From positions 34,025 through 98,024 of the forward strand of contig JAAXWR010000002.1 in the NCBI GenBank assembly GCA_013334825.1: 64,000 bases of DNA. Reading direction: 5' to 3'. This document shows, one piece after another, positions 1-64,000 of this stretch; within the stretch, counting starts at the first letter, position 1, and every line of letters begins with the position of its first letter. The notes under the pieces were generated by a model. The model was given only the letters and a program-made list of their open reading frames with translations, did no database searches and was not told the origin of the DNA. The DNA is from Candidatus Yonathbacteria bacterium. Its GTDB lineage: Bacteria > Patescibacteriota > Minisyncoccia > Phycocordibacterales > JACNGX01. Made by a program: the position numbers and the translations under genes.

Positions 1-581
1 CGGTGTGGGGTGGTCCAGCATATCCCGCGGCACTTTGTGCATCGGTAAACAAAGAAGTTGTGCATGGTGTTCCTCGCGCGGACAGGATACTTGAAGAAGG
101 TGATATCATTGGGCTTGATCTTGGACTCACGCATGACGGACTTGTTTCCGATAGTGCTATCACTGTTGCTGTGGGAGAGATTTCTGCGGAGACACAGCGA
201 CTCATGGACGTTACAAAAGAGGCAACATATGCTGGTATCAAGGCAGCTGTCGCCGGCGCGCGTGTAGGTGATATCGGTCATGCGATAGAGGATGTTGTAA
301 AGGAAGCGGGTTTTTATGTTATGGAAGATCTTGGTGGACATGGTGTGGGGCATCATGTGCATGAGGCGCCTGTTATCCCCAATTTCGGTACTCCGGGGAA
401 AGGTCCACTTCTCCATGAGGGGCAAGTGCTCGCTATTGAAGTCATGACTGGAGCGGGGACAGGAAATGGAAGGACATTGAAAGACAAATTTACCTATGTG
501 ACGAAAGACGGGTCAATGTCTGCTCACTTTGAACATACGATTGTGGTAACGGATACGGGAGGGGAGGTGCTGACTAAATAG
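1..581 (+). CDS. map: Methionine aminopeptidase type I, 5'-truncated by the window edge (frame 3, stop at 579-581)
   Basis: Translation matches MetAP-I conserved blocks (…HGVPRADRILEEGDIIGLDLG…, HHVHEAP, metal-ligand context). The ORF runs off the 5' edge. Confidence 0.85.
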   Translation, partial: VWGGPAYPAALCASVNKEVVHGVPRADRILEEGDIIGLDLGLTHDGLVSDSAITVAVGEISAETQRLMDVTKEATYAGIKAAVAGARVGDIGHAIEDVVKEAGFYVMEDLGGHGVGHHVHEAPVIPNFGTPGKGPLLHEGQVLAIEVMTGAGTGNGRTLKDKFTYVTKDGSMSAHFEHTIVVTDTGGEVLTK

Positions 582-927
582 AAAACGTGAAGTAAGCACA
601 CAGATGCGTTTTGAGGTAGGAATATGAATGTAGGGACACTCGAATCAAGAATTAAGGGTTACGAAGTACGAACTTATACGAACATACGAAACTGGACGGG
701 ATGAAGGGTTACGAAGTATGAACTTGTACGCTTGTCCTGCACTCTACGTGGACTGCTGTGCATCCTACGTGGTGCACAGTGCACAGTTCAGGGAACATAC
801 GAATACTACTCAACATGATAGATTCTTCTCAATAGTCCGTGTTCGTATGTTCGTACTCGTTCGTACTTCGTAACCGATCTTGCAACTTAACACTCGCAAC
901 TCACCATTCATTTGGTATACTATATTC

Positions 928-3693
928 ATGGAACAAGGCACGATTGAACGGCAACATTTTACTAATCCTGAAGAAGAGATTGCGTTTTTGCGTAGGCAAC
1001 TTGCTGAACGTGAGTCGTCACTAGAACGCCCTGCGTCTCCTGAAGAACGTGAACAATTTGCTGAAGAAACAGTACGCGCGTATGAAGCGCTTCCTGTTGA
1101 GGAAGTCATTCTCCCCGAACAACGCATGACCCCTGAAGAGACAGAGGGAATTGTGCTTGAGTTATCTCCTGAAAACCATGATAAAACAATGGAAGATTTA
1201 CTCGGTTTTATTATCGAAAAAGGACTCAAAAATACCTTGGGTATTGTAGAGCGCATGAACAACCCGCATATCGCTGATGATTTTCATCGCTTTCTCGTAC
1301 AATATATTCGTCATACACCCGAGTTACCTGATGTTCGTCGTGATGTACGTCTCAAAAAAGCACTTCATATGTGTTTGTATGAAGTAACACTTCCTGATAT
1401 CGGTACACGTGAAGAAGGAAATAAAGCATTTAAAGAAATTATTTCATCTATGGAACAGTTTTATGCGGGCATGATGTCAATTTCCGAAGATAAAGAACCA
1501 ATCCCAGGGAAAGATTTTTTCTCCATAGAAATAGCACAATCCGATGCCCGTTCCGATGTCGTGTTTTATGTTTCCGTACCGACAGAAAAAGCGCTCATGT
1601 TTGAAAAGCACATGGAAGCCGTTTTTCCAAAAGCACGTATTGAAGAAAACAAAGACGACTATAATATTTTTAGTGAAACAGGTGCAGCGGCGGGTGCATG
1701 GGCGCGTCCATCGCGAAGTTCTGTCTTTCCTATTCGTACGTATGACGCATTTGACCATGACCCGCTTGATATCATATTAAATAGTTTTTCTAAGCTCAAA
1801 AAAGATGGTGAAGGTGCCGCAATACAGCTTGTTGTCTCGCCCGCGGGGAATACCTTTGTGAAGCGATACGGGAAGGCACTTGATGATATTCGTAAAGGTG
1901 TGTCAGTAAAACACGCGACTGATGTTCCCCGTGATTTAGGTGGCGATGTTGCCAAAGGTCTCAAGGAAGTGGTGCTCGGTAAAGGACTTCCCAAGAAGCA
2001 TGAAGATGGTATGAAGACGCCTGAAACGGATCAGTCAGCAGTTGAACAGATTTCCAAAAAAGTAGAAAGCACTATTTTTGATACTAATATACGTCTTGTC
2101 GCATCTGCGGAAACAGTGGCGCGCTCAGAGGCAATTCTCGCTGATTTGCAGTCGTCTTTTCATCAGTTTACAAACGCGCAAGGAAACGGTTTTGTGTTTG
2201 TGCGTGAACAAGGACGTGCGCTCAATCGTCTTATCAATGAATACACCTATCGTACATTTGACACGAGTGAGAGCTTTCCGCTCAATCTGCGTGAAATGAC
2301 AAGTATTATACACATGCCTGCGCATCAAGAGAATGCACCGCTGTTGAAACGTGCAAAAGCAGGGAGCGCGCCTGCTCCCATGGAACTTGGAAATGAGGGG
2401 ATTGTGCTCGGAGTCAATCGGTATCGCGGAGATACTAAAGAAATTCGTATGTCACCCGAAGACCGTTTGCGCCATTTCTATGTCATTGGACAGACGGGTA
2501 CTGGTAAAACGACCCTGCTCAAAAACATGATTGTGCAGGATATTAAGAATGGTGATGGTGTGTGTATGATTGATCCGCATGGCTCGGATATTCAAGATAT
2601 TCTTGGACAGATTCCTCCTGAACGCGCCAAAGATGTGATTTATTTTGACCCTGCATATACTGACCGACCGATGGGACTTAATATGCTTGAATATGACACA
2701 CGTTTTCCTGAGCAAAAGACATTTGTCGTGAATGAACTGTTGGCTATTTTCAAAAAATTGTATGGTGCGGTGCCAGAAAGTATGGGTCCTGCATTTGAAC
2801 AGTATTTTCGTAATGCCACGATGCTTGTGATTGAAGATCCTGCAACGGGTAACACACTGCTTGATGTGTCGCGCGTACTTGCTGATGCGAATTTCCGTAA
2901 ACTAAAATTGTCGCGGTGTAACAACCCTATTATTGTGCAATTCTGGAGAGAGATTGCGGAGAAGGCAGGAGGGGAAGCATCTCTTGCGAATATTGTGCCG
3001 TATATCACCAACAAGTTTGACGTCTTTCTCGCGAATGAAATTATGCGTCCGATTGTCGCGCAAGAACATTCTGCGTTTAATTTTCGTGAAGTGATGGATG
3101 GGCGTAAAATTCTTCTCGTCAATCTTTCAAAGGGACGACTTGGAGATGTGAATGCGAACCTCATCGGTCTTATCATTGTGGGCAAAATCTTGATGGCTGC
3201 ACTTTCGCGTGTGGATACTGTAGGACGCGAAACACCCCCGCCGTTTTATTTGTATATTGATGAATTTCAAAATATTACCACCGATTCTATTTCCACGATT
3301 TTGTCTGAGGCACGTAAATACAAATTGTCGCTTACGATTGCACATCAATTTATTGCACAATTAGAAGACAATATTCGTGATGCGGTGTTTGGTAACGTGG
3401 GGTCGCTCGGAGTGTTTCGTGTAGGAACAGAAGATGCGGAGTTTTTGGAAAAACAATTCGAACCTGTCTTTTCGGCGACGGATATTATCAAAATCGACAA
3501 CAGAAATGCATATATGAAAATGCTTGCCGATGGTCGTCCTGTGAAGCCATTTAACATGGAAACACTTGCTCCCGCGGTACCGCGTGTGGATTTGGCAGAC
3601 AAAATTAAAGAGTTGTCATATTTGCGATATGGGCGTGATCGTGCCGAGGTGACAGAAGAGATCATGCGGAAGTATAGAAAAAGCGAAGCATGA
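928..3693 (+). CDS. Large P-loop ATPase of the TraD/TraG/VirD4 (type IV coupling protein, FtsK/HerA superfamily) type, with an uncharacterised roughly 500-aa N-terminal region
   Basis: Walker A 'VIGQTGTGKTT', Walker B-like 'FYLYIDEFQN', and the overall C-terminal architecture resemble T4SS coupling and DNA-translocating ATPases. I take the start at ATG 928 (MEQGTIERQHF), downstream of the repeat block. Confidence 0.65.
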   Translation: MEQGTIERQHFTNPEEEIAFLRRQLAERESSLERPASPEEREQFAEETVRAYEALPVEEVILPEQRMTPEETEGIVLELSPENHDKTMEDLLGFIIEKGLKNTLGIVERMNNPHIADDFHRFLVQYIRHTPELPDVRRDVRLKKALHMCLYEVTLPDIGTREEGNKAFKEIISSMEQFYAGMMSISEDKEPIPGKDFFSIEIAQSDARSDVVFYVSVPTEKALMFEKHMEAVFPKARIEENKDDYNIFSETGAAAGAWARPSRSSVFPIRTYDAFDHDPLDIILNSFSKLKKDGEGAAIQLVVSPAGNTFVKRYGKALDDIRKGVSVKHATDVPRDLGGDVAKGLKEVVLGKGLPKKHEDGMKTPETDQSAVEQISKKVESTIFDTNIRLVASAETVARSEAILADLQSSFHQFTNAQGNGFVFVREQGRALNRLINEYTYRTFDTSESFPLNLREMTSIIHMPAHQENAPLLKRAKAGSAPAPMELGNEGIVLGVNRYRGDTKEIRMSPEDRLRHFYVIGQTGTGKTTLLKNMIVQDIKNGDGVCMIDPHGSDIQDILGQIPPERAKDVIYFDPAYTDRPMGLNMLEYDTRFPEQKTFVVNELLAIFKKLYGAVPESMGPAFEQYFRNATMLVIEDPATGNTLLDVSRVLADANFRKLKLSRCNNPIIVQFWREIAEKAGGEASLANIVPYITNKFDVFLANEIMRPIVAQEHSAFNFREVMDGRKILLVNLSKGRLGDVNANLIGLIIVGKILMAALSRVDTVGRETPPPFYLYIDEFQNITTDSISTILSEARKYKLSLTIAHQFIAQLEDNIRDAVFGNVGSLGVFRVGTEDAEFLEKQFEPVFSATDIIKIDNRNAYMKMLADGRPVKPFNMETLAPAVPRVDLADKIKELSYLRYGRDRAEVTEEIMRKYRKSEA

Positions 3694-3933
3694 ATCAAGA
3701 AGCACGAAGCAAGAATAAACGATGAAGGGAGGGAATAGAAGTTGGGAACATGGAGAAAGAATGATTTCTCAGACATCCGCACGACACGGATGCGGTTCTC
3801 AGAACAAGTAGCGTCTATTTTTTAAGAACTACGAACTACGAACTAAGAACTATGTAGGGTGTATGGCAAGCTTCCAACTCATATGCTATGATACCGGCAT
3901 ATTTATCCGTTATTTCACCAGAGTATTTTACAT

Positions 3934-4542
3934 ATGTCCCACCCTAAAGAAGAACGCACACTTGTTATCATAAAACCCGATGGAGTTCAACGATCTTTGA
4001 TCGGCGAGATTATATGTCGATATGAGAGGGCGGGATTAAAGCTGGTTTCCCTTAAGATGGTTATTCCTGATGAGCAAATAGCAACCAATCATTACATGGT
4101 TGGTGGTGAGGAGTGGCTTGAAAATGTAGGAAAGAAGGCGACCGAAGCCTATGCTCGAAAGGGAGAGAAGCCCCCATTTGCAACACATCGTGAGAATGGT
4201 CTTGCTGTCCTCAAGTCTTGCTCAACATATCTCTCAGCTGGCCCCGTCATTCCGATGGTGTGGGAAGGAAATCAGGCAGTTGGTGTTGTGCGTAAGATTA
4301 CTGGTAGCACAGAACCACTTTCTTCTGATGTGGGAACAATTCGCGGTGATTTTACCGTTGATTCATATAAGATTGCAGATATGGCTCAACGCGCTGTGCG
4401 TAATCTCATCCATGCATCTGGTTCTGTAGAAGAAGCGGAAAAAGAAATTGCTATCTGGTTTAAGGAAAACGAAATAGTTTCGTATCGTCATTTGCAAGAA
4501 GCAATTCTTTATGATGTAAATCTTGATGGTATTATTGAGTAA
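3934..4542 (+). CDS. ndk: Nucleoside diphosphate kinase
   Basis: Canonical NDK N-terminus 'ERTLVIIKPDGVQRSLIGEII…' and active-site His context. A 10-bp perfect-stem terminator hairpin follows at 4572-4596. Confidence 0.9.
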   Translation: MSHPKEERTLVIIKPDGVQRSLIGEIICRYERAGLKLVSLKMVIPDEQIATNHYMVGGEEWLENVGKKATEAYARKGEKPPFATHRENGLAVLKSCSTYLSAGPVIPMVWEGNQAVGVVRKITGSTEPLSSDVGTIRGDFTVDSYKIADMAQRAVRNLIHASGSVEEAEKEIAIWFKENEIVSYRHLQEAILYDVNLDGIIE

Positions 4543-5086
4543 AAGAATAGAAAACAATTATAAACAACAACGGGACGGGGCGAAAGCCCCGTCCCGTATT
4601 CGTATGTTCCCTGTAGCACGTGGGGTGCAGGGCAAGCGTACAAGTTCGTACTTCGTAGCCCGTCTCTAGTACAGCGTAGGGTGCAGGGCAGGGCGTAATT
4701 TTTAATTCAGCATTCATAATTTATACACAGTTTCCTTTTTCTCATGTTGTATCGTGTGTTCGTTCTACGAACTAAGAACTACGAACTACGAACTTGTGTT
4801 CGTCCATGTTCCACTACACCAACTTTTCTCATGCTTGTCATGCTTGCGTATCTTTTTTCGAGAATTATACTGATAGGGGGTTGCTACGGGTATTTTCTAG
4901 GACAAATCGTTTTTTCAGGGAGTCCGATGTTACTGCGCGCTTTGGTGCGTATGTTCAGGACACCCACCTGGCAATACGCTAGGGAATGCCCGGTTTATGC
5001 AACCCCTCAAAAGTCGTCCATCGTTCTTTCCAAGAATGCTGGACGTTTTTTGTTTGTTCTTTTCTTTCCTGTGATATACTTGTTGT

Positions 5087-5533
5087 ATGAAACGCCCTCT
5101 CCTCGGCATTGTGATGCTTGCTCTCGTGTGGTTGATATTCATTTTGAATACTCTCGCATTTGAACATTATTGGTATTGGATATATGAATGGTTTGATATA
5201 CCAATGCATTTTTTGGGAGGATTTTGGGTTGGAGGAACTATTATATGGATACTCGGTACATTTCTTAAACGTCGTTTTGCGTCCACACGTGGCGGATATC
5301 TGTTATCTGTTGTGGGTCTTGCGATGGTCATCGGGCTTCTTTGGGAACTGTTTGAATTTAGTATTGATACGTTTATCACATTTCACATGAATGATATCAT
5401 TGATACGCTTTCTGACCTCTCGATGGATTTTTTGGGAGCAACGGTTGCGCACGTGCTTTTTTCTCGTCAAAAGGATACGCCTGCACTCACTCCCCATGAA
5501 GAATCATCTTCTGTTGATACGCTGTTGGGATAA
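5087..5533 (+). CDS. Hypothetical integral membrane protein (3-4 TM helices)
   Basis: Hydrophobic helices in the translation. No recognisable catalytic motif. Confidence 0.45.
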   Translation: MKRPLLGIVMLALVWLIFILNTLAFEHYWYWIYEWFDIPMHFLGGFWVGGTIIWILGTFLKRRFASTRGGYLLSVVGLAMVIGLLWELFEFSIDTFITFHMNDIIDTLSDLSMDFLGATVAHVLFSRQKDTPALTPHEESSSVDTLLG

Positions 5534-5556
5534 TATATTGGTATCATTATTTTTTT

Positions 5557-6930
5557 ATGTCTTCTACACTTACTCTTACGTTTGCCGGTGGCGCTGGTTC
5601 AGTTACTGGCGCAAATTTTCATCTCACTGATTCTGTGTCGGGTATGCAATGTCTTGTTGATTGTGGACTTTTTCAAGGTGCATCGACGTCACTTCCGAAA
5701 AATGTTGAACCGTTTTCATACGTTCCTGCTGATATCGCATTTCTTTTTGTTACACATAGTCATATGGATCATATTGGACGCATCCCGCGTCTCGTAAGAG
5801 AAGGATTTCATGGTGTTATCCGTTCCACTCCCGCGACGAAGGATCTTGCGTATGAGATGCTGAAAGATAGTTTGTCTGTGCTTCGCTCTGAACAACGGAA
5901 GACTGGCATCGAACCTCCCTATGATGATGAGGACATTGAAGGGGCAATGCGTTTATGGGAAGGTGTTGAATATCATCAAGACATACCTATTTCAGGTGGT
6001 CTTGTTGCTCGATTATATGATTCGGGACATATTCTCGGATCTGCTATGGTATCGTTCACGCGTGAAGGAAGAACACTGGTTATTACTGGTGATTTAGGCA
6101 ACTCTCCTGCACCTATAGTCCGTGATACGGAAGTATTGCCAGAGGCGCACTATCTGGTGATGGAAAGTGTGTATGGCGACCGTAACCATGAAGACCGCGA
6201 TGGTCGTACAGAACTGCTTCGTTCTCTCATCCTTGAAACAGTAGAAAAAAAGGGAACGCTTGTTATCCCCGCATTTTCTTTGGAGCGTACGCAAGATGTG
6301 CTTTTTGAAATCAATAATTTTGTCGAGTCGCATGCGATTCCCAATGTCCCCGTATTTATGGACTCACCGCTTGCAATACGGGTCACGTCTATTTATCGCA
6401 AATATGAACGCTATTATAATGCCGATGTAAAAAGTGTCATAAAGAGTGGTGATGATATTTTCAAATTCCCTCATTTGTCATTTACTGAAACCCGTGAAGA
6501 GTCGGAGCGTATTAATAGTATTCCGGGGCCGAAAGTAGTTATTGCGGGTTCTGGAATGTCCAATGGGGGACGTGTGCGTCATCATGAACGTCTGTATCTT
6601 CCTGATGCAAAGAACACGATTCTTCTTGTGGGGTACCAAGTACCAGGGTCGTTAGGACGACAGCTTCTTGAAGGTGCAAAAAAGGTGCGGATATTTGATA
6701 CTGAAGTACCTGTTCGTGCGCGTATTGCTTCAGTAAATGGATATTCAGCGCACAAAGATATGGATGGACTTATCGCCTTTGCTGCACAAGGAGCAAAAAC
6801 ACTAGAAAAAGTATTTGTGACACTTGGTGAACCGCGCTCTTCGATGTTTCTCGCGCAACGACTTCGTGATTATGCTGATCTCAATACGCATGTTCCTGAG
6901 GATGGTGAAACAGTAACACTCGCACTATAG
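5557..6930 (+). CDS. Metallo-beta-lactamase/beta-CASP family RNA-processing nuclease (CPSF/RNase J-like)
   Basis: MBL motif 'VTHSHMDHIG', beta-CASP region and C-terminal His motifs. At 457 aa it has no KH domains. Confidence 0.8.
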   Translation: MSSTLTLTFAGGAGSVTGANFHLTDSVSGMQCLVDCGLFQGASTSLPKNVEPFSYVPADIAFLFVTHSHMDHIGRIPRLVREGFHGVIRSTPATKDLAYEMLKDSLSVLRSEQRKTGIEPPYDDEDIEGAMRLWEGVEYHQDIPISGGLVARLYDSGHILGSAMVSFTREGRTLVITGDLGNSPAPIVRDTEVLPEAHYLVMESVYGDRNHEDRDGRTELLRSLILETVEKKGTLVIPAFSLERTQDVLFEINNFVESHAIPNVPVFMDSPLAIRVTSIYRKYERYYNADVKSVIKSGDDIFKFPHLSFTETREESERINSIPGPKVVIAGSGMSNGGRVRHHERLYLPDAKNTILLVGYQVPGSLGRQLLEGAKKVRIFDTEVPVRARIASVNGYSAHKDMDGLIAFAAQGAKTLEKVFVTLGEPRSSMFLAQRLRDYADLNTHVPEDGETVTLAL

Positions 6931-6949
6931 GTGTGGTATCATATAGAGT

Positions 6950-7525
6950 ATGAATGATACGCGTATCACGTCTCATACACAAAAACGTCCCACGATTTTT
7001 GTATCGGGACCATCTTCTTCGTGTGATGCTGACACGGCAGGGAAGGGACGTGCGCTTGGACATGCGATTGCACGTGGGCAAGCAATACTTTTGACAGGAA
7101 CGGGGAATGGTTTTGCGAGGTATGTTGCAGAAGGTGCAATGTCCGAAGGAGGAACGGTCATAGGACTATCACCCGCATCAAACGTTGAAGAACATACATC
7201 ATTGTATGGTCTTTCCACGTTGTATCACGATACTATTATATACACAGGATTTGGCTATGCGGGACGAGATATGCTTTTGTCGCGTTCAGCAGATGCCATG
7301 ATTGTGGGATCAGGTGATGTGGCACATGCATATGATATTATGCTTCTCCTCCATGAAAAGAAACCCTGTGGTGTACTTGAGGGACCATGGCTTCTTGATG
7401 ATACACTCAAAGAATTATTTACGCGTTCTGGGCGTACACGTGAGGGAATGGTGTTTTCGCCAGATTCAGAAACGCTTGTCACGCGAATACTCGAAGAGAT
7501 ACGCATGACGCGTATGCGCGCGTGA
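6950..7525 (+). CDS. TIGR00725/LOG-like Rossmann-fold protein
   Basis: Pattern 'IFVSGPSSS…GHAIARGQAILLTGTGNGFARYVAEGA…MIVGSGDVAHAYD' is typical of the LOG/TIGR00725 family. Confidence 0.55.
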   Translation: MNDTRITSHTQKRPTIFVSGPSSSCDADTAGKGRALGHAIARGQAILLTGTGNGFARYVAEGAMSEGGTVIGLSPASNVEEHTSLYGLSTLYHDTIIYTGFGYAGRDMLLSRSADAMIVGSGDVAHAYDIMLLLHEKKPCGVLEGPWLLDDTLKELFTRSGRTREGMVFSPDSETLVTRILEEIRMTRMRA

Positions 7526-7534
7526 GAAGTACCT

Positions 7535-8119
7535 ATGAACGATCTCGACCGTATTGCTGACGATATTCGTCTCTGTCACAAATGCCCATTGGCACAGACA
7601 CGCATATGTGCTGTCCCAGGAACAGGAAGTGGAAAAAGCGATATCGTCTTTATTGGTGAAGCTCCTGGTGCGCGTGAAGACCGTGAAGGATTGCCATTTA
7701 TTGGTGCTGCGGGGAAATTTCTTGATGAAATGCTTGCGGATATTGCGCTCTCTCGTGCCGATGTGTTTGTTACGAACGTCGTGAAATGTCGTCCACCGGA
7801 CAACCGTGACCCGCTTCCTGAAGAAGTGCGTATCTGCACAGAAGCATATCTCTGGAAACAGTTGGAAGTGCTCAAGCCAAAACTTCTCGTGCCACTTGGT
7901 CGGCATGCCATGCACCGTTTTCTCCCAGTAACAGAAAAAATAAGCGAGATACACGGCACGCCTGTTGGTATTACAAACCCTCTGTCAGGAGAGAAATATG
8001 TTGTTCTTCCGCTCTATCACCCCGCGGCAGCGCTCTATAACGGGAGTATGCGGGAAGTACTCAAGCGTGATTTTCGCGAAATACCGAAGATGATTGAAAA
8101 GATGAAATATGAAAAATGA
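7535..8119 (+). CDS. udg: Uracil-DNA glycosylase family 4 (Fe-S type)
   Basis: Motifs 'CHKCPL…', 'GEAPGAREDREGLPFIGAAGKFLDEML' and 'VVKCRPPDNRDP' match family-4 UDG. Confidence 0.85.
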   Translation: MNDLDRIADDIRLCHKCPLAQTRICAVPGTGSGKSDIVFIGEAPGAREDREGLPFIGAAGKFLDEMLADIALSRADVFVTNVVKCRPPDNRDPLPEEVRICTEAYLWKQLEVLKPKLLVPLGRHAMHRFLPVTEKISEIHGTPVGITNPLSGEKYVVLPLYHPAAALYNGSMREVLKRDFREIPKMIEKMKYEK

Positions 8120-8317
8120 AATATGTATAAAAAAGCGCACGAACTGCCGCCCGCACTTTTCCTGAGTAAAAAGGGTAATAATTTCCTAGTCATCCGTAGG
8201 ATCAATCAGAATATATTATAATTATAAAAAATCACATGTATTATTTGTGTATTATTAGATTTTTACTTTTTTGGTTTGAATATGAACTAATTGAGTGGCG
8301 CCATCTGACGCCTTTTT

Positions 8318-8348
8318 GTAAAAAGAAAAACACGCCATCTGGCGTGTT
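8318..8348. terminator. Bidirectional rho-independent terminator between convergent udg (+) and rplT (-)
   Basis: Hairpin AAAAACACGCCA-TCT-GGCGTGTTTTT flanked by an A-run and a T-run. Confidence 0.7.
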
Positions 8349-8384
8349 TTTCTTTTGTCTGAAATTTAAAATAGTGCGTGGCTT

Positions 8385-8732
8385 TTATTTCTTTACAGCC
8401 GTTACAATACGAGCAAATGTTTCTGGGTTTTCATGCGCCATTTCTGAAAGCATTTTGCGATTGAGTGTGCTTCCGTATGCTTTGAGTGCACCCATAAACG
8501 CACTGTAGGACATGCCATGTTCACGAACCGCGGCATTGAGACGTACTTGCCAGAGACGGCGGAAGTCATTTTTCTTGTCGCGACGGTGGGCAAATGCATA
8601 ATTGCCTGCGTGAGCAATCGCTTCACGTGCTTGACGCTCTTTCGTGGAGCGACCAAAGCGATAACCCTTCGTCATTTTCAAGACGTTACGGCGACGCTTC
8701 ATTGAAATGGTACCTCGTTTAACTCGGGACAT
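8385..8732 (-). CDS. rplT: Ribosomal protein L20
   Basis: 'MSRVKRGT…RRNVLK…GYRFGRSTKERQAREAIAHAGNYAFAHRRDKK' is canonical L20. Confidence 0.9.
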   Translation of the reverse strand: MSRVKRGTISMKRRRNVLKMTKGYRFGRSTKERQAREAIAHAGNYAFAHRRDKKNDFRRLWQVRLNAAVREHGMSYSAFMGALKAYGSTLNRKMLSEMAHENPETFARIVTAVKK

Positions 8733-8793
8733 GATAGTAAATTAAATAGTAAACAATAATATAAATAAACGATTTTGTGTTACCTCGTACAGG

Positions 8794-8982
8794 TTAGTCG
8801 AGATTTGACAAGTAACGGCGTTTGGCACGGGTTGTTAAAGCAAGTGTGCGACCTCCTTTCTTTTCGAGTTGAGAGGAGCGTGACGCTTTGGCATTAAAGT
8901 GATTGATGCCCGAACCACGGACGATCACTTTGCCTGTTTTGGTCGTTTTGACCCGTTTTTTGAATGATTTGTTGGTTTTCAT
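8794..8982 (-). CDS. rpmI: Ribosomal protein L35
   Basis: Internal start 'MKTNKSFKKRVKTTKTGKVIVRGSGINHF…' matches L35. The longer upstream ORF extension is non-coding. Confidence 0.8.
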   Translation of the reverse strand: MKTNKSFKKRVKTTKTGKVIVRGSGINHFNAKASRSSQLEKKGGRTLALTTRAKRRYLSNLD

Positions 8983-9013
8983 GATGATATGTAACAATTG
9001 TCCGACTACTGTA

Positions 9014-9559
9014 TCATACTTGTTTACCTTTTTCCAGTACCAGAGAAAGTCCTTTTGGGCTTTTCTTTGCAGGGTCGGCAATGCGGTAGGGTACAGAAAT
9101 AAGTACAAGAATACGGTCGAGGCGTTCTTTGAGGAATTCTTCTTTCATATATTTTGCGCGTCCAGCGAGGAAGAGATCCAATTTAACACGATGTCCTTCG
9201 GATAACCATGCAGAAATACGTTTTGCTTTGAGCGCGAGGTCATGGTCGCCTGTACCGATTTTGACTTGAACCACTTTTGTTTCGGTTGTATGTGCTTTGC
9301 TTTTGACGTCGCGCTGTTTTTTGCTCTGTTCGTATTGGTATTTTCCGTAGTCAGTGATGCGTGCAACAGGGGGAACAGCATTCGGCGATACTTCAATAAG
9401 GTCAAATCCGAGTTCATGGGCTTTGCGTACAGCCTCTAGTGTATCCATGACACCGAAGTTTTCTCCTTCGGGACCAATAACGCGTACCTCAGGAACACGA
9501 ATTTCTTTATTGAGGCGGGTACGTCCCGCGGGAATTTTTTGTGGAGGGTAATCACTCAT
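9014..9559 (-). CDS. infC: Translation initiation factor IF-3
   Basis: '…EIRVPEVRVIGPEGENFGVMDTLEAVRKAHELGFDLIEVSPNAVPPVARITDYGKYQYE…' is IF-3. infC-rpmI-rplT sit in the conserved operon order. Confidence 0.9.
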   Translation of the reverse strand: MSDYPPQKIPAGRTRLNKEIRVPEVRVIGPEGENFGVMDTLEAVRKAHELGFDLIEVSPNAVPPVARITDYGKYQYEQSKKQRDVKSKAHTTETKVVQVKIGTGDHDLALKAKRISAWLSEGHRVKLDLFLAGRAKYMKEEFLKERLDRILVLISVPYRIADPAKKSPKGLSLVLEKGKQV

Positions 9560-9710
9560 CTATTGAAAAAAGCCCGCTTTTCGCAAGCTCTCGTCAATCA
9601 TATAAGAAAGAGAGTAAAGAGTCAATAGCCCCTGCGCCAAGGAGGATGCAGGGCGGGCTTGTTTGGAGTAAGGAAACAAAACAATATGCCGCGCTTCGCG
9701 CGGCATCCGT

Positions 9711-9905
9711 CTATTGTAAATTATATTCCTCATCTCCTTTTAGTGCTTTTTCTCGTAAAGCTCTTTCAGCGTCCTCAGCCGCTTTTCGTTTTCTATACAA
9801 CTCTTCATCTTCTGCTGAGCCGACGAATGCGATATGTGCGTCAATTTCTTCTGCATCGTTCAGCGCATCATGTATAGCTTCATCGTGAAAAGGTTGTGTT
9901 TCCAT
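9711..9905 (-). CDS. Small acidic hypothetical protein (about 64 aa)
   Basis: ORF with a plausible internal start 'METQPFHDEAIHD…'. No homology recognised. Confidence 0.35.
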   Translation of the reverse strand: METQPFHDEAIHDALNDAEEIDAHIAFVGSAEDEELYRKRKAAEDAERALREKALKGDEEYNLQ

Positions 9906-10051
9906 GATATGGGGTGTTGATTGATAATACTGTAGATGATACTTCTGTATATAGTATATATCACGAAACATATCTACGCGCAATATGTTGAATGGTGATA
10001 CTATATACATATACTATGACAGTACGAGACACGCAGATATATAAGCGGAGT

Positions 10052-10939
10052 ATGCCATATATCCTGATAATCATTGTCGCGGGAGGTGCTTTTTTATGGG
10101 GGAGAAATACCGCACCTCCTCTTACTCTGCATGGAGACATTGCTTCACCAATTGATACAGATATATATGTTCCAACAGAAAACATAGCTTCTGTCGCTCC
10201 ACTCGATGATGTATTCATGACAGATAGTCTCGCAGATGAAACACCTGTTCTTGTGGAACATTCTTCTGTTGTATATCCTCACGTGCAGACAGATGAGCGT
10301 GTGTCCCATGAGACATATCGTGTTCTCTCTGTTGTTGATGGTGATACACTTACAGTGGATATGGACGGTGTGTCGCAGACACTTCGTTTGATAGGGCTTG
10401 ATACACCCGAGACGGTTGATCCACGCAAGCCGGTACAATGTTTTGGCAAAGAAGCCTCTCAGAAAGCAAAAAATGTTTTGACAGGAAAGCGTGTGCGTAT
10501 TGAGCGTGACGTAACGCAAGGTGTATATGACAAATATAATCGACTTCTTGCCTATGTGTTTTTGGAGGATGGAACATTTTTCAATGAAATGATGATTCGT
10601 GAAGGATATGGACATGAATATACGTATGCGACACCATATGCGTATCAAACACTGTTTCAGGAAGCAGAACATGATGCACGCGCAAACGGTAGAGGGCTGT
10701 GGGCAGTGGACGCATGCGCGGGAGACACAACGTCTCCACCCACACCAAGTGTAACAACCAGCGTAGTGGTATCTTCTACAACATCAGGATATACATGTGC
10801 TACGAATACCTATAATTGTACAGATTTTAGTACACAAATGGAGGCGCAACACGTATTTGAGGAATGTGGGGGAACAAACAATGATATACATCGTCTTGAT
10901 TCGGATAAAGACGGTCGTGTTTGTGAAAGTCTACCGTGA
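10052..10939 (+). CDS. Membrane-anchored thermonuclease (SNase-like) with a C-terminal Excalibur Ca-binding domain
   Basis: N-terminal TM anchor 'MPYILIIIVAGGAFLW'. SNase core 'VVDGDTLTV…IRLIGLDTPETVDP…CFGKEASQ…RLLAYVF…' is present. The C-terminal 'CTDFSTQMEAQHVFEECGG…DSDKDGRVCE' is an Excalibur-type motif. Confidence 0.8.
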   Translation: MPYILIIIVAGGAFLWGRNTAPPLTLHGDIASPIDTDIYVPTENIASVAPLDDVFMTDSLADETPVLVEHSSVVYPHVQTDERVSHETYRVLSVVDGDTLTVDMDGVSQTLRLIGLDTPETVDPRKPVQCFGKEASQKAKNVLTGKRVRIERDVTQGVYDKYNRLLAYVFLEDGTFFNEMMIREGYGHEYTYATPYAYQTLFQEAEHDARANGRGLWAVDACAGDTTSPPTPSVTTSVVVSSTTSGYTCATNTYNCTDFSTQMEAQHVFEECGGTNNDIHRLDSDKDGRVCESLP

Positions 10940-11046
10940 GAGGTAGATTTTCTAGAAACTACGCTATTGCACGTATTGTCTGTATGGTGTACAACAAGGG
11001 TAGTGTTTTTTGCAAGAACATATAATCCATAAAACAAAGGAAAAAG

Positions 11047-12402
11047 ATGATACAAGTAACAATGTTGGATTCCGGACCTACGTCTGCCGTTGAAGCGATT
11101 TCATTCGGCGCACTTGTGTGCTATCAGGGAGAGATTCCTGAATACGGCAAGAAAATTGATATCCAAAAACGTCTCTTTGAAACAGGGCACCATACGACAT
11201 TTCAACATACATACTGCTCATTCGTTATTGACGGTATTCCTGTTGGCAGTGTGACGTTCGGTCTCCATCTTCACCCGTTCTATAACACGGGACAACGGTC
11301 GGGGAGGTTCTGCTCGGGGATGTTCGCGAACCCGGATCTGGATGCGATACAAGAGTCAATCGCGACATTCTGGTCACTTGAAAAGGATGTTATGGCGGAA
11401 GTCATGGACTATGTCGCATCCGGCTTTGCTGTGTATGGAACATGGTTCGATCGTGCGAAAGAACTGACCGCGACGTATATACAGGAAGACCGCCCTTATG
11501 CTTCGGAGAAGTATGTGACGGCGAACGCGGAGAAGATAGCGCAGGAACAATTGCGCGTGTTTATTCCCGTGATATTTCCCACAGCTCTTGAGTACACTAT
11601 CAATCTATCCACACTTGCCGCGCTCTACGCAAGCGCATGGTCTCCTGTGTTACAGGATGTGACGAAACAGATGGCCGAGAGGGTGCTTGAGAAATGGCCT
11701 GAACTCTCATTCATGTTTGAAAGAGGAAGGAGATCTCTCAGTCATTTTTTCGTCTCCATGGATGATGATATTTATGACAAGAATGCCATTCTCTTTGACC
11801 CAGTCCTCAGCGTGCTTCATGTGGATGATGTTTCTGAAAGTGACATGTTCATTATTTCTGAAACGGACATGCACCCAATCAACCTCCTCCCGTTTTATCC
11901 CACATTCATGGAGTTTGATGTTGCAGAGTTAAAGACAGACGTTGAAATGTCTGTCGCGACACTCGGGCAGAAACAGCGACACAGGACTGTGCGAAGAAGT
12001 TTCCCGAGATTTACCGGGAACTTCTATCTCCCACCCGTTCCTCGCGGTTTGGGACTTGAAAGAGATGCCACACTTCTCATGGAGAAATGGATGTCACTTC
12101 GGATGAAGATACATTCGGACCTTTTCATGAATCTTGCACCGTATGGCGCAATGGTTAGATATCAGGAAATTGCTTCATTTAATTCAGCAATTCATGAAGG
12201 GGCGAAACGTCTGTGCTTATGCGCACAAGAGGAGATTTATCATCTCGCTCGTCAGGAGGAAGCACAGATTTCAAGTACTCCTTTGAGGAAATTTTTTGCT
12301 CCTCCGTGCATGGCGACAGGGAAGTGTGGTGAGGGGGTGCGGTACTGTGGCAGAGACCTCAAGAAACTGCCGGAGGATCCTTTTCCGAAACGGCGGGTAT
12401 GA
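11047..12402 (+). CDS. ThyX (flavin-dependent thymidylate synthase)-like fold protein with an altered dUMP-binding motif, fused to a roughly 235-aa Cys-containing C-terminal region
   Basis: The N-terminal 215 aa align with ThyX: 'HGHETPFEHxxFTFxVxGISRAxxxQxxRHRxxSYxxxSxRY' versus 'TGHHTTFQHTYCSFVIDGIPVGSVTFGLHLHPFYNTGQRSGRF'. RHR is replaced by HLH, and the S-G-R is kept. The C-terminal half has no recognisable homology, with several Cys near the end. Confidence 0.55.
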   Translation: MIQVTMLDSGPTSAVEAISFGALVCYQGEIPEYGKKIDIQKRLFETGHHTTFQHTYCSFVIDGIPVGSVTFGLHLHPFYNTGQRSGRFCSGMFANPDLDAIQESIATFWSLEKDVMAEVMDYVASGFAVYGTWFDRAKELTATYIQEDRPYASEKYVTANAEKIAQEQLRVFIPVIFPTALEYTINLSTLAALYASAWSPVLQDVTKQMAERVLEKWPELSFMFERGRRSLSHFFVSMDDDIYDKNAILFDPVLSVLHVDDVSESDMFIISETDMHPINLLPFYPTFMEFDVAELKTDVEMSVATLGQKQRHRTVRRSFPRFTGNFYLPPVPRGLGLERDATLLMEKWMSLRMKIHSDLFMNLAPYGAMVRYQEIASFNSAIHEGAKRLCLCAQEEIYHLARQEEAQISSTPLRKFFAPPCMATGKCGEGVRYCGRDLKKLPEDPFPKRRV

Positions 12403-12486
12403 TATCCTTTTTGTTAAGTGTTCATTCGTGTGATAACAGGTTCTTCGAGGGCCTGTTTTTTGTAAGAATATAGATACAAACAAAAA

Positions 12487-12504
12487 CGGCCCCGATGGGC
12501 CGTG
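12487..12504. terminator. Bidirectional terminator hairpin between convergent genes
   Basis: ACGGCCC-GATG-GGGCCGT stem-loop with flanking A and T runs. Confidence 0.55.
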
Positions 12505-12510
12505 TGATTT

Positions 12511-13002
12511 TCACCTGTTTTTATGAAGGAACGCAAGGATGCGTTCTTTTTCAGGGTGTTGTTCCGCAATCCTGTAAAAGATGTACGGATTTTTGTAAAG
12601 GTCGAAGTACTCCTCAAGGAGTGCCACGGAGATTGTTCGACCTTTTTGTACGATACGAAACTCCACTTCTTTGAAATGCTCCTCTAACAGTTGTTCTGCG
12701 AATGGGATATCCGAAATAAAAAATAATGTTGATAATCCCATGGGGTATTTGCCCCATTCTCTGAGGCGTTCCTTAAGAGACATCAGACATATGTCGTAGT
12801 ATCTTGCGACATAGACAAATGCCAATGTCACTGTGCCGAGTGTCGGGATCCTTTCTTTGAGAAGTTCGATGATCCGCGCATCGCGCGTTCTCTCGTCTTC
12901 ATCAGGGAGAGGTTCCATGGCACCAAATAGCGTCTCCCATTCTTTTGCGTAGACGGCACCTATGCCTTCTTTTGAAAGGATACGACCATTGCTTGTTTCC
13001 AT
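12511..13002 (-). CDS. Hypothetical protein (163 aa)
   Basis: Intact ORF, convergent with the ThyX-like gene. No motif recognised. Confidence 0.45.
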   Translation of the reverse strand: METSNGRILSKEGIGAVYAKEWETLFGAMEPLPDEDERTRDARIIELLKERIPTLGTVTLAFVYVARYYDICLMSLKERLREWGKYPMGLSTLFFISDIPFAEQLLEEHFKEVEFRIVQKGRTISVALLEEYFDLYKNPYIFYRIAEQHPEKERILAFLHKNR

Positions 13003-13183
13003 TTTTTCTTAGGATTTTGAGGTTGTGGAAAGGACTTTGTTAAGTGGACTATAGCATACTTTTCTGGTTTTGGGAAGGGGTATATCGCAGGAATGCCCGT
13101 TACTGTTTTTTTGTATGAAGCCCTATATTTCAACATGACTTTTTATACACAGGTGTATTTAAAATATTTTTTGATTTGATATT

Positions 13184-13579
13184 ATGAAGTACATGAAGGA
13201 CTTTCTTATGTGGATACAACAAAAAATAACATTGGATAGGAGTATTCATCGTCCCCCTTTTGTTTCTGAAGGTGATATATGGTGGGCATCTATCGGAGAA
13301 AATATTGGTTCAGAAATTTGAGGAAAGAGTTCTCTTTTTTCAAGACCAGTGATTATTTATCGTAAACTTGTTCATGGTTTTTATTTTGTCATACCGACGA
13401 GCACAAAGGAAAAAGAAGGAAGTTGGTATGTCCCATATCAACATAAAGGTGTAAAAAATGTTGCGTGTTTACACCAAGCTCGCGCTGTTGATCATCGCTG
13501 TATTTAAAATAAATTAGGCACATTAGATGATAGGGACTTCGAATTGGTTCGTCAAGGTTTTCATGATTTGTATAAATAA
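13184..13579 (+). pseudogene. MazF/PemK-family toxin pseudogene, single frame interrupted by in-frame TGA and TAA
   Basis: One frame reads 'MKYMKDFLMWIQQKITLDRSIHRPPFVSEGDIWWASIGENIGSEI*GKSSLFSRPVIIYRKLVHGFYFVIPTST…VKNVACLHQARAVDHRCI*NKLGTLDDRDFELVRQGFHDLYK*'. This matches the MazF/PemK pattern (GDIVxVDF…GSEQ/GxRPxLVxS…I/CPIT…) with two internal stops. There is no upstream antitoxin ORF. Confidence 0.5.
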
Positions 13580-13721
13580 CAATATTCCCCGCCCTTATGG
13601 GCGGGGTCGCGGGACAATCCCGAATGTATGTTAAGTGTATATGAGGTATAAAAATTGTGTAACTATTTAAAGGAGTCCATAAATGCGCACAACATTTATA
13701 GGGTATCGACCCCGCAGTTAT

Positions 13722-13821
13722 CCAGCTCCACTTTCATAATAAACACACATGCTATGATAGATTTTTTATCCGAGACGTGAGTATTGTTTATAGATAAAGT
13801 CTTTTATGAAAGTGGGGCTGG
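13722..13821. repeat. 100-nt palindromic element with 16-nt terminal inverted repeats CCAGCTCCACTTTCAT / ATGAAAGTGGGGCTGG (copy 1 of 2)
   Basis: The same termini and the same 100-nt length recur at 58244-58343 with an unrelated interior. The termini resemble tmRNA/tRNA acceptor ends (…CCAGCUCCAC / GGGGCUGG…). Confidence 0.6.
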
Positions 13822-13834
13822 ATGCTCCTGGGCG

Positions 13835-13872
13835 CCGAGCACCACTTTTATAACGATAAAAGTGGTGCTCGG
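13835..13872. repeat. Hairpin repeat CCGAGCACCACTTTT-N8-AAAAGTGGTGCTCGG (family member 1 of 3)
   Basis: Near-identical stems recur at 59017-59052 and 60411-60447. All are adjacent to tRNA or tmRNA sequences. Confidence 0.6.
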
Positions 13873-13873
13873 T

Positions 13874-14186
13874 TCGATACCCCCACGCGAGCCGAGCAGT
13901 CGGCTCGCTCATCTCCACACGCAAAACAACAAACCACCCTTTCGGGTGGGTTGTTTTGGTGTGGAGATGGGGGGTATTGGTCAGGAGTCCGTGAAAATCA
14001 TAGTCGCTTTGCTCCTTGATTTTCTACGGCTCACGACCCTGGCTCGGCGACAAGCACTCGCACGCAAGCGTGCTCGTCTTGTGTACCGCCTCCGCCTTTC
14101 GATACCCCCAGCGAAAAGCTCGCTTTTCGCTTCACATCTCCAATCCATAAAAAAGAAACACCTCTTTAAAGAGGCGCTTCTTTTTT
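13874..14186. repeat. Array of tmRNA-terminus-like modules, each followed by an A-run/hairpin/T-run terminator. Modules: 13874-13921 + terminator 13922-13956; 3'-end copy 13957-13974; 14095-14136 + terminator 14150-14186
   Basis: The motif 'TTCGATACCCCC-A-[short hairpin]-CATCTCCA' occurs twice (its reverse complement is GGAGATG-[hairpin]-GGGGGTATCGAA). A second copy 'CCCCCCATCTCCACACCA' of the authentic tmRNA 3' end 'CCCCCCATCTCCACCA' lies 230 nt downstream of the real one. Confidence 0.5.
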
Positions 14187-14187
14187 A

Positions 14188-14605
14188 TGGTGGAGATGGG
14201 GGGTATCGAACCCCCGTCCAAACGTGGTTTGCGAGTGGGTCTACGCGATGTAGGTTGTTTTTTGGATTTGAACCGATTGTTTTTGAAACAAACAAAACGA
14301 CAATCAGTCGAGTTTCGTCGATTCTCGAGCGTCTGATGAAACGGTCAGATGCTCCAGTCCGATGAGTATGACACCCTCTCAGACATATCGGACGTCAGAA
14401 GAGAGGACGCCGCTTAGGCGAATCGAGACACGAGGTCTTGATTAGGCGAAAGCGGGAGCGAAGGACGGTATTCCAAAGTAGGAAGAGGCAATACCTTTTG
14501 CTTTAAGAGACAAGTTCGCACTTATCGTTTGTGACGGTTTTACGAGTCATCACAGCTCGATCGCGCGCACGGGCAGAGACACGCCTGTCGAAGCCGATCA
14601 TCCCC
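14188..14605 (-). ncRNA. ssrA: tmRNA (ssrA), standard one-piece, 418 nt
   Basis: Minus-strand 5' end 'GGGGAUGAUCGGCUUCGACAGGCG' matches the conserved tmRNA 5' acceptor strand and GGnUUCGAC element. The 3' end 'GGACGGGGGUUCGAUACCCCCCAUCUCCACCA' has a T-arm, a 7-nt acceptor strand complementary to the 5' end (one G·U pair) and an encoded CCA, followed by a terminator. The gene lies immediately downstream of and co-oriented with smpB. A candidate tag ORF after '…CUCUUAAA' is GCA AAA GGU … GCC UAA, giving AKGIASSYFGIPSFAPAFA*. The tag is low confidence. Confidence 0.7.
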
Positions 14606-14670
14606 GCACAACACTTCGCTCAGCGGAGAGGAGTGTTGCGCGGGAAGGACCGCAATGGGGCGGCATGCAC

Positions 14671-15114
14671 TTATTCATCTTTCAAAGATCGACGCATTTC
14701 ACGTTCTGCTTCACGCTTTTTGATAGTTTCGCGTTTGTCGAACTGTTTTTTACCACGTCCGATAGCGACTTCCACCTTGAGAAACTTATGTTTATTATAC
14801 ACTGAAAGTGGGATAACTGTCAATCCATTGGTAGATTCAGCGTCGGAGAGTTGTGCGATTTCTTTTTTGGACAAAAGAAGCCGTCGTGTCCGCGCGGGGT
14901 CATAGGACAGAGGAGTATTGACACTTTGATAGGGCGGTATGGTCATACCGACAATATATGCTTCACCTCCACGCACGAGAACGTGGGCACCTTCAAGTGA
15001 CCCCCTCCCGCCACGAAGAGACTTTACTTCAAAACCGTGCAAATCCAAGCCCGCCTCAAATTTCTCAAGGATGTCATAATCAAAATGTGCTTTTTTGTTC
15101 CGTATCAGAGACAT
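14671..15114 (-). CDS. smpB: SsrA-binding protein SmpB
   Basis: '…KKAHFDYDILEKFEAGLDLHGFEVKSLRGGRGSLEGAHV…' is canonical SmpB. Confidence 0.9.
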   Translation of the reverse strand: MSLIRNKKAHFDYDILEKFEAGLDLHGFEVKSLRGGRGSLEGAHVLVRGGEAYIVGMTIPPYQSVNTPLSYDPARTRRLLLSKKEIAQLSDAESTNGLTVIPLSVYNKHKFLKVEVAIGRGKKQFDKRETIKKREAEREMRRSLKDE

Positions 15115-15238
15115 GCCCGTATCATATCAGAAAATTGTATCTTTGTGCGATTTTCTTTAAAGGCTTTCTTTCTGTTCATATATATGATAAAAAGGAATAA
15201 GTGCTTTTTCTTTGCTAATCTTTTAGAACATTATTTTA

Positions 15239-15646
15239 ATGAAAAACAATGGTCTTTCAAAAATCATATGCGTCATGTTTTTCTTTGTCGCTATACTTTT
15301 TTCTTCTCTGGCTTATGCCAATGAGGTTGAAAAAGGAGAATCTCCCGCACTTGTGGCTGTTGTGGTTGGAACATATCATGGCAGTTCTTTTAAAACAGAA
15401 TTACCGTGCAGGGAGAGAGATGTGGATGGGGCGATTGATTTACTCCAACTCAGTCTGTTTTTGGTAACAACCGAGATGGAGGATGGTGGAGTTTCAGGAG
15501 GGTATATTGAAATCGCTCTTGCGGGTGATTATCGCGGGGAACGTTTCACCATGACTGTTTCTGGGGAACGCGATATCGCGGTCACAAAAATCATCGAGCG
15601 TTTGAAAGAAAAAATTACGCTCATTCGTAAAAAGATTATTGTATAG
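15239..15646 (+). CDS. Small secreted hypothetical protein with an N-terminal signal peptide
   Basis: Signal-peptide-like N-terminus '…FFFVAILFSSLAYA|NEVEK'. A terminator hairpin AACCGCCC-ATGA-GGGCGGTT plus T-run follows at 15645-15685. Confidence 0.5.
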   Translation: MKNNGLSKIICVMFFFVAILFSSLAYANEVEKGESPALVAVVVGTYHGSSFKTELPCRERDVDGAIDLLQLSLFLVTTEMEDGGVSGGYIEIALAGDYRGERFTMTVSGERDIAVTKIIERLKEKITLIRKKIIV

Positions 15647-15708
15647 TGAACCGCCCATGAGGGCGGTTTTTTTTGCGGGTTTTTCTGACACGTATTTTGT
15701 GTTAGTAT

Positions 15709-17706
15709 GTGCATATGCAACATAAATCTTCTCAACCAAAAAAAGGCGGTAAGGCACCATTTTCTCCGCGTCGTCCACAAATGCCTCTTTCTCCAAAAGG
15801 GCAAGGGGGTGGTAAGTCTCCGCGCAAGACTCCCGTGACTGGTTCGCAATTTGCCAACAATATCATTGGCACGGTGCTTATCTTTGCCGTGTTGATGTCT
15901 TTATATTCTTTTTTGTCGGGAACAATGAAAGAAGAAAAGGACATGACTCTCTCAGAACTTGCTGCGGATGTGCGTGGGGGCACTGTTACCTCCATTGACG
16001 TAGAAGGAGATGTGCTCACGGTGATGCGTGTTGAAGACGAAGCAACGTATACCGCAAAGAAAGAAGCAGAAACATCACTTTCAGAAAGTCTCGCGCTCTA
16101 TGGTGTGACTCCCGAACAACTTTCCGCGGTGAAACTGACTGTTAAAGACCCGTCGGGTTTTGCGTTCTGGGCGCTCAATCTCTTGCCATTCCTCTTGCCT
16201 GTTCTCTTTTTGGTGTTCCTTGTTTGGTATATGTCGCGACAAGTAAAAGGGGCAGGTATGCAAGCAATGTCTTTTGGACAATCAAACGCGCGTATTATTG
16301 ATCCAAATGATAAAAATCAGCAAGTGAGATTTAAAGATGTTGCGGGTGTAAAGGAAGCAAAAGAAGAATTGACTGAAATCGTAGACTTTCTCAAAAATCC
16401 AAAAAAGTTTTTGGATATTGGCGCACGTGTACCGAAAGGAGTTCTCCTCATGGGTGCTCCAGGAACGGGTAAGACACTCCTTGCGCGTGCGGTAGCAGGG
16501 GAAGCCAATGTGCCATTCTTTATTATTTCTGGTTCTGAATTTGTGGAGATGTTTGTGGGTGTTGGTGCAAGTCGTGTACGTGATTTATTTAAAATGGCAA
16601 AACGTGCGGCACCTGCGATTATCTTTATTGATGAAATTGACGCGGTAGGACGTGCACGCGGTGCAGGTATGGGTGGAGGGAACGATGAACGTGAACAAAC
16701 ACTCAATCAGATTCTTGTGGAGATGGATGGTTTCGAACCGCAAGAAAAAGTGATTGTCATGGCGGCAACGAATCGCCCTGATGTGCTTGACCCTGCACTT
16801 CTTCGCCCCGGACGTTTTGATCGTCGTGTTGTACTTGATCTTCCTGACCGTGCCGACAGAGAAGAGATACTTGGTATCCACGCACGCAAGAAACCACTTG
16901 CCGAAGATGTGAATATGAAAGTTATTGCGGAACGTACACCAGGATTTTCGGGTGCAGATTTGTATTCGCTTATGAATGAAGGTGCCATTCTTGCTGCACG
17001 TGAAGCGCGCACACAAGTTGCGCAATTTGACCTTATTCGTTCTATTGAAAAGGTCATGCTTGGACCTGAACGCAAGAGTCGTGTCATTTCTCCGAAAGAA
17101 AAAAAGATTACCGCATGTCATGAAGCGGGACACGCTATCGTCGCATCCGTGCTTCCTGATGCTGATCCTGTACACAAGATTTCCATTATCGCACGTGGTC
17201 ATGCGGGTGGATATACACTCAAGTTGCCTGTGGAAGAACGTAAACTACAGTCACGCAAAGAATTTTTGGATGACTTGGCAGTATCTCTTGGTGGATATGC
17301 CGCCGAAGAAATGAATTTTGGAGATGTGACGACGGGACCTTCGCATGACTTGGCAGTTGCCGCGGCACTCGCGCGTGATATGGTTGCACGATATGGTATG
17401 TCAGAAGCCATTGGGCCCGTTGCGTTTGAAGGGCGACGTGGAGGGCGAATTGTTTTTGGACAAGATACGGGAGAAAATGATTATTCAGAACAGATTGCCG
17501 CAAAGATTGACGGAGAAGTGACGGTAATGATTACCGAAGCACTTCGTCGCGCCAAAGAAACGATTACGACACATAAAAGAGCGTTTGACGCAATTGTTGC
17601 GCGGCTTCTTGATGCCGAGACGATTGAACGTGAAGAATACGAACAGATTCTCATTGCGCATGGTATTGCCCTCAAAAAAGCTGAAGAGATTGATATTGTT
17701 GCGTAG
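15709..17706 (+). CDS. ftsH: ATP-dependent zinc metalloprotease FtsH
   Basis: AAA+ module ([29 protein letters not shown]), second region of homology, and zinc-binding HEAGHA. Confidence 0.95.
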
Positions 17707-17797
17707 TCATAGTATATGTATTGCGTAATACGCAAAGAGATTTGCGCTGGTATGCACAACATAGAGCAATAGCTACTGTTGATAAAGGACGTCATTT

Positions 17798-18103
17798 ATG
17801 ACACAGCATTTTACTCGTACAAAAGAAGATTTTGTTTGTGAACACTGTGGTATAGAGGTGTCAGGAGATGGGTATACCAATCACTGCCCTGTGTGTTTGT
17901 GGAGCAAACATGTTGATGTCCATCCAGGAGATCGCGCGTCTCTCTGTGGTGGTATGATGCGTCCCCATGAACTTATTGTGTCTGGAGGGCAGCAAACGAT
18001 TCTTCATGTGTGTGAGCGATGTGGACACCACAAACGAAACAAAACATCGGATGATGATGATACCGATGTGCTTATTCTTCTTTCGACACGAACTCTTCGT
18101 TGA
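17798..18103 (+). CDS. RNHCP-domain zinc-ribbon protein
   Basis: The 'YTNHCPVCLWSKH' motif and flanking Cys pairs (CEHCG… CERCGHH) fit the RNHCP domain family. Confidence 0.65.
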   Translation: MTQHFTRTKEDFVCEHCGIEVSGDGYTNHCPVCLWSKHVDVHPGDRASLCGGMMRPHELIVSGGQQTILHVCERCGHHKRNKTSDDDDTDVLILLSTRTLR

Positions 18104-18104
18104 C

Positions 18105-19220
18105 ATGCTTACTATTCTTGTCTTTGCCATCGACACGCTCACTGATACGGAATATCCATTATCTATGCGCATTGCAACATATGCTCAAGTAGCAGATGTG
18201 GTGTATGTTGTTGTCCGTGCGGGTGTACATCTAGAAGTTCCTTCCCATGTGAAGCTCATTCCCATCGAAGGAAATTCTTGGTATGTGCGTATGTATCGCG
18301 CGTTTCGTGGGGGATATGCTGTCGCACGAACATTCGTTTCGAAAAAAGGACAGTGTATTATTGTTGCAGAAAGTCTTTATGCAGATGTTATGCTTGCAGG
18401 ACGTGTTGCAAAAAAGACAAACATACCATTTGAATTATCTTGTGGTGGTCTTGATATTCTTTCAACAAACGTATTGTTAAAAGGGTGGAAGCGATATTAT
18501 TTTTTTCGACAACTTTCTCGTGTGACGTCTGTACGTGTTTTGTCTCTTCGTGAAAAAAATAATTTAAGCACATTATATCCTCATCTTCCAGAAGCAACGG
18601 TTGTCCCTTTTCCTGTTTATATAGAGAAGCATCTCGTTTCGCAGGTTTTTGAAACGCGAATGATACTTGGGTATGTTTCTGGTAAAAAAGAAAGAGAAAT
18701 GTTTTTGCGCGCATGGAAACATATTGTCAGTAGATATCCTGATGCGCATGTGTCGGTTATTGTTTCTGGTGATGAAAAAACTTCTTTTGTTGGAGAGATA
18801 TATAAAAAAGGATTCAGTGATAGTGTTGTCGTTGTTCTTTCATCTGATAGAGTAGCACTTCGTGATATATATACACGTGCGATACTCTTTTTGCATATGT
18901 CAGATCCTTGCGCGTTTGGAACGCACCTTATACAAGCAGTGTATGATGGGATACCCTCGGTATCTTCAGATGTGGGTGTGATGCATGGGGTGCTGACTTC
19001 CAATGATATATTTGTGTGTCCCGCGTATGATGCTGATTGTTTTGCCAAGCATACACTTTTTCTTCTCGATAATCCTCAGATTCATATATCACTTGCGCAA
19101 TCAGCCATGCGTGCAGGAGAACAGTTACCCCTTGTTATTACGGATAGAAATCGAAATATAGAAATACGAAGAGCTTTGTGGGATATGTTAATAAGGGGTG
19201 TGAAAGAAAGAGAAGTATAG
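18105..19220 (+). CDS. Glycosyltransferase family 1-like protein
   Basis: C-terminal GT-B features '…LFLHMSDPCAFGTHLIQAVYDGIPSVSSDVGVMHGVL…'. I take the start at ATG 18105, one nt after the RNHCP gene stop. Confidence 0.55.
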   Translation: MLTILVFAIDTLTDTEYPLSMRIATYAQVADVVYVVVRAGVHLEVPSHVKLIPIEGNSWYVRMYRAFRGGYAVARTFVSKKGQCIIVAESLYADVMLAGRVAKKTNIPFELSCGGLDILSTNVLLKGWKRYYFFRQLSRVTSVRVLSLREKNNLSTLYPHLPEATVVPFPVYIEKHLVSQVFETRMILGYVSGKKEREMFLRAWKHIVSRYPDAHVSVIVSGDEKTSFVGEIYKKGFSDSVVVVLSSDRVALRDIYTRAILFLHMSDPCAFGTHLIQAVYDGIPSVSSDVGVMHGVLTSNDIFVCPAYDADCFAKHTLFLLDNPQIHISLAQSAMRAGEQLPLVITDRNRNIEIRRALWDMLIRGVKEREV

Positions 19221-19533
19221 AATAACTTGCATTATTTTTTATTTCTGCTATAATACAGTGGTGAGTGCTGTAAAGGCGCTTCCAAAAACAACGAATGTCT
19301 GCGTAAGTCCCGCCCTTGGGCGGGATTTGCGTATCTCATCCTCTGGTAAATGGGTTGCCCTTTTTTTTCTTCTCACATATACTATATCGGTGCATATGTT
19401 ATGTCGACGTTCTGCTTGAACACGGCCGACGGTTGCACTCACATAAGACATTTGTTTTGGAGCTCGCCCCGTCGGCCATGTGCGCGCGGAACGCGGTTTC
19501 TGACACGAACAACAGACATCATCACGATGTCTG

Positions 19534-20493
19534 TTGTTTTGTTTGTTTGCGATGTATCATACACATATGAACACATACGATTCCCATGTGTATAAGAGTG
19601 GATATTGTGAGCTTGGCGGTGGAAATCGTGCTTATGTTGAATGTTTTGGTAATAAACATGCACAACCGATGTTGTTTTTACATGGTGGACCAGGAAGTGG
19701 TTTTTCTGATAGTCATAAAAAGTTGTTTGATCCAGAGCGTGACAATGTCATTTTCTATGATCAGCGCGGAGCAGGAAAAAGTATTCCTTTTTGTACCATC
19801 TCAGAAAACACGACTGACAATTTGGTTGAAGATATTCCGCGCATTCTCGCGTATGCAGATGTTGATAGCGCATATGTTATTGGTACATCATGGGGTGTCG
19901 CACTCGCACTTCTTTTTGCTATGCGGTATCCAAAACGGGTGAGTGGACTTTTTCTGGCAAGTGTTTTTTTGGCGACAAGAAAAGAAAGTCGTCATTTTGT
20001 TGATGGAAGTATTGCAAGTATATATCCAGATGCATGGGCGCGTTTTATTGCCCCTGTTCCAATTTCTGCTCGAGATGATATGGCAATGTGGTATTGGCAA
20101 CATATGACAAATGGAATAGAAAAAGAAAAAGAAATGCTTGCAAAGATATGGACAGCGTATGACTTGTCGATTTCTTCTGGTGTGATGGATCAAGAAAAAA
20201 TTGAGCGAGTACTTGCCACCATATCATATCGTTCACTCGCAGTGCTTACAGCACATTATATTGTGCATGACTTTTTTCTTCCTGACGGATATATTGAATC
20301 AAACATATCTCAAGTACCAGCAGTTCCTGTGACCATCATACACGGGAAAGAAGATGCAGTAACAGATTCTGTTGTTGCGTTGAAATTGCATTCCTTGATA
20401 CCCGAATCAGATCTCGTGTTGATTGAGGCAGGGCATGGTTCATCTGTGATGTTCAACTCTATACGAGAGTATATCGCAAAAATTTCAGCATAA
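19534..20493 (+). CDS. pip: Proline iminopeptidase (alpha/beta hydrolase, S33 family). The true start is possibly at a downstream ATG
   Basis: 'LHGGPGSG' PIP signature, nucleophile 'GTSWG', and a C-terminal catalytic His region. Confidence 0.75.
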   Translation: MFCLFAMYHTHMNTYDSHVYKSGYCELGGGNRAYVECFGNKHAQPMLFLHGGPGSGFSDSHKKLFDPERDNVIFYDQRGAGKSIPFCTISENTTDNLVEDIPRILAYADVDSAYVIGTSWGVALALLFAMRYPKRVSGLFLASVFLATRKESRHFVDGSIASIYPDAWARFIAPVPISARDDMAMWYWQHMTNGIEKEKEMLAKIWTAYDLSISSGVMDQEKIERVLATISYRSLAVLTAHYIVHDFFLPDGYIESNISQVPAVPVTIIHGKEDAVTDSVVALKLHSLIPESDLVLIEAGHGSSVMFNSIREYIAKISA

Positions 20494-20499
20494 AGATAG

Positions 20500-20690
20500 G
20501 ATATATTTTTTATTTTATCTTTTTGCTTTTTATAGTTCATAGTTTATCGTTTATATTTTTCTTTTTATAGTTTATCGTCCATTATTTTTAATTTTAGTTT
20601 TTATTTTTTCTTTTTATAGTTTATCTTTTTTATTTTATTTTTTATTTTAAAAAAGTTATCCACATTTTTTTCAAAAAAAATATTGTCATC
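20500..20690. repeat. AT-rich imperfect tandem repeats (units like CTTTTTATAGTTTATCGT) in the upstream region of the histone-like gene
   Basis: Several repeated units are visible. They are in reverse-complement orientation relative to the R4 purine-rich word repeat seen elsewhere. Confidence 0.6.
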
Positions 20691-20811
20691 GTGCGCAATG
20701 TGTACGATAATAGAAAGAGAAAAAGTTTTTTCGTAAGAAAAAATTTTTCCGAAAATATTTTTCAGACCATGTGGTCGACATTATTAGAGATAACTTTGTA
20801 TGACTATCATT

Positions 20812-20967
20812 ATGGCAGCAGCAAAGAAGAAGATCGTAAAGAAGGCGGTAAAGAAAGCAGCCCCGAAGAAGGCCGTTAAGAAGACCGTCAAGAAGGTTGC
20901 AAAGAAGACCGTTAAGAAGGCGGTAAAGAAAGCAGCCCCGAAGAAGAAGGTTGCGAAGAAGAAATAA
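20812..20967 (+). CDS. Lysine/alanine-rich histone H1-like DNA-binding protein (51 aa), not in the ORF track
   Basis: ATG GCA GCA GCA AAG AAG AAG … reads MAAAKKKIVKKAVKKAAPKKAVKKTVKKVAKKTVKKAVKKAAPKKKVAKKK*. A strong terminator AAAAACCCGCTC-GTTTGA-GCGGGTTTTT follows at 20985-21015. Confidence 0.6.
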   Translation: MAAAKKKIVKKAVKKAAPKKAVKKTVKKVAKKTVKKAVKKAAPKKKVAKKK

Positions 20968-21061
20968 TCTTCATCCCACTTCGGAAAAACCCGCTCGTTT
21001 GAGCGGGTTTTTCCGTGTATGATGTAAGCATGCATGAAAAGAAAGTCTATGGTACCATGGA

Positions 21062-23569
21062 ATGATTATGACATTGTTTGATGTATTATCGGGTGACACA
21101 CCCGCAAGAAAACTCAAGAAATTTGAACCATTTGTCACGCGCGTGAACGTGCTTGAAGGGGATATGAAAGCCCGTTCCGATGAAGCATTACGTACATATT
21201 CTTTAGAACTTCGTGAGCGCCTTTTGCAGGGAGCGACAACGGACGAGATAACTCCGGAAGCCTTTGCGCTCGTGCGTGAGGCGGCACGACGGACGCTTGG
21301 ACAACGACATTACGATGTGCAACTTCTCGGAGGAATGATTATGCACAAAGGAGGTGTCGCTGAAATGCGCACAGGTGAAGGAAAGACATTGGTCGCTACA
21401 TTGCCGACGTATCTGAACGCACTTTCCGGAAAGGGGGTGCATGTTGTTACCGTGAATGATTATCTCTCACGTCGTGACGCCGCGTGGATGGGACAGGTGT
21501 ATCATGCACTCGGACTTTCTGTGGCAGTGATTAATCATGACGCATCATTTCTCTATGATCCGACGCATACCGAACTTGATACTGAACGTGACGAAACAGG
21601 TTCATTTAAAGTAGTGCGTGAATTTCTCCGTCCTGTGTCACGCAAAGAAGCGTATGCGGCGGATATCACCTATGGAACAAACAATGAATTTGGTTTTGAT
21701 TATTTGCGTGACAATATTGCGTATCGCGCGGAGGACATGGTGCAGCGTCCCCATCACTATGCGATTGTGGATGAAGTAGATTCTATTCTTATTGATGAAG
21801 CACGTACGCCACTTATTATTTCCGCAAAAGCAGAGGGAGCAGGTGCAATGTATGCGCAGTTTTCTGCTATTGCGCGTACACTTCTACGTGATGAGGACTA
21901 TACGGTAGATGAAAAGTTTAAAGCCATTCAACTTACTGACGCAGGGATTGAAAAAGCCGAACGTGCGTTAGGGGTTGAAAATATTTATACAGACAAAGGT
22001 ATTGTCCATGTGCATCATTTGGAAACCGCGGTACGTGCCAAGGCACTCTTTGAACGTGACCGTGATTACGTGGTGCGCGATGGACAAGTGATTATTGTCG
22101 ATGAGTTTACGGGGCGATTGCAACCGGGAAGACGGTGGTCTGAAGGACTTCATCAGGCGGTGGAAGCAAAAGAAGGTGTTCCCATCCAAAACGAATCACG
22201 CACCGTTGCGTCTATTACCTTTCAAAATTATTTTCGTTTGTATGAGAAGCTTGCGGGTATGACAGGAACGGCACTTACGTCTGCTGAAGAATTGTACAAA
22301 GTGTATGGACTTGATGTTATTCCTGTTCCTACCAATAAAAAACCACAACGTATTGATAGTAATGACTTAATTTTCCAAACGGAAAAGGGTAAATTCAAAG
22401 CGCTCGCACGCCGTGTCAAAGAATTGCAAGAACAAGGACAGCCGGTGCTTATCGGTACGGTCTCAGTTGAAAAGAATGAACTTCTTTCAGCGTATTTGAC
22501 GAGAGAGGGGATTAGGCACGAAGTTTTGAATGCCAAACAGCACGAGCATGAAGGAGAGGTTGTCGCGCAGGCAGGACGTAAAGGGTCTGTTGTTGTCGCG
22601 ACGAATATGGCGGGTCGTGGTGTCGATATTAAACTCGGTGGTAATCCGGGAAGTGATGATGCGTACGCGGAGGTCAAAGCACTTGGTGGTTTGTATGTTA
22701 TTGGTACAGAACGACATGAAGCACGACGTATTGATGATCAGTTGCGTGGGCGCGCGGGGCGTCAAGGTGATCCAGGTTCCACACAATTTTACGTCTCCCT
22801 TGAAGACACGCTTATGCGCGTATTCGCGTCTGATGCCATCAAGACGATGATGGGACGTTTTGGCATTCCCGAAGATGAACCGATTGAAAATAAGATGATT
22901 ACTCGTTCACTTGAAAGCGCGCAAAAGAAAATTGAAGGATTTAACTTTGATGCACGAAAGCGTGTTCTTGAGTTTGATGATGTGATGAATAGACAACGAA
23001 CCGCTATTTATGGTGCACGTCGGGATTTGCTTTTGGGAGATAAAGCTCAAGTGGAGATGTATTATGCTGATATTGTCACTGCACATCCCGAGGTGGGTGG
23101 TATTATTGAAGAGCGAAAAGCGCTTTTGGGTGAAGATGTGTTTTGGGATATGGCACGCCGTGTGGCGCTTCAGACAATAGACATGTTATGGATGGAACAT
23201 TTGGAAGCAATGGATCATCTACGGGGAAGTGTGAATCTCCGCGCATATGGACAACGTGATCCGCTTGTTGAATACAAGAAAGAAGGACTGCGCATGTTCC
23301 ATGAACTTGAAGCGGGTATCAAAGCTGAAATCGCAGGGCTCTTACCCAATGTGGGAGCGGGAGCATTTAAGAGAGAAGAACAAAAACTACAAGAAGCGCA
23401 TGCTGACGTGTCGCTTGTTGCGGCGGCTGGCGCTCCAGCCGCCGCACAACAGTCAATGGCGTCCATTCCACGTCCCAGCGAACCAACACATATCGAAGCA
23501 AAAGCTGAACGTAATGACCCATGTCCATGTGGTAGTGGGAAGAAGTATAAGAAATGTTGTGGGAAATAA
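21062..23569 (+). CDS. secA: Preprotein translocase ATPase SecA
   Basis: DEAD-motor motifs (MRTGEGKT…, DEVDSILIDEARTPLIIS), HSD/HWD regions, and a C-terminal zinc finger 'CPCGSGKKYKKCCG'. Confidence 0.95.
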   Translation: MIMTLFDVLSGDTPARKLKKFEPFVTRVNVLEGDMKARSDEALRTYSLELRERLLQGATTDEITPEAFALVREAARRTLGQRHYDVQLLGGMIMHKGGVAEMRTGEGKTLVATLPTYLNALSGKGVHVVTVNDYLSRRDAAWMGQVYHALGLSVAVINHDASFLYDPTHTELDTERDETGSFKVVREFLRPVSRKEAYAADITYGTNNEFGFDYLRDNIAYRAEDMVQRPHHYAIVDEVDSILIDEARTPLIISAKAEGAGAMYAQFSAIARTLLRDEDYTVDEKFKAIQLTDAGIEKAERALGVENIYTDKGIVHVHHLETAVRAKALFERDRDYVVRDGQVIIVDEFTGRLQPGRRWSEGLHQAVEAKEGVPIQNESRTVASITFQNYFRLYEKLAGMTGTALTSAEELYKVYGLDVIPVPTNKKPQRIDSNDLIFQTEKGKFKALARRVKELQEQGQPVLIGTVSVEKNELLSAYLTREGIRHEVLNAKQHEHEGEVVAQAGRKGSVVVATNMAGRGVDIKLGGNPGSDDAYAEVKALGGLYVIGTERHEARRIDDQLRGRAGRQGDPGSTQFYVSLEDTLMRVFASDAIKTMMGRFGIPEDEPIENKMITRSLESAQKKIEGFNFDARKRVLEFDDVMNRQRTAIYGARRDLLLGDKAQVEMYYADIVTAHPEVGGIIEERKALLGEDVFWDMARRVALQTIDMLWMEHLEAMDHLRGSVNLRAYGQRDPLVEYKKEGLRMFHELEAGIKAEIAGLLPNVGAGAFKREEQKLQEAHADVSLVAAAGAPAAAQQSMASIPRPSEPTHIEAKAERNDPCPCGSGKKYKKCCGK

Positions 23570-23660
23570 CTATACCGTCAAATTATTTTTTTACATTGAA
23601 TATAAAGGGTATATTGGTGTGTGGACAAAACAGTTGACAAAAAGTGCATTCGTGATATAA

Positions 23661-23900
23661 TTGACATATTATCAATTAAGTTGCTTAATACTTATGCAAT
23701 TTGGATTTTCACCAGAAGGAGAAAAATTAACTCCTTCAGAAGAACTTACTCATCTTATTGATACGTACGGTGATTTAGACTCTGTACCTGATGAAATAAA
23801 AATGCGTATCGTAAATGATTTGAAAGCAGTTGGAGACGAACGGTCTCTTGAGCAAATTGTTCTTGATATGCAAGAAGAGAACTTGATGAATGCCGCATAA
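23661..23900 (+). CDS. Small acidic hypothetical protein
   Basis: ORF only. Followed by a terminator-like hairpin at 23918-23955 and a TATAAT box at 23966-23971. Confidence 0.3.
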   Translation: MTYYQLSCLILMQFGFSPEGEKLTPSEELTHLIDTYGDLDSVPDEIKMRIVNDLKAVGDERSLEQIVLDMQEENLMNAA

Positions 23901-23985
23901 ATACTACATGCTCAAAAAACGCGCTCGTCACGAGTGCGTTTTTTGTTTGTCCTTTCGCCTTCATGTAGCGTATAATAGAGATACA

Positions 23986-25293
23986 ATGTATCACATCAAA
24001 AATCTCGACACATTCACCGCGACGAAGTTGCGCGCTGATGCGTGTGAAATACTAGAAGCAGGATATGCGGCGATTGATACGCGGGACGTGGTAAAGAAAA
24101 ATGTTCACATGGATGGAGAAACCCTTCGTATCATGGATGCAAGTTTTGAATTGTCCGCATATGAACGTATTTTTGTTATTGCGTTTGGAAAATGTGCCGC
24201 TGATGCTTCGGTAGAACTTGAGCACATTCTTGGAGATTATATTACCGAGGGTATTGTCATTGATATACGGAGTGGCACGCCTCTTAAGCGATTGTCGTTT
24301 CTTGCAGGAACACATCCGTTGCCATCTTTGCAAAATGTTGTTGCGACAGAACATGTCGCGTCGCTGTTGTCTGAAGCAACGGAGAAAGATTTGGTATTGG
24401 TGGTTGTGTCGGGCGGTGGGTCATCGATGCTCTGTCTCCCGAGCGATATGACTTGTGAAGTGCTTTCGTTAGTGACGGACGCACTGATGAAAGCAGGTGC
24501 GACCATTGGTGAAATAAATACCGTGCGTAAACACACGTCCAAGATTCAAGGGGGACAACTTGCAACTCTTGCATATCCTGCGACTGTTGTAGCTTGTCTT
24601 TTCTCTGATGTGCCAGGGGATGACGTGTCTATGATCGCTTCTGGTCCAACTGTCCTTGATACGACTACGAGAGAAGATGCCGCGGCGATTTTGGCGAAAT
24701 ATAATGTGATGCGTGTATGCGCGCTTCCGCATTGTGAACTTATTGAAACACCCAAAGACCCAAGCATCTTTTCTCGTGTAACCAATTTGACGATACTTTC
24801 TAATCGCGCAATGCTCGTTGCCATGCGCAAGCGTGCGGAAGTGCTTGGATATCGTGCGTTTGTCGCGCATACAGCACTTGAAGGAGAAGCATCTGATGTG
24901 GGAACATATATTGTTGATGAAGCATCACGTGAAAAAACATGTATGGTATATGGAGGAGAAACGACAGTAACAATTCCAGAGGGTGTGGTAAGCGGAAAGG
25001 GTGGTCGCGCGCAAGAAGTAGCGCTGTCTGCTCTTATCCGTATGTCGGAAGAAGGAACAGTACATGAAACACTTATTGCTACAGTTGCATCTGATGGATG
25101 GGACAATACAGACGCAGCCGGAGCGATTGTTGATGGTATTTCGGTGGCACTCGCGCCTATCCTTGCTGGTTCTCCAGAGGTATATCTTACTCGTCATGAT
25201 ACGTATGGATTTTTTGAGCGCACGGGTGATCACATTATTACAGGACGTACGGGAGCGAATGTGTCGGATGTCTATATGACACTGACAGGATAG
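23986..25293 (+). CDS. Glycerate kinase, MOFRL family (glycerate 2-kinase/hydroxypyruvate reductase-type)
   Basis: 'FGKCAADA…LVVVSGGGSSMLCLP…HTSKIQGGQLA…FSDVPGDD…GGETTVTI…GKGGRAQE…ASDGWDNTDAAGAIVDG' matches the DUF4147+MOFRL architecture. Confidence 0.7.
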   Translation: MYHIKNLDTFTATKLRADACEILEAGYAAIDTRDVVKKNVHMDGETLRIMDASFELSAYERIFVIAFGKCAADASVELEHILGDYITEGIVIDIRSGTPLKRLSFLAGTHPLPSLQNVVATEHVASLLSEATEKDLVLVVVSGGGSSMLCLPSDMTCEVLSLVTDALMKAGATIGEINTVRKHTSKIQGGQLATLAYPATVVACLFSDVPGDDVSMIASGPTVLDTTTREDAAAILAKYNVMRVCALPHCELIETPKDPSIFSRVTNLTILSNRAMLVAMRKRAEVLGYRAFVAHTALEGEASDVGTYIVDEASREKTCMVYGGETTVTIPEGVVSGKGGRAQEVALSALIRMSEEGTVHETLIATVASDGWDNTDAAGAIVDGISVALAPILAGSPEVYLTRHDTYGFFERTGDHIITGRTGANVSDVYMTLTG

Positions 25294-25557
25294 AGAGAGA
25301 AGAAGTATGTGGTAGCACATAAAAGAAATAATTTCTTTTGCGCATCTTGTACACCCTCTACAGAAAGTTCTTAGTTCGTAGTTTGTAGTTCTTAGAGCGA
25401 CGGACGACGACTTGTGGGATTTTTGTTTTTAGTTTTTTATCGTTTGTCGCTTATAGTTTTCTTTTCGATATTTCATATTCCTCATCTATTGTTTGTTTTA
25501 TCAACAGAAAAAAGAAGAAGAGTGCGCGTGAACATGTTATGATAGAAGTATTATCAA

Positions 25558-28002
25558 TTGTCTCGCATATTGTGTATGAAAAAAGAAAAACAACTTCCCA
25601 TTGTGTTGTGGTTTAAAGATGTCGGCAATGACGATGTTGCTCTTGTCGGTGGAAAAAATGCGTCATTGGGAGAAATGTATAATATTCTTACGCCACAAGG
25701 CGTGCGTGTCCCGAATGGGTTTATTGTGACTGCGCATGCATATGACTTGTTTATCAAAAGCACAGGTCTCGCCGAACTCATTACCAAAGAATTGAAAGGA
25801 CTAAATACAAATGATGTCGCACTCTTGCAAAGAAAAGGCAAAAAGATTCGTACCGCATTCATGCGCAAGCGTATGCCAAAGGTGATTACTGATGAAATTA
25901 GAGTTGCGTATCGTACACTCTCGCGTACATATGACATGAAGCATGCTGATGTCGCAGTGCGTTCCTCCGCGACCGCCGAAGACTTACCAGGAGCATCGTT
26001 TGCAGGAGAACATGACACCTATCTCAACGTCCGTGGAGAAGAATATGTTATTCGTGCGGTTAAACGTGCGTTTGCGTCGCTCTTTACTGATAGAGCGATT
26101 TCCTATCGTGTGGACAAGGGATTTAAGCATGGCGATGTCAAACTTTCTGTTGGCATACAAAAGATGGTACGCAGTGACCGTGCGTGTTCGGGAGTTATGT
26201 TCACCCTTGATACAGAAACGGGATTTCGTAATGTTGTTGAAATATCATCTGCGTGGGGACTTGGTGAAATGGTCGTGCAAGGAAAAGTAACACCTGATGA
26301 ATATGTCGTGTTCAAACCATCACTCCGTGCGGGGAAAAATGCCATACTCAAACGTACTAGAGGAGAAAAGAAAACAAAAATGATATATGGTGAGACGCGT
26401 GGAGAGCCGACGCGTATTGTTCGCGTACCTGAGGCAGATATGTCAGTACTCACTCTTACTGACGAGGAAGTTATCATACTTGCGAAGTGGGCACTTATTA
26501 TTGAAGACCATTATTCTCTTCGCGCCAAAGAAGACCGCCCTATGGATATGGAATGGGCGAAGGATGGTGTGTCGGGAGAACTCTTTATTGTGCAGGCACG
26601 TCCCGAGACAGTACAAGCAGAGAAAGCAAAGAAAGGGCTTTCATATACGGAATACATGCTGGGCAAGACATCAAAAAAACCTATTGTAGAAGGTGTTGCT
26701 GTAGGAACAAAAATTGCTTCAGGATGCGCGCGTGTTATTGTGGACGCACGTCGTCTCGATGAATTTAAAGAAGGAGAAGTGCTCATTGCTGCGATTACTG
26801 ATCCGACATACGAGCCGATTATGAAAAAAGCAGCCGCTATTATCACGGAAAAAGGAGGACGTACATCACATGCGGCGATTGTATCACGTGAACTCGGTAT
26901 TCCTGCGGTTGTGGGAACAGGGAATGCGCGTAAAAAAATTGCGACAGGCGATATTGTTACTGTTGATACATCATCGGGAGACGTGGGACGTATTTATGAA
27001 GGACGTATTCCATGGCGAGAACATACCTATGACCTCAAGAAAGTTCCCACAACAAAAACGCATATTTGTCTCAATGTCGGTGATCCGGAGAGCGCGTTCA
27101 AAAATAGCTTCTTGCCACATCGCGGTGTTGGGCTTGCGCGTGAAGAGTTTATCATTGCCTCGCACATTGGCATTCATCCACTTGCACTTATTGATTATGA
27201 TAAGCTGACTGATTGGAAATTGAAAAAGAAGATAGATGAAAGGACGGAAGGGTATGATGATAAGACAGCATTCTTTGTTGATAAACTTGCTGAGGGCATC
27301 GCACATATCGGTGCGGCATTTTGGCCGGAACAAGTGATTGTGCGCTTTTCTGATTTCAAGACGAATGAATACAGAGCACTTCTCGGTGGAGAACTGTATG
27401 AACCGGAAGAGGAGAATCCTATGATTGGATGGCGTGGAGCGTCACGATACGCGCACCCGGATTATCGTGAAGGGTTTAAGCTTGAAGTAGAGGCGATAAA
27501 ACGGGTGCGTGATGATATGGGTATTGATAACGTGCATGTCATGGTACCGTTTTGTCGGACGCCGGAAGAAGGAGAAAAGGTTGTGGAACTTATGGAAGAG
27601 TATGGTTTGGGACGTAGTAAAAAGAAGCAGGGACTCAAGATATATGTGATGTGTGAAATTCCGACCAATGTCATCCGTGCAGATGATTTTCTTGATATCT
27701 TTGACGGTTTTTCTATCGGGTCAAACGACCTTGCTCAACTGACACTCGGACTTGATCGTGATTCCGCAATTATTGCGGGTATCGGTAATGAAAATGATGA
27801 GTCAGTCAAGGCACTTGTTTCGCAAGCGATTAAGTCATGTAAGCGACGCAAGAAATATATTGGTTTTTGTGGACAAGCTCCTTCAGACTATCCAGACTTT
27901 ATGCGTTTTCTTGTTCAAGAAAAGATAGAAGCGATATCACTTAATCCTGATACGGTCATACCGATGACCATAGAAGCAGCAAAAGCGGAGAAGAGAAAGT
28001 AG
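25558..28002 (+). CDS. ppsA: Phosphoenolpyruvate synthase (pyruvate, water dikinase)
   Basis: Conserved PEP-synthase N-terminus 'VALVGGKNASLGEMY', phosphohistidine domain 'GGRTSHAAIVSRELGIPAVVG', and a C-terminal PEP-utilising TIM barrel. Confidence 0.9.
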   Translation: MSRILCMKKEKQLPIVLWFKDVGNDDVALVGGKNASLGEMYNILTPQGVRVPNGFIVTAHAYDLFIKSTGLAELITKELKGLNTNDVALLQRKGKKIRTAFMRKRMPKVITDEIRVAYRTLSRTYDMKHADVAVRSSATAEDLPGASFAGEHDTYLNVRGEEYVIRAVKRAFASLFTDRAISYRVDKGFKHGDVKLSVGIQKMVRSDRACSGVMFTLDTETGFRNVVEISSAWGLGEMVVQGKVTPDEYVVFKPSLRAGKNAILKRTRGEKKTKMIYGETRGEPTRIVRVPEADMSVLTLTDEEVIILAKWALIIEDHYSLRAKEDRPMDMEWAKDGVSGELFIVQARPETVQAEKAKKGLSYTEYMLGKTSKKPIVEGVAVGTKIASGCARVIVDARRLDEFKEGEVLIAAITDPTYEPIMKKAAAIITEKGGRTSHAAIVSRELGIPAVVGTGNARKKIATGDIVTVDTSSGDVGRIYEGRIPWREHTYDLKKVPTTKTHICLNVGDPESAFKNSFLPHRGVGLAREEFIIASHIGIHPLALIDYDKLTDWKLKKKIDERTEGYDDKTAFFVDKLAEGIAHIGAAFWPEQVIVRFSDFKTNEYRALLGGELYEPEEENPMIGWRGASRYAHPDYREGFKLEVEAIKRVRDDMGIDNVHVMVPFCRTPEEGEKVVELMEEYGLGRSKKKQGLKIYVMCEIPTNVIRADDFLDIFDGFSIGSNDLAQLTLGLDRDSAIIAGIGNENDESVKALVSQAIKSCKRRKKYIGFCGQAPSDYPDFMRFLVQEKIEAISLNPDTVIPMTIEAAKAEKRK

Positions 28003-28004
28003 GA

Positions 28005-28340
28005 ATATGAAAAGTAAATGCGGAACAAACGCGGAAGCTCGCGGAACGGACGCGGAAGAAACAAGAAGTATGAATCACGGAATGAGAATTAAGCTCGCCC
28101 TGCACCCTACGTTGCCTGCTGTGCATCCTACGTGGCTTGCTGTGCATCCTACGTGGTGCACAGTGCATAGTGCTGGGGAATATACGAATGATGAAGAAAA
28201 AAGGTAGACGATGAAATAAGAAAATAGAAATATGAAGACGAAAACTATAAATGGTAAAAAGAAAAAATAAAAATGGTAAACTATGAACTATGAAAAACAT
28301 ACTAAAAATAAAAGCGGACATAGTGTCCGCTTTTTCTGTG
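28005..28340. repeat. Composite intergenic repeat element (copy A). Order: 'gcggaa' words, a multi-hairpin block (CCCTGCACC-CTACGT-…GGTGCA…), 'acgaa' words, a purine-rich R4 block (GATGAAATAAGAAAATAGAAATATGAAGACGAAAACTATAAATGGTAAA), and a bidirectional terminator AAAAGCGGACA-TAGTG-TCCGCTTTT at 28309-28336
   Basis: The same modular order recurs at 41777-42115 and 56207-56530. Partial versions occur at 600-880, 4600-4700 and 31310-31560. Confidence 0.7.
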
Positions 28341-28362
28341 TTCGTGTCACAGACTACCAGGT

Positions 28363-28746
28363 CTACCAGGTATATACTCGATATACTCCTGTTTCTTTAG
28401 GTATCTTTACGGGAGGTGGTCTCAGACTCTGTCCAGAAAGCCGAACGAGTTTTTTCACGATGGGGTGGGTGGTGTCCGCATCGGTAACAGTTCCGATGTA
28501 GGGGTCTCCGCTGAATATAGTATGACCTGACACAGGGTCAGATGATGTCAGTCTCATATTTCCCCACTCAGTGAAAGCTTCCCTTTTTTTATCCTCCATG
28601 GAAGACACATGGGGGAGTTTCAAGAACTTCGTCCGCACACAGAGTCTTCCAGCAGAATCTTTTACAATACCGTCCTCATCTCTTTTTGTTTCTGTCCAGA
28701 TGAGATACCAGTCGCAAACAGTTGCTCGCTTTTCTTTTTTTGACAT
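28363..28746 (-). CDS. Hypothetical protein (127 aa)
   Basis: Intact ORF convergent with ppsA. No motif recognised. Confidence 0.4.
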   Translation of the reverse strand: MSKKEKRATVCDWYLIWTETKRDEDGIVKDSAGRLCVRTKFLKLPHVSSMEDKKREAFTEWGNMRLTSSDPVSGHTIFSGDPYIGTVTDADTTHPIVKKLVRLSGQSLRPPPVKIPKETGVYRVYTW

Positions 28747-29131
28747 GTTTCTATATCGTTTTACGATTGAAGAGAGATTTTTTTACAAATTTTTTTCGTG
28801 GTATCTGCTCCGCAGACACTCTTGTGAAAGAAGGTATCTTTTTCGTATTCGCCATAACTTTCTTCATGAGAGTATCATGAAGATAAGAGATTCCTACGAT
28901 ACAAAATATGAGCCGTTGTGTAAATACAGAGTCTTTTTTCATAGGATTGTATGTTTATATTTCCAAATTACTGTTCCGTTGTCTGTTGTATCACACTATG
29001 ACTAGTCAAGGCAAGTGTGCCTATGTTATGGACTATCCATTCAGTGTTCGGCAGTGCATGATATCTTACGTAGCTTGTGTTTTTGGGACAATATCGTTTT
29101 GTGTTATACTATAATGGTTATTTCCTAATAT

Positions 29132-30154
29132 ATGCATTATATGAAGATTATTAGTTTCTCCAATGAAGAGTGGGAAAAAGACTTTCTTTCAAAGCATCTT
29201 CCCGCACACACATTCATCTTTGTGGATGGGTTTATGCAAGACCGTACCGATGTCTCTGACCCAGATGCAGAGATTGTTTCTGTGTTTGTGAGTTCACATG
29301 TGGGCGCTACGGAGATGGATCGCTTTCCGTCACTGAAGTGTATCGTGACGCGTTCGACAGGGTTTGACCATATTGACCTTGCCGAAGCTCTGAAGCGCGG
29401 CGTTGTCGTATCCAACGTGCCAACATACGGTGAGAATTCAGTTGCAGAGATGGCGTTCGCGCTTCTCCTTGCGCTCTCGCGTCGTATTTATGATAGTTAC
29501 AAGCAGGTTGTTGAGACGAGTAGTTTTTCACCAAAAGGGCTGACCGGCTTTGATTTGAAAGGCAAGACATTGGGTGTTGTTGGGACAGGACATATTGGTG
29601 TGTATGCGATTAAGATCGGCAAAGGATTTGGTATGGATATTGTCGCGTATGACCCCTTCAAAAATGATGCACTTGCGAATGAACTTGGCTTTCGGTATGT
29701 CGGTTCGTTTGATGAGCTTCTTGGTATGTCTGATGTTATTACACTCCACGTGCCACATAACGAGCATACGCACCACATGATCAATATGGATAATATCGAG
29801 AAGATCAAGAAAGGTGCCGTTCTCATCAACACCGCGCGTGGGCCAGTGGTAGAGACCATCGCAATGGTGAAAGCGCTTGAAGAGGGGATACTTGCGGGAG
29901 CAGGGCTTGATGTGCTTGAAGAAGAAGATTTTCTTCTCGATGAAGATGCACTTCTCCATATGGAACATCCGAATGGTGAGAAACTTAAGAACGTACTCGC
30001 CAATCAATATCTGATTGACCATCCACGTGTCATTGTGACACCACACAATGCGTTTAACACCAAAGAAGCACTCGAACGCATTCTTGCAGTAACTGTTGAA
30101 AACATTGAAGCGTGTGTAAGTGGAGCGCCGAAGAACGTCGTTAAAAGTTCTTAG
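29132..30154 (+). CDS. D-isomer-specific 2-hydroxyacid dehydrogenase (D-lactate/glycerate/hydroxypyruvate reductase-like), NAD-binding
   Basis: 'GKTLGVVGTGHIGVYAIKIGKGFGMDIVAYD' Rossmann motif and catalytic R/E/H context '…INTARGPVV…PHNA…'. A terminator AGCGGGGCGTGGGACC-TTCG-GTCCCACGCCCCGCT follows at 30188-30223. Confidence 0.85.
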   Translation: MHYMKIISFSNEEWEKDFLSKHLPAHTFIFVDGFMQDRTDVSDPDAEIVSVFVSSHVGATEMDRFPSLKCIVTRSTGFDHIDLAEALKRGVVVSNVPTYGENSVAEMAFALLLALSRRIYDSYKQVVETSSFSPKGLTGFDLKGKTLGVVGTGHIGVYAIKIGKGFGMDIVAYDPFKNDALANELGFRYVGSFDELLGMSDVITLHVPHNEHTHHMINMDNIEKIKKGAVLINTARGPVVETIAMVKALEEGILAGAGLDVLEEEDFLLDEDALLHMEHPNGEKLKNVLANQYLIDHPRVIVTPHNAFNTKEALERILAVTVENIEACVSGAPKNVVKSS

Positions 30155-30322
30155 TTCGTAGTCCTTGGTTCGTAGAGACGAAAAGCGGGGCGTGGGACCT
30201 TCGGTCCCACGCCCCGCTTGCGCTTACAGTCTATAACCTATAAGCTATAAGCTATTCACCTACAGCCTAATCTCCTCACATACTAACCTCCTAATCTCCT
30301 ATTCTCCTAACCTCCTATCATT

Positions 30323-31303
30323 ATGGCATTTACCGACGAATATCAATTTGAATCAAAAGCGGGCAAGGGCGGCGATGGCGTCGTTCGTTGGCGTCATGAA
30401 AAGTCTCGAGAGTTCGCAGGCCCTGCCGGTGGTGATGGTGGTCGGGGTGGTGATGTATATATACGCGCGGTGCGTGATATCGCGCTTCTTTCCAAGTATC
30501 GCAATAAAACACGATTTGATGCGGAGGACGGACATCCAGGAGAAAAGAAGAGTATGAAAGGAAAAAATGGCGAAGATTTGTATATTGAATTGCCAGTCGG
30601 CTCTGTGGTTACTAATCTTGATACGCACGAAATCTTTGATCTCACGCATGAAGGCGATACGTTCATGGTTCTCGCGGGTGGGCAAGGAGGATACGGTAAT
30701 GAGAACTTCAAAAGTTCACGCAATATCACACCCAAACAAGCGACCACGGGAAAGCCAGGGCAAGAAGGACGTTTCGCGGTTGAGCTCCGTCTCATTGCAG
30801 ATATTGGTCTTATTGGACTACCGAGCGCGGGCAAGTCTTCACTCTTGAATGCGCTCACGCACGCAGATGCGAAAGTTGGTGCCTACGATTTTACCACACT
30901 CGAGCCAAACCTTGGTGTGATGTATGGTATTGTGCTTGCGGATATTCCCGGACTCATTGAAGGGGCATCAGAGGGAAAAGGACTCGGACATAAATTTCTT
31001 CGTCATGTACGCCGGACGCATATTTTGGCGCACTGTGTCTCGTGTGAACATGATGATATCACAAGCGCTTACCATACTATCCGCGAAGAATTAAAACGAT
31101 ATGATGAAACGATGTGTGAGAAACCAGAGATACTCATTCTTACCAAGACAGATATGTGCAGTCCTGAAGAACTTTCGGAAAAAATAAAAGAAGCAAAAAA
31201 GCTTTCTCAGCATGTGGAAACAGTAACACTGTATGATGATGAATCAGTGAAATATATTGGTGGTGTATTTGCACGACTTGAGAATGAGAAACTAGGAATA
31301 TAA
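30323..31303 (+). CDS. obg: GTPase Obg/CgtA
   Basis: Obg fold N-terminus 'FTDEYQFESKAGKGGDGVVRWRHEKSREFAGPAGGDGGRGGDVYI…' and G-domain 'GLPSAGKSSLL'. Confidence 0.9.
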   Translation: MAFTDEYQFESKAGKGGDGVVRWRHEKSREFAGPAGGDGGRGGDVYIRAVRDIALLSKYRNKTRFDAEDGHPGEKKSMKGKNGEDLYIELPVGSVVTNLDTHEIFDLTHEGDTFMVLAGGQGGYGNENFKSSRNITPKQATTGKPGQEGRFAVELRLIADIGLIGLPSAGKSSLLNALTHADAKVGAYDFTTLEPNLGVMYGIVLADIPGLIEGASEGKGLGHKFLRHVRRTHILAHCVSCEHDDITSAYHTIREELKRYDETMCEKPEILILTKTDMCSPEELSEKIKEAKKLSQHVETVTLYDDESVKYIGGVFARLENEKLGI

Positions 31304-31563
31304 ATATAGGAAAGAGGTTAGAGGTGATAGGGGCGGACAGGAATGTAGGAGAGAGGTTATAGGTTATAGGGACGAACACTCGAATCAAGCGTGCCCTGCA
31401 CCCTACGTGGTGCAGGGAATTAAGGGTTACGAAGTGCGAACTTGTATGCTTGCCCTACATTTCGCGTGGTGCTAGGAAACACACTTGAAACGGGACGGGA
31501 ATCAAAAGATATGAAATCAGGAATATGCTGTGTATCAAATAAAAAACCGCACGACAGTGCGGT

Positions 31564-31848
31564 TTATGATATGTTCGCTAATGCGCGGGCAGCATATATT
31601 TCCTTTTGGACATGTTCGGGAAGCATAATCATGTCGTAACGAAAGTCAGCGACCAAAGGATGTTCGTATCGCTTATTCTCTGGACAGGACATGAATGCCT
31701 CATCAGCCTTAAGCATACCATCTATGATATTGTCAACGGCTGTGTAGAGTGGACCTACCTTGTTCACTTCTTGTTCTTTGTATGCCTTGCAACGAAAGAT
31801 GGGAACAAGTAAATCGTGCCCTCTTTTAAAAGTCATTTGAGTTTCCAT
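31564..31848 (-). CDS. Hypothetical protein (94 aa)
   Basis: ORF only. Confidence 0.35.
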   Translation of the reverse strand: METQMTFKRGHDLLVPIFRCKAYKEQEVNKVGPLYTAVDNIIDGMLKADEAFMSCPENKRYEHPLVADFRYDMIMLPEHVQKEIYAARALANIS

Positions 31849-31989
31849 AGCGACTATGTTTGATTGATGGAAAGTATGTACTTATGCAACACTATCTTTT
31901 TTTATTGACGGTGTCAATATCTTTTAAATTTTACGCTCTTTTATTCAGTTTTTCGTATATTTATATACTTACTATGTTATACTATTTGC

Positions 31990-32865
31990 ATGAAACAATT
32001 TCCTCCCGCATACGATGTTGCTATTGTCTATGACGGCGATTGCCCTGATGGTTTTGGTGGCGCATGGTCTGCATGGAAAATCTTTGGTGATGAAGCGACA
32101 TATATTCCTGGGCGATACGGTGAAGATAAATCGAAAGAGCTTGCGGGTAAGCATGTGTATTTTATTGATTTTTGCTATGAACCGAGGGATGTGATTGTTG
32201 CGCTTCGTCCCCACGTGCAAAGTATTACGCTTATTGATCATCACAAAACGCGTGCCGATATGGTGGATATGCCCGAAATAGACGATGCACTTATTGATAT
32301 GGAACAATCGGGAGCAGTTCTTGCGTGGAAATATTTTCATGAAGGACAACCAATACCACAAGTGTTGCAACATATTCAGGATTTTGATTTGTGGCGTTGG
32401 CAGTTGTCTGATACCGATGAGGTGGTAGAGATGCTTTCAACGTACCCATTTGATTTTTCTCTTTGGGACGGCATTATCGCATCCTTTGAAACAAAAGGAA
32501 ATGAGATGGAACAGTATCTTGCTGAAGGTCGGGCTATCGTGCGTAAACGTGATGACAGTGTGGCGCGTATTGTGGATGATGCGGAGGATGTGGTGTTTGA
32601 AGGTATTCCGTGTCTTCTCGCCAACAGCCGCGCTCACGTGTCGCATGTTGGTGCGGCGCTTGCGAAAAAGATGCCACCTATCGGTATCATTTGGTCACGT
32701 CGTGATGAACAGCTTATTTGTTCGCTCCGTTCCGACGGAAGTGTGGATGTGTCAGAGCTTGCCAAGCGGTATGGGGGAGGAGGACACAAAGTCGCAGCGG
32801 CATTTCGTATCCATGATCCAGAGTTTACAAAACTTGCCGAATTGTTTGGGAAGAAGGAGCGATAG
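31990..32865 (+). CDS. DHH-family phosphoesterase (NrnA-like nanoRNase/pAp phosphatase)
   Basis: DHH motif 'LIDHHKT' and DHHA1 'GGGGH' near the C-terminus. Confidence 0.75.
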   Translation: MKQFPPAYDVAIVYDGDCPDGFGGAWSAWKIFGDEATYIPGRYGEDKSKELAGKHVYFIDFCYEPRDVIVALRPHVQSITLIDHHKTRADMVDMPEIDDALIDMEQSGAVLAWKYFHEGQPIPQVLQHIQDFDLWRWQLSDTDEVVEMLSTYPFDFSLWDGIIASFETKGNEMEQYLAEGRAIVRKRDDSVARIVDDAEDVVFEGIPCLLANSRAHVSHVGAALAKKMPPIGIIWSRRDEQLICSLRSDGSVDVSELAKRYGGGGHKVAAAFRIHDPEFTKLAELFGKKER

Positions 32866-32985
32866 GAGATTAGGAGATTAAACGCTAGGAGATTAAAACG
32901 AAAAACGATAAACGATAAAAAGAAAAAGCCTCGAGCATGACTTGTCGTGCTCGGCTAAAACAAAAAAAAGCGACCGTGAGGTCGC

Positions 32986-33804
32986 TTACGCTTTTTCAAT
33001 ATATCCTTTTTCTTCCGCCCATCTGAACCATGTGTTGGACAGTATCTCGTGTTGATGGGCATTCTCTTCATCGTACTCTTTGATACCCAGAGGTTTTTCT
33101 TCAGTGACGAGAAAAAGGAATGCGAGGTGTTTTGTTTTAAGTACCCGTCGTTTTCCTGTTTCTTCGTCAAGAAGGATGATGCGAGACACTGTTTGCTCGT
33201 TAAGTGCACTTGCCATATGTATGACTTTCAGACTGAACGAGTCGTGTTTCATAAAACAGTCTTCGTTGTCAGGAGTTCGTCTCTCCCACTGGTTGAAACG
33301 AAAGCGGAATATGTCATCAGGACTTTTCGAGAGTATGTCATAGACTTCTCTCATAGATAGTAGAGTGGTCGTCGTTCCTTCTTCTTTCGGTTTCGTGACC
33401 ATCTTTTTGTACTCTAATGCGCCCCATAGAGGGAAAGAAAGTATTCTCCCATAGAGAAGTATAAAGTATGATGTTCGTACTTCACCCGCGGAGAGCTGTT
33501 CTTCCGCATCTCTAAAAGAACGATAGGTATATTCCCATCCGTAGCCCGCCTCTAGTGATAGAAGATTGACGAGTATCCATAGGCAAAGAATACTTATTTC
33601 TATTCCCTGACGATAAGGAATAGATGGGGTAGTAAATACAATGACGACTATGCATAATACACATATGCTTACCGCTATGTTTATGTAGAGGGCAGAAAGA
33701 AAAGACGGAAGTGGCAATGCCTCGGCGCTGTGTTTCATTTGCTGGTGTTCCATACTGTTCTTGTGTTTTATGGTGAAAGGTAACTCTGTCGGTGAGAATA
33801 CCAT
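32986..33804 (-). CDS. Hypothetical multi-pass membrane protein
   Basis: Several hydrophobic helices in the translation. Confidence 0.45.
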   Translation of the reverse strand: MVFSPTELPFTIKHKNSMEHQQMKHSAEALPLPSFLSALYINIAVSICVLCIVVIVFTTPSIPYRQGIEISILCLWILVNLLSLEAGYGWEYTYRSFRDAEEQLSAGEVRTSYFILLYGRILSFPLWGALEYKKMVTKPKEEGTTTTLLSMREVYDILSKSPDDIFRFRFNQWERRTPDNEDCFMKHDSFSLKVIHMASALNEQTVSRIILLDEETGKRRVLKTKHLAFLFLVTEEKPLGIKEYDEENAHQHEILSNTWFRWAEEKGYIEKA

Positions 33805-33957
33805 GCAGAGAACAAAAAAGGAAGTAAATATAAAAAGAGGAAAAAAAATGGGAATGTGTTATAATCAGCATATTGGCAGATGCAACAGAAAACTCGTCGC
33901 GTCTACCGAGAATTCTCTATTCTCTTGATTCTTACTTCCTGATTCTTTTTTCTCGTT

Positions 33958-35373
33958 ATGCCGTATCGTCCCGTTATTGGACTTGAAATACATGCAGAAC
34001 TTCATACACAGACGAAGATGTTTTGTGCGTGCAAGAATGATGCTGAGGAGACGCGCCCAAATGTAAATATTTGCCCTGTGTGTATGGCACACCCGGGTAC
34101 TCTTCCGGTGATGAACAAGAAGGCAGTGGAGCACGTACTTCGTGTGGGGACAGCTGTTGGGGGAATGCTCGCAACACAGTTTACCGAATTTGACCGTAAA
34201 AATTATTTTTATCCCGACATCCCAAAAGGGTATCAGATAAGCCAATACAAATATCCACTGGTATCTGGAGGGATACTTGCTGGCGTAGAGATTACACGTA
34301 TTCATCTTGAAGAAGATACCGCGACGTCTAAACATAATAAAGGCGATTATTCCCTGATTGATTATAATCGCGCGGGAGTCCCTTTGATGGAGTTGGTGAC
34401 AGAACCAGTGATTGCGGATGCCGAAACAGCGATGCGTTTTGCAAAAGAGCTTCAACTTCTCTTGCGGTATTTGGGCGCGAGTGAGGCGAATATGGAAAAA
34501 GGGCAAATGCGCGTAGAAGCAAATATTTCTGTATATAAAGAAGGTGATGACCGCCTGTCCGGCACCAAGGTAGAAGTAAAAAATCTTAATTCGTTTCGTG
34601 TGGTTGGGAAAGCTATCGCGCATGAAATTGAACGTCAAATCACAGTAATTGAACGTGGTGAGAAAGTTGTACAAGAAACACGCGGATGGGATGAAAATAA
34701 AGGAGAAACATTTTCTCAGCGCAAAAAAGAATCTTCACATGACTATCGGTATTTCCCGGATCCTGATTTGCCGAAACTTGATATTTCAGAAATCACAGAA
34801 TTTGCGACATTTGTTCTTCCTGAATTACCGTGGCAGAAACGCGAACGGTATGCGCGAGAGTATGGCATTAAGGCAGAAGATATTGAAAGTTATGTTACGG
34901 ACACGATCCTCGGTGCATATTTTGAACGCATTGCAGACATTCTCGAAGGGGATACGCAAGCTGTCTTACTTGCATCCAATTATATTACGTCTGATATCAT
35001 TGGGCTTATGCAAGTCTCGGATGGGGACATATTGAGTCGGATTACGCCCGAATCACTTGCGTCGCTTGTTGGTATGGTTGCTGGTGGGGAGGTTTCGTCA
35101 CGTGGAGCAAAAGATATATTGAAAGTGATGTCAGAACGCGGAGGAGACCCTCGAATGATTGCGAGTGAGCACAATCTTTTTCAAAAGAGCGACACAGAAG
35201 CACTTGGCGTTATTGTTGATGACGTGATTGCTGGTAATACACAAGCTGTTCTTGAATATCGTGCGGGTAAAATCGCATCACTCCAGTTCTTGATAGGGCA
35301 AGGAATGAAAGCAAGTAAAGGCTCGGCAAATCCGTCAGTCCTTAAGGAACTATTTGAAGAGAAATTGAAATAG
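33958..35373 (+). CDS. gatB: Asp/Glu-tRNA amidotransferase subunit B
   Basis: 'MPYRPVIGLEIHAELHTQTKMFCAC…' and the rest is canonical GatB. Confidence 0.95.
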   Translation: MPYRPVIGLEIHAELHTQTKMFCACKNDAEETRPNVNICPVCMAHPGTLPVMNKKAVEHVLRVGTAVGGMLATQFTEFDRKNYFYPDIPKGYQISQYKYPLVSGGILAGVEITRIHLEEDTATSKHNKGDYSLIDYNRAGVPLMELVTEPVIADAETAMRFAKELQLLLRYLGASEANMEKGQMRVEANISVYKEGDDRLSGTKVEVKNLNSFRVVGKAIAHEIERQITVIERGEKVVQETRGWDENKGETFSQRKKESSHDYRYFPDPDLPKLDISEITEFATFVLPELPWQKRERYAREYGIKAEDIESYVTDTILGAYFERIADILEGDTQAVLLASNYITSDIIGLMQVSDGDILSRITPESLASLVGMVAGGEVSSRGAKDILKVMSERGGDPRMIASEHNLFQKSDTEALGVIVDDVIAGNTQAVLEYRAGKIASLQFLIGQGMKASKGSANPSVLKELFEEKLK

Positions 35374-35459
35374 ATAGTAAAAATAAAGAAGTATAGCGGG
35401 ACAGAGTCCCGTCGTAATTTCGTTTTATAAAAAAACGGCGCGTTGCGCCGTTTGTAACA

Positions 35460-35702
35460 TTAGCTCATCTTGGGAGAAAAAGGACCTTGCCCTGCTTCCA
35501 AGAATGGGCATAATTTCGCAATCCCTTTTCTTAAGAATTTTTTTCCTTTCCCAGAAAGTATGACAACATTGTCGACTTCTCTTGATGCAATAAGAGTCGT
35601 AAGAAAGTCTTGATATGTTTGGGGATTAGTAAATTCTTTATACATTCCATGAAGAGAATCACAGAAAGTAAAAAGAACACGGTATGTTTTCAATGTTTCC
35701 AT
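35460..35702 (-). CDS. Small hypothetical protein (80 aa)
   Basis: ORF only. Confidence 0.3.
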   Translation of the reverse strand: METLKTYRVLFTFCDSLHGMYKEFTNPQTYQDFLTTLIASREVDNVVILSGKGKKFLRKGIAKLCPFLEAGQGPFSPKMS

Positions 35703-35881
35703 GAGACACCTCGTTTTTTTGTTGTACGTTACCAGTTTTTATTATACCCAATGTATATACAGAAGATATGGTATACTGTGTACAAGGTTTATGCTGGTTT
35801 TTGTTTGATGTCAAGTTTCTCGCATACTAACCCCCTAATTTACCAATCTCCTGATATCCTAATTTACTAACCTCCTACCTT

Positions 35882-36922
35882 ATGTCTACTACTATTGCTA
35901 TTAATGGATTTGGTCGTATTGGTCGTGCGTTTTTCAAACTCGCATTTGCGCATCCTGAAATTAATATTGTTGCTGTGAATGATTTGGGTGATGTTGATAA
36001 TCTTGCATACCTTCTCAAATACGATACCGCGTATGGGCGAAGTGGATTTGAGGCGACGGTGATTGATGGGGGACTTCTTGTCGTTCATGATGGTATCGAG
36101 AAAGAAATTCGCCTGTTTTCAGAAAAAGACCCGAGCATGTTGCCGTGGAGAGATCTTGATATTGATATTGTTATTGAATCAACGGGTGTCTTTGATAGTT
36201 ATGAAAAATCAAAAATGCACCTTGAGGCAGGAGCGAAGCGTGTCGTGATTTCCGCGCCGGTGAAAGATAATCCTGCTGATGCGGGCATTGAAGGAGGGAC
36301 GATGCTTATGGGTATCAATCATGAGGACTTGGCAACGGCGCGTATCAGTTCAAATGGTTCTTGTACAACAAACGCAGCCGCGCCACTTATCCAGATACTT
36401 CATGAGTCAATCGGTGTGGAAAAAGCGCTTCTTTCTACCGTGCATGCGTATACCGCAACACAGGGTATCGTAGACGGTCCTGCGCGTAAAGATTTTCGTC
36501 GAGGTCGTGCCGCGGCACAAAATATTGTGCCTGCTTCTACCGGTGCAGCAATTGCCACAACACAGGTAATCACAGATTTGGAAGGTAAGTTCGATGGTGT
36601 CGCCATGCGTGTTCCTGTTATTGTTGGTTCGATTGTGGATATTACATTTATTGCTTCTCGCTCAACTTCTGCTGAAGAAGTGAATGATATTCTGCGCGTG
36701 GCTGCTGCGTCAGACCGTTGGGAAAACATCTTTGGTGTGACGGAAGAAGAAATTGTTTCTTCAGATATTATTGGTAATCCCTATCCATCTCTTGCTGATT
36801 TATCATTTACCCGTGTGGTAGATGGTAATCTTGTTAAAGTGCTTGCATGGTATGATAATGAAGCGGGTTACACCAATGCACTTTTGCTCCACGTACTCGA
36901 AAGCGGAAAATATATTGGGTAG
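35882..36922 (+). CDS. gap: Glyceraldehyde-3-phosphate dehydrogenase
   Basis: 'IAINGFGRIGR' NAD motif and the catalytic 'SCTTN' cysteine motif. Confidence 0.95.
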   Translation: MSTTIAINGFGRIGRAFFKLAFAHPEINIVAVNDLGDVDNLAYLLKYDTAYGRSGFEATVIDGGLLVVHDGIEKEIRLFSEKDPSMLPWRDLDIDIVIESTGVFDSYEKSKMHLEAGAKRVVISAPVKDNPADAGIEGGTMLMGINHEDLATARISSNGSCTTNAAAPLIQILHESIGVEKALLSTVHAYTATQGIVDGPARKDFRRGRAAAQNIVPASTGAAIATTQVITDLEGKFDGVAMRVPVIVGSIVDITFIASRSTSAEEVNDILRVAAASDRWENIFGVTEEEIVSSDIIGNPYPSLADLSFTRVVDGNLVKVLAWYDNEAGYTNALLLHVLESGKYIG

Positions 36923-37026
36923 AAATTACAAGTTTCAAGAACGGTTACGAATAATGAGTATGTAGAAAATAGCCATCTTTTCCTTTCCTAATCTCCTAAT
37001 TTCCTAATCTCCTAACATACTAATTT

Positions 37027-37494
37027 ATGATTCTCCACATTGCTGCCGATCACGCTGGTCATGCTCTCAAAGAATACTTGGTATCTGTTTTTCGCAAAGA
37101 AGGATATGAAGTCACGGATCATGGGGCACATGCCTATAATAAAGAAGACGATTATCCCGATTTCATATATCCTGCTGCACGGGCGGTCGGAGAAGCATCT
37201 CTTAAGAACGAGGATGTACGCGGTATCATTATTGGTGGTTCCGGGCAAGGAGAAGCAATGGTCGCCAATCGTGTGCTGGGAGTACGTGCTGCAGTATGGT
37301 ATGGAGGGGATCGTCATATTCCATTATTGTCACGTGAACATAATGACGCGAACATCCTTTCTCTCGGCGCACGCTTTATGGATAAAACACTCGCTGAAGA
37401 TGTGATAAAAGAGTGGCTTGCCATGCCGTTTTCAAACGACGACCGACATGTGCGGAGGATTAAGAAGATAGACGGGGACGTGAATAATGAATAA
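37027..37494 (+). CDS. rpiB: Ribose-5-phosphate isomerase B
   Basis: 'MILHIAADHAGHALKEYL…GIIIGGSGQGEAMVANR' matches the RpiB/LacAB family. Confidence 0.9.
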   Translation: MILHIAADHAGHALKEYLVSVFRKEGYEVTDHGAHAYNKEDDYPDFIYPAARAVGEASLKNEDVRGIIIGGSGQGEAMVANRVLGVRAAVWYGGDRHIPLLSREHNDANILSLGARFMDKTLAEDVIKEWLAMPFSNDDRHVRRIKKIDGDVNNE

Positions 37495-38023
37495 TGAATT
37501 ACGAATTATGAATATTGAAGCAAAAGAATTTAAACAGCTTGTCGATCTGGTGTATAGTGCCCATCAAGAACATAATACGCGCAAGGACTATAGACAGGAG
37601 GGCACAGTACCGTTTGTTGTACATCCTTTGTGGTGTGCACTCACTCTTCTTAATGATCAGCGTATTCCGTTTGAGGAGCGTCGCATCGGATATCAAGCAC
37701 TTCTTTTACATGATGTGTTAGAGGATACGGATATGGATATACCAGAGGATATTTCTCGTGAGGTTGTTGCGTTAGTGCAAGAAATGACACATGCCTCATG
37801 GGATGACGAACAAAATATCTCAGGTAAAAGTCATATCGTAAAATTATTGAAGCTCACAGACAAAATTGCCAGTATGTATGATGAGACAGTCCGTCCAGAC
37901 CCAGTTCGTCGACGACAATGGAAGGAATTAATAGAGCGTTTGTTGGCTGATGTTGAAGTACACTATGGAAATATCCGATTAGTGACACTTGCAAAAGCGA
38001 TTCTTGCCGATACAGATTGGTAA
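37487..38023 (+). CDS. HD-domain phosphohydrolase (small, standalone)
   Basis: HD signature 'H…LLHDVLEDT'. Overlaps rpiB by 8 nt. Confidence 0.65.
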   Translation: MNNELRIMNIEAKEFKQLVDLVYSAHQEHNTRKDYRQEGTVPFVVHPLWCALTLLNDQRIPFEERRIGYQALLLHDVLEDTDMDIPEDISREVVALVQEMTHASWDDEQNISGKSHIVKLLKLTDKIASMYDETVRPDPVRRRQWKELIERLLADVEVHYGNIRLVTLAKAILADTDW

Positions 38024-38057
38024 CCGTACTCGTCTATTCATAATTCTTTATTCACGT

Positions 38058-38768
38058 ATGTCTCTCGAACTCATTCCAGCCATTATTCCTGAAAGTCTCG
38101 ATGATTTATCGCGTAAACTTTCTCTTGTTGAGGGTCTTGTTCCTGTTGTCCAAATTGATATGGTAGACGGTATCTTTGCGCCCCATGCGCGCAAAAGTTG
38201 GCCGTTTGCTGACGTGAATGGTATGGGGGAGTTTCGTCGGATCGGTGCAGAAGAAGACGGACTTCCTTTTTGGGATAGCTTTTTCTTTGAAGCAGATCTT
38301 ATGGTGCGAGAACCAGAACGTATGCTTGAAGATATTATTGCGGCAGGTTTTGGTCGTGTTGTTGTTCATTTGGGAAGCACAGAGCAATTTCGTGATATTG
38401 TTGAACGTCTTCGCGCGTTTGATGTAGAGACAGTTATCGCGCTCTCTCTTGAGGATGATCCCGCAGATATCGAAATCTACGCGGATGATATTGATGCAAT
38501 ACAGTGCATGGGTATTAGCCGTATCGGTGCACAAGGACAACAGACGGATGAACGTATCTATGAACGTGTGTCCACATTGCGAGCAATGTACCCTGACCGT
38601 ATAATAAGTGTAGATGGTGGCGTAACGCTTGCGAATGCGTCACTTCTTATCGGAGCTGGTGCTGACCGACTTGTATCAGGTTCGGCAGTGTTTGGTGCTG
38701 ACGACATAGGAAAAGCAATTGCTGATTTTTACACGATTGAGGACCGAAGCGAAGAACTTTTTTCATGA
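38058..38768 (+). CDS. rpe: Ribulose-phosphate 3-epimerase-like TIM-barrel protein
   Basis: '…VQIDMVDGIF…' and the C-terminal 'ISVDGGVTLANASLLIGAGADRLVSGSAVFGADD' match RPE signature regions. I take the start at ATG 38058. Confidence 0.7.
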   Translation: MSLELIPAIIPESLDDLSRKLSLVEGLVPVVQIDMVDGIFAPHARKSWPFADVNGMGEFRRIGAEEDGLPFWDSFFFEADLMVREPERMLEDIIAAGFGRVVVHLGSTEQFRDIVERLRAFDVETVIALSLEDDPADIEIYADDIDAIQCMGISRIGAQGQQTDERIYERVSTLRAMYPDRIISVDGGVTLANASLLIGAGADRLVSGSAVFGADDIGKAIADFYTIEDRSEELFS

Positions 38769-39628
38769 AACCTCTTACTGATGACAATGTACGCGATCTC
38801 ACAGAGCGTGCTCGTGCGATACGCGAAAGTATTATCGACATGCTTCTTTCTGCTGGGTCTGGACATACCGCGGGACCTTTGGGGATGGCGGATATTTTCG
38901 CGCTCATGTATTTTCATGTGTTGCGTCACAAGCCAAAAGATCCGTTGTGGTCTGCACGTGATAGAGTCATTCTTTCCAATGGACATATTTGTCCAGTGTT
39001 GTACGCGACCATGGCACATGCGGGATATTTCCCTGTGCAAGAATTGACTACATTACGCGCATTTGGTTCGCGTTTGCAAGGACATCCTCATCGTGAATGG
39101 CTACCAGGAATTGAGACAAGTTCGGGACCACTTGGCTCTGGACTTTCACAAGCGATTGGTATGGCGCTCGCCGAACGTATGGACAGAGGGCGTGCGAGTG
39201 ACACGTATTTTTATGTGTTTATGGGTGATGGGGAACTTGACGCGGGACAAGTATGGGAAGCGGTGATGCTTGCCGGTAAAGAACGTCTTGCCAATATCTT
39301 GGTTATTATTGACCGCAACAATATTCAAATTGATGGATATACATGGGATGTGATGCCACTTGAGCCACTCTACGAAAAATGGGAGAGTTTTAATTGGCAG
39401 GTACAAGAAGTCGATGGGCACAACTTTGAAGCAATGAATGACGCTATTGGTAAAGCACAGTCCGCATATGGTATGCCGTCAGTTATCATCGCGCATACAA
39501 TTCCTGGGAAAGGAGTAGATGGATTTGAGAAAGATTATACATGGCATGGGAAACCACCAAATAAAGAAGAAGCAACACGCGCGCTTGAAGAATTGCGAAC
39601 GCTGGGAGGAAAAATAGCCGAAGATTAA
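38765..39628 (+). CDS. tktN: Transketolase, N-terminal (thiamine-diphosphate-binding) subunit
   Basis: 'GHTAGPLGMADIFALMY…SNGH…GSGLSQAIGMA…FMGDGELDAGQVWEA' is the TPP-binding half of transketolase. Confidence 0.9.
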   Translation: MKPLTDDNVRDLTERARAIRESIIDMLLSAGSGHTAGPLGMADIFALMYFHVLRHKPKDPLWSARDRVILSNGHICPVLYATMAHAGYFPVQELTTLRAFGSRLQGHPHREWLPGIETSSGPLGSGLSQAIGMALAERMDRGRASDTYFYVFMGDGELDAGQVWEAVMLAGKERLANILVIIDRNNIQIDGYTWDVMPLEPLYEKWESFNWQVQEVDGHNFEAMNDAIGKAQSAYGMPSVIIAHTIPGKGVDGFEKDYTWHGKPPNKEEATRALEELRTLGGKIAED

Positions 39629-39820
39629 ACGAAGTTTCAAGTTGTTAGTTTCAAGTTGCTAGATTGGTTACGAAGTACGAACGAGTACGAACATACGAAC
39701 ATAAACTCACCAATATAGTTGTCCATGTTCAGTAGCGTTCGTATGTTCCCTAAACCGCGTAGGGTTCAGGGCAAGCGTATAAGTTCGTACTTCGTAATCT
39801 AATATTATTTACTGTACTAT

Positions 39821-40228
39821 ATGGATATCATCACCCAAAAAACTGAAGAACCAATTATTATTCTTGAGACAGAAACTACTTCTTCGCTTACTCCACCGAT
39901 TTCCTACGATGATTTTATGTCTGTTGATATTCGTGTTGGCACTATTATTGAAGCGAGTTTGTTTCCTGAAGCGCGCAAGCCGATGCATAAATTCGTGATT
40001 GATTTTGGCCAGGATATCGGTCTCCGTCGCTCATGTGGACAAATTACTCAAAACTACACCCCTGAACAATTGGTGGGCAAGCAAGTTTTAGGTGTGGTGA
40101 ATTTTCCTGAGAAACAAATCGGTCCCTATGTATCGCAAGCACTCACCTTAGGGTTTCGTGACTTTGAGAACGGTGTTGTCTTGGTAACACCAGAACATGC
40201 AGTGCCAAATGGAGAACGGTTGATGTAA
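39821..40228 (+). CDS. tRNA-binding domain protein (CsaA/Trbp111/EMAP-like OB fold)
   Basis: '…VDIRVGTIIEA…HKFVIDFGQDIGLRRSCGQITQNYTPEQLVGKQVLGVVNFPEKQIG' matches the Myf/CsaA tRNA-binding domain. Confidence 0.7.
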   Translation: MDIITQKTEEPIIILETETTSSLTPPISYDDFMSVDIRVGTIIEASLFPEARKPMHKFVIDFGQDIGLRRSCGQITQNYTPEQLVGKQVLGVVNFPEKQIGPYVSQALTLGFRDFENGVVLVTPEHAVPNGERLM

Positions 40229-40240
40229 GTAATAAAAAAG

Positions 40241-40284
40241 AAAATTTTCAATTTCTAATTTTCAATTTTCAAACAATTTCTAAT
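40241..40284. repeat. Left inverted repeat flanking the four-helix-bundle gene cassette
   Basis: 'TTTTCAATTTCTAATTTTC' (40245-40263) is identical to the reverse complement of a 19-mer within 40721-40753. Confidence 0.65.
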
Positions 40285-40312
40285 ATAGAAATTTGAAAAA
40301 TGTATCAAACAT

Positions 40313-40669
40313 ATGCAGTACGATCTTGAAAACAGAACAAAAATTTTTAGCAAGGAGGTGATTATGTTCTTAAAACGTTTACAGAAGGATGAAATAAATA
40401 GACATATCATTTCTCAACTTGTTCGTTCGGCGACTAGTGTCGGTGCGAATTATTGTGAAGCAAATGGTGCTAGTTCACAGAGAGATTTCAAACATAAAAT
40501 ATTTATCTGTAGAAAGGAAATTCAAGAAACAAAATATCGGTTAGAATTAATTGCAGAATCGAATAAAGACGAAAAAGATAGTGTTGAAAAATTATGGAAA
40601 GAAGCTCATGAATTAACTCTCATTTTTAATAAAATATCAACAACACTAAGGGAACGCACTGAAAAATAA
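40313..40669 (+). CDS. Four-helix-bundle protein (TIGR02436; the '23S rRNA intervening-sequence protein' family)
   Basis: '…EINRHIISQLVRSATSVGANYCEANGASSQRDFKHKIFICRKEIQETKYRLELI…' is the family signature. Confidence 0.8.
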   Translation: MQYDLENRTKIFSKEVIMFLKRLQKDEINRHIISQLVRSATSVGANYCEANGASSQRDFKHKIFICRKEIQETKYRLELIAESNKDEKDSVEKLWKEAHELTLIFNKISTTLRERTEK

Positions 40670-40720
40670 ACTGAATATGTTTTGTGAAGCTTGAATCATT
40701 GATACATTGAAATATTGTTT

Positions 40721-40753
40721 GAAAATTAGAAATTGAAAATTGAAAATTAAACC
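40721..40753. repeat. Right inverted repeat flanking the four-helix-bundle gene cassette
   Basis: Reverse complement GGTTTAATTTTCAATTTTCAATTTCTAATTTTC matches the left repeat. Confidence 0.65.
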
Positions 40754-40786
40754 AAACACTATCATATTTGTTATACTATATATATT

Positions 40787-41776
40787 ATGTTTACCCCTTC
40801 TCTCAAATTAAATCCAAATCTTTTTGCCGATACCATTGAGCGTGTACCGACGCGCTTTGGTTTCGGTGATGGACTGGTTTTAGCAGGAAAGAAAAACACG
40901 CGCGTGGTTGCGTTGTGTGCCGATTTGACTGCATCTACCAAGATGGATGGATTTGCAAAAGCGTTTCCTGAAAGATTTATACAGATGGGGATTGGAGAGC
41001 AGTCTATGGCGAGTGTTGCTTCGGGACTTGCAGCAGCGGGAAAGATTCCGTTTTTTGCTTCGTATGCAATGTTTTCTCCAGGACGTAATTGGGAGCAGAT
41101 CCGTACAACGATTTGCTATAATAATGTGAATGCAAAAGTGGTTGGCGCACATGCAGGTGTGTCGGTGGGTCCCGACGGAGGAACACATCAAGCGATTGAA
41201 GATATTGCACTTATGCGTGTTATTCCGCATATGACTGTTGTGGTGCCATGTGACGCACACGAAGCACACAGAGCAACGCTCGCCCTTGCGGAATACAATG
41301 GACCGGCGTATCTTCGTTTGACACGTGAACCAACGCCTCTCATGACGACTTCCGATACGCCTTTTGCTATCGGTAAAGCGCAGATTTTCTTCGAACCAAA
41401 GCGCGGAGTAAAAAAGACTATTGGTATCATTGGAGCGGGACCAGTCTTATATGAAGCACTCTTGACAGCAAAGGATTTGGAGGGAGAAGGTATTGGTGTA
41501 TCAGTTATGAATCTTGCAACCATTAAACCACTTGATGAAGAAGCGGTGCTTTCGTTTGCCAAAGCACATAAAGCGCTCGTGACTGTTGAAGAACATCAAA
41601 TTGCTGGCGGGCTCGGATCAACGATTGCGGAATATCTCTCATCCGTGTATCCAATGCATATTGTGCGTATTGGTGTACGCGATGCCTTTGGTCAATCGGG
41701 TACACAAAAAGAACTCATCGCGCACTATGGAATGGATAAAGAAAGTATCAAACGTGAAATACGGAATGTGAAATAA
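40787..41776 (+). CDS. tktC: Transketolase, C-terminal (pyrimidine-binding plus C-terminal domain) subunit
   Basis: '…GIGEQSMASVASGLAAAGKIPFFASYAMF…HAGVSVGPDGGTHQAIEDIALMRVIP…' is the Pyr-binding half. Confidence 0.9.
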   Translation: MFTPSLKLNPNLFADTIERVPTRFGFGDGLVLAGKKNTRVVALCADLTASTKMDGFAKAFPERFIQMGIGEQSMASVASGLAAAGKIPFFASYAMFSPGRNWEQIRTTICYNNVNAKVVGAHAGVSVGPDGGTHQAIEDIALMRVIPHMTVVVPCDAHEAHRATLALAEYNGPAYLRLTREPTPLMTTSDTPFAIGKAQIFFEPKRGVKKTIGIIGAGPVLYEALLTAKDLEGEGIGVSVMNLATIKPLDEEAVLSFAKAHKALVTVEEHQIAGGLGSTIAEYLSSVYPMHIVRIGVRDAFGQSGTQKELIAHYGMDKESIKREIRNVK

Positions 41777-42115
41777 GGAATACGAATGTAGGAAATAGGT
41801 TAGAGGTGGTAGGGACAGATATTCGAATCAAGTGTGCCCTGCACCCTACGTGGTGCAGGGAATCATGAAGCAAGAATACGAGAGGCGAATAAAAAAAATA
41901 TGAGCATACGAATAACGAATGTGTACGAATATACGAATGACAAAGAAACGATAAATTATAAAAAAAACTATAGACAATGAAATAAGAAAATAGAAATATG
42001 GGAAGAGAAAACTATAAATGGTAAACGATAAAAGAAAAGAGTCGTATTCGTACATTCGTACGTATTCGTTATTCGTAAGCATTCTTGAAACTTGCAACTG
42101 ACAACTTAAAACTCG
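41777..42115. repeat. Composite intergenic repeat element (copy B)
   Basis: Contains 'ggttagagg' words, the palindrome CCCTGCACC-CTACGT-GGTGCAGGG (41837-41860), 'acgaata' words, and R4 'GAAATAAGAAAATAGAAATATGGGAAGAGAAAACTATAAATGGTAAACGATAAA'. The module order is the same as in copies A and C. Confidence 0.7.
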
Positions 42116-42116
42116 T

Positions 42117-42791
42117 CTAATGTGCTACCGCATACGCTTTTACTTCTCGTGCGCCTGCGGCGCGGAGAGTTTTGCGCGCTTCCGCTATTGTTGCTCCTGT
42201 TGTGGTGACATCATCGATAAGGATAACCGTTCTTCCTATAATGCGTGATGAATGAGATACAGTAAATGCGTCGATGAGGTTTCGTAATCGCTCACTTTTG
42301 TTTGCAAGCGACATTTGTGGTTTTGTGTCACGGGTTTTTATAAGGATATCGGTTGCAAGTACAAGATTTGAATCAGAAAAAGAAGTAACAAGAGCGCGTG
42401 CAATGTCTTCAGTATGATTGTATCCGCGTGTCTTTAGTCGTGCGCGAGAAAGGGGTATAGGTATGACGAGCATTTCTTCGTTACTGCCGACAAGCGACTC
42501 TTCTGCTATATCCTCTGCAATCATGTCATAGAGCGCTTCTGCACATACGGGTGCGACGGCGCGAATTCCTTCGTATTTAAGATTCCAAATGATCCGATGT
42601 ACCGTAGGGTGTCTATACGACCATACGGCGCGCACTTCTTTGTCGGCAGAGGGTTCAGCAGGAGGGATAGACGCTCGACAAGTATCACATAAAAAGGTCC
42701 CAATTTTTCCACAACCAGTACATTGTGATGGAAACAATGCTTCGCATATAAAATTTATGATAGGGCGTATTACGTTTTTGGTCAGTTCCAT
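42117..42791 (-). CDS. comFC: ComF family protein (ComFC-like phosphoribosyltransferase domain), competence-associated
   Basis: N-terminal Cys4 zinc finger 'CTGCGKIGTFLCDTC', and a PRTase motif 'VILIDDVTTTGAT'. It diverges from pilM, with a TATAAT box for pilM at 42795-42800. Confidence 0.8.
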   Translation of the reverse strand: MELTKNVIRPIINFICEALFPSQCTGCGKIGTFLCDTCRASIPPAEPSADKEVRAVWSYRHPTVHRIIWNLKYEGIRAVAPVCAEALYDMIAEDIAEESLVGSNEEMLVIPIPLSRARLKTRGYNHTEDIARALVTSFSDSNLVLATDILIKTRDTKPQMSLANKSERLRNLIDAFTVSHSSRIIGRTVILIDDVTTTGATIAEARKTLRAAGAREVKAYAVAH

Positions 42792-42810
42792 GGTATAATC
42801 ATCGCATAGT

Positions 42811-43959
42811 ATGGCTGATATATTCAAACAACTCACAGGGGATTTCTTTAAGAAAAAAGCGGAAAGCGTTATTGGTGTTGATATTGGTTCAGCGTTTATA
42901 AAAGTTGTTCAATTAAAAAAGAAAAATGGAAAGGCTATTCTTGAAACATATGGTGAGCTTGCGCTTGGTCCATATGGTGGTGTGGCCGTTGGGCAGGCAA
43001 CACAACTTCCTCCAGAAAAGATTGCTGAAGCGCTTGCTGATGTTATACGCGAAGCAAATATTACAACAAAAAACGCCGGTCTTTCATTGCCACTTCAGTC
43101 AAGCCTCCTTTCATTTATGAAGATGCCACCGCTTGATGATAAGAAACTTGCTGAGATGATTCCTATTGAAGCAAGAAAATATATTCCTGTTCCAGTATCT
43201 GAAGTATCTTTGGATTGGTGGATTCTTCCAAAAAGAGAAGAGGATGTCATGCTCGGAGGAGTTCCGTCTATGCCTGGAGCAATAAAAGGTGTTTCACCGA
43301 AAGAAGATAAACAGCTTATTGATGTGCTCGTCGTCGCGATTTTGAATGAGACGATTCATGATTTTCGCGATGTTGTCGCTCGTGCAGCATTTGAAAATGC
43401 ATTTTTTGAATTAGAAGTATTTAGTACGGCGCGAAGTACTTTTGGTGCTAGTGCGTCTCCTGTGATGGTCATTGATATGGGTGCACGAACGACAAAAATT
43501 TCTATCCTTGAATACGGTATTATTCGTGCACAGCATATCGTTAATAGGGGATCTCAAAATATTACTGTTGCCATTGCGGATTCTGTCGGTGTTCCTGTTG
43601 AGCGTGCAGAACAATTAAAAAGAGAGTTCGGCCTTCTTGGTACAGGGAAAGAAGGACATATCACTGAGACAGCGCAGCTTGTCGTTGACCATGTTCTCAA
43701 TGAGGCAGAAGCAGTTCTCCTTAATTATGAACGGACACACAATAGAATGATTAAACATATCGTTCTTACTGGAGGGGGTGTTCTTTTGAAAGGGTTGTAC
43801 GAAGCAGCAGATAAAGCGTTTGAGACAGAAGTGACATATGCAGACCCATTTAAAAAGACTGAAGCCCCTGCTTTTCTTAAGCCAGTACTTAGTGATGCAG
43901 GTCCCGAATTTGCAGTTGCTGTTGGTCTTGCCCTCCGAAAACTCGAAGAACAAGAATAG
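42811..43959 (+). CDS. pilM: Type IV pilus assembly protein PilM (actin-like ATPase)
   Basis: 'VIGVDIGSAFIKVVQL…' N-terminus and an FtsA-like fold. Confidence 0.85.
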   Translation: MADIFKQLTGDFFKKKAESVIGVDIGSAFIKVVQLKKKNGKAILETYGELALGPYGGVAVGQATQLPPEKIAEALADVIREANITTKNAGLSLPLQSSLLSFMKMPPLDDKKLAEMIPIEARKYIPVPVSEVSLDWWILPKREEDVMLGGVPSMPGAIKGVSPKEDKQLIDVLVVAILNETIHDFRDVVARAAFENAFFELEVFSTARSTFGASASPVMVIDMGARTTKISILEYGIIRAQHIVNRGSQNITVAIADSVGVPVERAEQLKREFGLLGTGKEGHITETAQLVVDHVLNEAEAVLLNYERTHNRMIKHIVLTGGGVLLKGLYEAADKAFETEVTYADPFKKTEAPAFLKPVLSDAGPEFAVAVGLALRKLEEQE

Positions 43960-44039
43960 TCTTGGTTGGTTTCTTCCTCAATCCACATTTTTCTGCTTTC
44001 TTTCCTTTCTAAAAAAGTGCATAATAATGATATTGTTAT

Positions 44040-44636
44040 ATGGTCACGGCTTCTCAAACATCATTCATCCCCAAGCAATCGTTTGATCAGGTGAAGAAAA
44101 AACGTAACACAGGGACATGGTTACTCGTCTCTCTCTCTGGGTTTGTGTTAGCTCTTTCTCTTGTTGCTGCTGCCGGTGTATTTTTTTATGAGCGTATGCT
44201 TACAACGGATGTTGCTGACATGCGAGACCGTCTTGAGCGCATGCGTTCAGCGTTTGAACCTACACTTGTACAAGAATTAAAGCGTCTTGATGAACGTCTG
44301 AGTACGCTCAATGCGGTGTTGGGAGGGCATGTTGCTTTTTCAGAATTTTTTTCTGTTCTTGAACAAAATACATTGCAGACTGTACGCTTTCGTCAGTTTA
44401 CTTATCAAATGAATACAGAAAATGGAGCGGAAGTTACCCTCTCTGGAGAAGCAACAAGTTATTCTTCCGTTGCATTACAATCAGACGTCTTTGGAAAGAA
44501 CCGTTATTTTCATGATCCTATATTTTCTGATATGACATTGGACAATAAGGGAAATGTAACATTTAATGTGACATTTATTCTTGATGATGAACTTATCAAG
44601 TATGATGTAGCGGATGCAGTAAATATTTCTTCTTAA
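44040..44636 (+). CDS. pilN: PilN-like pilus assembly protein
   Basis: Single N-terminal TM then a coiled-coil/periplasmic region. Its position after pilM fits. Confidence 0.65.
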   Translation: MVTASQTSFIPKQSFDQVKKKRNTGTWLLVSLSGFVLALSLVAAAGVFFYERMLTTDVADMRDRLERMRSAFEPTLVQELKRLDERLSTLNAVLGGHVAFSEFFSVLEQNTLQTVRFRQFTYQMNTENGAEVTLSGEATSYSSVALQSDVFGKNRYFHDPIFSDMTLDNKGNVTFNVTFILDDELIKYDVADAVNISS

Positions 44637-44641
44637 ATTGT

Positions 44642-45178
44642 ATGATGCGATTCCTTACAACACTTGTATTTCTAGCCGCTGCGGGAGGTGTGTTTTTTGC
44701 TTTTACAACAAATCATTATGATACTGTTCGCGAACTTCAAGCAGAACAAAAAGAACTTACTGCGGCATCAGAAAAGATGCGTGAACTCAACGAAATGCGT
44801 TCAGATCTTCTCTCTCGTTACAATGCTTTTTCACAAGAGGATCTCGAGCGTTTGGAAAAAGCGCTTCCTGATAACGTCGATAACGTAAAACTTGTACGTG
44901 ATATTGACGGAATTGCTGCACGGTATGATATGACAGTGCGAAATATTATGATTCAACTTGGTGGTGAGACACCGGGCATCATCTCTTCTGGTGATAAAAC
45001 ATATGGTTCGCTTACGCTCTCTTTCGCTGTTTCTGGCCCGTATAAGACGTTTGTTAATTTCCTCCGTGACTTGGAACGCAGTCTCCGCATTGTTGATGTG
45101 ATTGATGTGTCATTTAATGCAGAAGAGAAAGATTTGTATGAATATACGGTAACACTTCGTACCTATTGGCTTAAATAA
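44642..45178 (+). CDS. pilO: PilO-like pilus assembly protein
   Basis: N-terminal TM, coiled coil, and a C-terminal ferredoxin-like region. Its position fits. Confidence 0.65.
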   Translation: MMRFLTTLVFLAAAGGVFFAFTTNHYDTVRELQAEQKELTAASEKMRELNEMRSDLLSRYNAFSQEDLERLEKALPDNVDNVKLVRDIDGIAARYDMTVRNIMIQLGGETPGIISSGDKTYGSLTLSFAVSGPYKTFVNFLRDLERSLRIVDVIDVSFNAEEKDLYEYTVTLRTYWLK

Positions 45179-45183
45179 ACAAT

Positions 45184-45561
45184 ATGTTTGAAATATTTTT
45201 TAAAAATAAAAAAATTATCTTCGGTGTCCTTGCTGTTATTCTGGCATTTGTTGCGTATCAAATGTTGTTTGTTTCGGGAAAGAGTACAGATGAGGGGACA
45301 TCTGTTCTTATTGAAGATCAGGGAGATCTTTCTGCCGAAGATCAGACGACACTTCAAATGTTGTCAGATATGCAAACAATAAAATTAAATGCAACAGTAT
45401 TGCAAAATCCAGCATTTATTAGTTTACAAGATTTTAGTATACCACTTCAAAATGAGCCACAAGGACGACGAAATCCTTTTGCTCCGATTGGGACGACAAA
45501 CGATATCTCTACTGCTGACACATCTGATAAGACGGTGGTAAAGACAGGGTTGACCCAATGA
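45184..45561 (+). CDS. Small membrane-anchored protein in the pilus operon (possibly PilP-like)
   Basis: N-terminal TM. Position only. Confidence 0.4.
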   Translation: MFEIFFKNKKIIFGVLAVILAFVAYQMLFVSGKSTDEGTSVLIEDQGDLSAEDQTTLQMLSDMQTIKLNATVLQNPAFISLQDFSIPLQNEPQGRRNPFAPIGTTNDISTADTSDKTVVKTGLTQ

Positions 45562-45610
45562 TATCTTGTTAAATGATATGTAGTGTCGTTGCGTAGAGAC
45601 TTTTCCTCTT

Positions 45611-47329
45611 ATGGCTTTTCTTGATTTTTTGTTAAATAAAGGTGCAATTTCATCTTCCGTAGCGGACGATGTTCGCATGCGTGTTGAAACAAAAGGAGAA
45701 CAAATGGATTCTGCTCTTGCTGCACATGGTATGAATCCGGATACGATGCTTGGATTACGAAGTGAATATGCGGGCATTCCTCTGCGCGCAGTTGAAGAAA
45801 AAGACGTGTCATTTAAGGTGCTTGAATATGCACCCGAAGAATCAGCTCTGCATTATAAATTTATTCCTCTTGCTGTTGAGAAAGGTATTCTTGAGATAGG
45901 AATTGTTGATCCAGATAATATTGGTGCACGTGACGCGATACAATTTATTGCGAGTAAACTTGATATTCCTTATAAATTATTTTTAATATCAGAATCAGAT
46001 TTTACAGAAACAGCAAAGAAATACAAAGGATTATCTGGAGAAGTGAACAAGGCATTGTCAGAACTTGAAACAGAACTTGATGGCGATGATGAGACTGTCG
46101 CTTCGCTAGAGGCAAAAAGTGATGATATCTCGCAAACACAAATTATTGAAGATGCTCCTGTAACAAAAATTGTTGCAGTTATATTGCGACATGCAATTGA
46201 AGGAAATGCTTCAGATGTTCATATAGAGCCACTCGAAGATAAAGTGAGAGTTCGTTTTCGCGTTGATGGTCTTATGCATACCAGTTTGGTATTACCCGCA
46301 AAAGTCCAAAGTGCCGTTGTTGCCCGTATAAAGATTTTAACGACAAGCATGAAGCTTGATGAAAAACGTAAGCCACAAGATGGACGTTTTTCGGCACACA
46401 TTGAGGGACGTAAGGTAGATTTCCGTGTCTCAACATTTCCGACGTATTATGGTGAGAAAGTTGTTATGCGTATTTTAGACACTGGAAAAGGAGCACTCAA
46501 GCTAGAACAGCTTGGCATGCGTCAAGAAGATATTGCAATTGTACGCGAAATGCTTGATCGTCCGTATGGTATCATCCTTCTTACTGGTCCGACGGGTTCT
46601 GGAAAAACGACGACATTGTATTCAATGTTGAGTGAAGTTGATCGGGACAAAAAGAATGTTGTTTCTTTGGAAGACCCTGTTGAATACAACATGCCGGGCG
46701 TGAGTCAGTCACAAGTACGTCCTGAAATTGATTATACTTTTGCAAATGGTTTACGTAGTATTCTCCGTCAAGATCCAGACATCATTATGGTTGGAGAAAT
46801 TCGTGACAAAGAAACAGCACAGCTCGCTATTCAAGCTGCACTTACAGGGCATCTTGTCTTCTCTACCATTCACACCAATACTGCATCAGGTGTTATCCCT
46901 CGTCTTATTGATATGGGTGTAGATCCGTTTCTTATTGCTCCAACACTTGCTCTTGCGATTGGGCAACGTCTCGTCCCTGCTATTTGTAAGGGGGCAAAAA
47001 AAGAACGTCTTATTGAGGGTGGTATTCGTGAAATGATTTCTCAACAAATTAAAGATCTTCCCGCAGAACGACAGATGCTTTTTTCTGAAAAAACATTTGT
47101 CCATGACGCTGTCCCAACCGCAGATTGTCCTTCTGGGACTCGAGGTCGGTTGGGAGTGTTTGAGTTACTACGCGTGGATAGAAGTGTAGAAGAAGTTATC
47201 TTGACGAAGCCTGTTGAAGAGGAGGTATATAAAGCAGCGCGTATACAAGGAATGTTGACCATGAAAGAAGATGCTCTTCTCAAATCATTTGACGGAAGCG
47301 TTTCTTTCGAAGAGGTAAATATGCTGTAA
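45611..47329 (+). CDS. pilB: Type IV pilus assembly ATPase PilB (GspE family)
   Basis: Walker A 'GPTGSGKTTTLYSML', Asp and His boxes, and the N1/N2 GspE regions. Confidence 0.9.
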   Translation: MAFLDFLLNKGAISSSVADDVRMRVETKGEQMDSALAAHGMNPDTMLGLRSEYAGIPLRAVEEKDVSFKVLEYAPEESALHYKFIPLAVEKGILEIGIVDPDNIGARDAIQFIASKLDIPYKLFLISESDFTETAKKYKGLSGEVNKALSELETELDGDDETVASLEAKSDDISQTQIIEDAPVTKIVAVILRHAIEGNASDVHIEPLEDKVRVRFRVDGLMHTSLVLPAKVQSAVVARIKILTTSMKLDEKRKPQDGRFSAHIEGRKVDFRVSTFPTYYGEKVVMRILDTGKGALKLEQLGMRQEDIAIVREMLDRPYGIILLTGPTGSGKTTTLYSMLSEVDRDKKNVVSLEDPVEYNMPGVSQSQVRPEIDYTFANGLRSILRQDPDIIMVGEIRDKETAQLAIQAALTGHLVFSTIHTNTASGVIPRLIDMGVDPFLIAPTLALAIGQRLVPAICKGAKKERLIEGGIREMISQQIKDLPAERQMLFSEKTFVHDAVPTADCPSGTRGRLGVFELLRVDRSVEEVILTKPVEEEVYKAARIQGMLTMKEDALLKSFDGSVSFEEVNML

Positions 47330-47358
47330 AAGATATAAATATAGAGTATACTACTCAT

Positions 47359-47766
47359 ATGTCTACAACAACAGAACAATCACAACTAGCAATGCATACC
47401 GCACTTATTGTCGATGACGATAAGTTTCTTCTTGATATGTATGTACTTAAATTCAAACAGAGTGGATTTGAAGTGACTGCATGCTTGGGTGCTGAAGATG
47501 CGCTTGAGCGTTTACGTGCCGGTCTTCAGCCCGACGTCATTTTGACAGATATCTTGATGCCTTCAATGGATGGATTTTCCTTTTTAGAGCGCATGAAAGA
47601 AGAGAAACTTGCATTGCATGCGAAAAAGATCGTTCTTTCGAATAAAGGAGAAAAGCCAGATATTGATAGAGCGGCATCTTCAGGTGCTGTTGGATATGTG
47701 ATAAAAGCCAGTGTTATTCCTTCAGAAGTGGTTGAAAAGGCACGTACAGTTCTTGGTTTGAAATAA
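47359..47766 (+). CDS. Single-domain response regulator (CheY-like receiver, PilH-like)
   Basis: 'LIVDDDKFL…PDVILTDILMPSMDGFSFLERMK…' carries the phospho-acceptor Asp context. Confidence 0.8.
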   Translation: MSTTTEQSQLAMHTALIVDDDKFLLDMYVLKFKQSGFEVTACLGAEDALERLRAGLQPDVILTDILMPSMDGFSFLERMKEEKLALHAKKIVLSNKGEKPDIDRAASSGAVGYVIKASVIPSEVVEKARTVLGLK

Positions 47767-47939
47767 ATAAAAATACCCATAAATCGACGTTTATTGATAA
47801 AAAGTGGATAACTAATCCACACCCATTGTTCTTTTTGTTATCATTTTGTTATAATAAAATGGCTTCAAACGCAGCAAGGCGTGTGGGCTTTTATCAATAG
47901 GTCGTTATTCGTTTTAATCAAATTTTATCCTTATATCTT

Positions 47940-48422
47940 ATGAAAAATAGTAATCGAGGTTTTACCCTCATTGAACTTCTTGTTGTTATTGCCATTATTG
48001 GTATTTTGTCTTCCGTTGTGTTGGCATCACTCAACTCCGCTCGTGAAAAGTCACGTGACGCAAAACGTGTCTCTGATATTAAACAACTTCAACTTGCGTT
48101 GGAACTTTATTATGATACCAATCAGGAATATCCTGATGTATTAACAAGTCTTGCATCTACATATATTGCTAATGTGCCAACAGATAACAGTGTACCCTAT
48201 CTGTACGACAATTTAACATCTGCCGGTGCGGCGTGTTCAGCAGCCTCAGGTGTTTGCTCAACATACCACCTTGCAGCGAACCTCGAACAAGAGACCACTC
48301 ACGCGGCATTTCAAGGAGATGCTGACTGGAACAACACCCCAGTTGATAGCATCACAGAAGAAGATGGTACGGGATGTACCTCAAGTGCTGCTGGTTATGG
48401 ATGTTATGATGTTCGCAACTAA
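47940..48422 (+). CDS. pilA: Type IV major pilin
   Basis: Class III leader plus 'GFTLIELLVVIAIIGIL' N-methylation/cleavage motif. Confidence 0.8.
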   Translation: MKNSNRGFTLIELLVVIAIIGILSSVVLASLNSAREKSRDAKRVSDIKQLQLALELYYDTNQEYPDVLTSLASTYIANVPTDNSVPYLYDNLTSAGAACSAASGVCSTYHLAANLEQETTHAAFQGDADWNNTPVDSITEEDGTGCTSSAAGYGCYDVRN

Positions 48423-48508
48423 GAAACATCTTTGAACATGATAATAGGGATTTTTCCCACAGTCAAAAACCTCCGCTTACGGAGGTTTTTGGTGTATACT
48501 ATATAAAC

Positions 48509-49348
48509 ATGGTTGACATAATATTTCTTTTAATAAATGTGAGTATATTTTTATTCGGAGCTATCATTGGAAGTTTTCTGAATGTGGTTATTTTGCGATA
48601 TGGTTCTGGAAAATCGATTATAAAAGGAAGATCTTCTTGTGGAACTTGCGGCGCGCATCTTTCTTGGTATGACATGGTACCTATATTGGGGTATATTTTT
48701 CTTCGTGGGCGTTGTAGGTCATGCGGTATGAAAATAAGTCGACAATATATATTTGTAGAGATAAGCACGGGAATATTGTTTGTTTTTATTGCACAACTTT
48801 TTCTTCCTTATATTTTCAGTGGAACAGTTCCATTAATATTTCCTCTCATTGATACAATATTATTATGGGTTGTGGTGTCGCTACTTGTTATCATTACAGT
48901 CTATGATATGAGACACTTCATTATTCCTGATTTGTTTGTATATTTGTTTGCTGCAATGTCTCTTGTATATATCTGTTTTCCCGCCCTGTATATGGGGATG
49001 TGGACAATGTGGTGGGGAGATATTATTGCGGGACCTTTATTTGCTATACCGTTTGCACTCATATGGCTATTTTCACGAGGAACATGGATGGGGCTTGGAG
49101 ATGCAAAATTAGTTCTTGGTATAGGATGGCTTCTTGGTGTTTGGGGAACTATATCTGCTCTTCTTATTGCGTTTTGGACTGGCGCATTGTGGGGACTTTT
49201 TCTTATTGGTATACAAAAAAAGGGTGTATTGTGGGGAAGAAAAAAAACATTTACAATGAAAAGCGAAATACCTTTCGGACCATTTCTTATTATGGGAACT
49301 TTACTCGTACTCCTCTTTCATATTGATATAGTAAGTATTCTTTTTTGA
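48509..49348 (+). CDS. pilD: Prepilin peptidase PilD (A24 family)
   Basis: N-terminal Cys4 'CGTCGAHL…CRSCG', then a polytopic membrane domain with catalytic Asp regions. Confidence 0.85.
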   Translation: MVDIIFLLINVSIFLFGAIIGSFLNVVILRYGSGKSIIKGRSSCGTCGAHLSWYDMVPILGYIFLRGRCRSCGMKISRQYIFVEISTGILFVFIAQLFLPYIFSGTVPLIFPLIDTILLWVVVSLLVIITVYDMRHFIIPDLFVYLFAAMSLVYICFPALYMGMWTMWWGDIIAGPLFAIPFALIWLFSRGTWMGLGDAKLVLGIGWLLGVWGTISALLIAFWTGALWGLFLIGIQKKGVLWGRKKTFTMKSEIPFGPFLIMGTLLVLLFHIDIVSILF

Positions 49349-49358
49349 CAGATATAGT

Positions 49359-50057
49359 ATGTACATTTCTTTGTTACACCGAGCTTCACCATCTTATCAT
49401 AAGGCATTTACCCTTATAGAACTTTTAGTTGTTGTTGGTATTTTTACTCTTATGACAGGACTGGTTCTTGCAAATTATCCACGGTTTGATTCACAAATTG
49501 TTCTTGAGAATACTGCACATGAAGTCGCCATTGAGGTACGTCAAGCACAAAGTTACGGTCTTGGTGTTCGTGAGTCTGTGACGGATGCAGATGCATTTCC
49601 GGGGTATGGCATACACATTCCTTCGCTCATAGGAGGTTTTTCACGTAGTGTCTTTATGTATGCCGACATACCATCACTTGGCTCTGAAGATGGTGATATG
49701 CGATATGCGGGTGGAAATACATGTGTTCCTGGTTCAGGAGAATGTGTGGAGATGTTGACGCTACGTAATCACCGTATATACGCTATTTGTGGTAATATGA
49801 AAGCCAACCTCGGAGCGATTGCTCCCTTCCGAAAAACAACAGATATCGTGGCATCAGGGGCTGCTGCATATTGTAATAAAGATTCTCTTGATGTGACATT
49901 TACGCGACCTGATCCAGATGCTGTGATGATCGGATATGTGGGAGGTTCTGAAGATTCTTCAGCACCGTATAGTGATGCAGAAATAGTTATTGCGACTACG
50001 GGTGGTGATGTGAGAACTGTTGTTATATGGTCAACAGGACAAATTACAGTGGAATAA
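49359..50057 (+). CDS. Minor pilin/pseudopilin (prepilin-type N-terminal domain)
   Basis: 'KAFTLIELLVVVGIFTLM' motif. Confidence 0.65.
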   Translation: MYISLLHRASPSYHKAFTLIELLVVVGIFTLMTGLVLANYPRFDSQIVLENTAHEVAIEVRQAQSYGLGVRESVTDADAFPGYGIHIPSLIGGFSRSVFMYADIPSLGSEDGDMRYAGGNTCVPGSGECVEMLTLRNHRIYAICGNMKANLGAIAPFRKTTDIVASGAAAYCNKDSLDVTFTRPDPDAVMIGYVGGSEDSSAPYSDAEIVIATTGGDVRTVVIWSTGQITVE

Positions 50058-50075
50058 TATAAAATTTTATATACT

Positions 50076-50624
50076 ATGTTTTTTAAGTTTTCATCAACAA
50101 AAATAAATTCCCATACTCGTCCTCAAGGAGGATTTACATTAGTAGAAATGATTGTTGCGGTTGCAATTTTTGCTACCGTTGTTCTTGTTGCAGTTGGGGC
50201 ACTTCTGTCGATTATTGACGCAAACAGGAAAGCGAATGCACTTCGTGTTGTTATGGAAAATCTCAATTTTGCGATGGAGAGTATTGCCCGTGATGTGCGT
50301 ACGGGAGATACATATTCCTGTTCAGGATTGGGAGATTGTTCGGGAGGAGATTCACTTTCCTTTAAAGACCAAGATGATTTACCAGTATCATACACATTAT
50401 CAAATCATGTATTATTACGAGTGGCAGGAGGGGAGTCAATTGCTGTAACCTCGCCATCTGTATATGTTGAGGATGTAAGTTTTTCTGTGACAGGATCATC
50501 TTCTGGAGATGGTATTCAACCGCGGGTTCTGATGACAATTGTTGGGTATGCTGGATCGTTTGGAAAAAATCGTTCATCATTTAGTCTACAGACAACGATT
50601 TCACAACGTGACACAGATTCTTAA
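50076..50624 (+). CDS. Minor pilin/pseudopilin
   Basis: 'GGFTLVEMIVAVAIFATVV' motif. Confidence 0.65.
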   Translation: MFFKFSSTKINSHTRPQGGFTLVEMIVAVAIFATVVLVAVGALLSIIDANRKANALRVVMENLNFAMESIARDVRTGDTYSCSGLGDCSGGDSLSFKDQDDLPVSYTLSNHVLLRVAGGESIAVTSPSVYVEDVSFSVTGSSSGDGIQPRVLMTIVGYAGSFGKNRSSFSLQTTISQRDTDS

Positions 50625-50633
50625 TATGTTTTT

Positions 50634-51173
50634 ATGATGTCTATACGTACAAATCATTTTCACGTGAATCATACTGGCTTCTCACTTATAGAAACACTGG
50701 TTGCTGTTTCTGTGCTTATGCTTGCTGTTGTTGGTCCGTTAACGATTGCATCAAAAGGTCTTATATCTGCTCAGTTTGCACGTGATCAAATTATTGCATT
50801 CCATCTTGCGCGTGAGGCAACAGAGCTTATTCGTAATACTCGAGATACAAATATGCTTCCTGACATTGCTGTTCCAGAAAACTGGTTGAGTGGAATGGAA
50901 GCTTGTATGGCACCAAGTGTGTGTCGTGTTGATGGACTTTCAACATCATTTTCTTCTTGTCCTGGAGGAGTGTGTCCGCATCTTAAAAAAAATAATGCTG
51001 GTGTGTATGGATACGATTCAGGATGGACAAATACTCCATTCGTTCGATCTATCAGTATCACAGAAATTGTTCCAGGTGTCGAAATTGCTGCAAATGTAAG
51101 CGTTGAATGGCAGACAGGCTTTTTAAATAAAGAATTTACGATTACAGAGCACTTCTTTAATTGGCGTCAATAA
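50634..51173 (+). CDS. Minor pilin/pseudopilin
   Basis: 'TGFSLIETLVAVSVLMLAV' motif. Confidence 0.65.
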   Translation: MMSIRTNHFHVNHTGFSLIETLVAVSVLMLAVVGPLTIASKGLISAQFARDQIIAFHLAREATELIRNTRDTNMLPDIAVPENWLSGMEACMAPSVCRVDGLSTSFSSCPGGVCPHLKKNNAGVYGYDSGWTNTPFVRSISITEIVPGVEIAANVSVEWQTGFLNKEFTITEHFFNWRQ

Positions 51174-51719
51174 ATGTATATGAAAAATATTTCTGTTTAT
51201 CATCAAATATATGTAAAAAGAAAACAAGGATTTGTTCTCTTATTCGCAGTACTTGTCTCGGGTATTTTACTTGCTATCGGTTTAGGTATTTTTACGATTA
51301 CATATAAAGAATTATTACTTTCATCATCTGACAGAGAATCTCAGATAGCATTCTATGCAGCTGACTCAGGAGGTGAATGTGCACTCTATTGGGATGTTGT
51401 ACATCCCGGGTATGAACGAGGAATTTTTGGTCGAGTAACAGATACTGCTGTTTCTCCTGCGATTTCTGGAATAGGGAACGCACTTTGTTCAGGAGTAGAT
51501 ATAAATAATACATGGACAACGACGGGTTCTGGGGTGAGTCCTATTGAAACAGTATTCACTATTGGTTTTGAAAATGGATCATGTGCTGAAGTGACCGTTG
51601 TAAAAAAATATGATGATATCTCTGGAGAAAGTATAACGGAAGTTGATTCACGTGGTTTTAATACATGTGATGAAGGAGCAATGCGTCGTGCGGAACGTGG
51701 GCTTAGGATAACCTATTGA
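51174..51719 (+). CDS. Minor pilin (PilX-like)
   Basis: 'QGFVLLFAVLVSGILLAIGLGIF' N-terminal helix. It is the last gene of the pilin block. Confidence 0.55.
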   Translation: MYMKNISVYHQIYVKRKQGFVLLFAVLVSGILLAIGLGIFTITYKELLLSSSDRESQIAFYAADSGGECALYWDVVHPGYERGIFGRVTDTAVSPAISGIGNALCSGVDINNTWTTTGSGVSPIETVFTIGFENGSCAEVTVVKKYDDISGESITEVDSRGFNTCDEGAMRRAERGLRITY

Positions 51720-53771
<2,052 letters not shown>

Positions 53772-53808
53772 TAAAACATAAAGATGTATCATCTGTAATG
53801 AATGAATT

Positions 53809-54108
53809 GTGTATGCTATACTATCGTCCATGGACACAGACGCAATGAAACGACTGGCACTTCTCTGTCGTATTGACATGTCGGAAGAAGAATTGGAAAC
53901 ACTCCGCGCGGAAATGGAGCATATTCTCGGTTATGTTGAAAAGGTGAGTGAACTTGCGCCTGCTGAGCGAGCGCTTGAAGTAGGAGTCCATCACAATGTC
54001 ATGCGTGAAGATGGTACTCCGCGTGCGAGTGGTATGTATACGGAAGCACTTCTTTCTGCTGCTCCAGCACGGGAAGGTGATTTTATTCGTGTCAAAAAAA
54101 TTCTCTGA
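53809..54108 (+). CDS. gatC: Asp/Glu-tRNA amidotransferase subunit C
   Basis: '…LALLCRIDMSEEELETL…EHILGYVEKV…' is GatC. The stop TGA lies 1 nt before the gatA ATG. Confidence 0.85.
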   Translation: MYAILSSMDTDAMKRLALLCRIDMSEEELETLRAEMEHILGYVEKVSELAPAERALEVGVHHNVMREDGTPRASGMYTEALLSAAPAREGDFIRVKKIL

Positions 54109-54109
54109 T

Positions 54110-55546
54110 ATGGATATACTGCATGCTTCAATCAAAGAATTGCGTACGGCTCTTGATGCGCGGGACATCACCGCAGTCATGATTGCTGAGGCGTTTTTGT
54201 CGCGTATCAAAGAAGTTGATACTGATATACATGCATTTCTCGAACTATACGATGATGTATTGGAACAAGCGCGTCATGCCGACACGTTGATTGCCGCAGG
54301 AAATATCCATCCGCTTACGGGTATTCCTGTCGCACTCAAAGACAATCTGTTAATCGTGGGCAAGCACGCATCATCAGCATCAAAGATTCTTGAAGGATAT
54401 GTCGCGCCATATGATGCGCATGTTATCACACGTCTTAAGGATGAAGGCGCGGTTTTTTTGGGTCGTACCAATATGGATGAATTTGCGATGGGTGGCTCAA
54501 CAGAAAACTCTGCATATGGACCGACAAAAAATCCACACGATATGTCGCGTGTGCCGGGGGGATCGTCAGGTGGGTCAGCTGCCGCGGTTGCCGCGCGCAT
54601 GGCGCCTCTTGCGCTCGGGAGCGATACAGGTGGTTCCATTCGTCAGCCAGCATCATTTTGTGGCATTGTTGGACTCAAACCTACCTATGGTGCCGTGTCG
54701 CGCCGTGGTGTGATGGCGATGGGTTCGTCACTTGATCAGATTGGTCCGTTTGGACGTACGGTTGCTGATACCAAAGCGTTGTTTGCTTGTATTAATGGAT
54801 ATGATGCTGAGGACAGCACGTCTGTCTCTGAAGAGACTCGTCGCATGATGTGTGGTGATGTTCGTACGACGGGAGCAATGCGTATTGGTGTCCCTGAGTC
54901 ATTTGTGTATGGAGAAGGAGTGGACGAAGATGTGAAAGAAAACTTTCGTGCAACACTTCGCACACTTGAGACGGCAGGACACAGTATTGTTCCCATTGAA
55001 CTCCCTACATTTCCGTACGCGCTTGCTGTGTACTATATCATTATGCCTGCTGAAGTATCGACTAATCTCGCGCGTTTTGACGGTGTGCGTTATGGACTCT
55101 ATGTCTCAGGAAATGATTTACTTGAAGACTATATGAAGACGCGTGGTACGGGATTTGGCAAAGAGGTGCGTCGTCGTATTATGCTCGGGACGTATGTACT
55201 GTCTGCCGGATATTATGACGCATATTACAACAAAGCAAATGAAGTGCGTGAGGCATTGCGTGCCGAATTGGTGCAGGCGTTTAGTGAGGTTAATGTGATT
55301 GCGACACCCACATCACCGACACCAGCATTTCGTATTGGAGAAAAAGCATCCGATCCACTGCAGATGTACTTGGCGGATATCTTTACCGTGCCGGTGAATA
55401 TTGCGGGTGTGCCGGCAATTTCTGTTCCTTCAGGAACAGTGATGCGTGACGGGCAAGCACTTCCGCTTGGCATGCAGTTTATCGCGCCACATTTTGCTGA
55501 AGAGACACTCTTTTCTATTGCGTCAGAAGTTGAACGTCTCGCATAA
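54110..55546 (+). CDS. gatA: Asp/Glu-tRNA amidotransferase subunit A (amidase)
   Basis: Amidase signature 'GGSSGGSAAAVAA…GSDTGGSIRQPA'. I take the start at ATG 54110. Confidence 0.95.
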   Translation: MDILHASIKELRTALDARDITAVMIAEAFLSRIKEVDTDIHAFLELYDDVLEQARHADTLIAAGNIHPLTGIPVALKDNLLIVGKHASSASKILEGYVAPYDAHVITRLKDEGAVFLGRTNMDEFAMGGSTENSAYGPTKNPHDMSRVPGGSSGGSAAAVAARMAPLALGSDTGGSIRQPASFCGIVGLKPTYGAVSRRGVMAMGSSLDQIGPFGRTVADTKALFACINGYDAEDSTSVSEETRRMMCGDVRTTGAMRIGVPESFVYGEGVDEDVKENFRATLRTLETAGHSIVPIELPTFPYALAVYYIIMPAEVSTNLARFDGVRYGLYVSGNDLLEDYMKTRGTGFGKEVRRRIMLGTYVLSAGYYDAYYNKANEVREALRAELVQAFSEVNVIATPTSPTPAFRIGEKASDPLQMYLADIFTVPVNIAGVPAISVPSGTVMRDGQALPLGMQFIAPHFAEETLFSIASEVERLA

Positions 55547-55555
55547 TTTTTTCCT

Positions 55556-56206
55556 ATGGCTGAAACAGGAGGACCATTTATCAATCTTGAATACGTGTTT
55601 TACAAAGTCTACACGTGGATATTTGGTGTACCCTCTGGGACGGGAGAAACAGGAACGTTGGGAGGAGACGGAGGGGCAGGAACGATTTCCATGGGGGACG
55701 GGGGGCTTGTGAACACAGGGAATGGAGTTGATATAGAGATGCTTGTTGAAATATTAAAAAATATTCTTGGCTTTATTACGCTTCTGCTTATTATTGGACT
55801 TGGTTTTATTATTGTACGCATTTGGGAACTTCATAAGGAGATGAAGAAAAAGCCCACATTTGCTGAACCAGAACATGTTGAAAAGACAAAAGAAAATGAA
55901 CGATGGGAAGTCGTCCGCATGCACGTTGCATCGAGCGTTCCGTCTGATTGGCGTATGGCGATTATTGAAGCGGATAATATTCTTGATGACATGGTAAAAC
56001 GTATGGGATACGAGGGAAAAGATTTGGGTGAACGGTTGCGTGCCGTGGAGCCGAGTGATTTTCTGAGTATTCAAAGTGCGTGGGAGGCACACAAGGTGCG
56101 CAACAAAATTGCTCATGAAGGGTTGGGATTTGAGATATCTCAACGCGAGGCAAAACGCGTGATTGATTTATATGAACAGGTGTTTCGGGAGTTTGAGTAT
56201 ATTTAG
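55556..56206 (+). CDS. Hypothetical membrane-anchored protein with a Gly-rich N-terminus, one TM helix, and a C-terminal alpha-helical domain carrying an Rx4H (HEPN-like) motif
   Basis: TM 'ILGFITLLLIIGLGFIIV', and a C-terminal '…SIQSAWEAHKVRNKIAHEG…' with R-x4-H spacing. The HEPN assignment is tentative. Confidence 0.4.
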   Translation: MAETGGPFINLEYVFYKVYTWIFGVPSGTGETGTLGGDGGAGTISMGDGGLVNTGNGVDIEMLVEILKNILGFITLLLIIGLGFIIVRIWELHKEMKKKPTFAEPEHVEKTKENERWEVVRMHVASSVPSDWRMAIIEADNILDDMVKRMGYEGKDLGERLRAVEPSDFLSIQSAWEAHKVRNKIAHEGLGFEISQREAKRVIDLYEQVFREFEYI

Positions 56207-56530
56207 ATGTGAAATGAGAAAATAGAAATGAGGAATATGGGATGGGTTACGAAGTACGAACTTGTACGCTTGCCCTGCACCCCACGTGGCGTGCTGTGCA
56301 TCCTACGTGGTGCATAGTGCTAGGGAACATACGAAACGAGACTAGAAGCAAGAATCAAGAAGCACGAATAAAGAAGAAAACGATGAAATATGAAAATAGA
56401 AATATGAAATATGAAGATGAAAACTATAAACGGTAAACGATAAAATGAAAAAGTTAAAAAAAAGAAAGACAGTGTTCAATACAATGTAAAAAAATAATCC
56501 CGCGGCTTCCGCCGCGGGATTATGAGTTAC
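56207..56530. repeat. Composite intergenic repeat element (copy C). Includes a terminator AATCCCGCGGC-TTCC-GCCGCGGGATT at 56496-56525 that serves the minus-strand gene 56527-56700
   Basis: The module order is the same as in copies A and B. The R4 block 'GATGAAATATGAAAATAGAAATATGAAATATGAAGATGAAAACTATAAACGGTAAACGATAAA' is present. Confidence 0.7.
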
Positions 56531-56700
56531 TTGGGCAAGGGCATTCGGCGCTTTGCAGAAAACCATGCCCAGTATTTACTCATCCCTGTCCCATCAGGAA
56601 CAAGGATATATTTTTCATGGCGCAAGCACCTTGAACAGGTGCGCGTATGACCGGAAGTCATCCAGTCGTGTATCCCAAGAAAACATAAGATTTTTCCCAT
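56527..56700 (-). CDS. Small zinc-ribbon protein (57 aa), phage-type C-x-x-C … CxRCG family
   Basis: 'MGKILCFLGIHDWMTSGHTRTCSRCLRHEKY…'. It is a paralogue of the next small gene (shared C-F-x-x-H-x-[WY] … C-x-[RK]-C-G pattern). Confidence 0.45.
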   Translation of the reverse strand: MGKILCFLGIHDWMTSGHTRTCSRCLRHEKYILVPDGTGMSKYWAWFSAKRRMPLPK

Positions 56701-56730
56701 AATGTAGCTCCTCATGATGTTTTGTTTTAA

Positions 56731-56834
56731 GAAAGAACTAAAACTTTTTGAGTATTCGATTCACAGAGAATCAAATCCTCAAAAAGTTGCCGGAGGAGGG
56801 GAGAAAAAATTTCCTCTCCTCCGGCTGTGGCTAT
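56731..56834. repeat. Direct repeat 1 (about 103 bp): a stop-codon-plus-terminator cassette shared by two minus-strand genes
   Basis: Near-identical to 57105-57207. It contains the palindrome CCGGAGGAGGGGAGAAAAAATTTCCTCTCCTCCGG and ends exactly with the stop codon (cta) of gene 56831-57073. Confidence 0.75.
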
Positions 56835-57073
56835 CCCGGGTTTTCTATTCCTACGCAACGGAACGCCGCTGCAATCTCCTCATGGTGGACATTCTGGGAC
56901 TCCTCCCTGAATGTCCACTTTATTTTTCCACATTTTTCGCAGCGGGACATCACTGCGAATTGTGAAACATGTGCCCTGTAAACGAACGACAAGCGTCCTT
57001 CTATCAGGGCTGGACATTCAAATTTGTCCACAAGAACCCTCTTGGTTTCCGTATATTTGTGTTTAAAACACAT
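56831..57073 (-). CDS. Small zinc-ribbon protein (about 80 aa), paralogue of 56527-56700
   Basis: 'MCFKHKYTETKRVLVDKFECPALIEG…MSRCEKCGKIKW…'. The start is inferred at the internal Met. Confidence 0.4.
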   Translation of the reverse strand: MCFKHKYTETKRVLVDKFECPALIEGRLSFVYRAHVSQFAVMSRCEKCGKIKWTFREESQNVHHEEIAAAFRCVGIENPG

Positions 57074-57104
57074 AATAAGCTCCTTTTTATTATTTTCTTT
57101 TTTG

Positions 57105-57207
57105 AGAAGAACTACAACTCTTTGAGTATTCGATTCACAGAGAATCAAATCCTCAAAAAGTTGCCGGAGGAGGGGAGAAAAAATTTCCTCTCCTCCGGCT
57201 GTGGCTA
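57105..57207. repeat. Direct repeat 2 (about 103 bp), the same stop-plus-terminator cassette at the 3' end of the DEDDh exonuclease gene
   Basis: About 96% identical to 56731-56834. It ends with the exonuclease stop codon. Confidence 0.75.
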
Positions 57208-57723
57208 TTTGACGAGGTGGCGGTACACCGCCGCTGCGACAGCGGAGTCGTAGAGCGGATTGTGTGTCCCGCCCTCAAACTCGCCGACCGATAGTCCGTG
57301 CTTGGCGACAAACTTGTCCACTGAGGTGGGGTCTGCGCCGGCAGCCTGCAGATTTCCGCTGACATCGTAGAGCGGGAACGGGCCGTCCCAGTCCCCGATG
57401 AGGTCAAGCTCATGCATGTCGCGCAAGAGTTTGGCCTCGACGATGTAGCCCATGTGGACCACGACGTCGGCCTCACCCTTGTTCGCCATGTAGAACGTGG
57501 CAAAATCACGGAGCATTGAAGAGTAATCCTCGTGTGTCACCGTGATACCCTGTACCTGGGGCAGGGTGTTCTCACGGCTCCACTGGTCGGTTACAACCGA
57601 TTCAGGAAGCCGCGCCTCAAAGCGGGCGATCTCGACACCGTTCTCGTCGTAGACGAGGGCGCCGATTGCCCACGCCTGTCCCCAGAGACCGTTGGTCTCC
57701 GCGTCAAAAGAAAAAATTTTCAT
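57205..57723 (-). CDS. DEDDh-family 3'-5' exonuclease (oligoribonuclease/epsilon-like), GC-rich
   Basis: Exo I 'FDAETNGL', Exo III 'HNPLYDSAVAAAVY' (H-x4-D). The gene's GC content (about 60%) is clearly above the window average of about 45%. Confidence 0.7.
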   Translation of the reverse strand: MKIFSFDAETNGLWGQAWAIGALVYDENGVEIARFEARLPESVVTDQWSRENTLPQVQGITVTHEDYSSMLRDFATFYMANKGEADVVVHMGYIVEAKLLRDMHELDLIGDWDGPFPLYDVSGNLQAAGADPTSVDKFVAKHGLSVGEFEGGTHNPLYDSAVAAAVYRHLVK

Positions 57724-57929
57724 ATTTCTTTAGTTGTGGCCACATGTGTGACCGTTTTAAAAAATCTTGATTTACTTTTCAAATCCCCTGTGGGTGCAAT
57801 AAGATATCTTTTTCTATTATAGCATATATCACATATATTGTCAATCATTTCTGCTTGCGCTGTTTGGGGTGATGTGGTAATATATTTTTGCAAAGCCGAC
57901 AGGGCTTTTTCATTTATTGATAATCATAT

Positions 57930-58000
57930 AGGGGGGTAGAGAAGTAGTATCTCGGGAGGCTCATAACCTCCAGACCTAGGTGCAATTCCTGGCCCCCCTA
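57930..58000 (+). tRNA. Candidate tRNA with CAT anticodon (Met/fMet/Ile2-lysidine class), atypical T-loop
   Basis: Fold: acceptor AGGGGGG/CCCCCCT, D-stem GAGA/TCTC, anticodon stem GGAGG/CCTCC with loop CTCATAA, T-stem CTAGG/CCTGG with loop TGCAATT, discriminator A. A strong terminator follows at 58008-58045. Confidence 0.45.
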
Positions 58001-58167
58001 CACCCAAACTCAAAAACGACACTATTTGTGTCGTTTTTGAGTTTTAGGGCGCAAGTTGTCTTTTTCCATAATTCATTATTCATAATTCACATCCCGTTTT
58101 CTTGATTCGAATAATGTATTAAGTAAAAGTTGAGTCTTCTTGGGAAAAGTGATATTCTGTAGTCCGT

Positions 58168-58244
58168 TGCCGGGGTAGCTCAGTTGGTTAGAGCATAGCA
58201 CTCATAAAGCTAAGGTCGTGGGTTCGATCCCCACCCCCGGCACC
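58168..58244 (+). tRNA. tRNA-Met (CAT) elongator-type or tRNA-Ile2 (lysidine)
   Basis: Cloverleaf: acceptor GCCGGGG/CCCCGGC, D-arm GCTC-AGTTGGTTA-GAGC, anticodon loop CTCATAA, T-arm GTGGG-TTCGATC-CCCAC, discriminator A. A G1-C72 pair argues against the initiator type. Confidence 0.85.
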
Positions 58245-58343
58245 CAGCTCCACTTTCATGGATGACGCATGTAGTATGCTTGCGTTTGTTGTTGCGACTA
58301 TAATTTTTGGTGATTTATCTTCTGTTATGAAAGTGGGGCTGGG
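58244..58343. repeat. 100-nt palindromic element, copy 2, with termini CCAGCTCCACTTTCAT / ATGAAAGTGGGGCTGG, abutting the tRNA-Met 3' end
   Basis: The termini and the length are identical to 13722-13821. The interior is unrelated. Confidence 0.6.
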
Positions 58344-58603
58344 CGAAGTGGGGCAGAGCATACGTTTATATAAGTATTTTTTCCGCAATATTCCCCCAGC
58401 ACTATGTACCACGTGGATGCACAGCAGGCCACGTGGTTGCACGGCACACTACGTGAGATGCCGGGCAACTGCGTAGTATTTGTGTAAGTTCCGCGTGTTT
58501 CTGCGTTCATTCCGCATCGCTTCCGCGTCATGCAAAACTTGCGTTTCTCCTCATAATATAGTACCCTATGGTGCATCGTCCCAAGTGGGCGAAACACTAC
58601 ATT

Positions 58604-58762
58604 ATGTCACAAGATAGACTCATCAAATTGACCTGCACCGAGTGCAAACGCGTCAACTATTGGTCCAGTAAAAACAAAAAGACCAATACTGACAAGCTTG
58701 AACTCAACAAATACTGCAAGTGGTGCAATAAACAGACGAAGCATAAGGAAGCGAAGAAATAA
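58604..58762 (+). CDS. rpmG: Ribosomal protein L33
   Basis: '[52 protein letters not shown]' is an L33 zinc ribbon. I take the start at the internal ATG of the longer ORF. Confidence 0.8.
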
Positions 58763-58798
58763 TCCGTATATCACGGAGATTCTTCGTACAAGTCCCAT

Positions 58799-58875
58799 GC
58801 GGCCGTGGTGTAGCCCGGTTAACACGTCGCTCTGTCACAGCGAAGATCGCCGGTTCAAATCCGGTCGGCCGCGCA
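58799..58875 (+). tRNA. tRNA-Asp (GTC)
   Basis: Acceptor GCGGCCG/CGGCCGC, D-arm GTGT-…-ACAC, anticodon stem TCGCT/AGCGA with loop CTGTCAC, T-arm GCCGG-TTCAAAT-CCGGT, discriminator G. A terminator follows at 58876-58917. Confidence 0.85.
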
Positions 58876-58917
58876 TAACAAGAAAGGGCTGGCTTTTGCC
58901 AGCCCTTTCTTGTTATG

Positions 58918-59125
58918 TCTATCGCGAGCCGACTGGATTTGAACACGTAGGGGGTCGGGGGCGGCGGAACGCCCCCGTGAAGGAGGTTACGTGGAACCGT
59001 GGGTTCTACGAGCGCACCGAGCACCACTTTCATAAATGAAAGTGGTGCTCGGGAGCAGTGAATATTCCGGTCGGCCGCGCATAACAAAAAGAGGTTGGCT
59101 TTTGCCAATCTCTTTTTGTGTATAC
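58918..59125. repeat. tRNA-fragment mosaic and att-like scar: an inverted tRNA-Asp-like T-arm/acceptor fragment (58920-58945), a GC hairpin, a CCGAGCACCACTTTCAT-AA-ATGAAAGTGGTGCTCGG hairpin (59017-59052), then a direct duplicate of the tRNA-Asp 3' end plus terminator (59064-59122)
   Basis: 'TCCGGTCGGCCGCGCATAACAAgAAAGggcTGGCTTTTGCCAgccCTTTCTTGTTAT' at 58860-58917 recurs as 'TCCGGTCGGCCGCGCATAACAAaAAGAggtTGGCTTTTGCCAatcTCTTTTTGT' at 59066-59122. Confidence 0.6.
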
Positions 59126-59165
59126 TGATTTTCCACAAACATACGAGTGATGTATACTTATCAGT

Positions 59166-60227
59166 ATGTTGAACCTCAAAGACATTACTCTTCTTGGTAT
59201 TGACTGTGTTGATTTGGACCGTCTCAAACTTGCGGCAGATATTTCATGCAAGGATATTTCTTTTGGTGCGGTAAAATTGCTTTCCTCAATTCCCGATGAT
59301 GATTCTCGGGTTGTTCCTATTCGTCCTATTAGTTCATCTAAAGAGTATTCAGATTTTTGTATCAAAGAGATGCACAGATATGTTGATACGAAATATGTTC
59401 TTGTTTTTCAGTATGACGGTTTTGTCTTGAATCCAGACGCCTGGTCCGACACGTTTCTTGCGTATGATTATATTGGTGCTCCATGGTATCATCTCGGGGA
59501 CCTTCATGTCGGAAACGGGGGTTTTAGTTTGCGAAGCAAGCGCCTTCTTTTGTGGTTGGCAGAAAATTATACACTTCCTAAGGTGCGTATTCATCCTGAA
59601 GATGTCTTTATTGCGCATTTTGCAAGACCTTTTCTTGAGAAAGAAGGTATGGTGTTTGCGCCTGAAGATGTTGCATTGACATTCGCATGTGAGGGTAATG
59701 AACGTACTGTTGTTTGGAATGGTCAATTTGGGTTTCATGGAATAGCATATACCGATATTTCAAATTGGCTTTCACAACATGTTGAGTACCAAAAGCAATT
59801 ATCATATCCACTTGATGATTATGCGACACTGATGAAAAAATATCCCGTATATACCGGACACGTGCATACATTTCGTTTTGGAACATATGATTTAGAAAAT
59901 TATAAGCGTCTTTCGGAAGGGGTGAAGCGGTATGAGATAAGGGTTACCAAAGAAAAGCATCATGACTGGTCGCGTGTGCACGAAGGAGACACGATTGTGT
60001 TCAAGCGGTCTGGAGTTTCTTTTGCTACGTTTCCCATTCCCGCATTTGAGAGAACGGTCTCTCGTCTGGAACGTTTCTCGGGATTGCGTGAGTTAAAGAA
60101 TAAGTATCCTGATTTATCGATTACACCACCTTTTGATTTAATTCCGCGGCGCATGCGTTTTCTGGTAAGATATATGCCGACAATGTTTTTACCCAAACAT
60201 GAAGAATATACGGTTTTTTGGTTTTAA
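59166..60227 (+). CDS. Hypothetical protein with an uncharacterised N-terminal domain (possibly nucleotide-diphospho-sugar-transferase-like) and a C-terminal ASCH-like beta-barrel
   Basis: C-terminal 'EGVKRYEIRVTKEKHH…EGDTIVFKRSG' fits the ASCH GxKxxExR motif. The N-terminal 'YDYIGAPW…GNGGFSLRSKR' block has no secure assignment. The gene is flanked by tRNA genes. Confidence 0.5.
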   Translation: MLNLKDITLLGIDCVDLDRLKLAADISCKDISFGAVKLLSSIPDDDSRVVPIRPISSSKEYSDFCIKEMHRYVDTKYVLVFQYDGFVLNPDAWSDTFLAYDYIGAPWYHLGDLHVGNGGFSLRSKRLLLWLAENYTLPKVRIHPEDVFIAHFARPFLEKEGMVFAPEDVALTFACEGNERTVVWNGQFGFHGIAYTDISNWLSQHVEYQKQLSYPLDDYATLMKKYPVYTGHVHTFRFGTYDLENYKRLSEGVKRYEIRVTKEKHHDWSRVHEGDTIVFKRSGVSFATFPIPAFERTVSRLERFSGLRELKNKYPDLSITPPFDLIPRRMRFLVRYMPTMFLPKHEEYTVFWF

Positions 60228-60282
60228 ATAGTAAGAAAGAAAAGTTGATAATATCTCTCAAATATAGTACGCTGATACGCAA

Positions 60283-60358
60283 GCCAAGATAGCTCAGTTG
60301 GTAGAGCACATCCATGGTAAGGATGAGGTCTCGGGTTCGATCCCCGATCTTGGCTCCA
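60283..60358 (+). tRNA. tRNA-Thr (GGT)
   Basis: Acceptor GCCAAGA/TCTTGGC, anticodon stem CATCC/GGATG with loop ATGGTAA, T-arm TCGGG-TTCGATC-CCCGA, discriminator T, CCA encoded. Confidence 0.9.
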
Positions 60359-60410
60359 GCAGGAGCCAAGAACACAACATGCATTTATGCATGTTGTGTA
60401 GGGGATCGAA

Positions 60411-60447
60411 CCGAGCACCACTTTTGCCATTGCAAAAGTGGTGCTCG
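60411..60447. repeat. Hairpin repeat CCGAGCACCACTTTTGC-CAT-TGCAAAAGTGGTGCTCG (family member 3), preceded by GGGGATCGAA and palindromic hairpins
   Basis: The same stem as at 13835-13872 and 59017-59052. The preceding 'GGGGATCGAACCGAGCACC' mirrors 'GGGGGTATCGAACCGAGCACC' in the tmRNA-scar region. Confidence 0.6.
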
Positions 60448-60560
60448 ACATCCAGGAGTACTTGGTGAAATGTGAGCTCTGCGAAACTTTCCTCGTGATT
60501 CTTGCTTCTCGTCGTTTTTCATTCTTGATTCTTAATTCGTACTTCTTAATTCTCGTCTGC

Positions 60561-60633
60561 GCCACCTTAGCTCAGTTGGTAGAGCGATCGCTTCGTAAGC
60601 GATAGGTCCCCAGTTCAATCCTGGGAGGTGGCT
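60561..60633 (+). tRNA. tRNA-Thr (CGT)
   Basis: Acceptor GCCACCT/AGGTGGC, D-arm GCTC-AGTTGGTA-GAGC, anticodon stem ATCGC/GCGAT with loop TTCGTAA, T-arm CCCAG-TTCAATC-CTGGG. Confidence 0.85.
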
Positions 60634-61128
60634 CTCGAAAATAATTTATATTTCTATATGTTTGTCACTGGTCAACGATATCGAATTTCACGAAAACTTA
60701 AGTGGTATTTTTTGTTGAAAACATTTCTTATCCTTATGTTACTTTCTTTATTTATAGCGATTTTTTCAGAGGAAGATACATATACTATAATTACGTCATT
60801 TATTCCGTTTGCACTGTTTATATGGATTTATTTAGCGATAAAGTATCGATATGTTTTTCTTACAATAGAAAAGGATGCACTCATTATAAATTCGGGAATA
60901 ATATTAAAACGTTCAATGTTAATTCCTTTCGATACTATTCAAAATATCAATGACATACGAGGCCCTGTATCTTCGATGTTTAATTTTGTGAAAGTAAGAA
61001 TATGGACAGCGTCTCCTTCTCAAATATATATTAAAAATGGAAATAGTAATAATCGCCCAAATGGGGTTTTGTGGCTTGAAACAAAAGATGTTGAAGATTT
61101 AAGACACATACTTTCGTTACACAAATAA
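60628..61128 (+). CDS. Membrane protein with a bacterial PH (bPH_2/YdbS-YdbT-like) domain
   Basis: Two N-terminal TM helices, then '…IEKDALIINSGIILKRSMLIPFDTIQNINDIRGPV…VKVRIWTAS' typical of bPH_2. Confidence 0.5.
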   Translation: MALENNLYFYMFVTGQRYRISRKLKWYFLLKTFLILMLLSLFIAIFSEEDTYTIITSFIPFALFIWIYLAIKYRYVFLTIEKDALIINSGIILKRSMLIPFDTIQNINDIRGPVSSMFNFVKVRIWTASPSQIYIKNGNSNNRPNGVLWLETKDVEDLRHILSLHK

Positions 61129-61163
61129 CAAGTGGTTCTCTCACACGTCAGTCCCATGCTGGC

Positions 61164-62213
61164 GTGTGTTTTGTTTCATTTCGGTATATGATAGTAGGTA
61201 TGCATAGTGTTCGTACACTCCTCTTATTTGGCATGTTAGGGGCTATTCCTGCTCTTCTTCTCGCTCGTCCTGAGTTGGTCGTGTCTCCTATCCAACGCAT
61301 GAAAATAGAGAAGAAACCCTCGCAAGTAACCCTTGTCGCGGTGGGAGATGTAATGTTGTCGCGTGCCGTTGCTGAACGTATGCGCGCACATGGTGTTGAC
61401 TATCCTTTTTCTGAAACGAGAGACAGTATTATTGAAGCAGACATTGCATTTGCAAATCTTGAGACCCCTCTTGTCACAGGAAGAACGATTGCGTACGGTG
61501 AAATGACATTTCGTGCGGACCCCGAGTCTGCGGGCGCGCTCGCGCGCGCCGGTTTTGACATTGTGTCTCTTGCTAACAATCATACGACTAACTTTGGTCC
61601 TGAAGGACTTCTGGCAACATTTCGTTACCTTTCAGATGTAGGTGTGTTCTTTATAGGAGCAGGAAAGAGTAGAGATGAAGCGTACGCGCCTGTACTCATT
61701 GAAAGGAATGGTACGACATTTGCATTTCTCGCGTATACATACGCTCCCGATACATACGGGTTGGGAAGTTCTCCAGATCTTCCTGGTCTCGCAGGACTTG
61801 ATACAGAACGCATGATACAAGCAGTTCGTACGGCAAAAGAGTCAGCAGATGTCGTCGTGGTATCTATGCATGCGGGAGATGAGTATGCGACGGAACCGAG
61901 TGACGTGCAAAAGGAATTTGCACATGCAGCAATTGACGCAGGTGCATCGCTTGTTATTGGGCATCATCCTCATGTTCTTCAACCATCCGAGCGGTATCAT
62001 GATGGTCTTATTTTGTATAGTCTTGGTAATTTTATTTTTGATCAAATTACTCCCGAAACGCAACAGTCGGTTATTGCGCGTGTCACATTCACTGACGGAG
62101 TGATAACGGAGACTTCATTTCTTCCTGTTATTATTGAAGATCTTTCCCGTCCGCGTATCCTTGAGGGAGAAGAAGGGGAGACAATAGTAAAAAGAATTGG
62201 AAATAGGGATTAG
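61164..62213 (+). CDS. CapA/PGA_cap-family metallophosphoesterase
   Basis: '…LVAVGDVMLSR…ANLETPL…NNHTTNFG…VVVVSMHAGDEY…LVIGHHPHVLQP' is the CapA signature. Confidence 0.7.
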   Translation: MCFVSFRYMIVGMHSVRTLLLFGMLGAIPALLLARPELVVSPIQRMKIEKKPSQVTLVAVGDVMLSRAVAERMRAHGVDYPFSETRDSIIEADIAFANLETPLVTGRTIAYGEMTFRADPESAGALARAGFDIVSLANNHTTNFGPEGLLATFRYLSDVGVFFIGAGKSRDEAYAPVLIERNGTTFAFLAYTYAPDTYGLGSSPDLPGLAGLDTERMIQAVRTAKESADVVVVSMHAGDEYATEPSDVQKEFAHAAIDAGASLVIGHHPHVLQPSERYHDGLILYSLGNFIFDQITPETQQSVIARVTFTDGVITETSFLPVIIEDLSRPRILEGEEGETIVKRIGNRD

Positions 62214-62378
62214 GTTAGAGGAGATAGGTTATAGAGACAGACTGGAATCAAGAACACGCATTTGTTATTCGTAAACACGCCCGATTCGTATTTTTCTCGG
62301 CATCATGCACTGCGTATCATGTAGGATACATGAACGGTAGGCTAACAACTGACAGCTAATTCTGTTATACTATCGTTC

Positions 62379-63272
62379 ATGGATGGTATGCCTGCGACAA
62401 AAGAAGAGCGTGAAATGCGTATTGCCGAAATTGATGCTGCCATGATGCAAGCTGATTTTTGGTCGGACAAAGACCGTGCACAGGCGATGATACGAGAGCT
62501 TCAAGCGCTCAAGGATGCGCTCGAAGGACTTTCCAAGTATGACAAACGAGGTGCGGTTATTTCATTTGTTGCTGGCGCAGGAGGAGACGACGCGGAAGAC
62601 TTCGCGCGCATGCTTGTTGATATGTATGTTCGTTTTGCAGAGAATCGTGGTTGGACACTTACCATTCTTCATCGCAACGATAATGACAATGGAGGTATTC
62701 GTAATCTTACGGCAGAAATTGACACTAAGCATGCCTATGGAACATTGAAAAATGAATCAGGTGTTCATCGTCTCGTGCGCATGTCACCATTCAATGCCAA
62801 AGGACTGCGGCATACGTCGTTTGCACTGGTGGAAGTGACACCAAAAGTAGAAAAAGAAGATGCGATTGATATACGCCCCGAAGACCTCTCTATTGAATTT
62901 GCCCGTTCTTCTGGCCCCGGTGGACAGAATGTTAATAAGCGCGAAACCGCTGTTCGTATCGTACATATACCGACCAATATTGCTGTGCATGTTGAAACAG
63001 AGCGGAGTCAAGAACGTAATCGTGACAAGGCAATGGAAGTTCTTGAAGGAAAACTCTTTAAAAAACAAGAAGAAGATAGAAAACGCGAACTCGCGGGTCT
63101 TTCACCTAATAAAACGATGCAAATCGAATGGGGGAATCAAATTCGCTCATATGTGCTTCATCCGTATAAAATGATTAAGGATCATCGTACTGGGGTAGAA
63201 GTGCGCGATACTGATAAAGTGCTTGGTGACGGCGTTCTGGATGAGTTTCTTGACGCCGAGAAAGACTTATAA
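62379..63272 (+). CDS. prfB: Peptide chain release factor 2 (SPF motif), N-terminally short, with no recognisable programmed +1 frameshift site
   Basis: 'RMSPFNAKGLRHTSFA' (SPF), 'GPGGQNVNKRETAVRIVHIPT' (GGQ). The ORF begins at the position equivalent to just after the E. coli frameshift site. An in-frame TAA lies 36 nt upstream. Confidence 0.8.
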   Translation: MDGMPATKEEREMRIAEIDAAMMQADFWSDKDRAQAMIRELQALKDALEGLSKYDKRGAVISFVAGAGGDDAEDFARMLVDMYVRFAENRGWTLTILHRNDNDNGGIRNLTAEIDTKHAYGTLKNESGVHRLVRMSPFNAKGLRHTSFALVEVTPKVEKEDAIDIRPEDLSIEFARSSGPGGQNVNKRETAVRIVHIPTNIAVHVETERSQERNRDKAMEVLEGKLFKKQEEDRKRELAGLSPNKTMQIEWGNQIRSYVLHPYKMIKDHRTGVEVRDTDKVLGDGVLDEFLDAEKDL

Positions 63273-63499
63273 CATAAGCCTCTTGCCTGTGCATTTCGTC
63301 CCACGCTCTTTTTGGTGTATACTTATATGAGTAAGATAGTATATTAGTAAGTAGTACGTTAGTATACGAATATGAAAATATATGAGGGTTACGGATGGGA
63401 TGGATTATTTTTTTGTATTCTTTATCTCTTTGCATACTAACCTCCTAATTTCCTATCATACTAACTTCCTAATCTCCTAACATACTAACCTCCTACCTT

Positions 63500-64000
63500 A
63501 TGATTCGCTTCGACAATGTTTCAAAAGAATATCGCGACAATGGTAACAGCATCACGAATGCACTCTATGACATCACGCTTGGAGTGGAGCAGGGCGAATT
63601 TGTTTCTATTGTGGGACATTCTGGTGCGGGTAAGACAACGCTTCTTAAAATGCTCCTTGCTGAAGAATCACCGTCTACGGGTGCGGTGTTTTTTGAGGAA
63701 GTCGATATTCACGGCCTTTCAAACAAAGAGATACCCCAACTTCGTCGCCGTATCGGGACAGTCTTTCAAGATTTCAAATTGCTCCCCAATAAAACAGCAT
63801 ATGAAAATATCGCATTCGCAATGGAAGCCGCGGGTCGTAGTGATGAAGAAATTGCTGCTGATGTGCCACAAGCACTTGAGCTTGTTGATCTCGGAGACAA
63901 GGTGTGGAACTTTCCCCACCAGCTTTCTGGGGGTGAACGTCAGCGCATTGCCATTGCACGTGCCATCATCAACCAACCTGATTTACTTATTGCTGACGAG
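63500..64000 (+). CDS. ftsE: Cell-division ABC transporter ATP-binding protein FtsE (3'-truncated by the window edge)
   Basis: Walker A 'GHSGAGKTT', Q-loop, ABC signature 'LSGGERQRIAIARA', Walker B 'LLIADE'. It is not in the ORF track because no stop lies within the window. Confidence 0.85.
   Translation, partial: MIRFDNVSKEYRDNGNSITNALYDITLGVEQGEFVSIVGHSGAGKTTLLKMLLAEESPSTGAVFFEEVDIHGLSNKEIPQLRRRIGTVFQDFKLLPNKTAYENIAFAMEAAGRSDEEIAADVPQALELVDLGDKVWNFPHQLSGGERQRIAIARAIINQPDLLIADE

Follow-up and report, generated by a model that had tools for sequence, protein, structure and literature searches.

A tandem ThyX-family protein from Candidatus Yonathbacteria whose active-site signature is completed only across two fused domains

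Sequence comparisons suggest that a 451-aa protein, encoded in a 64-kb window (the whole stretch of DNA analyzed here) of a Candidatus Yonathbacteria MAG, is a tandem ThyX of a Patescibacteria-wide family and, most likely, the flavin-dependent thymidylate synthase of the cell, converting dUMP to dTMP. The residues of the ThyX signature are distributed over its two domains and form a complete set only when both are considered together. The tandem ThyX is a common and already-annotated enzyme of Patescibacteria; its fused design and its four invariant Cys residues are unstudied in the literature that we searched.

The locus and its signals

The two genes described in the first-pass annotation are both present in the window: an upstream ORF at 9992–10939 (+ strand, 315 aa), which codes for a nuclease, and, after the reported gap of 107 bp, an ORF at 11047–12402 (+ strand, 451 aa), which the gene call, the Pfam matches and the family alignment together identify as a tandem, two-domain thyX. 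The NCBI models differ from these at the 5′ ends, with the nuclease gene starting at 10016 (307 aa) and the thyX gene at an ATG 15 nt downstream, the latter yielding a product of 446 aa recorded as “hypothetical protein HGA48_00970”. For thyX we favor the start at 11047, because the first residues, MI[KQ]V, are conserved in the family alignment. Direct reading of the intergenic sequence reveals a ribosome-binding-site-like AAGGA 5 nt before the thyX ATG (11037–11041, +) and a TATAAT hexamer (11021–11026, +); a promoter scan of the same gap recovered no full sigma-70-type site, and no terminator was predicted between the two genes. On the far side, two terminator-like hairpins (12435–12457 on the + strand and 12486–12503, readable on both strands) lie between thyX and a convergent gene coding for a 163-aa protein. 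Genes for type IV pili and competence are present in the window as well.

An N-terminal ThyX domain devoid of the RHR arginines

The ThyX-like identity originally proposed for the 451-aa protein is borne out by its match to the Pfam Thy1 model (PF02511; 52.7 bits against a cut-off of 24.8), which spans aa 16–216, and by a profile–profile comparison with canonical ThyX (95% probability, E 3.8e-8). A search of the whole-length protein against PDB sequences returned only an E of 0.64 to the M. tuberculosis ThyX. The N-terminal domain occupies aa 1–223 (11047–11715, +), and the motifs GHHTTFQH (aa 47–54) and SGRF (aa 85–88), as well as the Cys strings pointed out earlier, are all found in the sequence. 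The first of these, G47-H48-H49-T50-T51-F52-Q53-H54 (11185–11208, +), is the counterpart of T. maritima G52-H53-E-T55-P-F-E58-H59, with H48 conserved in all and T50 in 189 of the 191 distinct family proteins on which our conservation counts are based. In canonical ThyX, H53 and T55 are the flavin-stacking His and the FAD-phosphate-binding Ser/Thr, furnished by the “third” subunit (PMC11940539, PMC6514825). The second, the substrate loop S85-G86-R87-F88-C89 (11299–11313, +), equates with T. maritima S88-G89-R90-Y91: the Ser and the final Arg of the motif are indeed retained, as first claimed (S85 in 191/191 and R87 in 189/191 members), whereas position 88 is F or Y in 187/191, with Phe as the Y91 counterpart in 117/191 members, including the window protein, and C89 is seen in 159/191. 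N80 is kept as the counterpart of T. maritima N85. Further downstream, R170 (11554–11556, +; 191/191 members) corresponds to T. maritima R147 (M. tuberculosis R172), an Arg that binds the dUMP phosphate in canonical ThyX (PMC12004180).

The stretch in which the RHR triad would be expected, aa 64–84 (IPVGSVTFGLHLHPFYNTGQR; 11236–11298, +), has no Arg or Lys before R84, while its G72 and H74 are invariant; across the family, aa 64–83 are free of any Arg or Lys in 190/191 members. The replacement of RHR by HLH inferred at first thus stands insofar as both Arg residues are absent from this domain, but the register that equates HLH with RHR is not fixed: depending on the alignment, the triad falls on G72-L73-H74, L73-H74-L75, H74-L75-H76 or L75-H76-P77. 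The best-supported register, obtained via the long-form relatives described below (98.9% probability), places L73-H74-L75 on R78-H79-R80, so that the central His would be kept. The role assigned to the two missing arginines, namely binding of the dUMP phosphate, was likewise imprecise: in M. tuberculosis ThyX the RHR binds the phosphate and ribityl moieties of FAD, the first of its two Arg residues being the one in contact with the isoalloxazine and dUMP (PMC6514825).

The C-terminal half as a second ThyX domain

A poorly conserved inter-domain linker (aa 224–252; 11716–11802, +), modeled with low confidence (pLDDT 61–75), leads to the C-terminal 235 aa. These had been taken for a novel Cys-rich half; the structural model and the long-form relatives instead identify in them a second ThyX-fold domain (about aa 253–410; 11803–12276, +), with an intact and invariant RHR at 311–313. 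Pfam, too, reports two stretches in the polypeptide, in keeping with two ThyX-fold domains in one chain. The link of this half to ThyX was made through structure and through the long forms, a set of 485–560-aa proteins that the C-half profile retrieves with E-values between 1e-10 and 1e-15: hhalign matches the C-halves of the short and long forms with 99.3% probability, and the long-form C-domain has a strong Pfam Thy1 match. A profile–profile comparison between the N- and C-halves gave no signal, and the C-half profile found no ThyX among PDB sequences and nothing when compared with the canonical ThyX profile; the internal duplication is too old for direct detection. Residue by residue, the C-domain is aligned to canonical ThyX on local motifs and secondary-structure register, with no significant direct profile alignment.

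Two motifs anchor this alignment. Q308-K-Q310-R311-H312-R313 (11968–11985, +) combines the counterpart of Q75 with the RHR that follows it, the half of the ThyX signature that binds FAD; R311 and R313 are found in 191/191 members, H312 and Q308 in 190/191, and all four are also invariant in the long forms. The other, R388-L-C390-L-C392 (12208–12222, +), contains R388, the equivalent of the uracil-binding Arg of ThyX (T. maritima R174, M. tuberculosis R199). Both R388 and C390 occur in every member and C392 in 150/191, the two Cys sitting at the positions of canonical D176 and H178. The pattern R-x4-A-Q-x-E-I around R388 is common to the canonical LRADSHAQWEI, and in the model R388 lies at the end of a helix that follows a long strand, as in the ThyX fold. 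With R388 assigned by local motif and secondary-structure register, the equivalents of H53, R147 and R174 (H48, R170 and R388) are each present in 191/191 members.

We also considered whether entries that cover the C-half only (230–250 aa) represent split genes and rejected this: they look like truncated gene calls, because the three that were read all begin at the invariant internal M209 and one of them clusters with a 446-aa member.

A signature split between two domains

The contiguous RHRxxSxxxxSxR is found in neither domain: the N-domain has S85-G-R87 without an RHR, and the C-domain has R311-H-R313 without the SxR[Y] loop. The residues lost by each domain are those kept by the other. Specifically, the C-domain retains RHR 311–313, Q308 and R388, matching T. 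maritima R78-H79-R80, Q75 and R174, while the N-domain retains H48, T50, N80, S85-G86-R87-[F/Y]88 and R170, matching H53, T55, N85, S88-G89-R90-Y91 and R147. It is only across both domains that the signature becomes complete, and this holds for the 191-member alignment and for the long forms. The latter, with at least 7,630 matches, come from several bacterial phyla and an archaeon and display the same invariants as the 191-member family; in the alignment that includes them (A4), the shared residues are C25, H48, T50, H74, S85, R87 and R170 of the N-domain, and Q310, R311, H312, R313, R388, C390, C421, C427 and C434 of the C-domain. One long form has an intein inserted in the N-domain substrate loop, a kind of site that inteins favor.

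In the canonical tetramer, three subunits contribute to one active site: A provides the RHR and R174, B provides H53/T55, and C provides the S88/R90/Y91 loop (PMC6514825, PMC11940539). We propose that in the fusion the C-domain would play role A and the N-domains roles B and C, such that a C2 dimer would amount to a pseudo-tetramer in which two active sites are complete and two are dead, and each chain would have one FAD and one dUMP site. Because the C-domain supplies exactly the residues that the N-domain has lost, the altered N-domain motif is best seen as a division of labor in a fused pseudo-heterodimer. The original suggestion that it signals a different substrate or a non-catalytic role finds no support once the C-domain, with its RHR 311–313, Q308 and R388, is recognized as a second ThyX domain. 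It could be argued that the loss of the RHR from the N-domain killed catalysis and left a protein with some other role, such as a regulator or a sensor of nucleotides or flavin, given that neither domain by itself bears the full signature. We find this barely credible: the catalytic and ligand-binding residues are kept in 189–191 of the 191 members and are exactly complementary across the domains, this complementary conservation extends across phyla and to a virus, and the gene belongs to a dTMP-pathway cluster.

The Cys-rich tail and a putative metal site

Beyond the second ThyX domain lies the Cys-rich tail, C421-x5-C427-G-E429-G-x-R-x-C434-G-R436 (12307–12354, +), whose three Cys are present in 191/191 members. 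The long-form relatives from bacteria and archaea keep all three without exception, as does a viral homologue. Along with C390 these three Cys make up a set of four Cys that is invariant in 191/191 members and in the 485–560-aa long forms from many phyla, and this suggests a putative metal site, for which a structural Zn would be more likely than an Fe-S cluster. With C390 placed two residues after the uracil-binding Arg and the other three Cys in the tail, such a metal would anchor the tail to the active-site helix.

Alternatively, C390, C421, C427 and C434 might bind a redox-active [4Fe-4S] cluster beside the flavin, with FAD being reduced by ferredoxin or flavodoxin instead of NAD(P)H, or with a role in redox or O2 sensing. 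In canonical ThyX, the loop corresponding to that of C390 bears D176/H178 close to the flavin; nevertheless, we judge this option rather doubtful. If it were true, the tandem-ThyX clade would be a metal-dependent, half-of-the-sites class of thymidylate synthases that is now filed as ordinary ThyX, and thousands of proteins from many phyla would fall into this new class.

Genomic context and the likely function

In 36/80 species genomes, the family gene has a thymidylate kinase and/or dCMP deaminase gene at most 5 kb away, mostly adjacent and co-oriented; of the 43 loci with full flanks, 22 show this proximity. The recurrent neighbors are dCMP deaminase, small P-loop kinases, thymidylate kinase and MazG; at some loci the family gene is located beside the thymidylate kinase gene or between those for dCMP deaminase, the P-loop kinases, thymidylate kinase and MazG. 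The viral homologue of the tandem ThyX is located in a replication module. The association with dTMP-pathway genes is not seen in the present 64-kb window: neither Pfam scans of 60 window ORFs nor the precomputed Pfam matches for genes called over window positions 1062–22402 contained a folate enzyme, thymidylate kinase or dCMP deaminase. Likewise, E. coli ThyA and T. maritima ThyX, used as tblastn queries, detected no ThyA or second ThyX in the window.

Several features count against reading the protein as a working ThyX. It scores 37.3 bits against the equivalog model TIGR02170, below the cut-off of 87.9, which probably explains the “hypothetical protein” label of the NCBI record; T. maritima R165 (M. 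tuberculosis R190) has no Arg counterpart in either domain; R74 (M. tuberculosis R87) has none in the short form; and there is the above-mentioned Phe at the Y91 position. The low TIGR02170 score and the Phe of many members, in conjunction with an extra Q-R pair ahead of S85, could also be accommodated by a neofunctionalized ThyX paralogue that modifies UMP, as PolB does, or else dCMP or a pyrimidine that already bears a modification. We hold this to be clearly unlikely, since the dUMP-contacting residue types of the M. tuberculosis and H. pylori ThyX are, with both domains counted, all present except R87, the frequent neighbors include the maker of dUMP (dCMP deaminase) and the user of dTMP (thymidylate kinase), the near-universal presence of the family in streamlined genomes fits an essential housekeeping function better than a specialized one, and no second thymidylate synthase is seen in the window. 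In the literature that we searched, no enzymatic, cofactor or oligomer data were found for any tandem ThyX.

The upstream gene (9992–10939, +) had been described as coding for a surface nuclease with SNase and Excalibur domains. The SNase domain is firmly recovered (PF00565; 86.4 bits, gathering cut-off 21) and a hydrophobic helix at the N-terminus is consistent with a membrane anchor, whereas the Excalibur match is borderline (PF05901; 21.5 bits against a cut-off of 22). The further notion that this nuclease and the ThyX-like protein are co-expressed and functionally coupled in a dedicated DNA-scavenging module derives some appeal from the arrangement of the two genes, which share a strand and are separated by 107 bp devoid of any predicted terminator, from the type IV pilus and competence genes in the window, and from the dependence on nucleotide salvage that is thought to characterize Patescibacteria. 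Yet none of the 80 other genomes has an SNase gene within 5 kb of its family gene; the nearest other Yonathbacteria genome (L004) preserves synteny around the locus, but there the upstream position is taken by an unrelated gene for a 312-aa protein; and the TATAAT and ribosome-binding-site-like sequence in the 107-bp gap imply that thyX may have its own transcript. We also entertained the idea of a conserved nuclease partner masked by divergence and rejected it, as the L004 upstream gene has no similarity to the nuclease. We infer that the nuclease is an incidental neighbor, not a conserved partner, of thyX, and regard a scavenging module as very improbable. Thus, the recurrence of dTMP-pathway neighbors (36/80) against the lack of nuclease neighbors (0/80) favors a working thymidylate synthase as the most likely function, over both a nuclease module and a new-substrate enzyme.

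Implications

The literature searched portrays ThyX as a homotetramer with four identical sites, and the enzyme is an antibacterial drug target. If the reading of the tandem protein as a thymidylate synthase is correct, many of the proteins annotated as ThyX, forming a very large group with a wide distribution, would be fused pseudo-heterodimers, with active-site residues subdivided between the two copies of the fold, probably only half the sites in use, and a conserved four-Cys putative metal site. They would offer a clean natural case of an oligomeric enzyme whose genes fused and whose copies then degenerated in complementary ways. The recognition of such enzymes from sequence would also have to change, as both the contiguous signature and TIGR02170 fail, leaving some of them “hypothetical”, and the dTMP branch of Patescibacteria metabolism would be filled in. 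[quoted passage not shown]

Comparison with known systems

The upstream neighbor shares its SNase domain with the staphylococcal-type thermonucleases that carry an Excalibur domain, scores 120 bits against NCBIfam NucI, under the 250-bit cut-off, and has a C-terminal Excalibur-like Ca-binding motif; it differs from the staphylococcal type in adding an N-terminal membrane anchor and a Ser/Thr-rich linker. PolB, the UMP/dUMP C5-methylase of Streptomyces cacaoi (PDB 4P5A), is a single-domain homotetramer encoded in the polyoxin antibiotic gene cluster, whereas the loci of the tandem family are dTMP-pathway clusters.

With the canonical homotetrameric ThyX/FDTS (T. maritima TM0449, 1O26 and 5CHP; M. 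tuberculosis Rv2754c, 2AF6 and 3GWC; H. pylori, 3AH5), the fusion shares the equivalents of H53, RHR, S88/R90, R147 and R174, as well as the expected chemistry and pathway context. Unlike these, it comprises two diverged copies of the fold in one chain, completes the signature only across the copies, is predicted to have two sites per pseudo-tetramer in place of four, bears an extra Cys-rich tail, with four invariant Cys in all, and scores under the TIGR02170 cut-off. The ThyX of Chlamydia trachomatis, of about 529 aa, has reportedly been studied kinetically. Our literature searches covered fused, duplicated and tandem ThyX, Fe-S or zinc in ThyX, the ThyX of Patescibacteria, and Chlamydia CT632, and they returned only a remark by Valas and Bourne in 2009 on a domain-duplicated, uncharacterized ThyX in Chloroflexi (PMC3224940).

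A further parallel is the long-form duplicated ThyX of 485–560 aa from Armatimonadota, Acidobacteriota, Verrucomicrobiota, Sumerlaeia, Thermoplasmatota and others, which has the same two-domain design, the same split of the motif and the same four Cys. Relative to it, the Patescibacterial form is 70–100 aa shorter, with a shorter inter-domain insert and an identity of 23–27%; its N-domain lacks the SRQ (R74/Q75-like) element, which has been lost, and has SGR in place of SQR, and there is usually a second Cys in a CxC arrangement.

A two-domain ThyX

Both genes of the pair are real open reading frames: the first (9992–10939, plus strand) codes for a 315-aa protein and the second (11047–12402, plus strand), across a gap of 107 bp, for one of 451 aa. 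NCBI places the starts downstream of those of the longest ORFs, by 24 nt for the former (10016, 307 aa) and by 15 nt for the latter (11062, 446 aa); for the latter, the family-wide N-terminus MI[KQ]V favors the upstream ATG at 11047. The ThyX-like character that the first-pass annotation ascribed to the N-terminal region of the 451-aa protein is borne out by a Pfam Thy1 match over residues 16–216 (52.7 bits against a cut-off of 24.8) and by the alignment of its family profile with the canonical ThyX profile at 95% probability. The protein does not reach the NCBIfam equivalog TIGR02170 (37.3 vs 87.9), which probably accounts for the label “hypothetical” on its record.

The C-terminal half, previously described as novel, gave no match in direct sequence comparison with the N-terminal half, PDB sequences or the canonical profile, and on its own reaches Thy1 weakly (16.4 bits, E 0.008, profile positions 54–181); modelled alone, it has a pLDDT of 83 and a pTM of 0.83. 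It aligns at 99.3% probability (E 6.6e-21) with the C-terminal half of longer relatives of 485–560 aa, where this region is itself a strong Thy1 match. Thus, there is very little doubt that the 451-aa protein is a tandem ThyX, i.e., a ThyX–ThyX fusion, and the claim of a novel half mostly falls away.

Division of active-site residues between the two domains

We used as reference the T. maritima ThyX sequence, which matches the PDB chain cluster with 100% identity. The C-domain bears Q308-x-Q310-R311-H312-R313 directly after the helix following the central strand, as in ThyX, and R388 where the helix after the long strand ends, in the context K-R-L-C-x-C-A-Q-E-E-I vs the canonical L-R174-A-D-S-H-A-Q-W-E-I. 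Across 191 distinct members of the Patescibacterial short-form family, R311, R313 and R388 are invariant and H312 is found in 190. This domain has nothing corresponding to H53, to the S88-G-R90-Y91 loop or to R147 (T. maritima numbering), and the N-domain holds exactly that set: H48 and R170 (each 191/191), T50, N80 and S85-G86-R87-[F/Y]88 (S85 in all 191, G86 and R87 in 189 each). The N-domain in turn lacks the RHR motif and the R174 counterpart, with A197 at the latter position.

The reported replacement of RHR by HLH stands as regards the loss, since 190 of the 191 members have neither Arg nor Lys between I64 and R84; the exact register does not, as four alignments yield GLH, LHL, HLH or LHP. 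The best-supported register, obtained via the long-form relatives (98.9% probability), places L73-H74-L75, with its invariant H74, on R78-H79-R80. The altered substrate proposed on this basis is mostly unsupported, since the RHR lost from the N-domain is present in the C-domain.

In one M. tuberculosis/H. pylori ThyX site, subunit A gives RHR and R199 (T. maritima R174), subunit C gives R87, S105, R107 and Y108 (the latter three being T. maritima S88, R90 and Y91), and subunit B gives S71 and R190 (PMC6514825); T. maritima H53, which stacks on flavin and folate, lies on the third monomer (PMC11940539). Hence, the two halves of the fusion keep precisely the two sets that are given in trans. We infer that the C-domain would take role A and the N-domains roles C and B, such that two fusion chains, paired as a C2 dimer, would mimic the D2 tetramer with two complete and two degenerate sites; each 451-aa chain would then account for a single FAD site and a single dUMP site. 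We regard this arrangement of two live and two dead sites as somewhat favored.

Conserved cysteines

C390, two residues past the uracil-binding R388, is invariant in the family together with C421, C427 and C434, while C25 is seen in 189, C89 in 159 and C392 in 150 of the 191 members. The four invariant cysteines and C25 are also invariant in the long forms from several bacterial phyla and a Thermoplasmatota archaeon, and in a viral homologue. This pattern argues for a putative metal site fastening the tail to the active-site helix, and the sequence would suit Zn and an Fe-S cluster equally; our literature search turned up no ThyX described as containing a metal.

Genomic context and function

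The first gene's 315-aa product is a staphylococcal-type nuclease with a membrane anchor (Pfam SNase, 86.4 bits; Excalibur slightly short at 21.5 bits against a cut-off of 22; NCBIfam NucI below its cut-off at 120 bits). The proposed module of this nuclease with ThyX was not borne out: none of 80 genomes has an SNase gene near its family gene, and in the nearest other Yonathbacteria genome an unrelated 312-aa protein is encoded directly upstream of thyX. Synteny is otherwise kept there both upstream (LOG-like, UDG, L20, L35, IF3) and downstream (a 163-aa convergent gene, SmpB, FtsH). The intergenic gap has no terminator but does hold a TATAAT hexamer and the sequence AAGGA, which resembles a ribosome-binding site; co-transcription of the two genes in the source organism is possible. 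A ComFC-like protein (42117–42836, minus strand) is followed by a type IV pilus/competence cluster with PilM, PilO, a T2SSE ATPase, a response regulator, a prepilin peptidase and several N-methyl pseudopilins (whole region 42117–51719); with the surface nuclease, this region fits DNA uptake and scavenging, although thyX is 30 kb away.

Several further features were noted in the window. The 163-aa gene (12511–13002, minus strand), without Pfam or NCBIfam matches, is a lineage-specific neighbor of thyX; another Yonathbacteria genome conserves it in the corresponding place (35% identity, E 2e-25). Upstream lie genes for an NDK (3934–4542), a beta-CASP/RMMBL nuclease (5557–6930), and a LOG/SLOG-like protein (6950–7525) and a family-4-type uracil-DNA glycosylase (7535–8119), the latter pair being syntenic in the other Yonathbacteria genome. 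A tmRNA gene (14188–14605, minus strand; Rfam 131.9 bits; tag peptide ANLSLKAKGIASSYFGIPSFAPAFA) adjoins SmpB (14671–15114, minus strand) and explains an “ORF-free” stretch, including a spurious 193-aa ORF at 13784–14365. The transketolase is split into N-terminal (38765–39628) and C-terminal (40787–41776) genes, between which lie genes for a tRNA_bind protein (39821–40228) and a “23S rRNA-intervening sequence protein” (40313–40669).

Pfam searches of 60 window ORFs, and precomputed Pfam matches for the genes over 1062–22402, recovered no folate enzyme, thymidylate kinase or dCMP deaminase. In other genomes, a thymidylate kinase gene lies 19 bp upstream of the family gene, or the cluster reads P-loop kinase, dCMP deaminase, P-loop kinase, tandem ThyX, thymidylate kinase and MazG. 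Of 80 species-representative genomes, 36 have thymidylate kinase and/or dCMP deaminase within 5 kb, and these dTMP-pathway neighbors, mostly adjacent and co-oriented, recur in 22 of the 43 loci with full flanks. A 149-kb viral contig (IMG/VR UViG_3300038673_000220) encodes a 455-aa tandem ThyX (5001–6365 of locus L090; 32% identical) with the same split motifs and cysteines, neighbored by a PolB-type exonuclease-domain protein and a divergent DnaB-like helicase. An 840-aa long-form metagenomic protein (P0359) carries a bona fide intein (Intein_splicing, 49 bits) in its N-domain, between ...YYN and EQASQRY, within the retained substrate loop. We count the pathway neighbors, the viral homologue, the intein and the lack of ThyA or a second ThyX within the 64-kb window toward a working thymidylate synthase; the 451-aa protein likely makes dTMP.

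Family extent and relationship to known ThyX proteins

Clustered at 90% identity, the tandem family falls into at least 740 groups (about 100 at 50%), and it spans many Patescibacterial lineages; matches to the related long form number at least 7,630. Many MAGs with the Patescibacteria-type gene bear record titles that name Gammaproteobacteria, Rickettsiales, Alphaproteobacteria or Bdellovibrionales (loci L016, L021, L025, L043 and L066 among them). Automatic mislabeling of bins with small genomes probably accounts for these titles, though this type of gene may also occur genuinely outside Patescibacteria. A reading of three “C-half only” entries (P0241, P0244 and P0254; 230–241 aa) as split genes was set aside: all start at the invariant internal Met209 (MA[DE]xV...PEL) and one falls into the same 90% cluster as a 446-aa protein, so they look like truncated gene calls.

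The name “FAD-dependent thymidylate synthase” is already attached to many family members. Within this large, annotated family, the gene for the 451-aa protein is an ordinary one. PDB searches returned no tandem ThyX structure, and the homotetramer is the sole ThyX form in the reviews found. An uncharacterized ThyX with a duplicated domain was noted in 2009 in Chloroflexi and “a few other species” (PMC3224940); the tandem family represents a structurally distinct, unstudied variant of ThyX.

Follow-up and report, generated by a model that had tools for sequence, protein, structure and literature searches.

[quoted passage not shown] The type III systems (ToxIN, CptIN, TenpIN) resemble the module proposed below in pairing a sequence-specific endoribonuclease with a small structured RNA that neutralises it, and in that the RNA outlasts the toxin in decayed loci; ToxN, moreover, shares the Kid/MazF-like fold. 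However, type III antitoxins are tandem repeats located upstream on the same strand and cut into units by the toxin, whereas the small RNA (sRNA) gene of the present family occurs once, downstream of the toxin and convergent with it, and has a promoter of its own, and the toxin belongs to PF02452, not to the ToxN/AbiQ families of type III. Type I systems with a 3' overlap (txpA/RatA and bsrG/SR4 of B. subtilis, par of E. faecalis) also have a convergent sRNA over the toxin 3' end, and a strong sRNA promoter is common to them and to this family. Most known type I toxins are small membrane peptides, and SymE/SymR and RalR/RalA show that protein enzymes can be under sRNA control as well. The toxin of the present family is a soluble MazF-fold protein of 128 aa instead of the small hydrophobic peptide of type I, and 21 nt of the sRNA are near-invariant, whereas the sequences of type I antitoxin RNAs are not conserved across phyla. 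Conserved RNA structure is likewise tied to pemK genes in the pemK RNA motif, which reportedly lies 5' of pemK, on the same strand, in Firmicutes.

[quoted passage not shown] A TA pair consisting of the RNA antitoxin cjrA and cjpT has been reported from this plasmid, CjrA reportedly being an antisense sRNA of type I, and the RNA antitoxin is said to stabilise the plasmid. The gene CJJ81176_pVir0047 of strain 81-176 is a homologue of the toxin subfamily described below (hhalign probability 99%, E 8e-18; 32% identity over 120 columns, N-terminal extension included), and no protein antitoxin is annotated for it. On the opposite strand lies the 77-nt sRNA CJpv3 (31119 to 31043), which was confirmed by Northern blot and whose transcription start site has a step height of 16164 vs 28 for the toxin mRNA (Dugar et al. 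2013, PMC3656092). CJpv3 ends 5 nt past the stop codon of pVir0047 (31036-31038); as in the arrangement that we describe here, the sRNA is convergent and the GC terminator hairpin at its end abuts the toxin stop. Its level far exceeds that of the pVir toxin mRNA. Probably pVir0047/CJpv3 is the cjpT/cjrA pair of Shen et al. 2016 (pmid 27291507); the pVir record of IA3902 was absent among the megablast matches, which was counted in favour of this identification. There are also differences: CJpv3 has three hairpins and 77 nt vs ~50 nt for the subfamily sRNA, and the 26-nt leader of the pVir toxin mRNA carries a Shine-Dalgarno-like AAGGA ~14 nt upstream of the ATG.

The locus lies in a stretch of 64,000 nucleotides of Candidatus Yonathbacteria DNA, hereafter the window, and comprises the following features, with the neighbouring tmRNA gene given for context.

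12532..13700, no strand assigned: strain-variable cassette containing a 163-aa open reading frame (ORF), the toxin pseudogene and the sRNA gene, from synteny with a close relative (L157)
12511-13002, minus strand: the 163-aa ORF, no Pfam match
13177..13185, plus strand: predicted extended -10 element TGATATTAT of the toxin gene, from a consensus scan
13193..13579, plus strand: PemK/MazF toxin pseudogene of an N-terminally extended subfamily, from PF02452, a family HMM and gapless alignment
13319..13321, plus strand: in-frame TGA, codon 43 (Asn, Gly, Ser or His in homologues)
13499-13501, plus strand: codon 103, TGT Cys, replacing a near-invariant Arg
13505..13507, plus strand: in-frame TAA, codon 105 (Leu, Ser, Trp or Tyr in homologues)
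13577-13579, plus strand: terminal stop TAA of the pseudogene
13574..13627, minus strand: candidate RNA antitoxin, sRNA gene 5'-ACAUUCGGGAUUGUCCCGCGACCCCGCCCAUAAGGGCGGGGAAUAUUGUUAUUU, from covariance model R1
13587..13606, minus strand: intrinsic terminator hairpin of the sRNA, CCCCGCCC-AUAA-GGGCGGGG, then AAUAUUGUUA, from a terminator scan
13610..13622, minus strand: hairpin 1 of the sRNA, CGGGA-UUG-UCCCG, from alignments A3 and A4
13634..13662, minus strand: predicted sRNA promoter, from the consensus over 115 distinct loci
13634-13639, minus strand: -10 box TACACT of that promoter, intact
13656-13661 or 13657-13662, minus strand: its -35 box, TACACA or TTACAC respectively, vs TTGACa
14188..14605, minus strand: tmRNA gene ssrA, outside the module (ARAGORN; Rfam RF00023, 131.9 bits)

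From ATG 13193 to TAA 13579 the plus strand holds a single frame of 128 codons and a stop, interrupted by TGA at codon 43, where the intact genes compared have AAT (Asn) or GGT (Gly), and by TAA at codon 105, where they have CTC (Leu) or TCC (Ser). With the stops masked, the frame gives a single match to Pfam PemK_toxin (PF02452) over residues 29-127, across both stops (E 7.4e-9; 36.2 bits, cut-off 23.1); taken singly, neither fragment reaches a PF02452 score, and the 45-aa fragment does not appear among recorded gene calls. An HMM of close homologues scores 235 bits against the window translation (E 3.9e-73). Intact 128-aa PemK/MazF homologues align to the frame without gaps, the best at 73% identity (E 4e-61), and comparison with the intact genes of three loci (L001, L002 and L004) gives zero indels. 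The frame thus has two nonsense changes and no frameshift; the TGA and the TAA therefore make this a pseudogene of the PemK/MazF family, a conclusion about which we have almost no doubt. The preliminary description had likewise read the frame as a MazF/PemK pseudogene with these two stops, whose segments should align jointly to PF02452, and all of this is borne out. Its start at 13184 has to be moved, because the homologous start is ATG 13193 and 13184 falls inside the predicted -10 element.

Homologues of the window toxin are intact proteins of ~128 aa, and every intact one contains PF02452. Subfamily proteins span 128-130 aa and have an N-terminal helix with an F..W..K motif. The AlphaFold2 model of one intact homologue (P0001; pLDDT 72) has the MazF fold, with the MazF proteins of E. 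coli, S. aureus and M. tuberculosis as the best PDB matches (TM 0.6-0.77, probability 1.00; 0.68-0.77 for E. coli MazF). Arg29 and Thr52 of E. coli MazF align with the conserved SRP and PTST motifs of the subfamily, a catalytic role assigned by alignment; the Arg and Pro of SRP are invariant, whereas the Thr of PTST does not vary among 18 sequences and shows at least 90% conservation among 120. Both putative catalytic residues are kept in the window copy. We therefore regard the subfamily toxin as a putative MazF/PemK-fold endoribonuclease, on the strength of alignment and modelled structure. It is set apart from canonical MazF by NCBIfam equivalog scores of 16-27 bits vs a cut-off of 120, and the PADLOC defence-system library gave no match. 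A profile search with the subfamily alignment recovered 1,420 clusters (50% identity, E up to 1e-10) from Patescibacteria, Alphaproteobacteria, Campylobacterota and other groups. Other decayed members of the family have stops at codons different from those of the window copy.

The preliminary description also noted that there is no cognate antitoxin. This stands for proteins: no plus-strand ORF of at least 30 aa is present in 13003-13192, the 190 nt upstream of the gene. It overlooked, however, a convergent sRNA partner at 13574-13627 on the minus strand. The sRNA is ~50 nt long, with a predicted start at A 13627 and a U-rich tail that overlaps the toxin stop codon. Covariance model R1 has its only match in the window here (13567-13628, minus strand; 76.5 bits, E 3.7e-15), and the predicted fold has an MFE of -25.3 kcal/mol (z -3.5). 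The near-invariant 5' end, ACAUUCGGGAUUnUCCCGCG, contains the 5' ACAUU, which together with hairpin 1 and the following CGR forms a 21-nt core that is ~99% conserved among loci whose toxins are 43-73% identical and whose coding DNA is 63-70% identical. Beside it, the terminator stem varies freely via compensatory changes, which occur at all eight of its pairs across the family; in hairpin 1, compensatory changes from GC to AU (2 sequences) and from GC to CG (3) are seen in loci chosen by protein. Overall, 98.5% of the cells at sRNA pairs are paired and 10 of the 13 pairs have compensatory changes, a count reached by none of 500 shuffles, both values coming from an alignment that was fitted to the model. 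The same two hairpins fold on the plus strand too (-26.3 kcal/mol), and the minus strand is favoured by 23 G.U vs 7 A.C cells in the helices. Rfam 15 gives gathering-level matches in the window for the tmRNA and tRNAs only and, at E up to 10, chance-level matches only over 13574-13628, which distinguishes the element from the pemK RNA motif.

Upstream of the sRNA lies a predicted sigma-70 promoter, whose -10 pattern TAnnnT is present at 99% of 115 distinct loci, with a spacer of 16-17 nt; in 109 of these loci the end of this box lies 6 nt upstream of the A in ACAUUC. The -35 box is conserved at T97 T99 G93 A73 C80 % across the same 115 loci. In the window, it differs from TTGACa at the two best-conserved positions and is thus damaged; the promoter fails the consensus promoter scan, whereas the sRNA body is still perfect. 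The 19-nt core of the sRNA has no exact match in IMG/VR. The idea of a phage-borne sRNA acting as an anti-toxin decoy was dropped, as IMG/VR lacks the core and the sole viral protein match is 28% identical and without an sRNA.

Toxin and sRNA are tightly coupled. Each of 80 metagenome loci chosen by protein similarity alone has an R1 match (44-81 bits), and in 79 of them the sRNA lies on the opposite strand at the toxin 3' end, with its terminator on the stop codon; no intact toxin without the sRNA was found among the 80. Counting all instances, 119 of ~127 are convergent with the tail on the stop codon of a toxin gene or its remnant, and the distance from stop codon to sRNA start is 45-48 nt in 69 of 95 loci. 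The converse loss is frequent: an intact sRNA sits beside a decayed or missing toxin in ~14 of 49 loci found by RNA motif, and where the toxin is gone the sRNA is retained with its promoter. We consider it very probable that the sRNA is a real partner inherited with the toxin. The neighbours of intact subfamily genes vary, and the module moves across very different contexts and phyla. Six-frame clustering of the 450-nt flanks yielded no conserved ORF upstream of the toxin in 75 loci (largest cluster 3) or downstream in 119 (largest cluster 5), and we rejected a hidden protein antitoxin on this ground. The missing protein antitoxin, previously taken as a sign of decay, is hence normal for the whole subfamily. 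A literature search for MazF/PemK toxins with RNA antitoxins found nothing on this subfamily. One locus (L108), which may be non-functional, departs from this layout: its sRNA gene is placed upstream of an intact toxin gene and transcribed away from it, and the two neither overlap nor show complementarity (z 0.05).

The toxin gene has a predicted promoter of its own (TTTAAA-16-TATTAT with TG, 13158-13185, by consensus scan), the -10 element of which ends 7 nt before ATG 13193, and there is no Shine-Dalgarno sequence; the toxin mRNA is therefore probably leaderless. The same reading probably applies to the subfamily, judging from upstream sequences: TAnnnT ends 6-9 nt ahead of the start codon in 44 of 75 family loci and 4-13 nt ahead of it in 49 of 75 (vs 22% of shuffles in the 4-13 nt range), the TG extension is present in 29 of 75, and a Shine-Dalgarno-like tetramer precedes the start in one of 75.

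We propose that the locus is what remains of a compact, ~500-bp module of two genes, toxin and sRNA, that has decayed here. The intact module would encode a MazF/PemK-fold endoribonuclease without a protein antitoxin, whose mRNA is probably leaderless. Its second gene would be a strongly transcribed one for an sRNA of ~50 nt, read towards the toxin in nearly every locus, that would serve as the antitoxin. As in type III systems, the sRNA would bind the toxin protein itself, as an RNA ligand resistant to cleavage, via its 5' ACAUU and first hairpin; base-pairing to the toxin mRNA at its 3' end may contribute. In the Yonathbacteria copy, two nonsense mutations and an Arg-to-Cys change have inactivated the toxin; as the -35 box of the sRNA is mutated too, we read the module as dead or dying cargo in the variable region beside ssrA. 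That the sRNA would neutralise the subfamily toxin appears likely to us, and the asymmetric loss, with the sRNA outliving the toxin, suggests a TA pair, of which it is expected. Direct action mainly on the toxin protein is a possibility that we favour with reserve, and the account as a whole, a decayed toxin with a protein-binding sRNA antitoxin, is our best explanation and a tentative one. Action on the protein is suggested by the conservation of the 21-nt core far beyond that of the toxins while the terminator stem drifts, by the probably leaderless mRNA, which would offer no 5' UTR target, and by the lack of sRNA-mRNA complementarity beyond the overlap (mean z -0.3), together with the absence of any overlap in L108. 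Trans base-pairing with the toxin mRNA outside the overlap was set aside as not significant; the recurrent best pairing site is a GC-rich Pro-Pro codon stretch, which pairs with the terminator stem. A further idea, that the 5' ACAUU mimics the 3' product of a UACAU-type MazF site, is unsupported, ACAUU and UACAU not being avoided in 84 toxin genes (z -0.6), although this is a weak test.

The near-universal tail-to-tail overlap argues against a purely protein-directed sRNA and for some role in cis. In the same module, the antitoxin sRNA could be a cis-antisense, type I-like RNA that pairs with the 3' end of a toxin mRNA reading through into the sRNA gene, and would trigger RNase III cleavage and mRNA decay, possibly with a non-stop mRNA cleared by trans-translation; convergent transcription could also interfere with toxin expression. 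Read-through is likely, given that the plus-strand hairpins have no U tract, in which case the whole sRNA would be complementary to the toxin 3' UTR (except in L108, which lacks the overlap), and the convergent position over the stop codon in 119 of ~127 instances, at narrow spacing, fits such pairing. So does the one experimentally studied relative, from Campylobacter, where CjrA is reported to be a type I antisense sRNA and CJpv3 has the same layout. Yet antisense pairing needs no sequence conservation, and 21 nt are near-invariant across phyla beside a drifting stem; the loops of 3-4 nt are poor for loop-loop initiation; the target, being the 3' end of a probably leaderless mRNA, would not allow translation initiation to be blocked; one locus has no overlap at all; and known type I toxins are, as noted, of a different kind. 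We consider this reading rather unlikely. Neither mechanism would apply if the conserved element were a 3' structure or terminator of the toxin mRNA, some other regulator or a DNA site for cassette movement, with some other control on the toxin, such as its own N-terminal extension or a host factor. The folding of both hairpins on the plus strand and the mobility of the module between contexts and phyla are compatible with this, but the opposite strand keeps a well-placed sigma-70 promoter across 115 loci, the G.U pairs favour the minus strand, sRNA and promoter persist where the toxin is gone, and the matching sRNA is abundantly expressed in C. jejuni, all of which makes it improbable.

The remaining alternatives concern the toxin gene. 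An orphan type II MazF that lost its antitoxin gene through mobile-element decay, and has no partner left, would account for a broken gene in a variable region with no protein antitoxin ORF upstream; this is highly improbable, as intact subfamily members never have a conserved neighbouring ORF and the window does contain the partner sRNA gene, at 76.5 bits. Nor do we find it credible that the window gene is functional, its stops being sequencing errors or subject to read-through, even though the frame has no frameshifts, the TGA is one base from GGA (Gly, a residue seen at codon 43 in homologues) and the TAA is one base from TTA (Leu), TCA (Ser) or TAT/TAC (Tyr), all seen in homologues. An independently assembled Logan contig (L152, run SRR11449211), recorded in two samples, is 100% identical to window 8511-13746; since it is identical over the pseudogene, a one-off error of assembly is an improbable source of the stops. 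The window's long open frames (at least 250 codons) close with TAG (12), TAA (11) or TGA (6), and other decayed copies have their stops elsewhere, so we rejected recoding or read-through, in agreement with the preliminary description; this Candidatus Yonathbacteria organism is unlikely to depart from the standard genetic code. In addition, a near-invariant Arg is lost and the -35 box of the partner sRNA is mutated.

The window copy itself is an ordinary dead gene. It does, though, bring a widespread misannotation to light: hundreds of genes annotated as "type II toxin-antitoxin system PemK/MazF family toxin", apparent orphans, belong to a module with an unannotated RNA gene. The sRNA is a candidate for a new Rfam family. 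Should it prove to be the antitoxin, control of MazF toxins would extend beyond proteins, TA types I, II and III would be less sharply separated, and surveys of solitary toxins would need correcting, especially for the reduced genomes of Patescibacteria. Should it bind the toxin directly, as we propose, it would be a single-copy, type III-like RNA antitoxin with its own promoter, linking type II MazF to ToxN; as the RNA is near-identical across hosts, one sRNA could then be a universal antidote for the core clade. It is conceivable, if somewhat doubtful, that these loci represent a large, unrecognised class of MazF-fold toxins neutralised by a dedicated ~50-nt sRNA that binds the nuclease via the ACAUU-hairpin core. 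The pVir case in C. jejuni suggests a role in the maintenance of plasmids and islands. With filters off, R1 finds no sRNA match in the CJIE4, H. suis and Nitratiruptor relatives; the model is blind to the sRNAs of Campylobacter, Helicobacter and Nitratiruptor, and homology of the RNAs across the wider family is therefore suggested by layout, the one property that CJpv3 and the window sRNA have in common when sequence and fold are compared.

As to its setting, the locus had been described as mobile-element cargo beside ssrA. The close relative L157 (SmpB 97% identical) aligns with window 13701-15200 and 12478-12531 and carries a different, 3.3-kb segment between these flanks, and the GC content of the cassette is 34-38% vs ~45% in the flanks; the locus thus does lie in a strain-variable segment beside ssrA. 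Integration at the tmRNA gene is not borne out: no integrase was found among the Pfam matches of the neighbouring genes, and bounding ssrA 3'-end repeats, which with an integrase would characterise a tmRNA-targeting integrative island, are likewise missing. No tandem repeats, the form that type III antitoxins take, occur in 12400-14300. The tmRNA 3'-end fragments between ssrA and the pseudogene recur at 96% identity in L157, where the cassette is absent; hence they do not mark the ends of the window cassette, and we rejected them as its boundaries. A 17-nt repeat (13961-13977) and inverted fragments also lie in DNA common to L157.

The MazF/PemK pseudogene with in-frame TGA and TAA codons that the preliminary description placed in the window is real, although by itself ordinary; the value of the finding lies in the toxin-small RNA (sRNA) module behind it, whose RNA matches no family in Rfam. 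The parts of the window module are:

13177-13185, + strand: predicted toxin promoter, TGATATTAT, in place, as is the start codon
13184-13579, + strand: PemK/MazF-like translation in a single frame, with TGA after ...GSEI and TAA after ...HRCI
13574-13627, - strand: body of the sRNA, at 76.5 bits among the better-scoring members

With the stops masked, one Pfam PemK_toxin match spans both in one stretch (E 7.4e-9; 36.2 bits, cut-off 23.1), giving the joint profile alignment of the segments that had been proposed as a check; there is no Pfam score for the fragments taken singly. The frame from ATG 13193 has exactly 128 codons plus a stop and aligns without indels to intact genes. Homologues read AAT or GGT at codon 43, here TGA, and CTC or TCC at codon 105, here TAA; at codon 103 Cys replaces a near-invariant Arg. 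The window gene is a recent pseudogene: it carries only point changes, and its frame is nowhere shifted. Recoding of the stops is unlikely, as TAG, TAA and TGA alike close long ORFs in the window. A second, independent assembly, from Logan and recorded in two samples, is 100% identical to window 8511-13746.

In a DNA alignment of five loci, conservation over about 48 nt downstream of the toxin far exceeds that of the coding sequence. Searching one genome per species for the exact 19-nt core CGCGGGAnAATCCCGAATG returned 64 stretches; about 49 carry the full element (in Patescibacteria, Methylocystaceae, Hyphomicrobium and other groups), the other 15 or so being bare core matches inside high-GC coding DNA. 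On the strand opposite to the toxin gene, the element has all the parts of a small gene: TTGAC, a spacer of 16-17 nt, TAnnnT, 6 nt, ACAUUCGGGAUUnUCCCGCGR, a GC-rich hairpin and then AAUAUUUAUUU. Across 115 distinct loci, conservation of the -35 box is T97 T99 G93 A73 C80 (%), the -10 box TAnnnT is found in 99%, and the distance from its end to the A of ACAUUC is exactly 6 nt in 109.

RNAalifold predicts two hairpins in the RNA. A covariance model built from 50 sequences (R1) was tested on 80 metagenome loci picked by protein similarity only; all 80 matched, at 44-81 bits, 79 of them on the non-toxin strand at the toxin 3' end, and a 28%-identical viral homologue gave no match. The 80-locus alignment has 98.5% of cells paired and compensatory changes at 10 of 13 pairs, a level reached by none of 500 shuffles and lost in slid controls, which collapse; this alignment was fitted to R1 and is biased towards the structure, a bias from which the promoter evidence is free. 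All eight pairs of the terminator stem show compensatory changes. Hairpin 1 is almost invariant, yet two kinds of double change occur in it, GC to AU and GC to CG. Non-Watson-Crick cells comprise 23 that are G.U on the sRNA strand versus 7 that are A.C (G.U on the toxin strand). As a module, the MazF-type toxin and its small RNA are widespread, and the pairing is unannotated.

The window sRNA differs from that at the locus of the closest intact homologue (L001) at three positions, all in loops, the coding DNA being 70% identical. Its -10 box, TACACT, is intact; its -35 box (TACACA or TTACAC) is off consensus at the two positions conserved best, and a consensus promoter scan does not pick the promoter up. 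With the toxin dead and the -35 box off consensus, decay is visible in both halves of the module, the toxin being further gone. At L001 (813-7057) the module sits within a defence-like cluster of an HTH protein, a SNF2/ResIII helicase, DUF4391, the toxin-sRNA module and an N6/N4 DNA methyltransferase.

A search of 5.8 billion proteins found 553 relatives of the toxin, the best 73% identical (E 4e-61) and nearly all about 128 aa long and intact, mostly in Patescibacteria (Kaiser-, Lipton- and Paceibacteria) and also in Methylocystis. Searched with a profile, 1.84 billion cluster representatives yielded 1,420 clusters at E up to 1e-10; in most, the match takes in the full length, N-terminal extension included. 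Kinship to characterised MazF/EndoA is distant (E about 3e-4 to PDB sequences; NCBIfam MazF scores of 16-27 bits, cut-off 120). The AlphaFold2 model of an intact homologue (P0001) has a predicted MazF fold (TM 0.68-0.77 to E. coli MazF), and the SRP and PTST motifs, both conserved, align with the catalytic Arg and Thr. Some database proteins (P0108 and the 144-aa CJIE4 "toxin MazF" at L154 1480-1914) have a C-terminal extension such as ...VKNVPRSFKRGRG, which is the translated sRNA terminator hairpin; these genes lack a stop codon, or the gene call was carried past it.

No small antitoxin ORF lies beside intact close homologues in four contexts, whose upstream genes are unrelated (DUF4391, peptidase S49 and a histidine kinase among them). 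Six-frame clustering found no ORF common to more than 3 loci in the 450 nt upstream of 75 loci, nor to more than 5 in the 450 nt downstream of 119. Absence of a protein antitoxin is a trait of the whole subfamily; the earlier statement that the toxin has no cognate antitoxin stands to that extent, but in the window a conserved sRNA gene partners it. In 44 of 75 loci a toxin-gene TAnnnT has its end 6-9 nt ahead of the start codon, and one of the 75 has a Shine-Dalgarno-like motif upstream of the start. Toxin genes of the subfamily have an extended -10 box at this distance (family loci; window 13177-13195). Because this box is so close to the start and Shine-Dalgarno motifs are almost absent, the sequences suggest leaderless toxin mRNAs. 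In contrast to the subfamily, the toxin mRNA of a C. jejuni relative has a 26-nt leader.

In 119 of about 127 instances the sRNA adjoins a toxin gene, or what remains of one, at its 3' end. The sRNA starts 45-48 nt past the toxin stop codon in 69 of 95 loci, and therefore its U-rich tail covers the stop codon. Loss was counted among the 49 loci found by RNA motif alone: the toxin is frameshifted, truncated or internally deleted in seven (L009, L022, L026, L046, L053, L057 and one L064 copy), and none is present in the fetched 8 kb in seven others (L007, L016, L020, L036, L050, L054 and L058). The sRNA is intact in all 14, and no intact toxin without the sRNA was found among the 80 protein-chosen loci. 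A toxin-antitoxin pair would be expected to decay in this way, losing the toxin while keeping the sRNA and never the other way round. L064, a Candidatus Uhrbacteria contig, has two module copies (4876-4937 and 6359-6477) 1.5 kb apart with nearly identical sRNAs and flanks, one toxin being intact and the other internally deleted or frameshifted.

At 31-37% identity, distant homologues are found on plasmids of Helicobacter suis and Nitratiruptor and in CJIE4 prophages of Campylobacter. No antitoxin is annotated for any of them; in each, a GC hairpin abuts the toxin stop codon and a second hairpin lies beyond. A further homologue is pVir0047 of the C. jejuni 81-176 plasmid pVir (30634-31038; hhalign probability 99%). 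On the opposite strand, from 31119 to 31043, is the 77-nt RNA CJpv3, "Detected on Northern blot" (Dugar et al. 2013, PMC3656092, Table S12). Its transcription start has a step height of 16164, versus 28 for the toxin's own, and the largest for pVir among the rows listed (PMC3656092, Table S5). Two papers citing Shen et al. 2016 describe CjrA as the antisense RNA antitoxin of a type I system on pVir. We infer that cjpT is pVir0047 and cjrA is CJpv3, because pVir has no other gene annotated as the toxin of a toxin-antitoxin system, the layouts match, and the region's megablast matches include no IA3902 pVir record. This also draws on the IA3902 pVir, which reportedly bears the other toxin-antitoxin pair. 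The pairing thus likely has one experimental precedent. The CJpv3 region is copied at 91-93% identity on small cryptic Campylobacter plasmids of 3.8-5.2 kb (L161, H24-H27). On the one plasmid examined, pCJ419 of C. jejuni (L161 788-1295), the copy directly follows a 142-aa ORF without resemblance to PemK (hhalign probability 0.1, no Pfam match), and the sRNA may there have another protein as its partner.

Taken together, the coupling, the one-sided loss, the strength of the promoter and the Campylobacter case point to the sRNA as the probable antitoxin. It may bind the toxin nuclease directly, a reading we favour tentatively because the 21-nt 5' core is near-invariant at toxin identities of 43-73%, with the adjacent stem drifting, and cis-antisense pairing needs no sequence conservation. 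The apparently leaderless toxin mRNA argues the same way, as does L108, the sole locus of about 127 with the sRNA upstream of an intact toxin and pointing away (393-936):

393-454, - strand: L108 sRNA gene, with a good promoter
541-936: L108 intact toxin gene

L108 has no downstream sRNA, no overlap and no complementarity between sRNA and toxin, and offers a natural test of action in trans. That the sRNA acts instead as an antisense RNA is somewhat less likely: the almost universal tail-to-tail overlap, probable read-through of the sRNA gene by the toxin mRNA, and the type I label given to the C. jejuni relative in those citing papers would fit it, but the invariant core would be unneeded, L108 lacks any overlap, and we found no extra sRNA-mRNA complementarity, which likewise favours direct binding. 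A role other than antitoxin takes up what probability direct binding and antisense action leave.

The ssrA-adjacent region is a cargo-exchange site, because relatives carry other segments in place of window 12532-13700. The window SmpB is 100% identical to that of a Candidatus Yonathbacteria MAG. L157, a close relative without the cassette (SmpB 97% identical), aligns with window 13701-15200 and 12478-12531 and has between them a 3.3-kb segment with a RadC/DNA-methylase fusion; GC drops over the window cassette. The L157 cargo (7614-10891) consists of a 286-aa ORF and this fusion. A more distant Yonathbacteria genome (L159 6449-9926) has at the site a GIY-YIG protein, an HTH protein and a reverse transcriptase (RVT_1), the last perhaps a defence gene of retron-like or DRT-like type.

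Downstream of ssrA, its 3' end recurs at 13961-13977, 13871-13884 (fragment 13871-13920) and 14098-14109 (fragment 14098-14142), as copies of the tmRNA end. The first is a 17/17 direct copy, GTGGAGATGGGGGGTAT; the two longer fragments are inverted T-loop/acceptor copies, each split by about 25 nt. The fragments form long hairpins with the real ssrA 3' end. They are ancestral, since L157 has them at 96% identity, and were rejected as cassette bounds, sitting in the part shared with L157; they are possibly old integration scars or a structured ssrA 3' flank. Of the proposed mobile-element cargo beside a tmRNA hotspot, the variable cargo site by ssrA is retained, but the tmRNA repeats do not bound it and no integrase lies near the window cassette.

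A ThyX (Thy1) gene at window 10946-12477 is not at the same place in L157, where window 10900-10945 and 12478-12531 are contiguous (L157 10892-10991), a clean gene-sized insertion or deletion of thymidylate synthase. Two independent Logan contigs, L152 (ending at 13746) and L150 (starting at 13718), overlap by 29 nt (window 13718-13746) at an inverted repeat (13720-13744 / 13799-13823) close to the cassette boundary at 13700; their junction may be an assembly-graph branch from strain variation.

Follow-up and report, generated by a model that had tools for sequence, protein, structure and literature searches.

Islands and prophages integrate at the 3' ends of ssrA and tRNA genes by means of tyrosine integrases, with attL and attR repeats and a sublocation in the T-loop (K. 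Williams's work). A preliminary description of the window (the whole stretch of 64,000 nucleotides from Candidatus Yonathbacteria that was analysed here) had assigned the short repeats behind its tmRNA gene to this kind of event. The locus shares with integrase islands a flanking direct repeat that starts in the T-loop, and no recombinase gene was found in it or among the 20 window ORFs scanned. Our preferred, still tentative reading, to which we give somewhat less than an even chance, is that positions 13700-14187 hold a tandem array of two miniature non-coding cassettes that are non-autonomous, aimed at the T-loop and each equipped with a structured RNA. They belong to a cassette family located on the 3' side of Parcubacteria tmRNA and tRNA genes.

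The tmRNA gene and the repeats behind it

The tmRNA gene (ssrA, 14605..14188, minus strand, with a terminator behind it) has the same ends in the preliminary description, by ARAGORN and by the Rfam covariance model RF00023. Its membership in the tmRNA family rests on a covariance match over the full length (131.9 bits, gathering score 47, model positions 1-374) and on the tag peptide identified by ARAGORN (ANLSLKAKGIASSYFGIPSFAPAFA); CCA is encoded. The adjacent ORF is smpB (15114..14671, minus strand, 147 aa), with 415 tblastn-confirmed relatives in genome contigs, all from Parcubacteria/Patescibacteria and with a top identity of 66%. The 3' terminus of ssrA, ...GGGGGTTCGATACCCCCCATCTCCACCA, is followed by a hairpin and T-run at 14187..14148 (minus strand), which is terminator 1 of cassette 1 and comprises an A-tract, a GC hairpin and a T-tract (palindrome with 23-nt arms).

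The segment that is repeated (X) consists of the T-loop, the 3' strands of the T-stem and acceptor stem, and the ACCA of the tmRNA (TTCGATACCCCCCATCTCCACCA; copy A at 14210..14188, minus strand). Repeat search and alignment with the relative L081 identified a direct copy of X (C, AATACCCCCCATCTCCACACCA, 13978..13957, minus strand), which reads ATACCCCCCATCTCCAC(AC)CA and runs directly into terminator 2 (CCACCCGAAAGGGTGG and a T-tract, 13956..13923, minus strand), the same terminator that directly follows the tmRNA in L081. This copy and its terminator confirm what had been noticed near 13957-13974. C corresponds to the tmRNA 3' end that cassette 1 displaced, and it doubles as the X copy of cassette 2. 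A partial direct copy (C2, GGGGTCGATACCC, 13713..13701, minus strand) has lost the acceptor part and closes cassette 2 via the T box of the second inverted copy, GGGUAUCGA being paired with UCGAUACCC in the fold. The 20-mer TTCGATACCCCCCATCTCCA has three matches at up to three mismatches (0.00 expected), and the identity of the direct repeats begins at T-loop positions 55-58 both here and in other loci.

Each cassette also contains X in inverted form, interrupted by a hairpin of 9 bp precisely where the acceptor and T stems join. The first (B1, 14147..14098, minus strand) is made up of an acceptor box (TGGATTGGAGATG, 14147..14135), the hairpin hp1 (GCGAAAAG-CGAG-CTTTTCGC, 14130..14111) and a T box (GGGGGTATCGAA, 14109..14098). 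The second (B2, 13920..13871, minus strand; 92% identical to L081) consists of GTGTGGAGATG, the hairpin AGCGAGCCGA-CTGC-TCGGCTCGC with its family-typical CUGC loop, and GGGGGTATCGAACC. There are exactly three occurrences of GGGGGTATCGAA, against 0.15 expected: one on the plus strand inside the gene and two on the minus strand at 14098-14109 and 13873-13884. The two 'TTCGATACCCCC-A-hairpin-CATCTCCA' modules that had been reported as further serial copies are present but are reverse-complement copies relative to the tmRNA, and the order given is visible on the plus strand only.

B1 is followed by the structured RNA domain of cassette 1 (T1, 14097..13979, minus strand), defined by the covariance model R1, covariation and fold. 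Cassette 2 has a different domain (T3, 13870..13720, minus strand), with a hairpin A at 13870..13837 and a long hairpin B at 13823..13720. The far-end palindrome (13720-13823; arms of 25 nt, 88% complementary) and the far-end hairpin (13835-13872; 17 bp, perfect) of the preliminary description were both recovered. Hairpins A and B are both members of the AGCNCCACTTTYATAA hairpin family, whose nine matches (0.22 expected) every one adjoin tRNA or tmRNA genes. The fold z is -8.1 for the cassette 1 module and -10.1 for the cassette 2 module. Each of the two window cassettes measures ~230-270 bp, is non-coding, rebuilds the tmRNA 3' end together with a terminator, and adds an inverted copy and a folded RNA domain. 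No credible protein-coding gene was found in them; ORFs inside reach at most 65 aa, and the ORFs listed across this part of the window overlap the tmRNA or structured repeats.

Similar units lie behind tRNA genes of the window. The unit behind tRNA-Asp (58874..59120, plus strand) has the same architecture, with a terminator (58874-58917), an inverted copy (58918-58944), a domain that includes hairpin A (59017-59052), a direct copy (59065-59087) and a second terminator ending at 59120. A related unit behind tRNA-Thr (60359..60446, plus strand) contains the inverted acceptor box GCAGGAGCCAAGA, a hairpin, the inverted T box AGGGGATCGAACC and hairpin A. Behind tRNA-Met, only a long hairpin of the same family is present.

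In a Pfam scan of 20 window ORFs, including all neighbours, no gene within the cassettes or close to them matched a recombinase, a transposase or a nuclease. The ~4.6 kb of lineage-specific DNA between ssrA and infC encode a MazF remnant, an unknown ORF, ThyX and SNase; infC is directly behind ssrA in nine other loci. The MazF remnant (13184-13558, plus strand; PF02452, E=2e-8 over residues 29-124) is a pseudogene, since its frame has two in-frame stops (TGA at 13319 and TAA at 13505). It had been proposed as decayed cargo; the pseudogene is real, but it lies outside the last repeat and nothing marks it as cargo.

A cassette family in Parcubacteria and its T1 domain

In a sample of 104 Parcubacteria tmRNA loci, we found the inverted form of the locus's own T-loop/T-stem 11-mer (at most one mismatch) within ~200 nt downstream of the gene in 25, mostly at positions +56 to +88, compared with 11 of 525 controls in which the 11-mer of another locus served as the probe. 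At the level of sequence, this demonstrates that the inverted copy B matches the T-arm of each genome itself. About a quarter of the 104 loci have one layout in common, in which the 3' end of the gene is followed by a terminator, an inverted copy, a structured domain and a direct copy. The cassettes are ~170-270 bp long, complete, compact and ORF-less, and keep this architecture in distant Parcubacteria whose SmpB is 51-67% identical. The inverted copy is usually interrupted by the hairpin, and in at least 16 loci the hairpin separates the reverse complement of the acceptor strand from that of the T-stem strand, exactly at their junction. The domain classes are T1, as in cassette 1, the two-hairpin T3, as in cassette 2, and T2 in other genomes. 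The acceptor box is GGAGATG wherever it is present. The acceptor part of C has decayed in many loci, and the acceptor box of B still perfectly matches the gene where this has happened, so pairing between B and C is not the sole constraint. In L033 the closing stem P1 is formed by CUUUUGUG:CACAAAAG, unrelated to the tmRNA sequence, and in L025 two T1 copies enclose a 329-aa ORF with no Pfam match.

Alignments of close relatives demonstrate that cassettes have been gained, lost, exchanged and nested from one near-identical gene to another, the break points falling at T-loop copies. In the closest relative of the window (L081; SmpB 86% identical, same T-arm), the tmRNA 3' end joins straight to terminator 2 and the second inverted copy, and the alignment from its tmRNA end covers window positions 13977-13888. 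The two loci differ by a repeat-bounded indel of ~205-229 bp, cassette 1 missing precisely between the direct repeats; within the tandem array, the cassette absent from L081 is the gene-proximal one. Two tmRNAs that are 99.75% identical belong to a locus with a cassette (L067) and a locus without (L106), and the flank of L106 picks up 254 nt downstream in L003. Empty and filled sites with the break at the repeat are hence found in relatives (L081; L067/L003 versus L106). As far as the T box of B, L120 and L122 share 99.6% identity, after which L120 continues with T1 and L122 with T2; L062 and L132 have both flanks in common, around T2 alone in L062 and around T2 nested in B plus T1 in L132. 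L008 and L040 contain exact tandem units, and L065 an exact repeat of 65 nt.

T1 was detected in 39 instances, the window match to R1 being at 13967-14109 (minus strand, 66.1 bits, E=1e-15). Its helix P2 is of the type G-N-C/G-N'-C with a GGA/GA internal loop, and P3 is GGUCG...UGACC including a G.U pair. RNAalifold identified compensatory changes in 13 of the 20 T1 pairs, and the middle pair of the G-N-C/G-N'-C helix is seen as CG, GC, AU and UA. Paired cells make up 95.7% in the 39 matches versus 70.1% in shuffles, and the covariation score of 0.655 (0.182 in shuffles) was reached by none of 500 shuffles, slid controls giving 0.04-0.10. This RNA-type covariation, on the tmRNA strand, marks T1 as a structured RNA. 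All 39 instances have the direction of the upstream gene; ~29 stand behind a tmRNA, nine behind tRNA-Ile(UAU) and one elsewhere. Behind tRNA-Ile the repeats are merely 5-8 nt, and one T1 has no detectable tRNA. An RNA or riboswitch on the opposite strand that ends at the shared terminator was rejected because one T1 pair is near-invariantly G.U (35 of 39 sequences) and because, for 20 module loci with T1, T2 or other domains, the folded internal domains have an excess of G.U pairs (61 on the tmRNA strand versus 30 opposite) and a lower energy on the tmRNA strand (-832 versus -704 kcal/mol summed).

No Rfam 15 family matched T1, T2 or T3 at the gathering threshold in the window and 13 loci. Scans by E-value (window, loci and canonical T1) returned chance miRNA-type matches and a sub-threshold match to tmRNA_permuted, the latter because of the palindrome. 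Hammerhead or other known ribozyme cores and fragments of group I or II introns seem unlikely, as no model matched and the size is wrong; no Rfam ribozyme was hit, and by inspection no CUGANGA/GAAA core stands in the right places. We also discarded a general tRNA-like RNA that needs an acceptor-type stem (P0), as this pairing is not generally kept: among the cells in which C departs from the gene, 40 have lost the pairing with B and 16 retain it through wobble, which leaves the inner stem P1 as the one generally maintained. A LOOT RNA (RF03000) near the L015 module is a separate gene beyond a terminator. In viral contigs, the T1 pattern had one match, a chance one inside GC-rich, apparently coding sequence, and the scan for X gave nothing; after these scans, the idea that the att segment or T1 travels on a phage or island was rejected. 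A paper on tRNA introns of Patescibacteria describes group I introns in the anticodon loop and no cassette-like elements. In the literature on CPR tmRNA, miniature tmRNA-gene elements and structured RNAs of Patescibacteria tRNA genes, we found no description of the cassettes, our coverage being incomplete and their novelty therefore unproven.

Possible origins of the cassettes

Read on the gene strand, a cassette runs from X, the replacement 3' end that would be supplied from the T-loop onwards, through its terminator and B to the RNA domain, and the displaced older X copy (C) comes after it. Entry would occur by recombination within the X segment, with the crossover in or beside the T-loop. 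The substrate may be a small circular or single-stranded intermediate {X-terminator-B-domain}, on which an enzyme supplied in trans would act. Newcomers would enter at the functional end of the gene and push older cassettes downstream. The domain would be transcribed by read-through from ssrA, and pairing of B with C may close it in a stem like the acceptor/T-stem stack. This geometry appears to resemble that of tRNA-targeting integrative elements. The likeness to the hairpins of integron attC and CTX-phage attP sites arises because X and B can be folded into a duplex copy of the target. Against mobility speak the negative searches for a recombinase and for T1 or X copies in viral contigs, and the T1 instances with repeats of just 5-8 nt. 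Losses could be simple deletions between direct repeats of 17-20 nt, and unequal crossing-over could generate tandem copies; part of the polymorphism needs no mobile element, and the strong purifying selection on T1 suits an RNA useful to the host at least as well as a selfish one. A bolder version seems unlikely to us, namely a protein-free mobile element of ~200 nt in which the inverted target copy and its conserved hairpin serve as a guide that can be re-written, or as a folded attachment site, for the T-loop region of tRNA-like genes, the intermediate is single-stranded or circular, and the T1 or T2 RNA is cargo. It would explain why the same domain is found behind tmRNA, tRNA-Ile, tRNA-Asp and tRNA-Thr with a target-matched inverted copy; no classical integrase model explains this matching of B to new targets (tmRNA versus tRNA-Ile, Asp and Thr).

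The cassettes might instead be owned by the host, as a structured 3' trailer, small RNA or processing/stability element that is transcribed together with tmRNA and tRNA genes, whose copies differ through slippage, unequal crossing-over and deletion, and whose repeats exist because the closing stem must pair; we regard this as possible, if on the unlikely side. It accords with the very strong structural conservation (invariant nucleotides and the G.U pair), the constant orientation behind stable-RNA genes, the upkeep of P1 both with the tmRNA-unrelated sequence of L033 and in C2, which lacks the acceptor part, and the failure to find a mobility gene. It is harder to reconcile with near-identical genes that have or lack a cassette, carry other domain classes or show nesting (L132, L081), which deletion alone could hardly produce, and with about 75% of loci doing without any cassette, which makes it dispensable. 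A terminator in each cassette and a perfect acceptor box of B opposite a decayed C also speak against a host trailer. The preliminary description had named the same modules forming a conserved structured 3' UTR in relatives as evidence against integration, and this is in part what we observed. Spread by homing is a different route, and an improbable one: the cassettes would be ORF-less derivatives of elements that a nuclease, for example a small GIY-YIG enzyme, drives into the 3' end of ssrA or of a tRNA gene; the nuclease would cut the empty allele, and repair from the filled allele would copy the cassette in. No integrase would be needed, and break points at a conserved target would be accounted for. 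GIY-YIG ORFs (PF01541, E=4e-16 and 8e-16) do lie codirectionally ~90-170 nt behind ssrA in eight loci, which are eight of the ten GIY-YIG matches in the whole sample, and after the ORF of L048 and of L065 comes '..CTGACC' or '..GTGACC' with an X-like stretch, as at the 3' end of T1. However, the window has no GIY-YIG ORF, the GIY-YIG elements have other structured leaders without a match to T1, and the GTGACC of L065 overlaps the stop codon and may be coincidental.

That the repeats are attL/attR scars of large integrase islands, integrated and excised repeatedly until their cargo, the MazF pseudogene included, had mostly decayed, was the main proposal of the preliminary description, and we now consider it very improbable. 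Its general idea of an integration footprint retains the repeat that starts in the T-loop, the tandem array and the indel unit relative to L081, and the lineage-specific DNA between ssrA and infC would also fit; an integrase, however, was found at this site in none of the loci examined. No recombinase family recurs among the ORFs downstream of the tmRNA in the 104 loci (148 ORFs of at least 140 aa), and past 13701 there is no X copy able to bound a larger island. The units are not remnants: beyond being complete, they conserve size, order of parts and internal sequences over the SmpB distances given above, unlike neutral scars, and the strong covariation of the RNA domain reveals selection on structure. 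Least credible, with hardly any probability in our view, are decoys that mimic tmRNA or tRNA, either as RNA that titrates binders of the acceptor/T-arm or as DNA, spare attB sites shielding an essential gene. The stem of B and C does have acceptor and T stem sequence with an ACCA-like tail, and downstream of the real gene there are indeed direct copies of the attB core. The identity element for alanine, needed by alanyl-tRNA synthetase, is G3.U70. In every locus with an acceptor box, A3-U70 stands in the place of this pair; moreover, the domain replaces the T-loop, the acceptor part of C is often decayed, and decoys would leave the conservation of T1 and T2 unexplained.

If the reading as T-loop-aimed cassettes holds, the Candidate Phyla Radiation (CPR), in whose tiny genomes idle conserved non-coding structure is unlikely, would gain T1 and probably T2 as new and well-supported classes of structured RNA. 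The hot spot at tRNA and tmRNA 3' ends would then also be used by elements two orders of magnitude below the known islands, which bear RNA instead of genes, would be missed by integrase-based island finders, and whose repeats could be mis-scored as att scars. A target-matched inverted copy split at the acceptor/T-stem junction would point to recognition by folding or base-pairing, a mechanism that could be programmable if it were defined enzymatically. For annotation, short repeats of tmRNA or tRNA ends in CPR genomes would be parts of cassettes and not evidence of a lost prophage.

Comparison with known systems

With integrase islands the cassettes share the direct repeat that starts in the T-loop (A and C in the window), the replacement 3' end that keeps the gene intact, tandem arrays, variable presence and a gene-proximal cassette missing in the closest relative. 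They differ in their size of ~170-270 bp without integrase or protein cargo, in the inverted copy of the att segment with a hairpin at a fixed point in every cassette, and in a cargo that is a conserved structured RNA, the same domain occurring at different targets. Cis-mobilizable elements (CIMEs) and MITE-like non-autonomous derivatives of integrative or transposable elements are likewise bounded by repeats of recombination sites, have no recombination genes of their own and are presumably moved in trans. The cassettes are far smaller than the described CIMEs, lack a known parent element, and have an internal RNA-type covariation that is foreign to MITEs. The domain does lie between inverted repeats (the T box of B, and C), but the direct repeats are anything from 5-8 to 65 nt long where a target-site duplication would have a fixed length, and neither a transposase nor a parent IS was found among 20 window ORFs and the downstream ORFs of 104 loci.

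Integron attC and CTX attP sites have in common with the cassettes a serial array beside a fixed entry site and an imperfect palindrome (here X-terminator-B) that folds into a target duplex, with an extrahelical element on one arm and a crossover at the base. This likeness is geometric only: here the cargo is non-coding and structured, the entry site lies inside a tRNA-like gene, an R/L box consensus is absent, GTTRRRY is by inspection incompatible with the T-loop core GTTCGAT, and no integrase was found among the 20 window ORFs scanned.

3'ETS-leuZ and mascRNA are examples of tRNA 3'-trailer RNAs and tRNA-like processing modules. The cassettes differ from them in the full intrinsic terminator before the module, the lack of a T-loop, and the variable copy number and presence; they fall short of a functional tRNA-like structure, since the predicted stem has A3-U70 and the T-loop is replaced, the tail in the window being ACACCA. 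What they share with these RNAs is a place immediately behind a tRNA-like gene, with the same strand and probably the same transcript, and a stem resembling the acceptor/T stack, which could recruit tRNA-processing enzymes.

Repeated tmRNA ends behind ssrA

The full-length tmRNA gene lies on the minus strand (14605..14188), where ARAGORN and Rfam agree with the preliminary description, and is directly preceded by smpB (15114..14671). The best SmpB match has 66% identity in species-representative genomes and 86% in metagenomes (L081, the closest related locus), and the SmpB relatives place the host in the Parcubacteria/Paceibacteria (CPR). In the direction of the tmRNA gene, the tmRNA 3' end (X, or A; T-loop to CCA, TTCGATACCCCCCATCTCCACCA, 14210..14188) is followed by a terminator (14187..14148), an inverted copy of X (B1, 14147..14098; TGGATTGGAGATG, a hairpin and GGGGGTATCGAA), a 119-nt domain (T1, 14097..13979) and a direct copy of X (C, 13978..13957; AATACCCCCCATCTCCACACCA). 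A second cassette continues with a terminator (13956..13923), an inverted copy (B2, 13920..13871; GTGTGGAGATG, a hairpin with a CUGC loop and GGGGGTATCGAACC), two hairpins (13870..13837 and 13823..13720) that represent a third domain class, and a partial direct copy (C2, 13713..13701; GGGGTCGATACCC). The number of X copies in the window is far above chance, and direct and inverted copies alternate in the order A-B-C-B'-C'. Recurring tmRNA-end modules had been noted before, but two of them ("TTCGATACCCCC-A-hairpin-CATCTCCA") were read as serial copies and are actually inverted relative to the tmRNA 3' end that they copy. Between the last cassette and a MazF remnant lies a hairpin with a perfect 8-bp stem made up of G and C only (CCCCGCCC-ATAA-GGGCGGGG, 13587-13606).

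The arrangement is also present in other genomes. Among 104 related loci with a located tmRNA 3' end, the reverse complement of each locus's own T-loop and T-stem was sought downstream of the tmRNA and detected with at most one mismatch in 11 in 25 loci, mostly at +56 to +88, compared with 11/525 when another locus's sequence served as the probe. The T-stem varies among genomes (CCGGG, GGCGG, GGGAG, GCGAG, GGGGG and others), with matching changes in the inverted copy every time. In at least 16 loci, the reverse-complemented acceptor strand is separated from the reverse-complemented T-stem strand by a 9-bp perfect Watson-Crick hairpin placed precisely at their junction, where the D and anticodon arms would branch off in a real tRNA; the hairpin has an A on one flank, GT on the other and mainly a CUGC loop. 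The inverted copy is contiguous and lacks the hairpin in a few loci (L023, L025, L055 and L093). A direct copy beginning within the T-loop follows at ~+135 to +280, usually with another terminator after it. The cassette is thus a recurrent ordered unit and no one-off scar.

Structured RNA domains of the cassettes

The domain inside the cassettes is a structured RNA encoded on the same strand as the gene. For the internal domains of 20 module loci, folding energy and G.U counts favour the tmRNA strand. The RNA of cassette 1 folds as predicted into an outer stem, a hairpin, inner stem P1, P2 and P3 (-92.9 kcal/mol, z=-8.1), and the fold of cassette 2 has z=-10.1. Twenty-two T1 domains align well around the invariant GA(A)AG.CGGAGCG ... 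GAG.C(R)GGGUCG ... UGAC, and RNAalifold detected compensatory changes in 13 of 20 pairs; the middle pair of the G-N-C/G-N'-C helix occurs as CG, GC, AU and UA. Applied to the window and 161 loci, a covariance model (R1) detected 39 T1 instances (E<1e-5). Their alignment, which was fitted to the model and hence is biased towards structure, has 95.7% paired cells (70.1% in shuffles) and a covariation score of 0.655, against 0.182 in shuffled alignments (0/500 reach 0.655) and 0.04-0.10 in slid controls; an independent MAFFT alignment of T1 agrees. The G.U pair in P3 is invariant in the 22 aligned domains and present in 35/39 of the model instances. Protein binding or a tertiary structure may explain the tandem GA internal loop and the invariant nucleotides of T1. 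A further class, T2 (GUACNG, then a hairpin with a UGUAA loop), occupies the same frame in other genomes and occurs 11 times. Rfam 15 contains no match to the cassette domains.

Gain, loss and exchange, and occurrence behind tRNA genes

L081 aligns with the window through smpB and the tmRNA (15126-14182), and its tmRNA terminus then runs straight into window 13977-13888 (92% identity), so cassette 1 (about 205-229 bp) is an indel bounded by direct repeats. L081 also has a 135-bp unit nested in B2, with part of the hairpin repeated at its flanks. The tmRNAs of L067 and L106 are 99.75% identical, with a cassette in L067 and none in L106, whose flank resumes 254 nt downstream in L003. A small conserved element (..GACTATATTTTTGTAGGATGTCG-loop-CGACGCCA, ending in a CCA-like tail) follows the tmRNA immediately in L034 and at ~+178 to +254 in L003; it is missing from the otherwise near-identical L106. 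L120 and L122 share 99.6% identity across tmRNA, terminator and B and split ~5 nt past the T box, one continuing into T1, the other into T2. L062 and L132 have both flanks in common; in L132, a T2 domain is nested within the T box of B and a T1 domain is present as well. Cassette break points concentrate at T-loop copies. Two near-identical T1 units 1.4 kb apart surround a 329-aa ORF without Pfam match (7136-8125) in L025 (6939-8433) and may represent a larger, cargo-bearing version.

T1 has the same orientation as the upstream gene in every match, this being tmRNA in ~29 cases and tRNA-Ile(UAU) in nine, with no tRNA detected in one. The share of tRNA-Ile may reflect sampling rather than specificity because this gene sits in the conserved smpB neighbourhood. 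The tRNA-Ile of L065 has the complete design (tRNA-matched inverted copy, CUGC hairpin, T1 and a 65-nt exact repeat including the terminator), and that of L040 is followed by two exact tandem T2 units, whose hairpin resembles that of L040's own tmRNA cassette. On the opposite strand just upstream of smpB, L038 (5700-5880, minus strand) has T1 and then a T2-like domain with no tRNA detected nearby, so the link between the domains and tRNA-like genes is not a strict one. On the plus strand of the window, tRNA-Asp is followed by a cassette (58874-59120) consisting of its own 3' end, terminator, inverted copy, structured domain, direct copy and second terminator, tRNA-Thr by a related unit (60359-60446) and tRNA-Met directly by a long hairpin (58244-58343) of the AGCNCCACTTTYATAA family. 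This family with palindromic arms (sites at 13724-13869, 58246-58340, 59020-59049 and 60430-60445) has nine matches in the 64-kb window (0.22 expected), every one adjacent to a tRNA or tmRNA gene. Its short form (~34 nt) differs in position between cassettes, as if the hairpin itself were insertable.

Origin of the cassettes

The preliminary description of a multiply scarred attB with decayed cargo holds for its direct repeats, insertion and tandem growth, but not for decay or large islands. Its MazF pseudogene is real (13184-13558, plus strand; PF02452, E=2e-8; in-frame stops TGA at 13319 and TAA at 13505), but it lies beyond the last repeat and nothing shows that it was cargo. It belongs to ~4.6 kb of lineage-specific DNA between ssrA and infC (9014-13950), together with a 163-aa ORF without Pfam match, a long ThyX-like ORF and an SNase/Excalibur nuclease. 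As infC is the usual direct downstream neighbour of ssrA in nine related loci, this suggests a lineage-specific insertion; no bounding repeat was found in this stretch. A LOOT RNA in L015 (4556-4674; RF03000, 71 bits), ~110 nt past the tmRNA cassette and after a terminator, appears to be a separate gene.

The reading as tmRNA-mimicking decoys, also proposed earlier, gains little support, since both the G3.U70 pair and the T-loop are missing. A serious rival is a host function of the domain as a 3'-trailer RNA. Homing by small GIY-YIG genes is a possible route, since such genes (80-110 aa) lie directly behind ssrA in eight other loci (L027, L035, L048, L049, L065, L119, L146 and L159), ~90-170 nt after the tmRNA end and in the same direction; however, the window contains no GIY-YIG gene and the GIY-YIG-carrying elements contain no T1 match. 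Preceded by two conserved inverted-repeat leader types (CTCGACTYG...CGCTCGTGGCAAGCCA... or CTACTTCGC...GTGCAGGCAC...), these units would seem to be another element type directed at the 3' end of ssrA.

The observations are consistent with compact, non-autonomous cassettes whose point of entry is the T-loop of tRNA-like genes. Each cassette would rebuild the gene's 3' end and terminator and shift older cassettes downstream. A permuted {X-terminator-B-domain} could fold back on itself, X pairing with B to reproduce the target as a duplex; the crossover point would then lie at the base, one arm would bear an extrahelical hairpin, and a putative enzyme would act on the folded unit. No integrase or transposase was detected among 20 window ORFs or downstream of the tmRNA in relatives, and the viral contigs scanned contain neither X nor T1. 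Within the repeats, the T box of B keeps its pairing with C, which forms the inner stem, and the acceptor box of B matches the gene even where C has decayed; L031, L093 and L120 are further examples of this behaviour of the repeats. The gene copy therefore constrains B in addition to C. This could reflect selection, or template-switch correction of the long X-terminator-B quasi-palindrome, a process established in quasipalindrome mutagenesis.

No description of these cassettes was found in the searchable literature, and they have no Rfam family. They appear to belong to the known class of elements integrating at tRNA or tmRNA genes, and the RNA motifs they carry seem to be new; novelty of the targeting principle itself has a modest probability. 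Their geometry is like that of tRNA/tmRNA-integrating islands, from which they differ in being ~200 bp long with structured RNA as sole content, and the putative folded unit would recall the hairpins of integron attC and CTX attP.

Follow-up and report, generated by a model that had tools for sequence, protein, structure and literature searches.

Why do palindromes with conserved ends and variable interiors lie beside tRNA and tmRNA genes in this Yonathbacteria genome, and are they mobile elements in their own right? We analyzed the whole 64,000-nt stretch of DNA presented above (the window), in which a preliminary description had flagged five palindromes, all of which were found in place. The 100-nt hairpin at 13722-13821 has the form CCAGCTCCACTTTCAT-[68]-ATGAAAGTGGGGCTGG. 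The hairpin at 58244-58342 has the same 16-nt arms around an interior of 67 nt and measures 99 nt overall, or 101 nt (58243-58343) when the extra C-G pair of this tRNA-Met hairpin is counted; thus the shared arms reported for the two elements are real, whereas the identical length holds only to ±1 nt (100 versus 99 or 101 nt). Their interiors are unrelated, as described, with an identity of 57% versus 54% for shuffled sequences. The other three palindromes have perfect arms, of 17 bp around a 2-nt loop at 59017-59052, of 17 bp at 13835-13872 and of 16 bp at 60411-60447. Each flagged copy does lie beside an RNA gene, at most 470 nt downstream of tmRNA, tRNA-Met, tRNA-Asp or tRNA-Thr. By contrast, a proposed resemblance of the termini to the tmRNA acceptor ends did not survive comparison: the arms GGGGCTG/CAGCTCC are not copied from the ends of the local tmRNA, which starts GGGGATG and ends CATCTCCACCA. 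Perfect inverted repeats of 14 bp or more with loops of at most 100 nt number nine in the window, versus none in 30 Markov shuffles, and tRNA or tmRNA genes adjoin five of them. The motif CCACTTT occurs 16 times (7.9 expected), ten of them inside the flagged palindromes.

The flagged palindromes are modules of a larger unit, and not units themselves. This unit, which we call the tRNA-tail element, is a non-coding stretch of 110-330 nt downstream of a tRNA or tmRNA gene, and it carries both an inverted and a direct copy of the last ~20 bases of the host tRNA (~18-23 nt, from C56 to the discriminator or CCA). Read in the sense of the tRNA, it begins with copy 1, the 3′ end of the gene from the T-loop, followed by a hairpin of the terminator type or of the 100-nt type. 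Then come acc-, which is complementary to the 3′ strand of the acceptor; a small hairpin that is conserved; T-, the complement of the T-stem 3′ strand and T-loop; hairpin X2; a short linker; hairpin X4; and copy 2, which repeats the tRNA 3′ end directly from C56 of the T-loop onward. The small hairpin, of 9 bp (GCRAGCCAA-CTGC-TTGGCTYGC), splits the inverted copy into its acceptor and T-stem parts, and the direct repeats that bound the units measure 17-35 bp. The tRNA-derived parts are acc-, T- and copy 2. The flagged arms are not among them; the palindromes occupy the X2, X4 and post-tRNA terminator slots.

The RNA genes of the window are a tmRNA gene on the minus strand, adjoining smpB, two tRNA-Met genes, one tRNA-Asp gene and two tRNA-Thr genes. 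The tmRNA gene (14188..14605, minus strand; ARAGORN; Rfam tmRNA, 131.9 bits) is followed by two units, U1 and U2, all parts of which are on the minus strand. Its last 23 nt, TTCGATACCCCCCATCTCCACCA (14188-14210), constitute copy 1 as read from the sequence, and a terminator-type palindrome A (14145..14190), with 23-nt arms that are 91% complementary, fills the slot between the tmRNA 3′ end and U1. U1 (13961..14141) was matched over its full length by a covariance model, R1, described below (50.3 bits, E=2.6e-13). It consists of the acceptor-strand complement (14135-14148), the small hairpin (14110-14131), the complement of the T-stem and T-loop, GGGGGTATCGAA (14098-14109), X2 (14050-14082), X4 (13992-14026) and the direct repeat ATACCCCCCATCTCCAC (13961-13977); its direct repeats, D1 and D8, are spaced by 225-229 nt. 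Beyond U1 lies a terminator palindrome B (13922..13958), which is probably the original tmRNA terminator, because in locus L009 this terminator comes immediately after the tmRNA. U2 (13672..13918; R1 match at 13768-13919, 50.8 bits, E=1.9e-13) contains two of the flagged palindromes. Its parts are acc- GTGGAGATG (13910-13918), a canonical small hairpin (13886-13908), T- (13873-13884), the flagged palindrome 13835-13872 as X2, the linker CGCCCAGGAGCAT (13822-13834), the flagged 100-nt hairpin 13722-13821 as X4, a T-arm-like segment ATAACTGCGGGGTCGATACCC (13701-13721), a distal hairpin (13679-13699) and the end GGACTCC (13672-13678). R1 aligns 13835-13872 with helix X2, and U2 also includes an exact match to the small-hairpin scan motif (13888-13910, minus strand), for which 0.03 matches are expected.

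The other flagged palindromes lie on the plus strand, behind the tRNA-Met, tRNA-Asp and tRNA-Thr genes at 58168, 58799 and 60283. The hairpin of the 100-nt type at 58243..58343 abuts the 3′ end of tRNA-Met (58168-58242/6), in what is the terminator slot of other copies, and has an ortholog with 94.8% identity in the sister strain L150. The tRNA-Asp element (58854..59119; listed as core type 1) runs from copy 1 (58854-58875) through terminator 1 (58874-58917), the inverted copy CGCGAGCCGACTGGATTTGAA (58923-58943), X2 (58945-58992), the linker GGAACCGTGGGTTCTACGAGCGCA (58993-59016), the flagged palindrome 59017-59052 as X4, the segment GAGCAGTGAAT (59053-59063) and the direct repeat (59064-59081) to terminator 2 (59084-59119). 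It includes a 54-nt direct repeat (D1; 83% identical, spacing 206) and a 17-nt inverted repeat (I10; 94% complementary). The tRNA-Thr element (60336..60497; repeats I20, 100% complementary, I11 and I18) has copy 1 at 60336-60358, then a GCA loop, acc- GGAGCCAAGA (60362-60371), a hairpin (60372-60399), T- AGGGGATCGAA (60400-60410), the flagged palindrome 60411-60447 as X2, the linker ACATCCAGGAGTAC (60448-60461) and X4 (60462-60497), and is trailed by decayed repeats to about 60557.

To see how widely this architecture occurs, we scanned genomes with a pattern for the conserved small hairpin, GAGCRAKSCRACTRCTYGSMTYG. At least 118 loci were found, versus about nine expected by chance according to our own estimate; by their lineage labels, taken as given, the listed loci are almost all Patescibacteria, with a few from Elusimicrobia or other phyla. 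Among the 122 listed matches, 93 lie at most 120 nt downstream of the 3′ end of a tRNA or tmRNA gene on the same strand, and about 20 isoacceptors are represented. A direct copy of the last 14 nt of the tRNA follows in 53 of these 93 listed copies, at a distance of 50-224 nt (nearly all more than 100 nt, some in tandem), and 87 of the 93 small hairpins form a perfect 9-bp stem, with eight compensatory stem variants. The inverted segments match the local tRNA specifically: in the listed copies, the run complementary to T- has a median of 9 for cognate versus 5 for non-cognate tRNAs (p=6e-38), and that for acc- a median of 5 versus 3 (p=1.5e-25). Copy 2 equals copy 1 in 39 of 55 cases and is diverged or decayed in the other 16. 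ARAGORN takes copy 1 as the end of a complete tRNA, the differences being located in copy 2, and splicing is therefore not needed. Occupancy is patchy, since only 16 of the 92 other tRNAs in the scanned loci (about 17%) have a detectable copy.

The segments that match the host tRNA also organize the fold. Single-sequence predictions agree on a closing helix formed by acc- and T- with copy 2, in which the small hairpin takes the place of the D and anticodon arms of a tRNA and from the end of which X2 and X4 branch off. RNAalifold on 19 copies gave compensatory changes at 21 of 30 pairs. Across 122 model matches, whose alignment was fitted to the model, 94.9% of cells are paired versus 74.5% for shuffled sequences. 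Every one of the 30 pairs covaries, with a score of 0.396 versus 0.13 and at most 0.06 for slid controls. At one X4 pair, 54 of about 84 sequences have a G.U wobble. Of 51 copies, 50 fold more stably on the tRNA-sense strand (mean difference -8.8 kcal/mol, p=6e-10), which has 137 G.U pairs, versus 59 on the antisense strand. R1, a covariance model built without any Yonathbacteria sequence, matches the window twice, at U1 and U2, just 3′ of the tmRNA gene (E~1e-13 to 2e-13). It did not match the tRNA-Asp and tRNA-Thr units, which share the architecture and differ in their core or hairpin variants; the tRNA-Asp unit has a second core type, which is also present at tRNA-Arg in L017 and L021. Taken together, these data give good support to the descriptive conclusion that the palindromes are building blocks of a modular non-coding element linked to the 3′ ends of tRNA and tmRNA genes.

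Comparison with relatives revealed turnover of units and hairpins. Loci whose SmpB homologues are 97%, 86% and 83% identical (L003, L009-L014 and L007, respectively) share the unit layout downstream of tmRNA, and their X2 and X4, though unrelated in sequence, still form hairpins; in L007 the T-loop reads TTCAATT and the inverted copy AATTGAA. An element follows tmRNA in seven of the eight loci sampled through SmpB (the window, L003, L007, L009, L143, L146 and L148, but not L147). The window and L003 share U1, which is missing from L007 and L009, where terminator B directly follows tmRNA, and its gain is the only one polarised by outgroups. The sister strain L150, with 90% amino-acid identity in the DUF5672 protein, differs from the window at four of five tRNA loci. 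At tRNA-Met1, only L150 has a 305-bp unit, with a 20-bp direct repeat starting at C56; at tRNA-Asp, L150 has two tandem units versus one in the window; at tRNA-Thr, L150 has an extra canonical unit with a 35-bp repeat boundary and a different X2 in the shared unit; and at tRNA-Met2, a 195-nt stretch occurs only in the window. The same X2 replacement separates the window from L003 at tmRNA, which suggests that individual genomes homogenise or replace their hairpins. In addition, the interior that U2 carries behind the tmRNA of the window, comprising X2 and the 100-nt hairpin, sits behind tRNA-Glu in L018. Exact-protein look-ups for L33 returned no match.

Such swapping raises the question of whether the 100-nt hairpin moves by itself. 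A search for CCACTTTCAT...ATGAAAGTGG in 185,579 species genomes, intended in the preliminary description as a genome-wide count of copies, gave no match, while the arms were recovered at 10 metagenome loci; the 100-nt hairpin type is confined to a few Yonathbacteria. At all 10 metagenome loci it lies at most 500 nt downstream of a tRNA gene (Arg, Glu, Cys or Lys), so the association with tRNA genes is general, and the suspected selection on the hairpins is borne out by compensatory changes in the arms, for example CCAC/GTGG to CCAG/CTGG, and by a conserved T.G wobble. The hairpin folds into a 16-17 bp stem around a loosely structured, largely unpaired interior of 65-69 nt. It is improbable, in our view, that the palindromes, especially this one, are autonomous miniature mobile hairpins or invertible segments inserting beside tRNA 3′ ends. 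That idea draws on the occurrence of the 100-nt hairpin in three slots and both orientations, on its conserved arms around at least five unrelated interior classes, on an X2 palindrome that is flipped between the tRNA-Thr copy of the window and L018, and on the palindrome at 59017, which resembles a chimera of both arm types. However, no target-site duplication was found at the palindromes' own flanks, the hairpins occur only within larger units, the type is restricted to a few Yonathbacteria (no genome and 10 metagenome matches), and the interiors differ wholly between copies, unlike what a MITE burst would leave. Thus, of the suggestion that a miniature mobile element targets tRNA 3′ ends, the mobile-like behaviour stands, but the palindromes themselves are not the element.

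We therefore slightly favor a reading in which the palindromes are interchangeable hairpin modules of a tRNA-tail element that is inserted into, or duplicated at, tRNA and tmRNA 3′ ends. The repeats starting at C56, the 3′ end borne by the element, the tandem arrays, the presence or absence of units and the patchy occupancy suggest a DNA element that moves or at least duplicates. The unit would supply a replacement or duplicate of the last ~18-23 nt of the host gene; because it would bring a replacement 3′ end, the host gene would stay intact and the unit would be bounded by direct repeats. On the sense strand, the inverted and direct copies may pair and rebuild the acceptor/T-stem minihelix of the host, with a continuous 3′ strand and an interrupted 5′ strand, as in tRNA, and this minihelix would close the multi-hairpin fold. 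Units may spread by recombination at the T-loop, which could be site-specific, possibly with a folded single strand as substrate, in the manner of CTXphi attP or integron attC, or alternatively homology-driven, with the tRNA gene serving as both arms. The compact tRNA-like fold may keep the insertion harmless to tRNA maturation, and could let tRNA-processing enzymes trim the element off, so that insertions would be neutral. Where units are lost, a plain deletion between their direct repeats could suffice. The flanking ORFs revealed no recombinase, transposase or reverse transcriptase linked to the elements, the downstream genes being housekeeping genes, nor was a copy of the element found in viral contigs, phage records or plasmid records, and no model that we tried explains how the inverted copy and both repeats are retargeted to about 20 tRNAs. 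One conceivable answer, which we consider unlikely, is that the split inverted copy acts as a programmable guide, on RNA or folded single-stranded DNA, that steers a putative recombinase common to Patescibacteria to a chosen tRNA 3′ end. If true, this would be a guide-directed insertion system with a logic like that of IS110 bridge RNAs and with tRNA and tmRNA genes as its natural targets.

How does insertion or duplication of a DNA element compare with the other readings of the same unit? The covariation, fixed polarity and conserved loops fit an RNA role equally well, and the unit might be a functional structured RNA, that is, a tRNA-like 3′-trailer module or separate small RNA and not a mobile element, a possibility that we take seriously while regarding it as rather unlikely. 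Enzymes of tRNA processing such as RNase P, RNase Z or the CCA-adding enzyme would act on its minihelix mimic, the module could punctuate, process or regulate the upstream tRNA, and the repeats and arrays would be secondary, arising via unequal crossing-over. Against insertion of a mobile element, the covariation (30 of 30 pairs), the conserved junction and loop nucleotides, the conserved G.U and the sense polarity, with better folding of the sense strand in 50 of 51 copies, are marks expected of a functional RNA; an RNA role is also favored by the orientation, which is always that of the tRNA, and by the tRNA-like topology of the closing helix. The retention of an element after tmRNA in seven of the eight SmpB-sampled loci likewise speaks for it and fits vertical retention. 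It is harder to reconcile an RNA role with the absence of a copy from most other tRNAs of these loci (about 17% have one), or with whole units that vary, and hairpins that are swapped or flipped, between strains at about 90% nucleotide identity. In roughly 20 of the 53 canonical listed copies, moreover, an intrinsic-terminator-like hairpin lies by our reading between tRNA and element, and the transcript model is therefore uncertain. The inverted copy also extends a perfect palindrome through the terminator into copy 1, so that co-transcription would unfold the tRNA; and there were 0 GNRA and 2 UNCG loops among 232 enumerated candidate hairpin loops and no Rfam match.

The direct repeats could alternatively be the attL/attR cores of cargo-less islands or prophages, the palindromes being terminators or arm-type sites, but such integrase scars are quite improbable. 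The repeats do begin in the T-loop, the classic integrase sublocation, and the tmRNA-thyX gap is variable, with different cargo in L003 and L007. However, a 110-180 nt architecture recurs at more than 100 loci of many lineages without cargo or integrase, its inverted copy fits each tRNA, compensatory changes and strand-specific wobbles are unexpected for double-stranded arm sites bound by protein, and viral contigs, phages and plasmids gave no match. There remains the simplest proposal, that these are chance palindromes or plain bidirectional terminators and nothing more, and some hairpins of the post-tRNA slot are indeed genuine terminator-like hairpins. This proposal is refuted by the absence of comparable repeats in the shuffles, by the enrichment of the conserved-hairpin motif beside tRNAs (93 of 122 listed matches) and by the covariation of the fold, and we assign it next to no probability.

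Searches for a known family were negative. With Rfam 15 (4227 models) at the gathering threshold, the window and 16 loci gave only tRNA and tmRNA; at E<=10, the elements matched only microRNA-like hairpin noise and tmRNA_permuted (32 bits versus a threshold of 47), and known ribozymes and other RNAs were set aside for want of a credible match even at that level. Intron-bearing tRNA and permuted tRNA or tmRNA were rejected, as removal of the hairpin leaves no tRNA and tmRNA_permuted is below threshold. A group I intron is at odds with the complete tRNA upstream of every element, with the changes carried by copy 2 and with the lack of such an Rfam match, and Patescibacteria tRNA group I introns lie in the anticodon loop, unlike the tRNA-tail element (PMC13011429, 2026). 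In Rfam 15 and in the literature, searched also by sequence string, we found no description of the tRNA-tail element; it lacks at least one defining feature of each family tested here.

The nearest parallels each fall short in a different way. Like tyrosine-integrase islands and CIMEs, the element would insert in the T-loop, supply a new 3′ end that leaves the gene intact and leave the displaced 3′ end as a direct repeat, and it forms tandem arrays; its repeats measure 17 bp at tmRNA, 18 nt at tRNA-Asp (54 nt with the terminator) and 20-35 bp in L150. It differs from them in its size of 110-330 nt, in an inverted target copy split by a hairpin, in the occurrence of one core on about 20 tRNAs, in its RNA-like covariation and strand polarity, and in the lack of an integrase nearby (none was found in flanking ORFs, and viral contigs, phages and plasmids gave no copy of the element). 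Ends of large islands were likewise rejected, as the distant "direct repeats" of L037 and L049 lie inside CTP synthase-like and peptidase-like genes and are due to chance. With CTXphi attP(+) and integron attC, it shares an imperfect long hairpin that rebuilds the target-site duplex, good folding of only one strand, conserved arms around a variable interior and a post-integration junction of the form site-loop-inverted site. The layout as we read it in the letters appears to be of this CTXphi (IMEX) type and may be what folded single-strand integration leaves; unlike these systems, the element targets tRNA genes and has no gene cassettes or visible link to Xer or IntI. An integron attC proper was rejected, because the 16-17 bp stem with its loose interior is not a continuous attC-like stem and cassettes and integrase are absent nearby.

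BOX, REP/BIME, RUP and Correia elements and MITEs are similarly small, non-coding and multi-copy, with interchangeable hairpin modules, and BOX/REP-type repeats also break short-read assemblies. The tRNA-tail element, by contrast, has a strict placement at tRNA/tmRNA 3′ ends, a fixed orientation and target-matched segments, lacks terminal inverted repeats with a short target-site duplication, and occurs in most sampled Patescibacteria lineages and at a few loci labelled as other phyla. A MITE is specifically excluded, as the two ends have nothing but tRNA-derived segments in common, tRNA sequence makes up the flanking repeats of 17-35 bp and the interiors differ; and no Y1 HUH transposase/RAYT gene, as for IS200/IS605-derived PATE/REP, was seen in the element flanks. 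In the mascRNA of MALAT1, viral tRNA-like structures and the tRNA-like domain of tmRNA, a minihelix mimic whose 3′ strand is continuous also closes a non-tRNA body 3′ of another RNA, but here the mimic copies the neighboring tRNA exactly, the CCA is often predicted to be paired, and a helix and two hairpins replace the T-loop. Finally, IS110/IS1111 bridge or seek RNAs and the EBS of group II introns have target-complementary segments in a guide-hairpin-guide arrangement. In the tRNA-tail element, the two guide-like halves pair with one and the same strand of an uninterrupted target, and the regions searched contained no recombinase, ribozyme core or Rfam match. IS110-type elements duplicate only a short core, whereas the direct repeats here are 17-35 bp.

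If the element is as described, then among the smallest bacterial genomes perhaps one in five tRNA genes bears a structured element tailored to its host tRNA. This would be either a new class of mobile DNA with target-matching, possibly guide-based, insertion or a new tRNA-like RNA of tRNA/tmRNA biogenesis in Patescibacteria. In practical terms, the repeats fragment short-read assemblies, the pseudo-tRNA 3′ ends mislead island-finding tools that use tRNA fragments, and the fast-evolving sites are useful in strain typing.

Several smaller points concern the hairpins alone. No promoter was predicted within the 100-nt hairpin. Genes for small peptides that would start at ATGAAAGTGG were considered and rejected, the motif being palindromic and the frames short and unconserved, as was a link between the orientation of the 100-nt hairpin and the replication strand, since both orientations occur within one array of L018. 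DNA mini-hairpin loops (GCGAAGC) were not retained as evidence for single-stranded DNA, the census of loops being too noisy for this. In L001, a short-read assembly of the same strain, the sequence breaks off at window position 13718, immediately ahead of the 100-nt hairpin.

Among the loci recovered by the scan for the conserved small hairpin (L025-L142), copies of the tRNA-tail element that lack a terminator often carry a conserved motif, ATGAACGAAGTGAATG, in the spacer that separates the small hairpin from the tRNA. This motif resembles the ATGAAAGTGG core of the hairpin arms in the window and might form a C(GAA)G mini-hairpin containing tandem G.A pairs. Canonical copies scoring 43-134 bits were also detected on contigs labelled Elusimicrobia, Gammaproteobacteria, Bdellovibrionales or Verrucomicrobiae (L025, L028, L040, L043, L044, L056, L058, L072 and L101), reflecting either true spread of the element outside Patescibacteria or mislabelled bins.

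The short-read contig L001, from the same strain as the window, stops at window position 13718, immediately before the 100-nt hairpin, indicating that tRNA-tail repeats fragment assemblies. At L148, a locus sampled through SmpB, the tmRNA was overlooked by ARAGORN, and a 97-bit element ending in CCCCCCATCTCCAC is present there.

In the Yonathbacteria relative L007, the interval from smpB/tmRNA to thyX (positions 10449-13369; GCA_013335575.1) carries a GIY-YIG ORF between smpB and tmRNA and, beyond the tRNA-tail element, an HTH gene and a reverse transcriptase (RVT_1, 325 aa), preceded by approximately 570 nt of non-coding DNA. This enzyme may be of the retron or defence type. At the equivalent position, a second relative, L003, encodes a RadC-DNA methylase fusion. 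L007 also possesses an ortholog of the 451-aa ORF at window positions 11047-12402, in which the Thy1 (ThyX) domain is limited to residues 16-216 and Pfam gives no match for the C-terminal half.

A 130-nt hairpin with no tRNA close by (window positions 39668-39797) has arms that pair perfectly over 15 bp (TTACGAAGTACGAAC) and enclose a 100-nt loop in which ACGAAC repeats are abundant. It sits between two transketolase half-genes and is adjoined by two small ORFs (39821-40228 and 40313-40669). Downstream of the tRNA-Met hairpin, a 195-nt stretch (58355-58549) that is missing in the sister strain L150 includes a tandem pair of 20-nt repeats whose cores read CCACGTGG (58405-58444), as well as ATGCCGGGCAACTGCGTAG, possibly a decayed remnant of the acceptor-complementary segment (acc-) and small hairpin.
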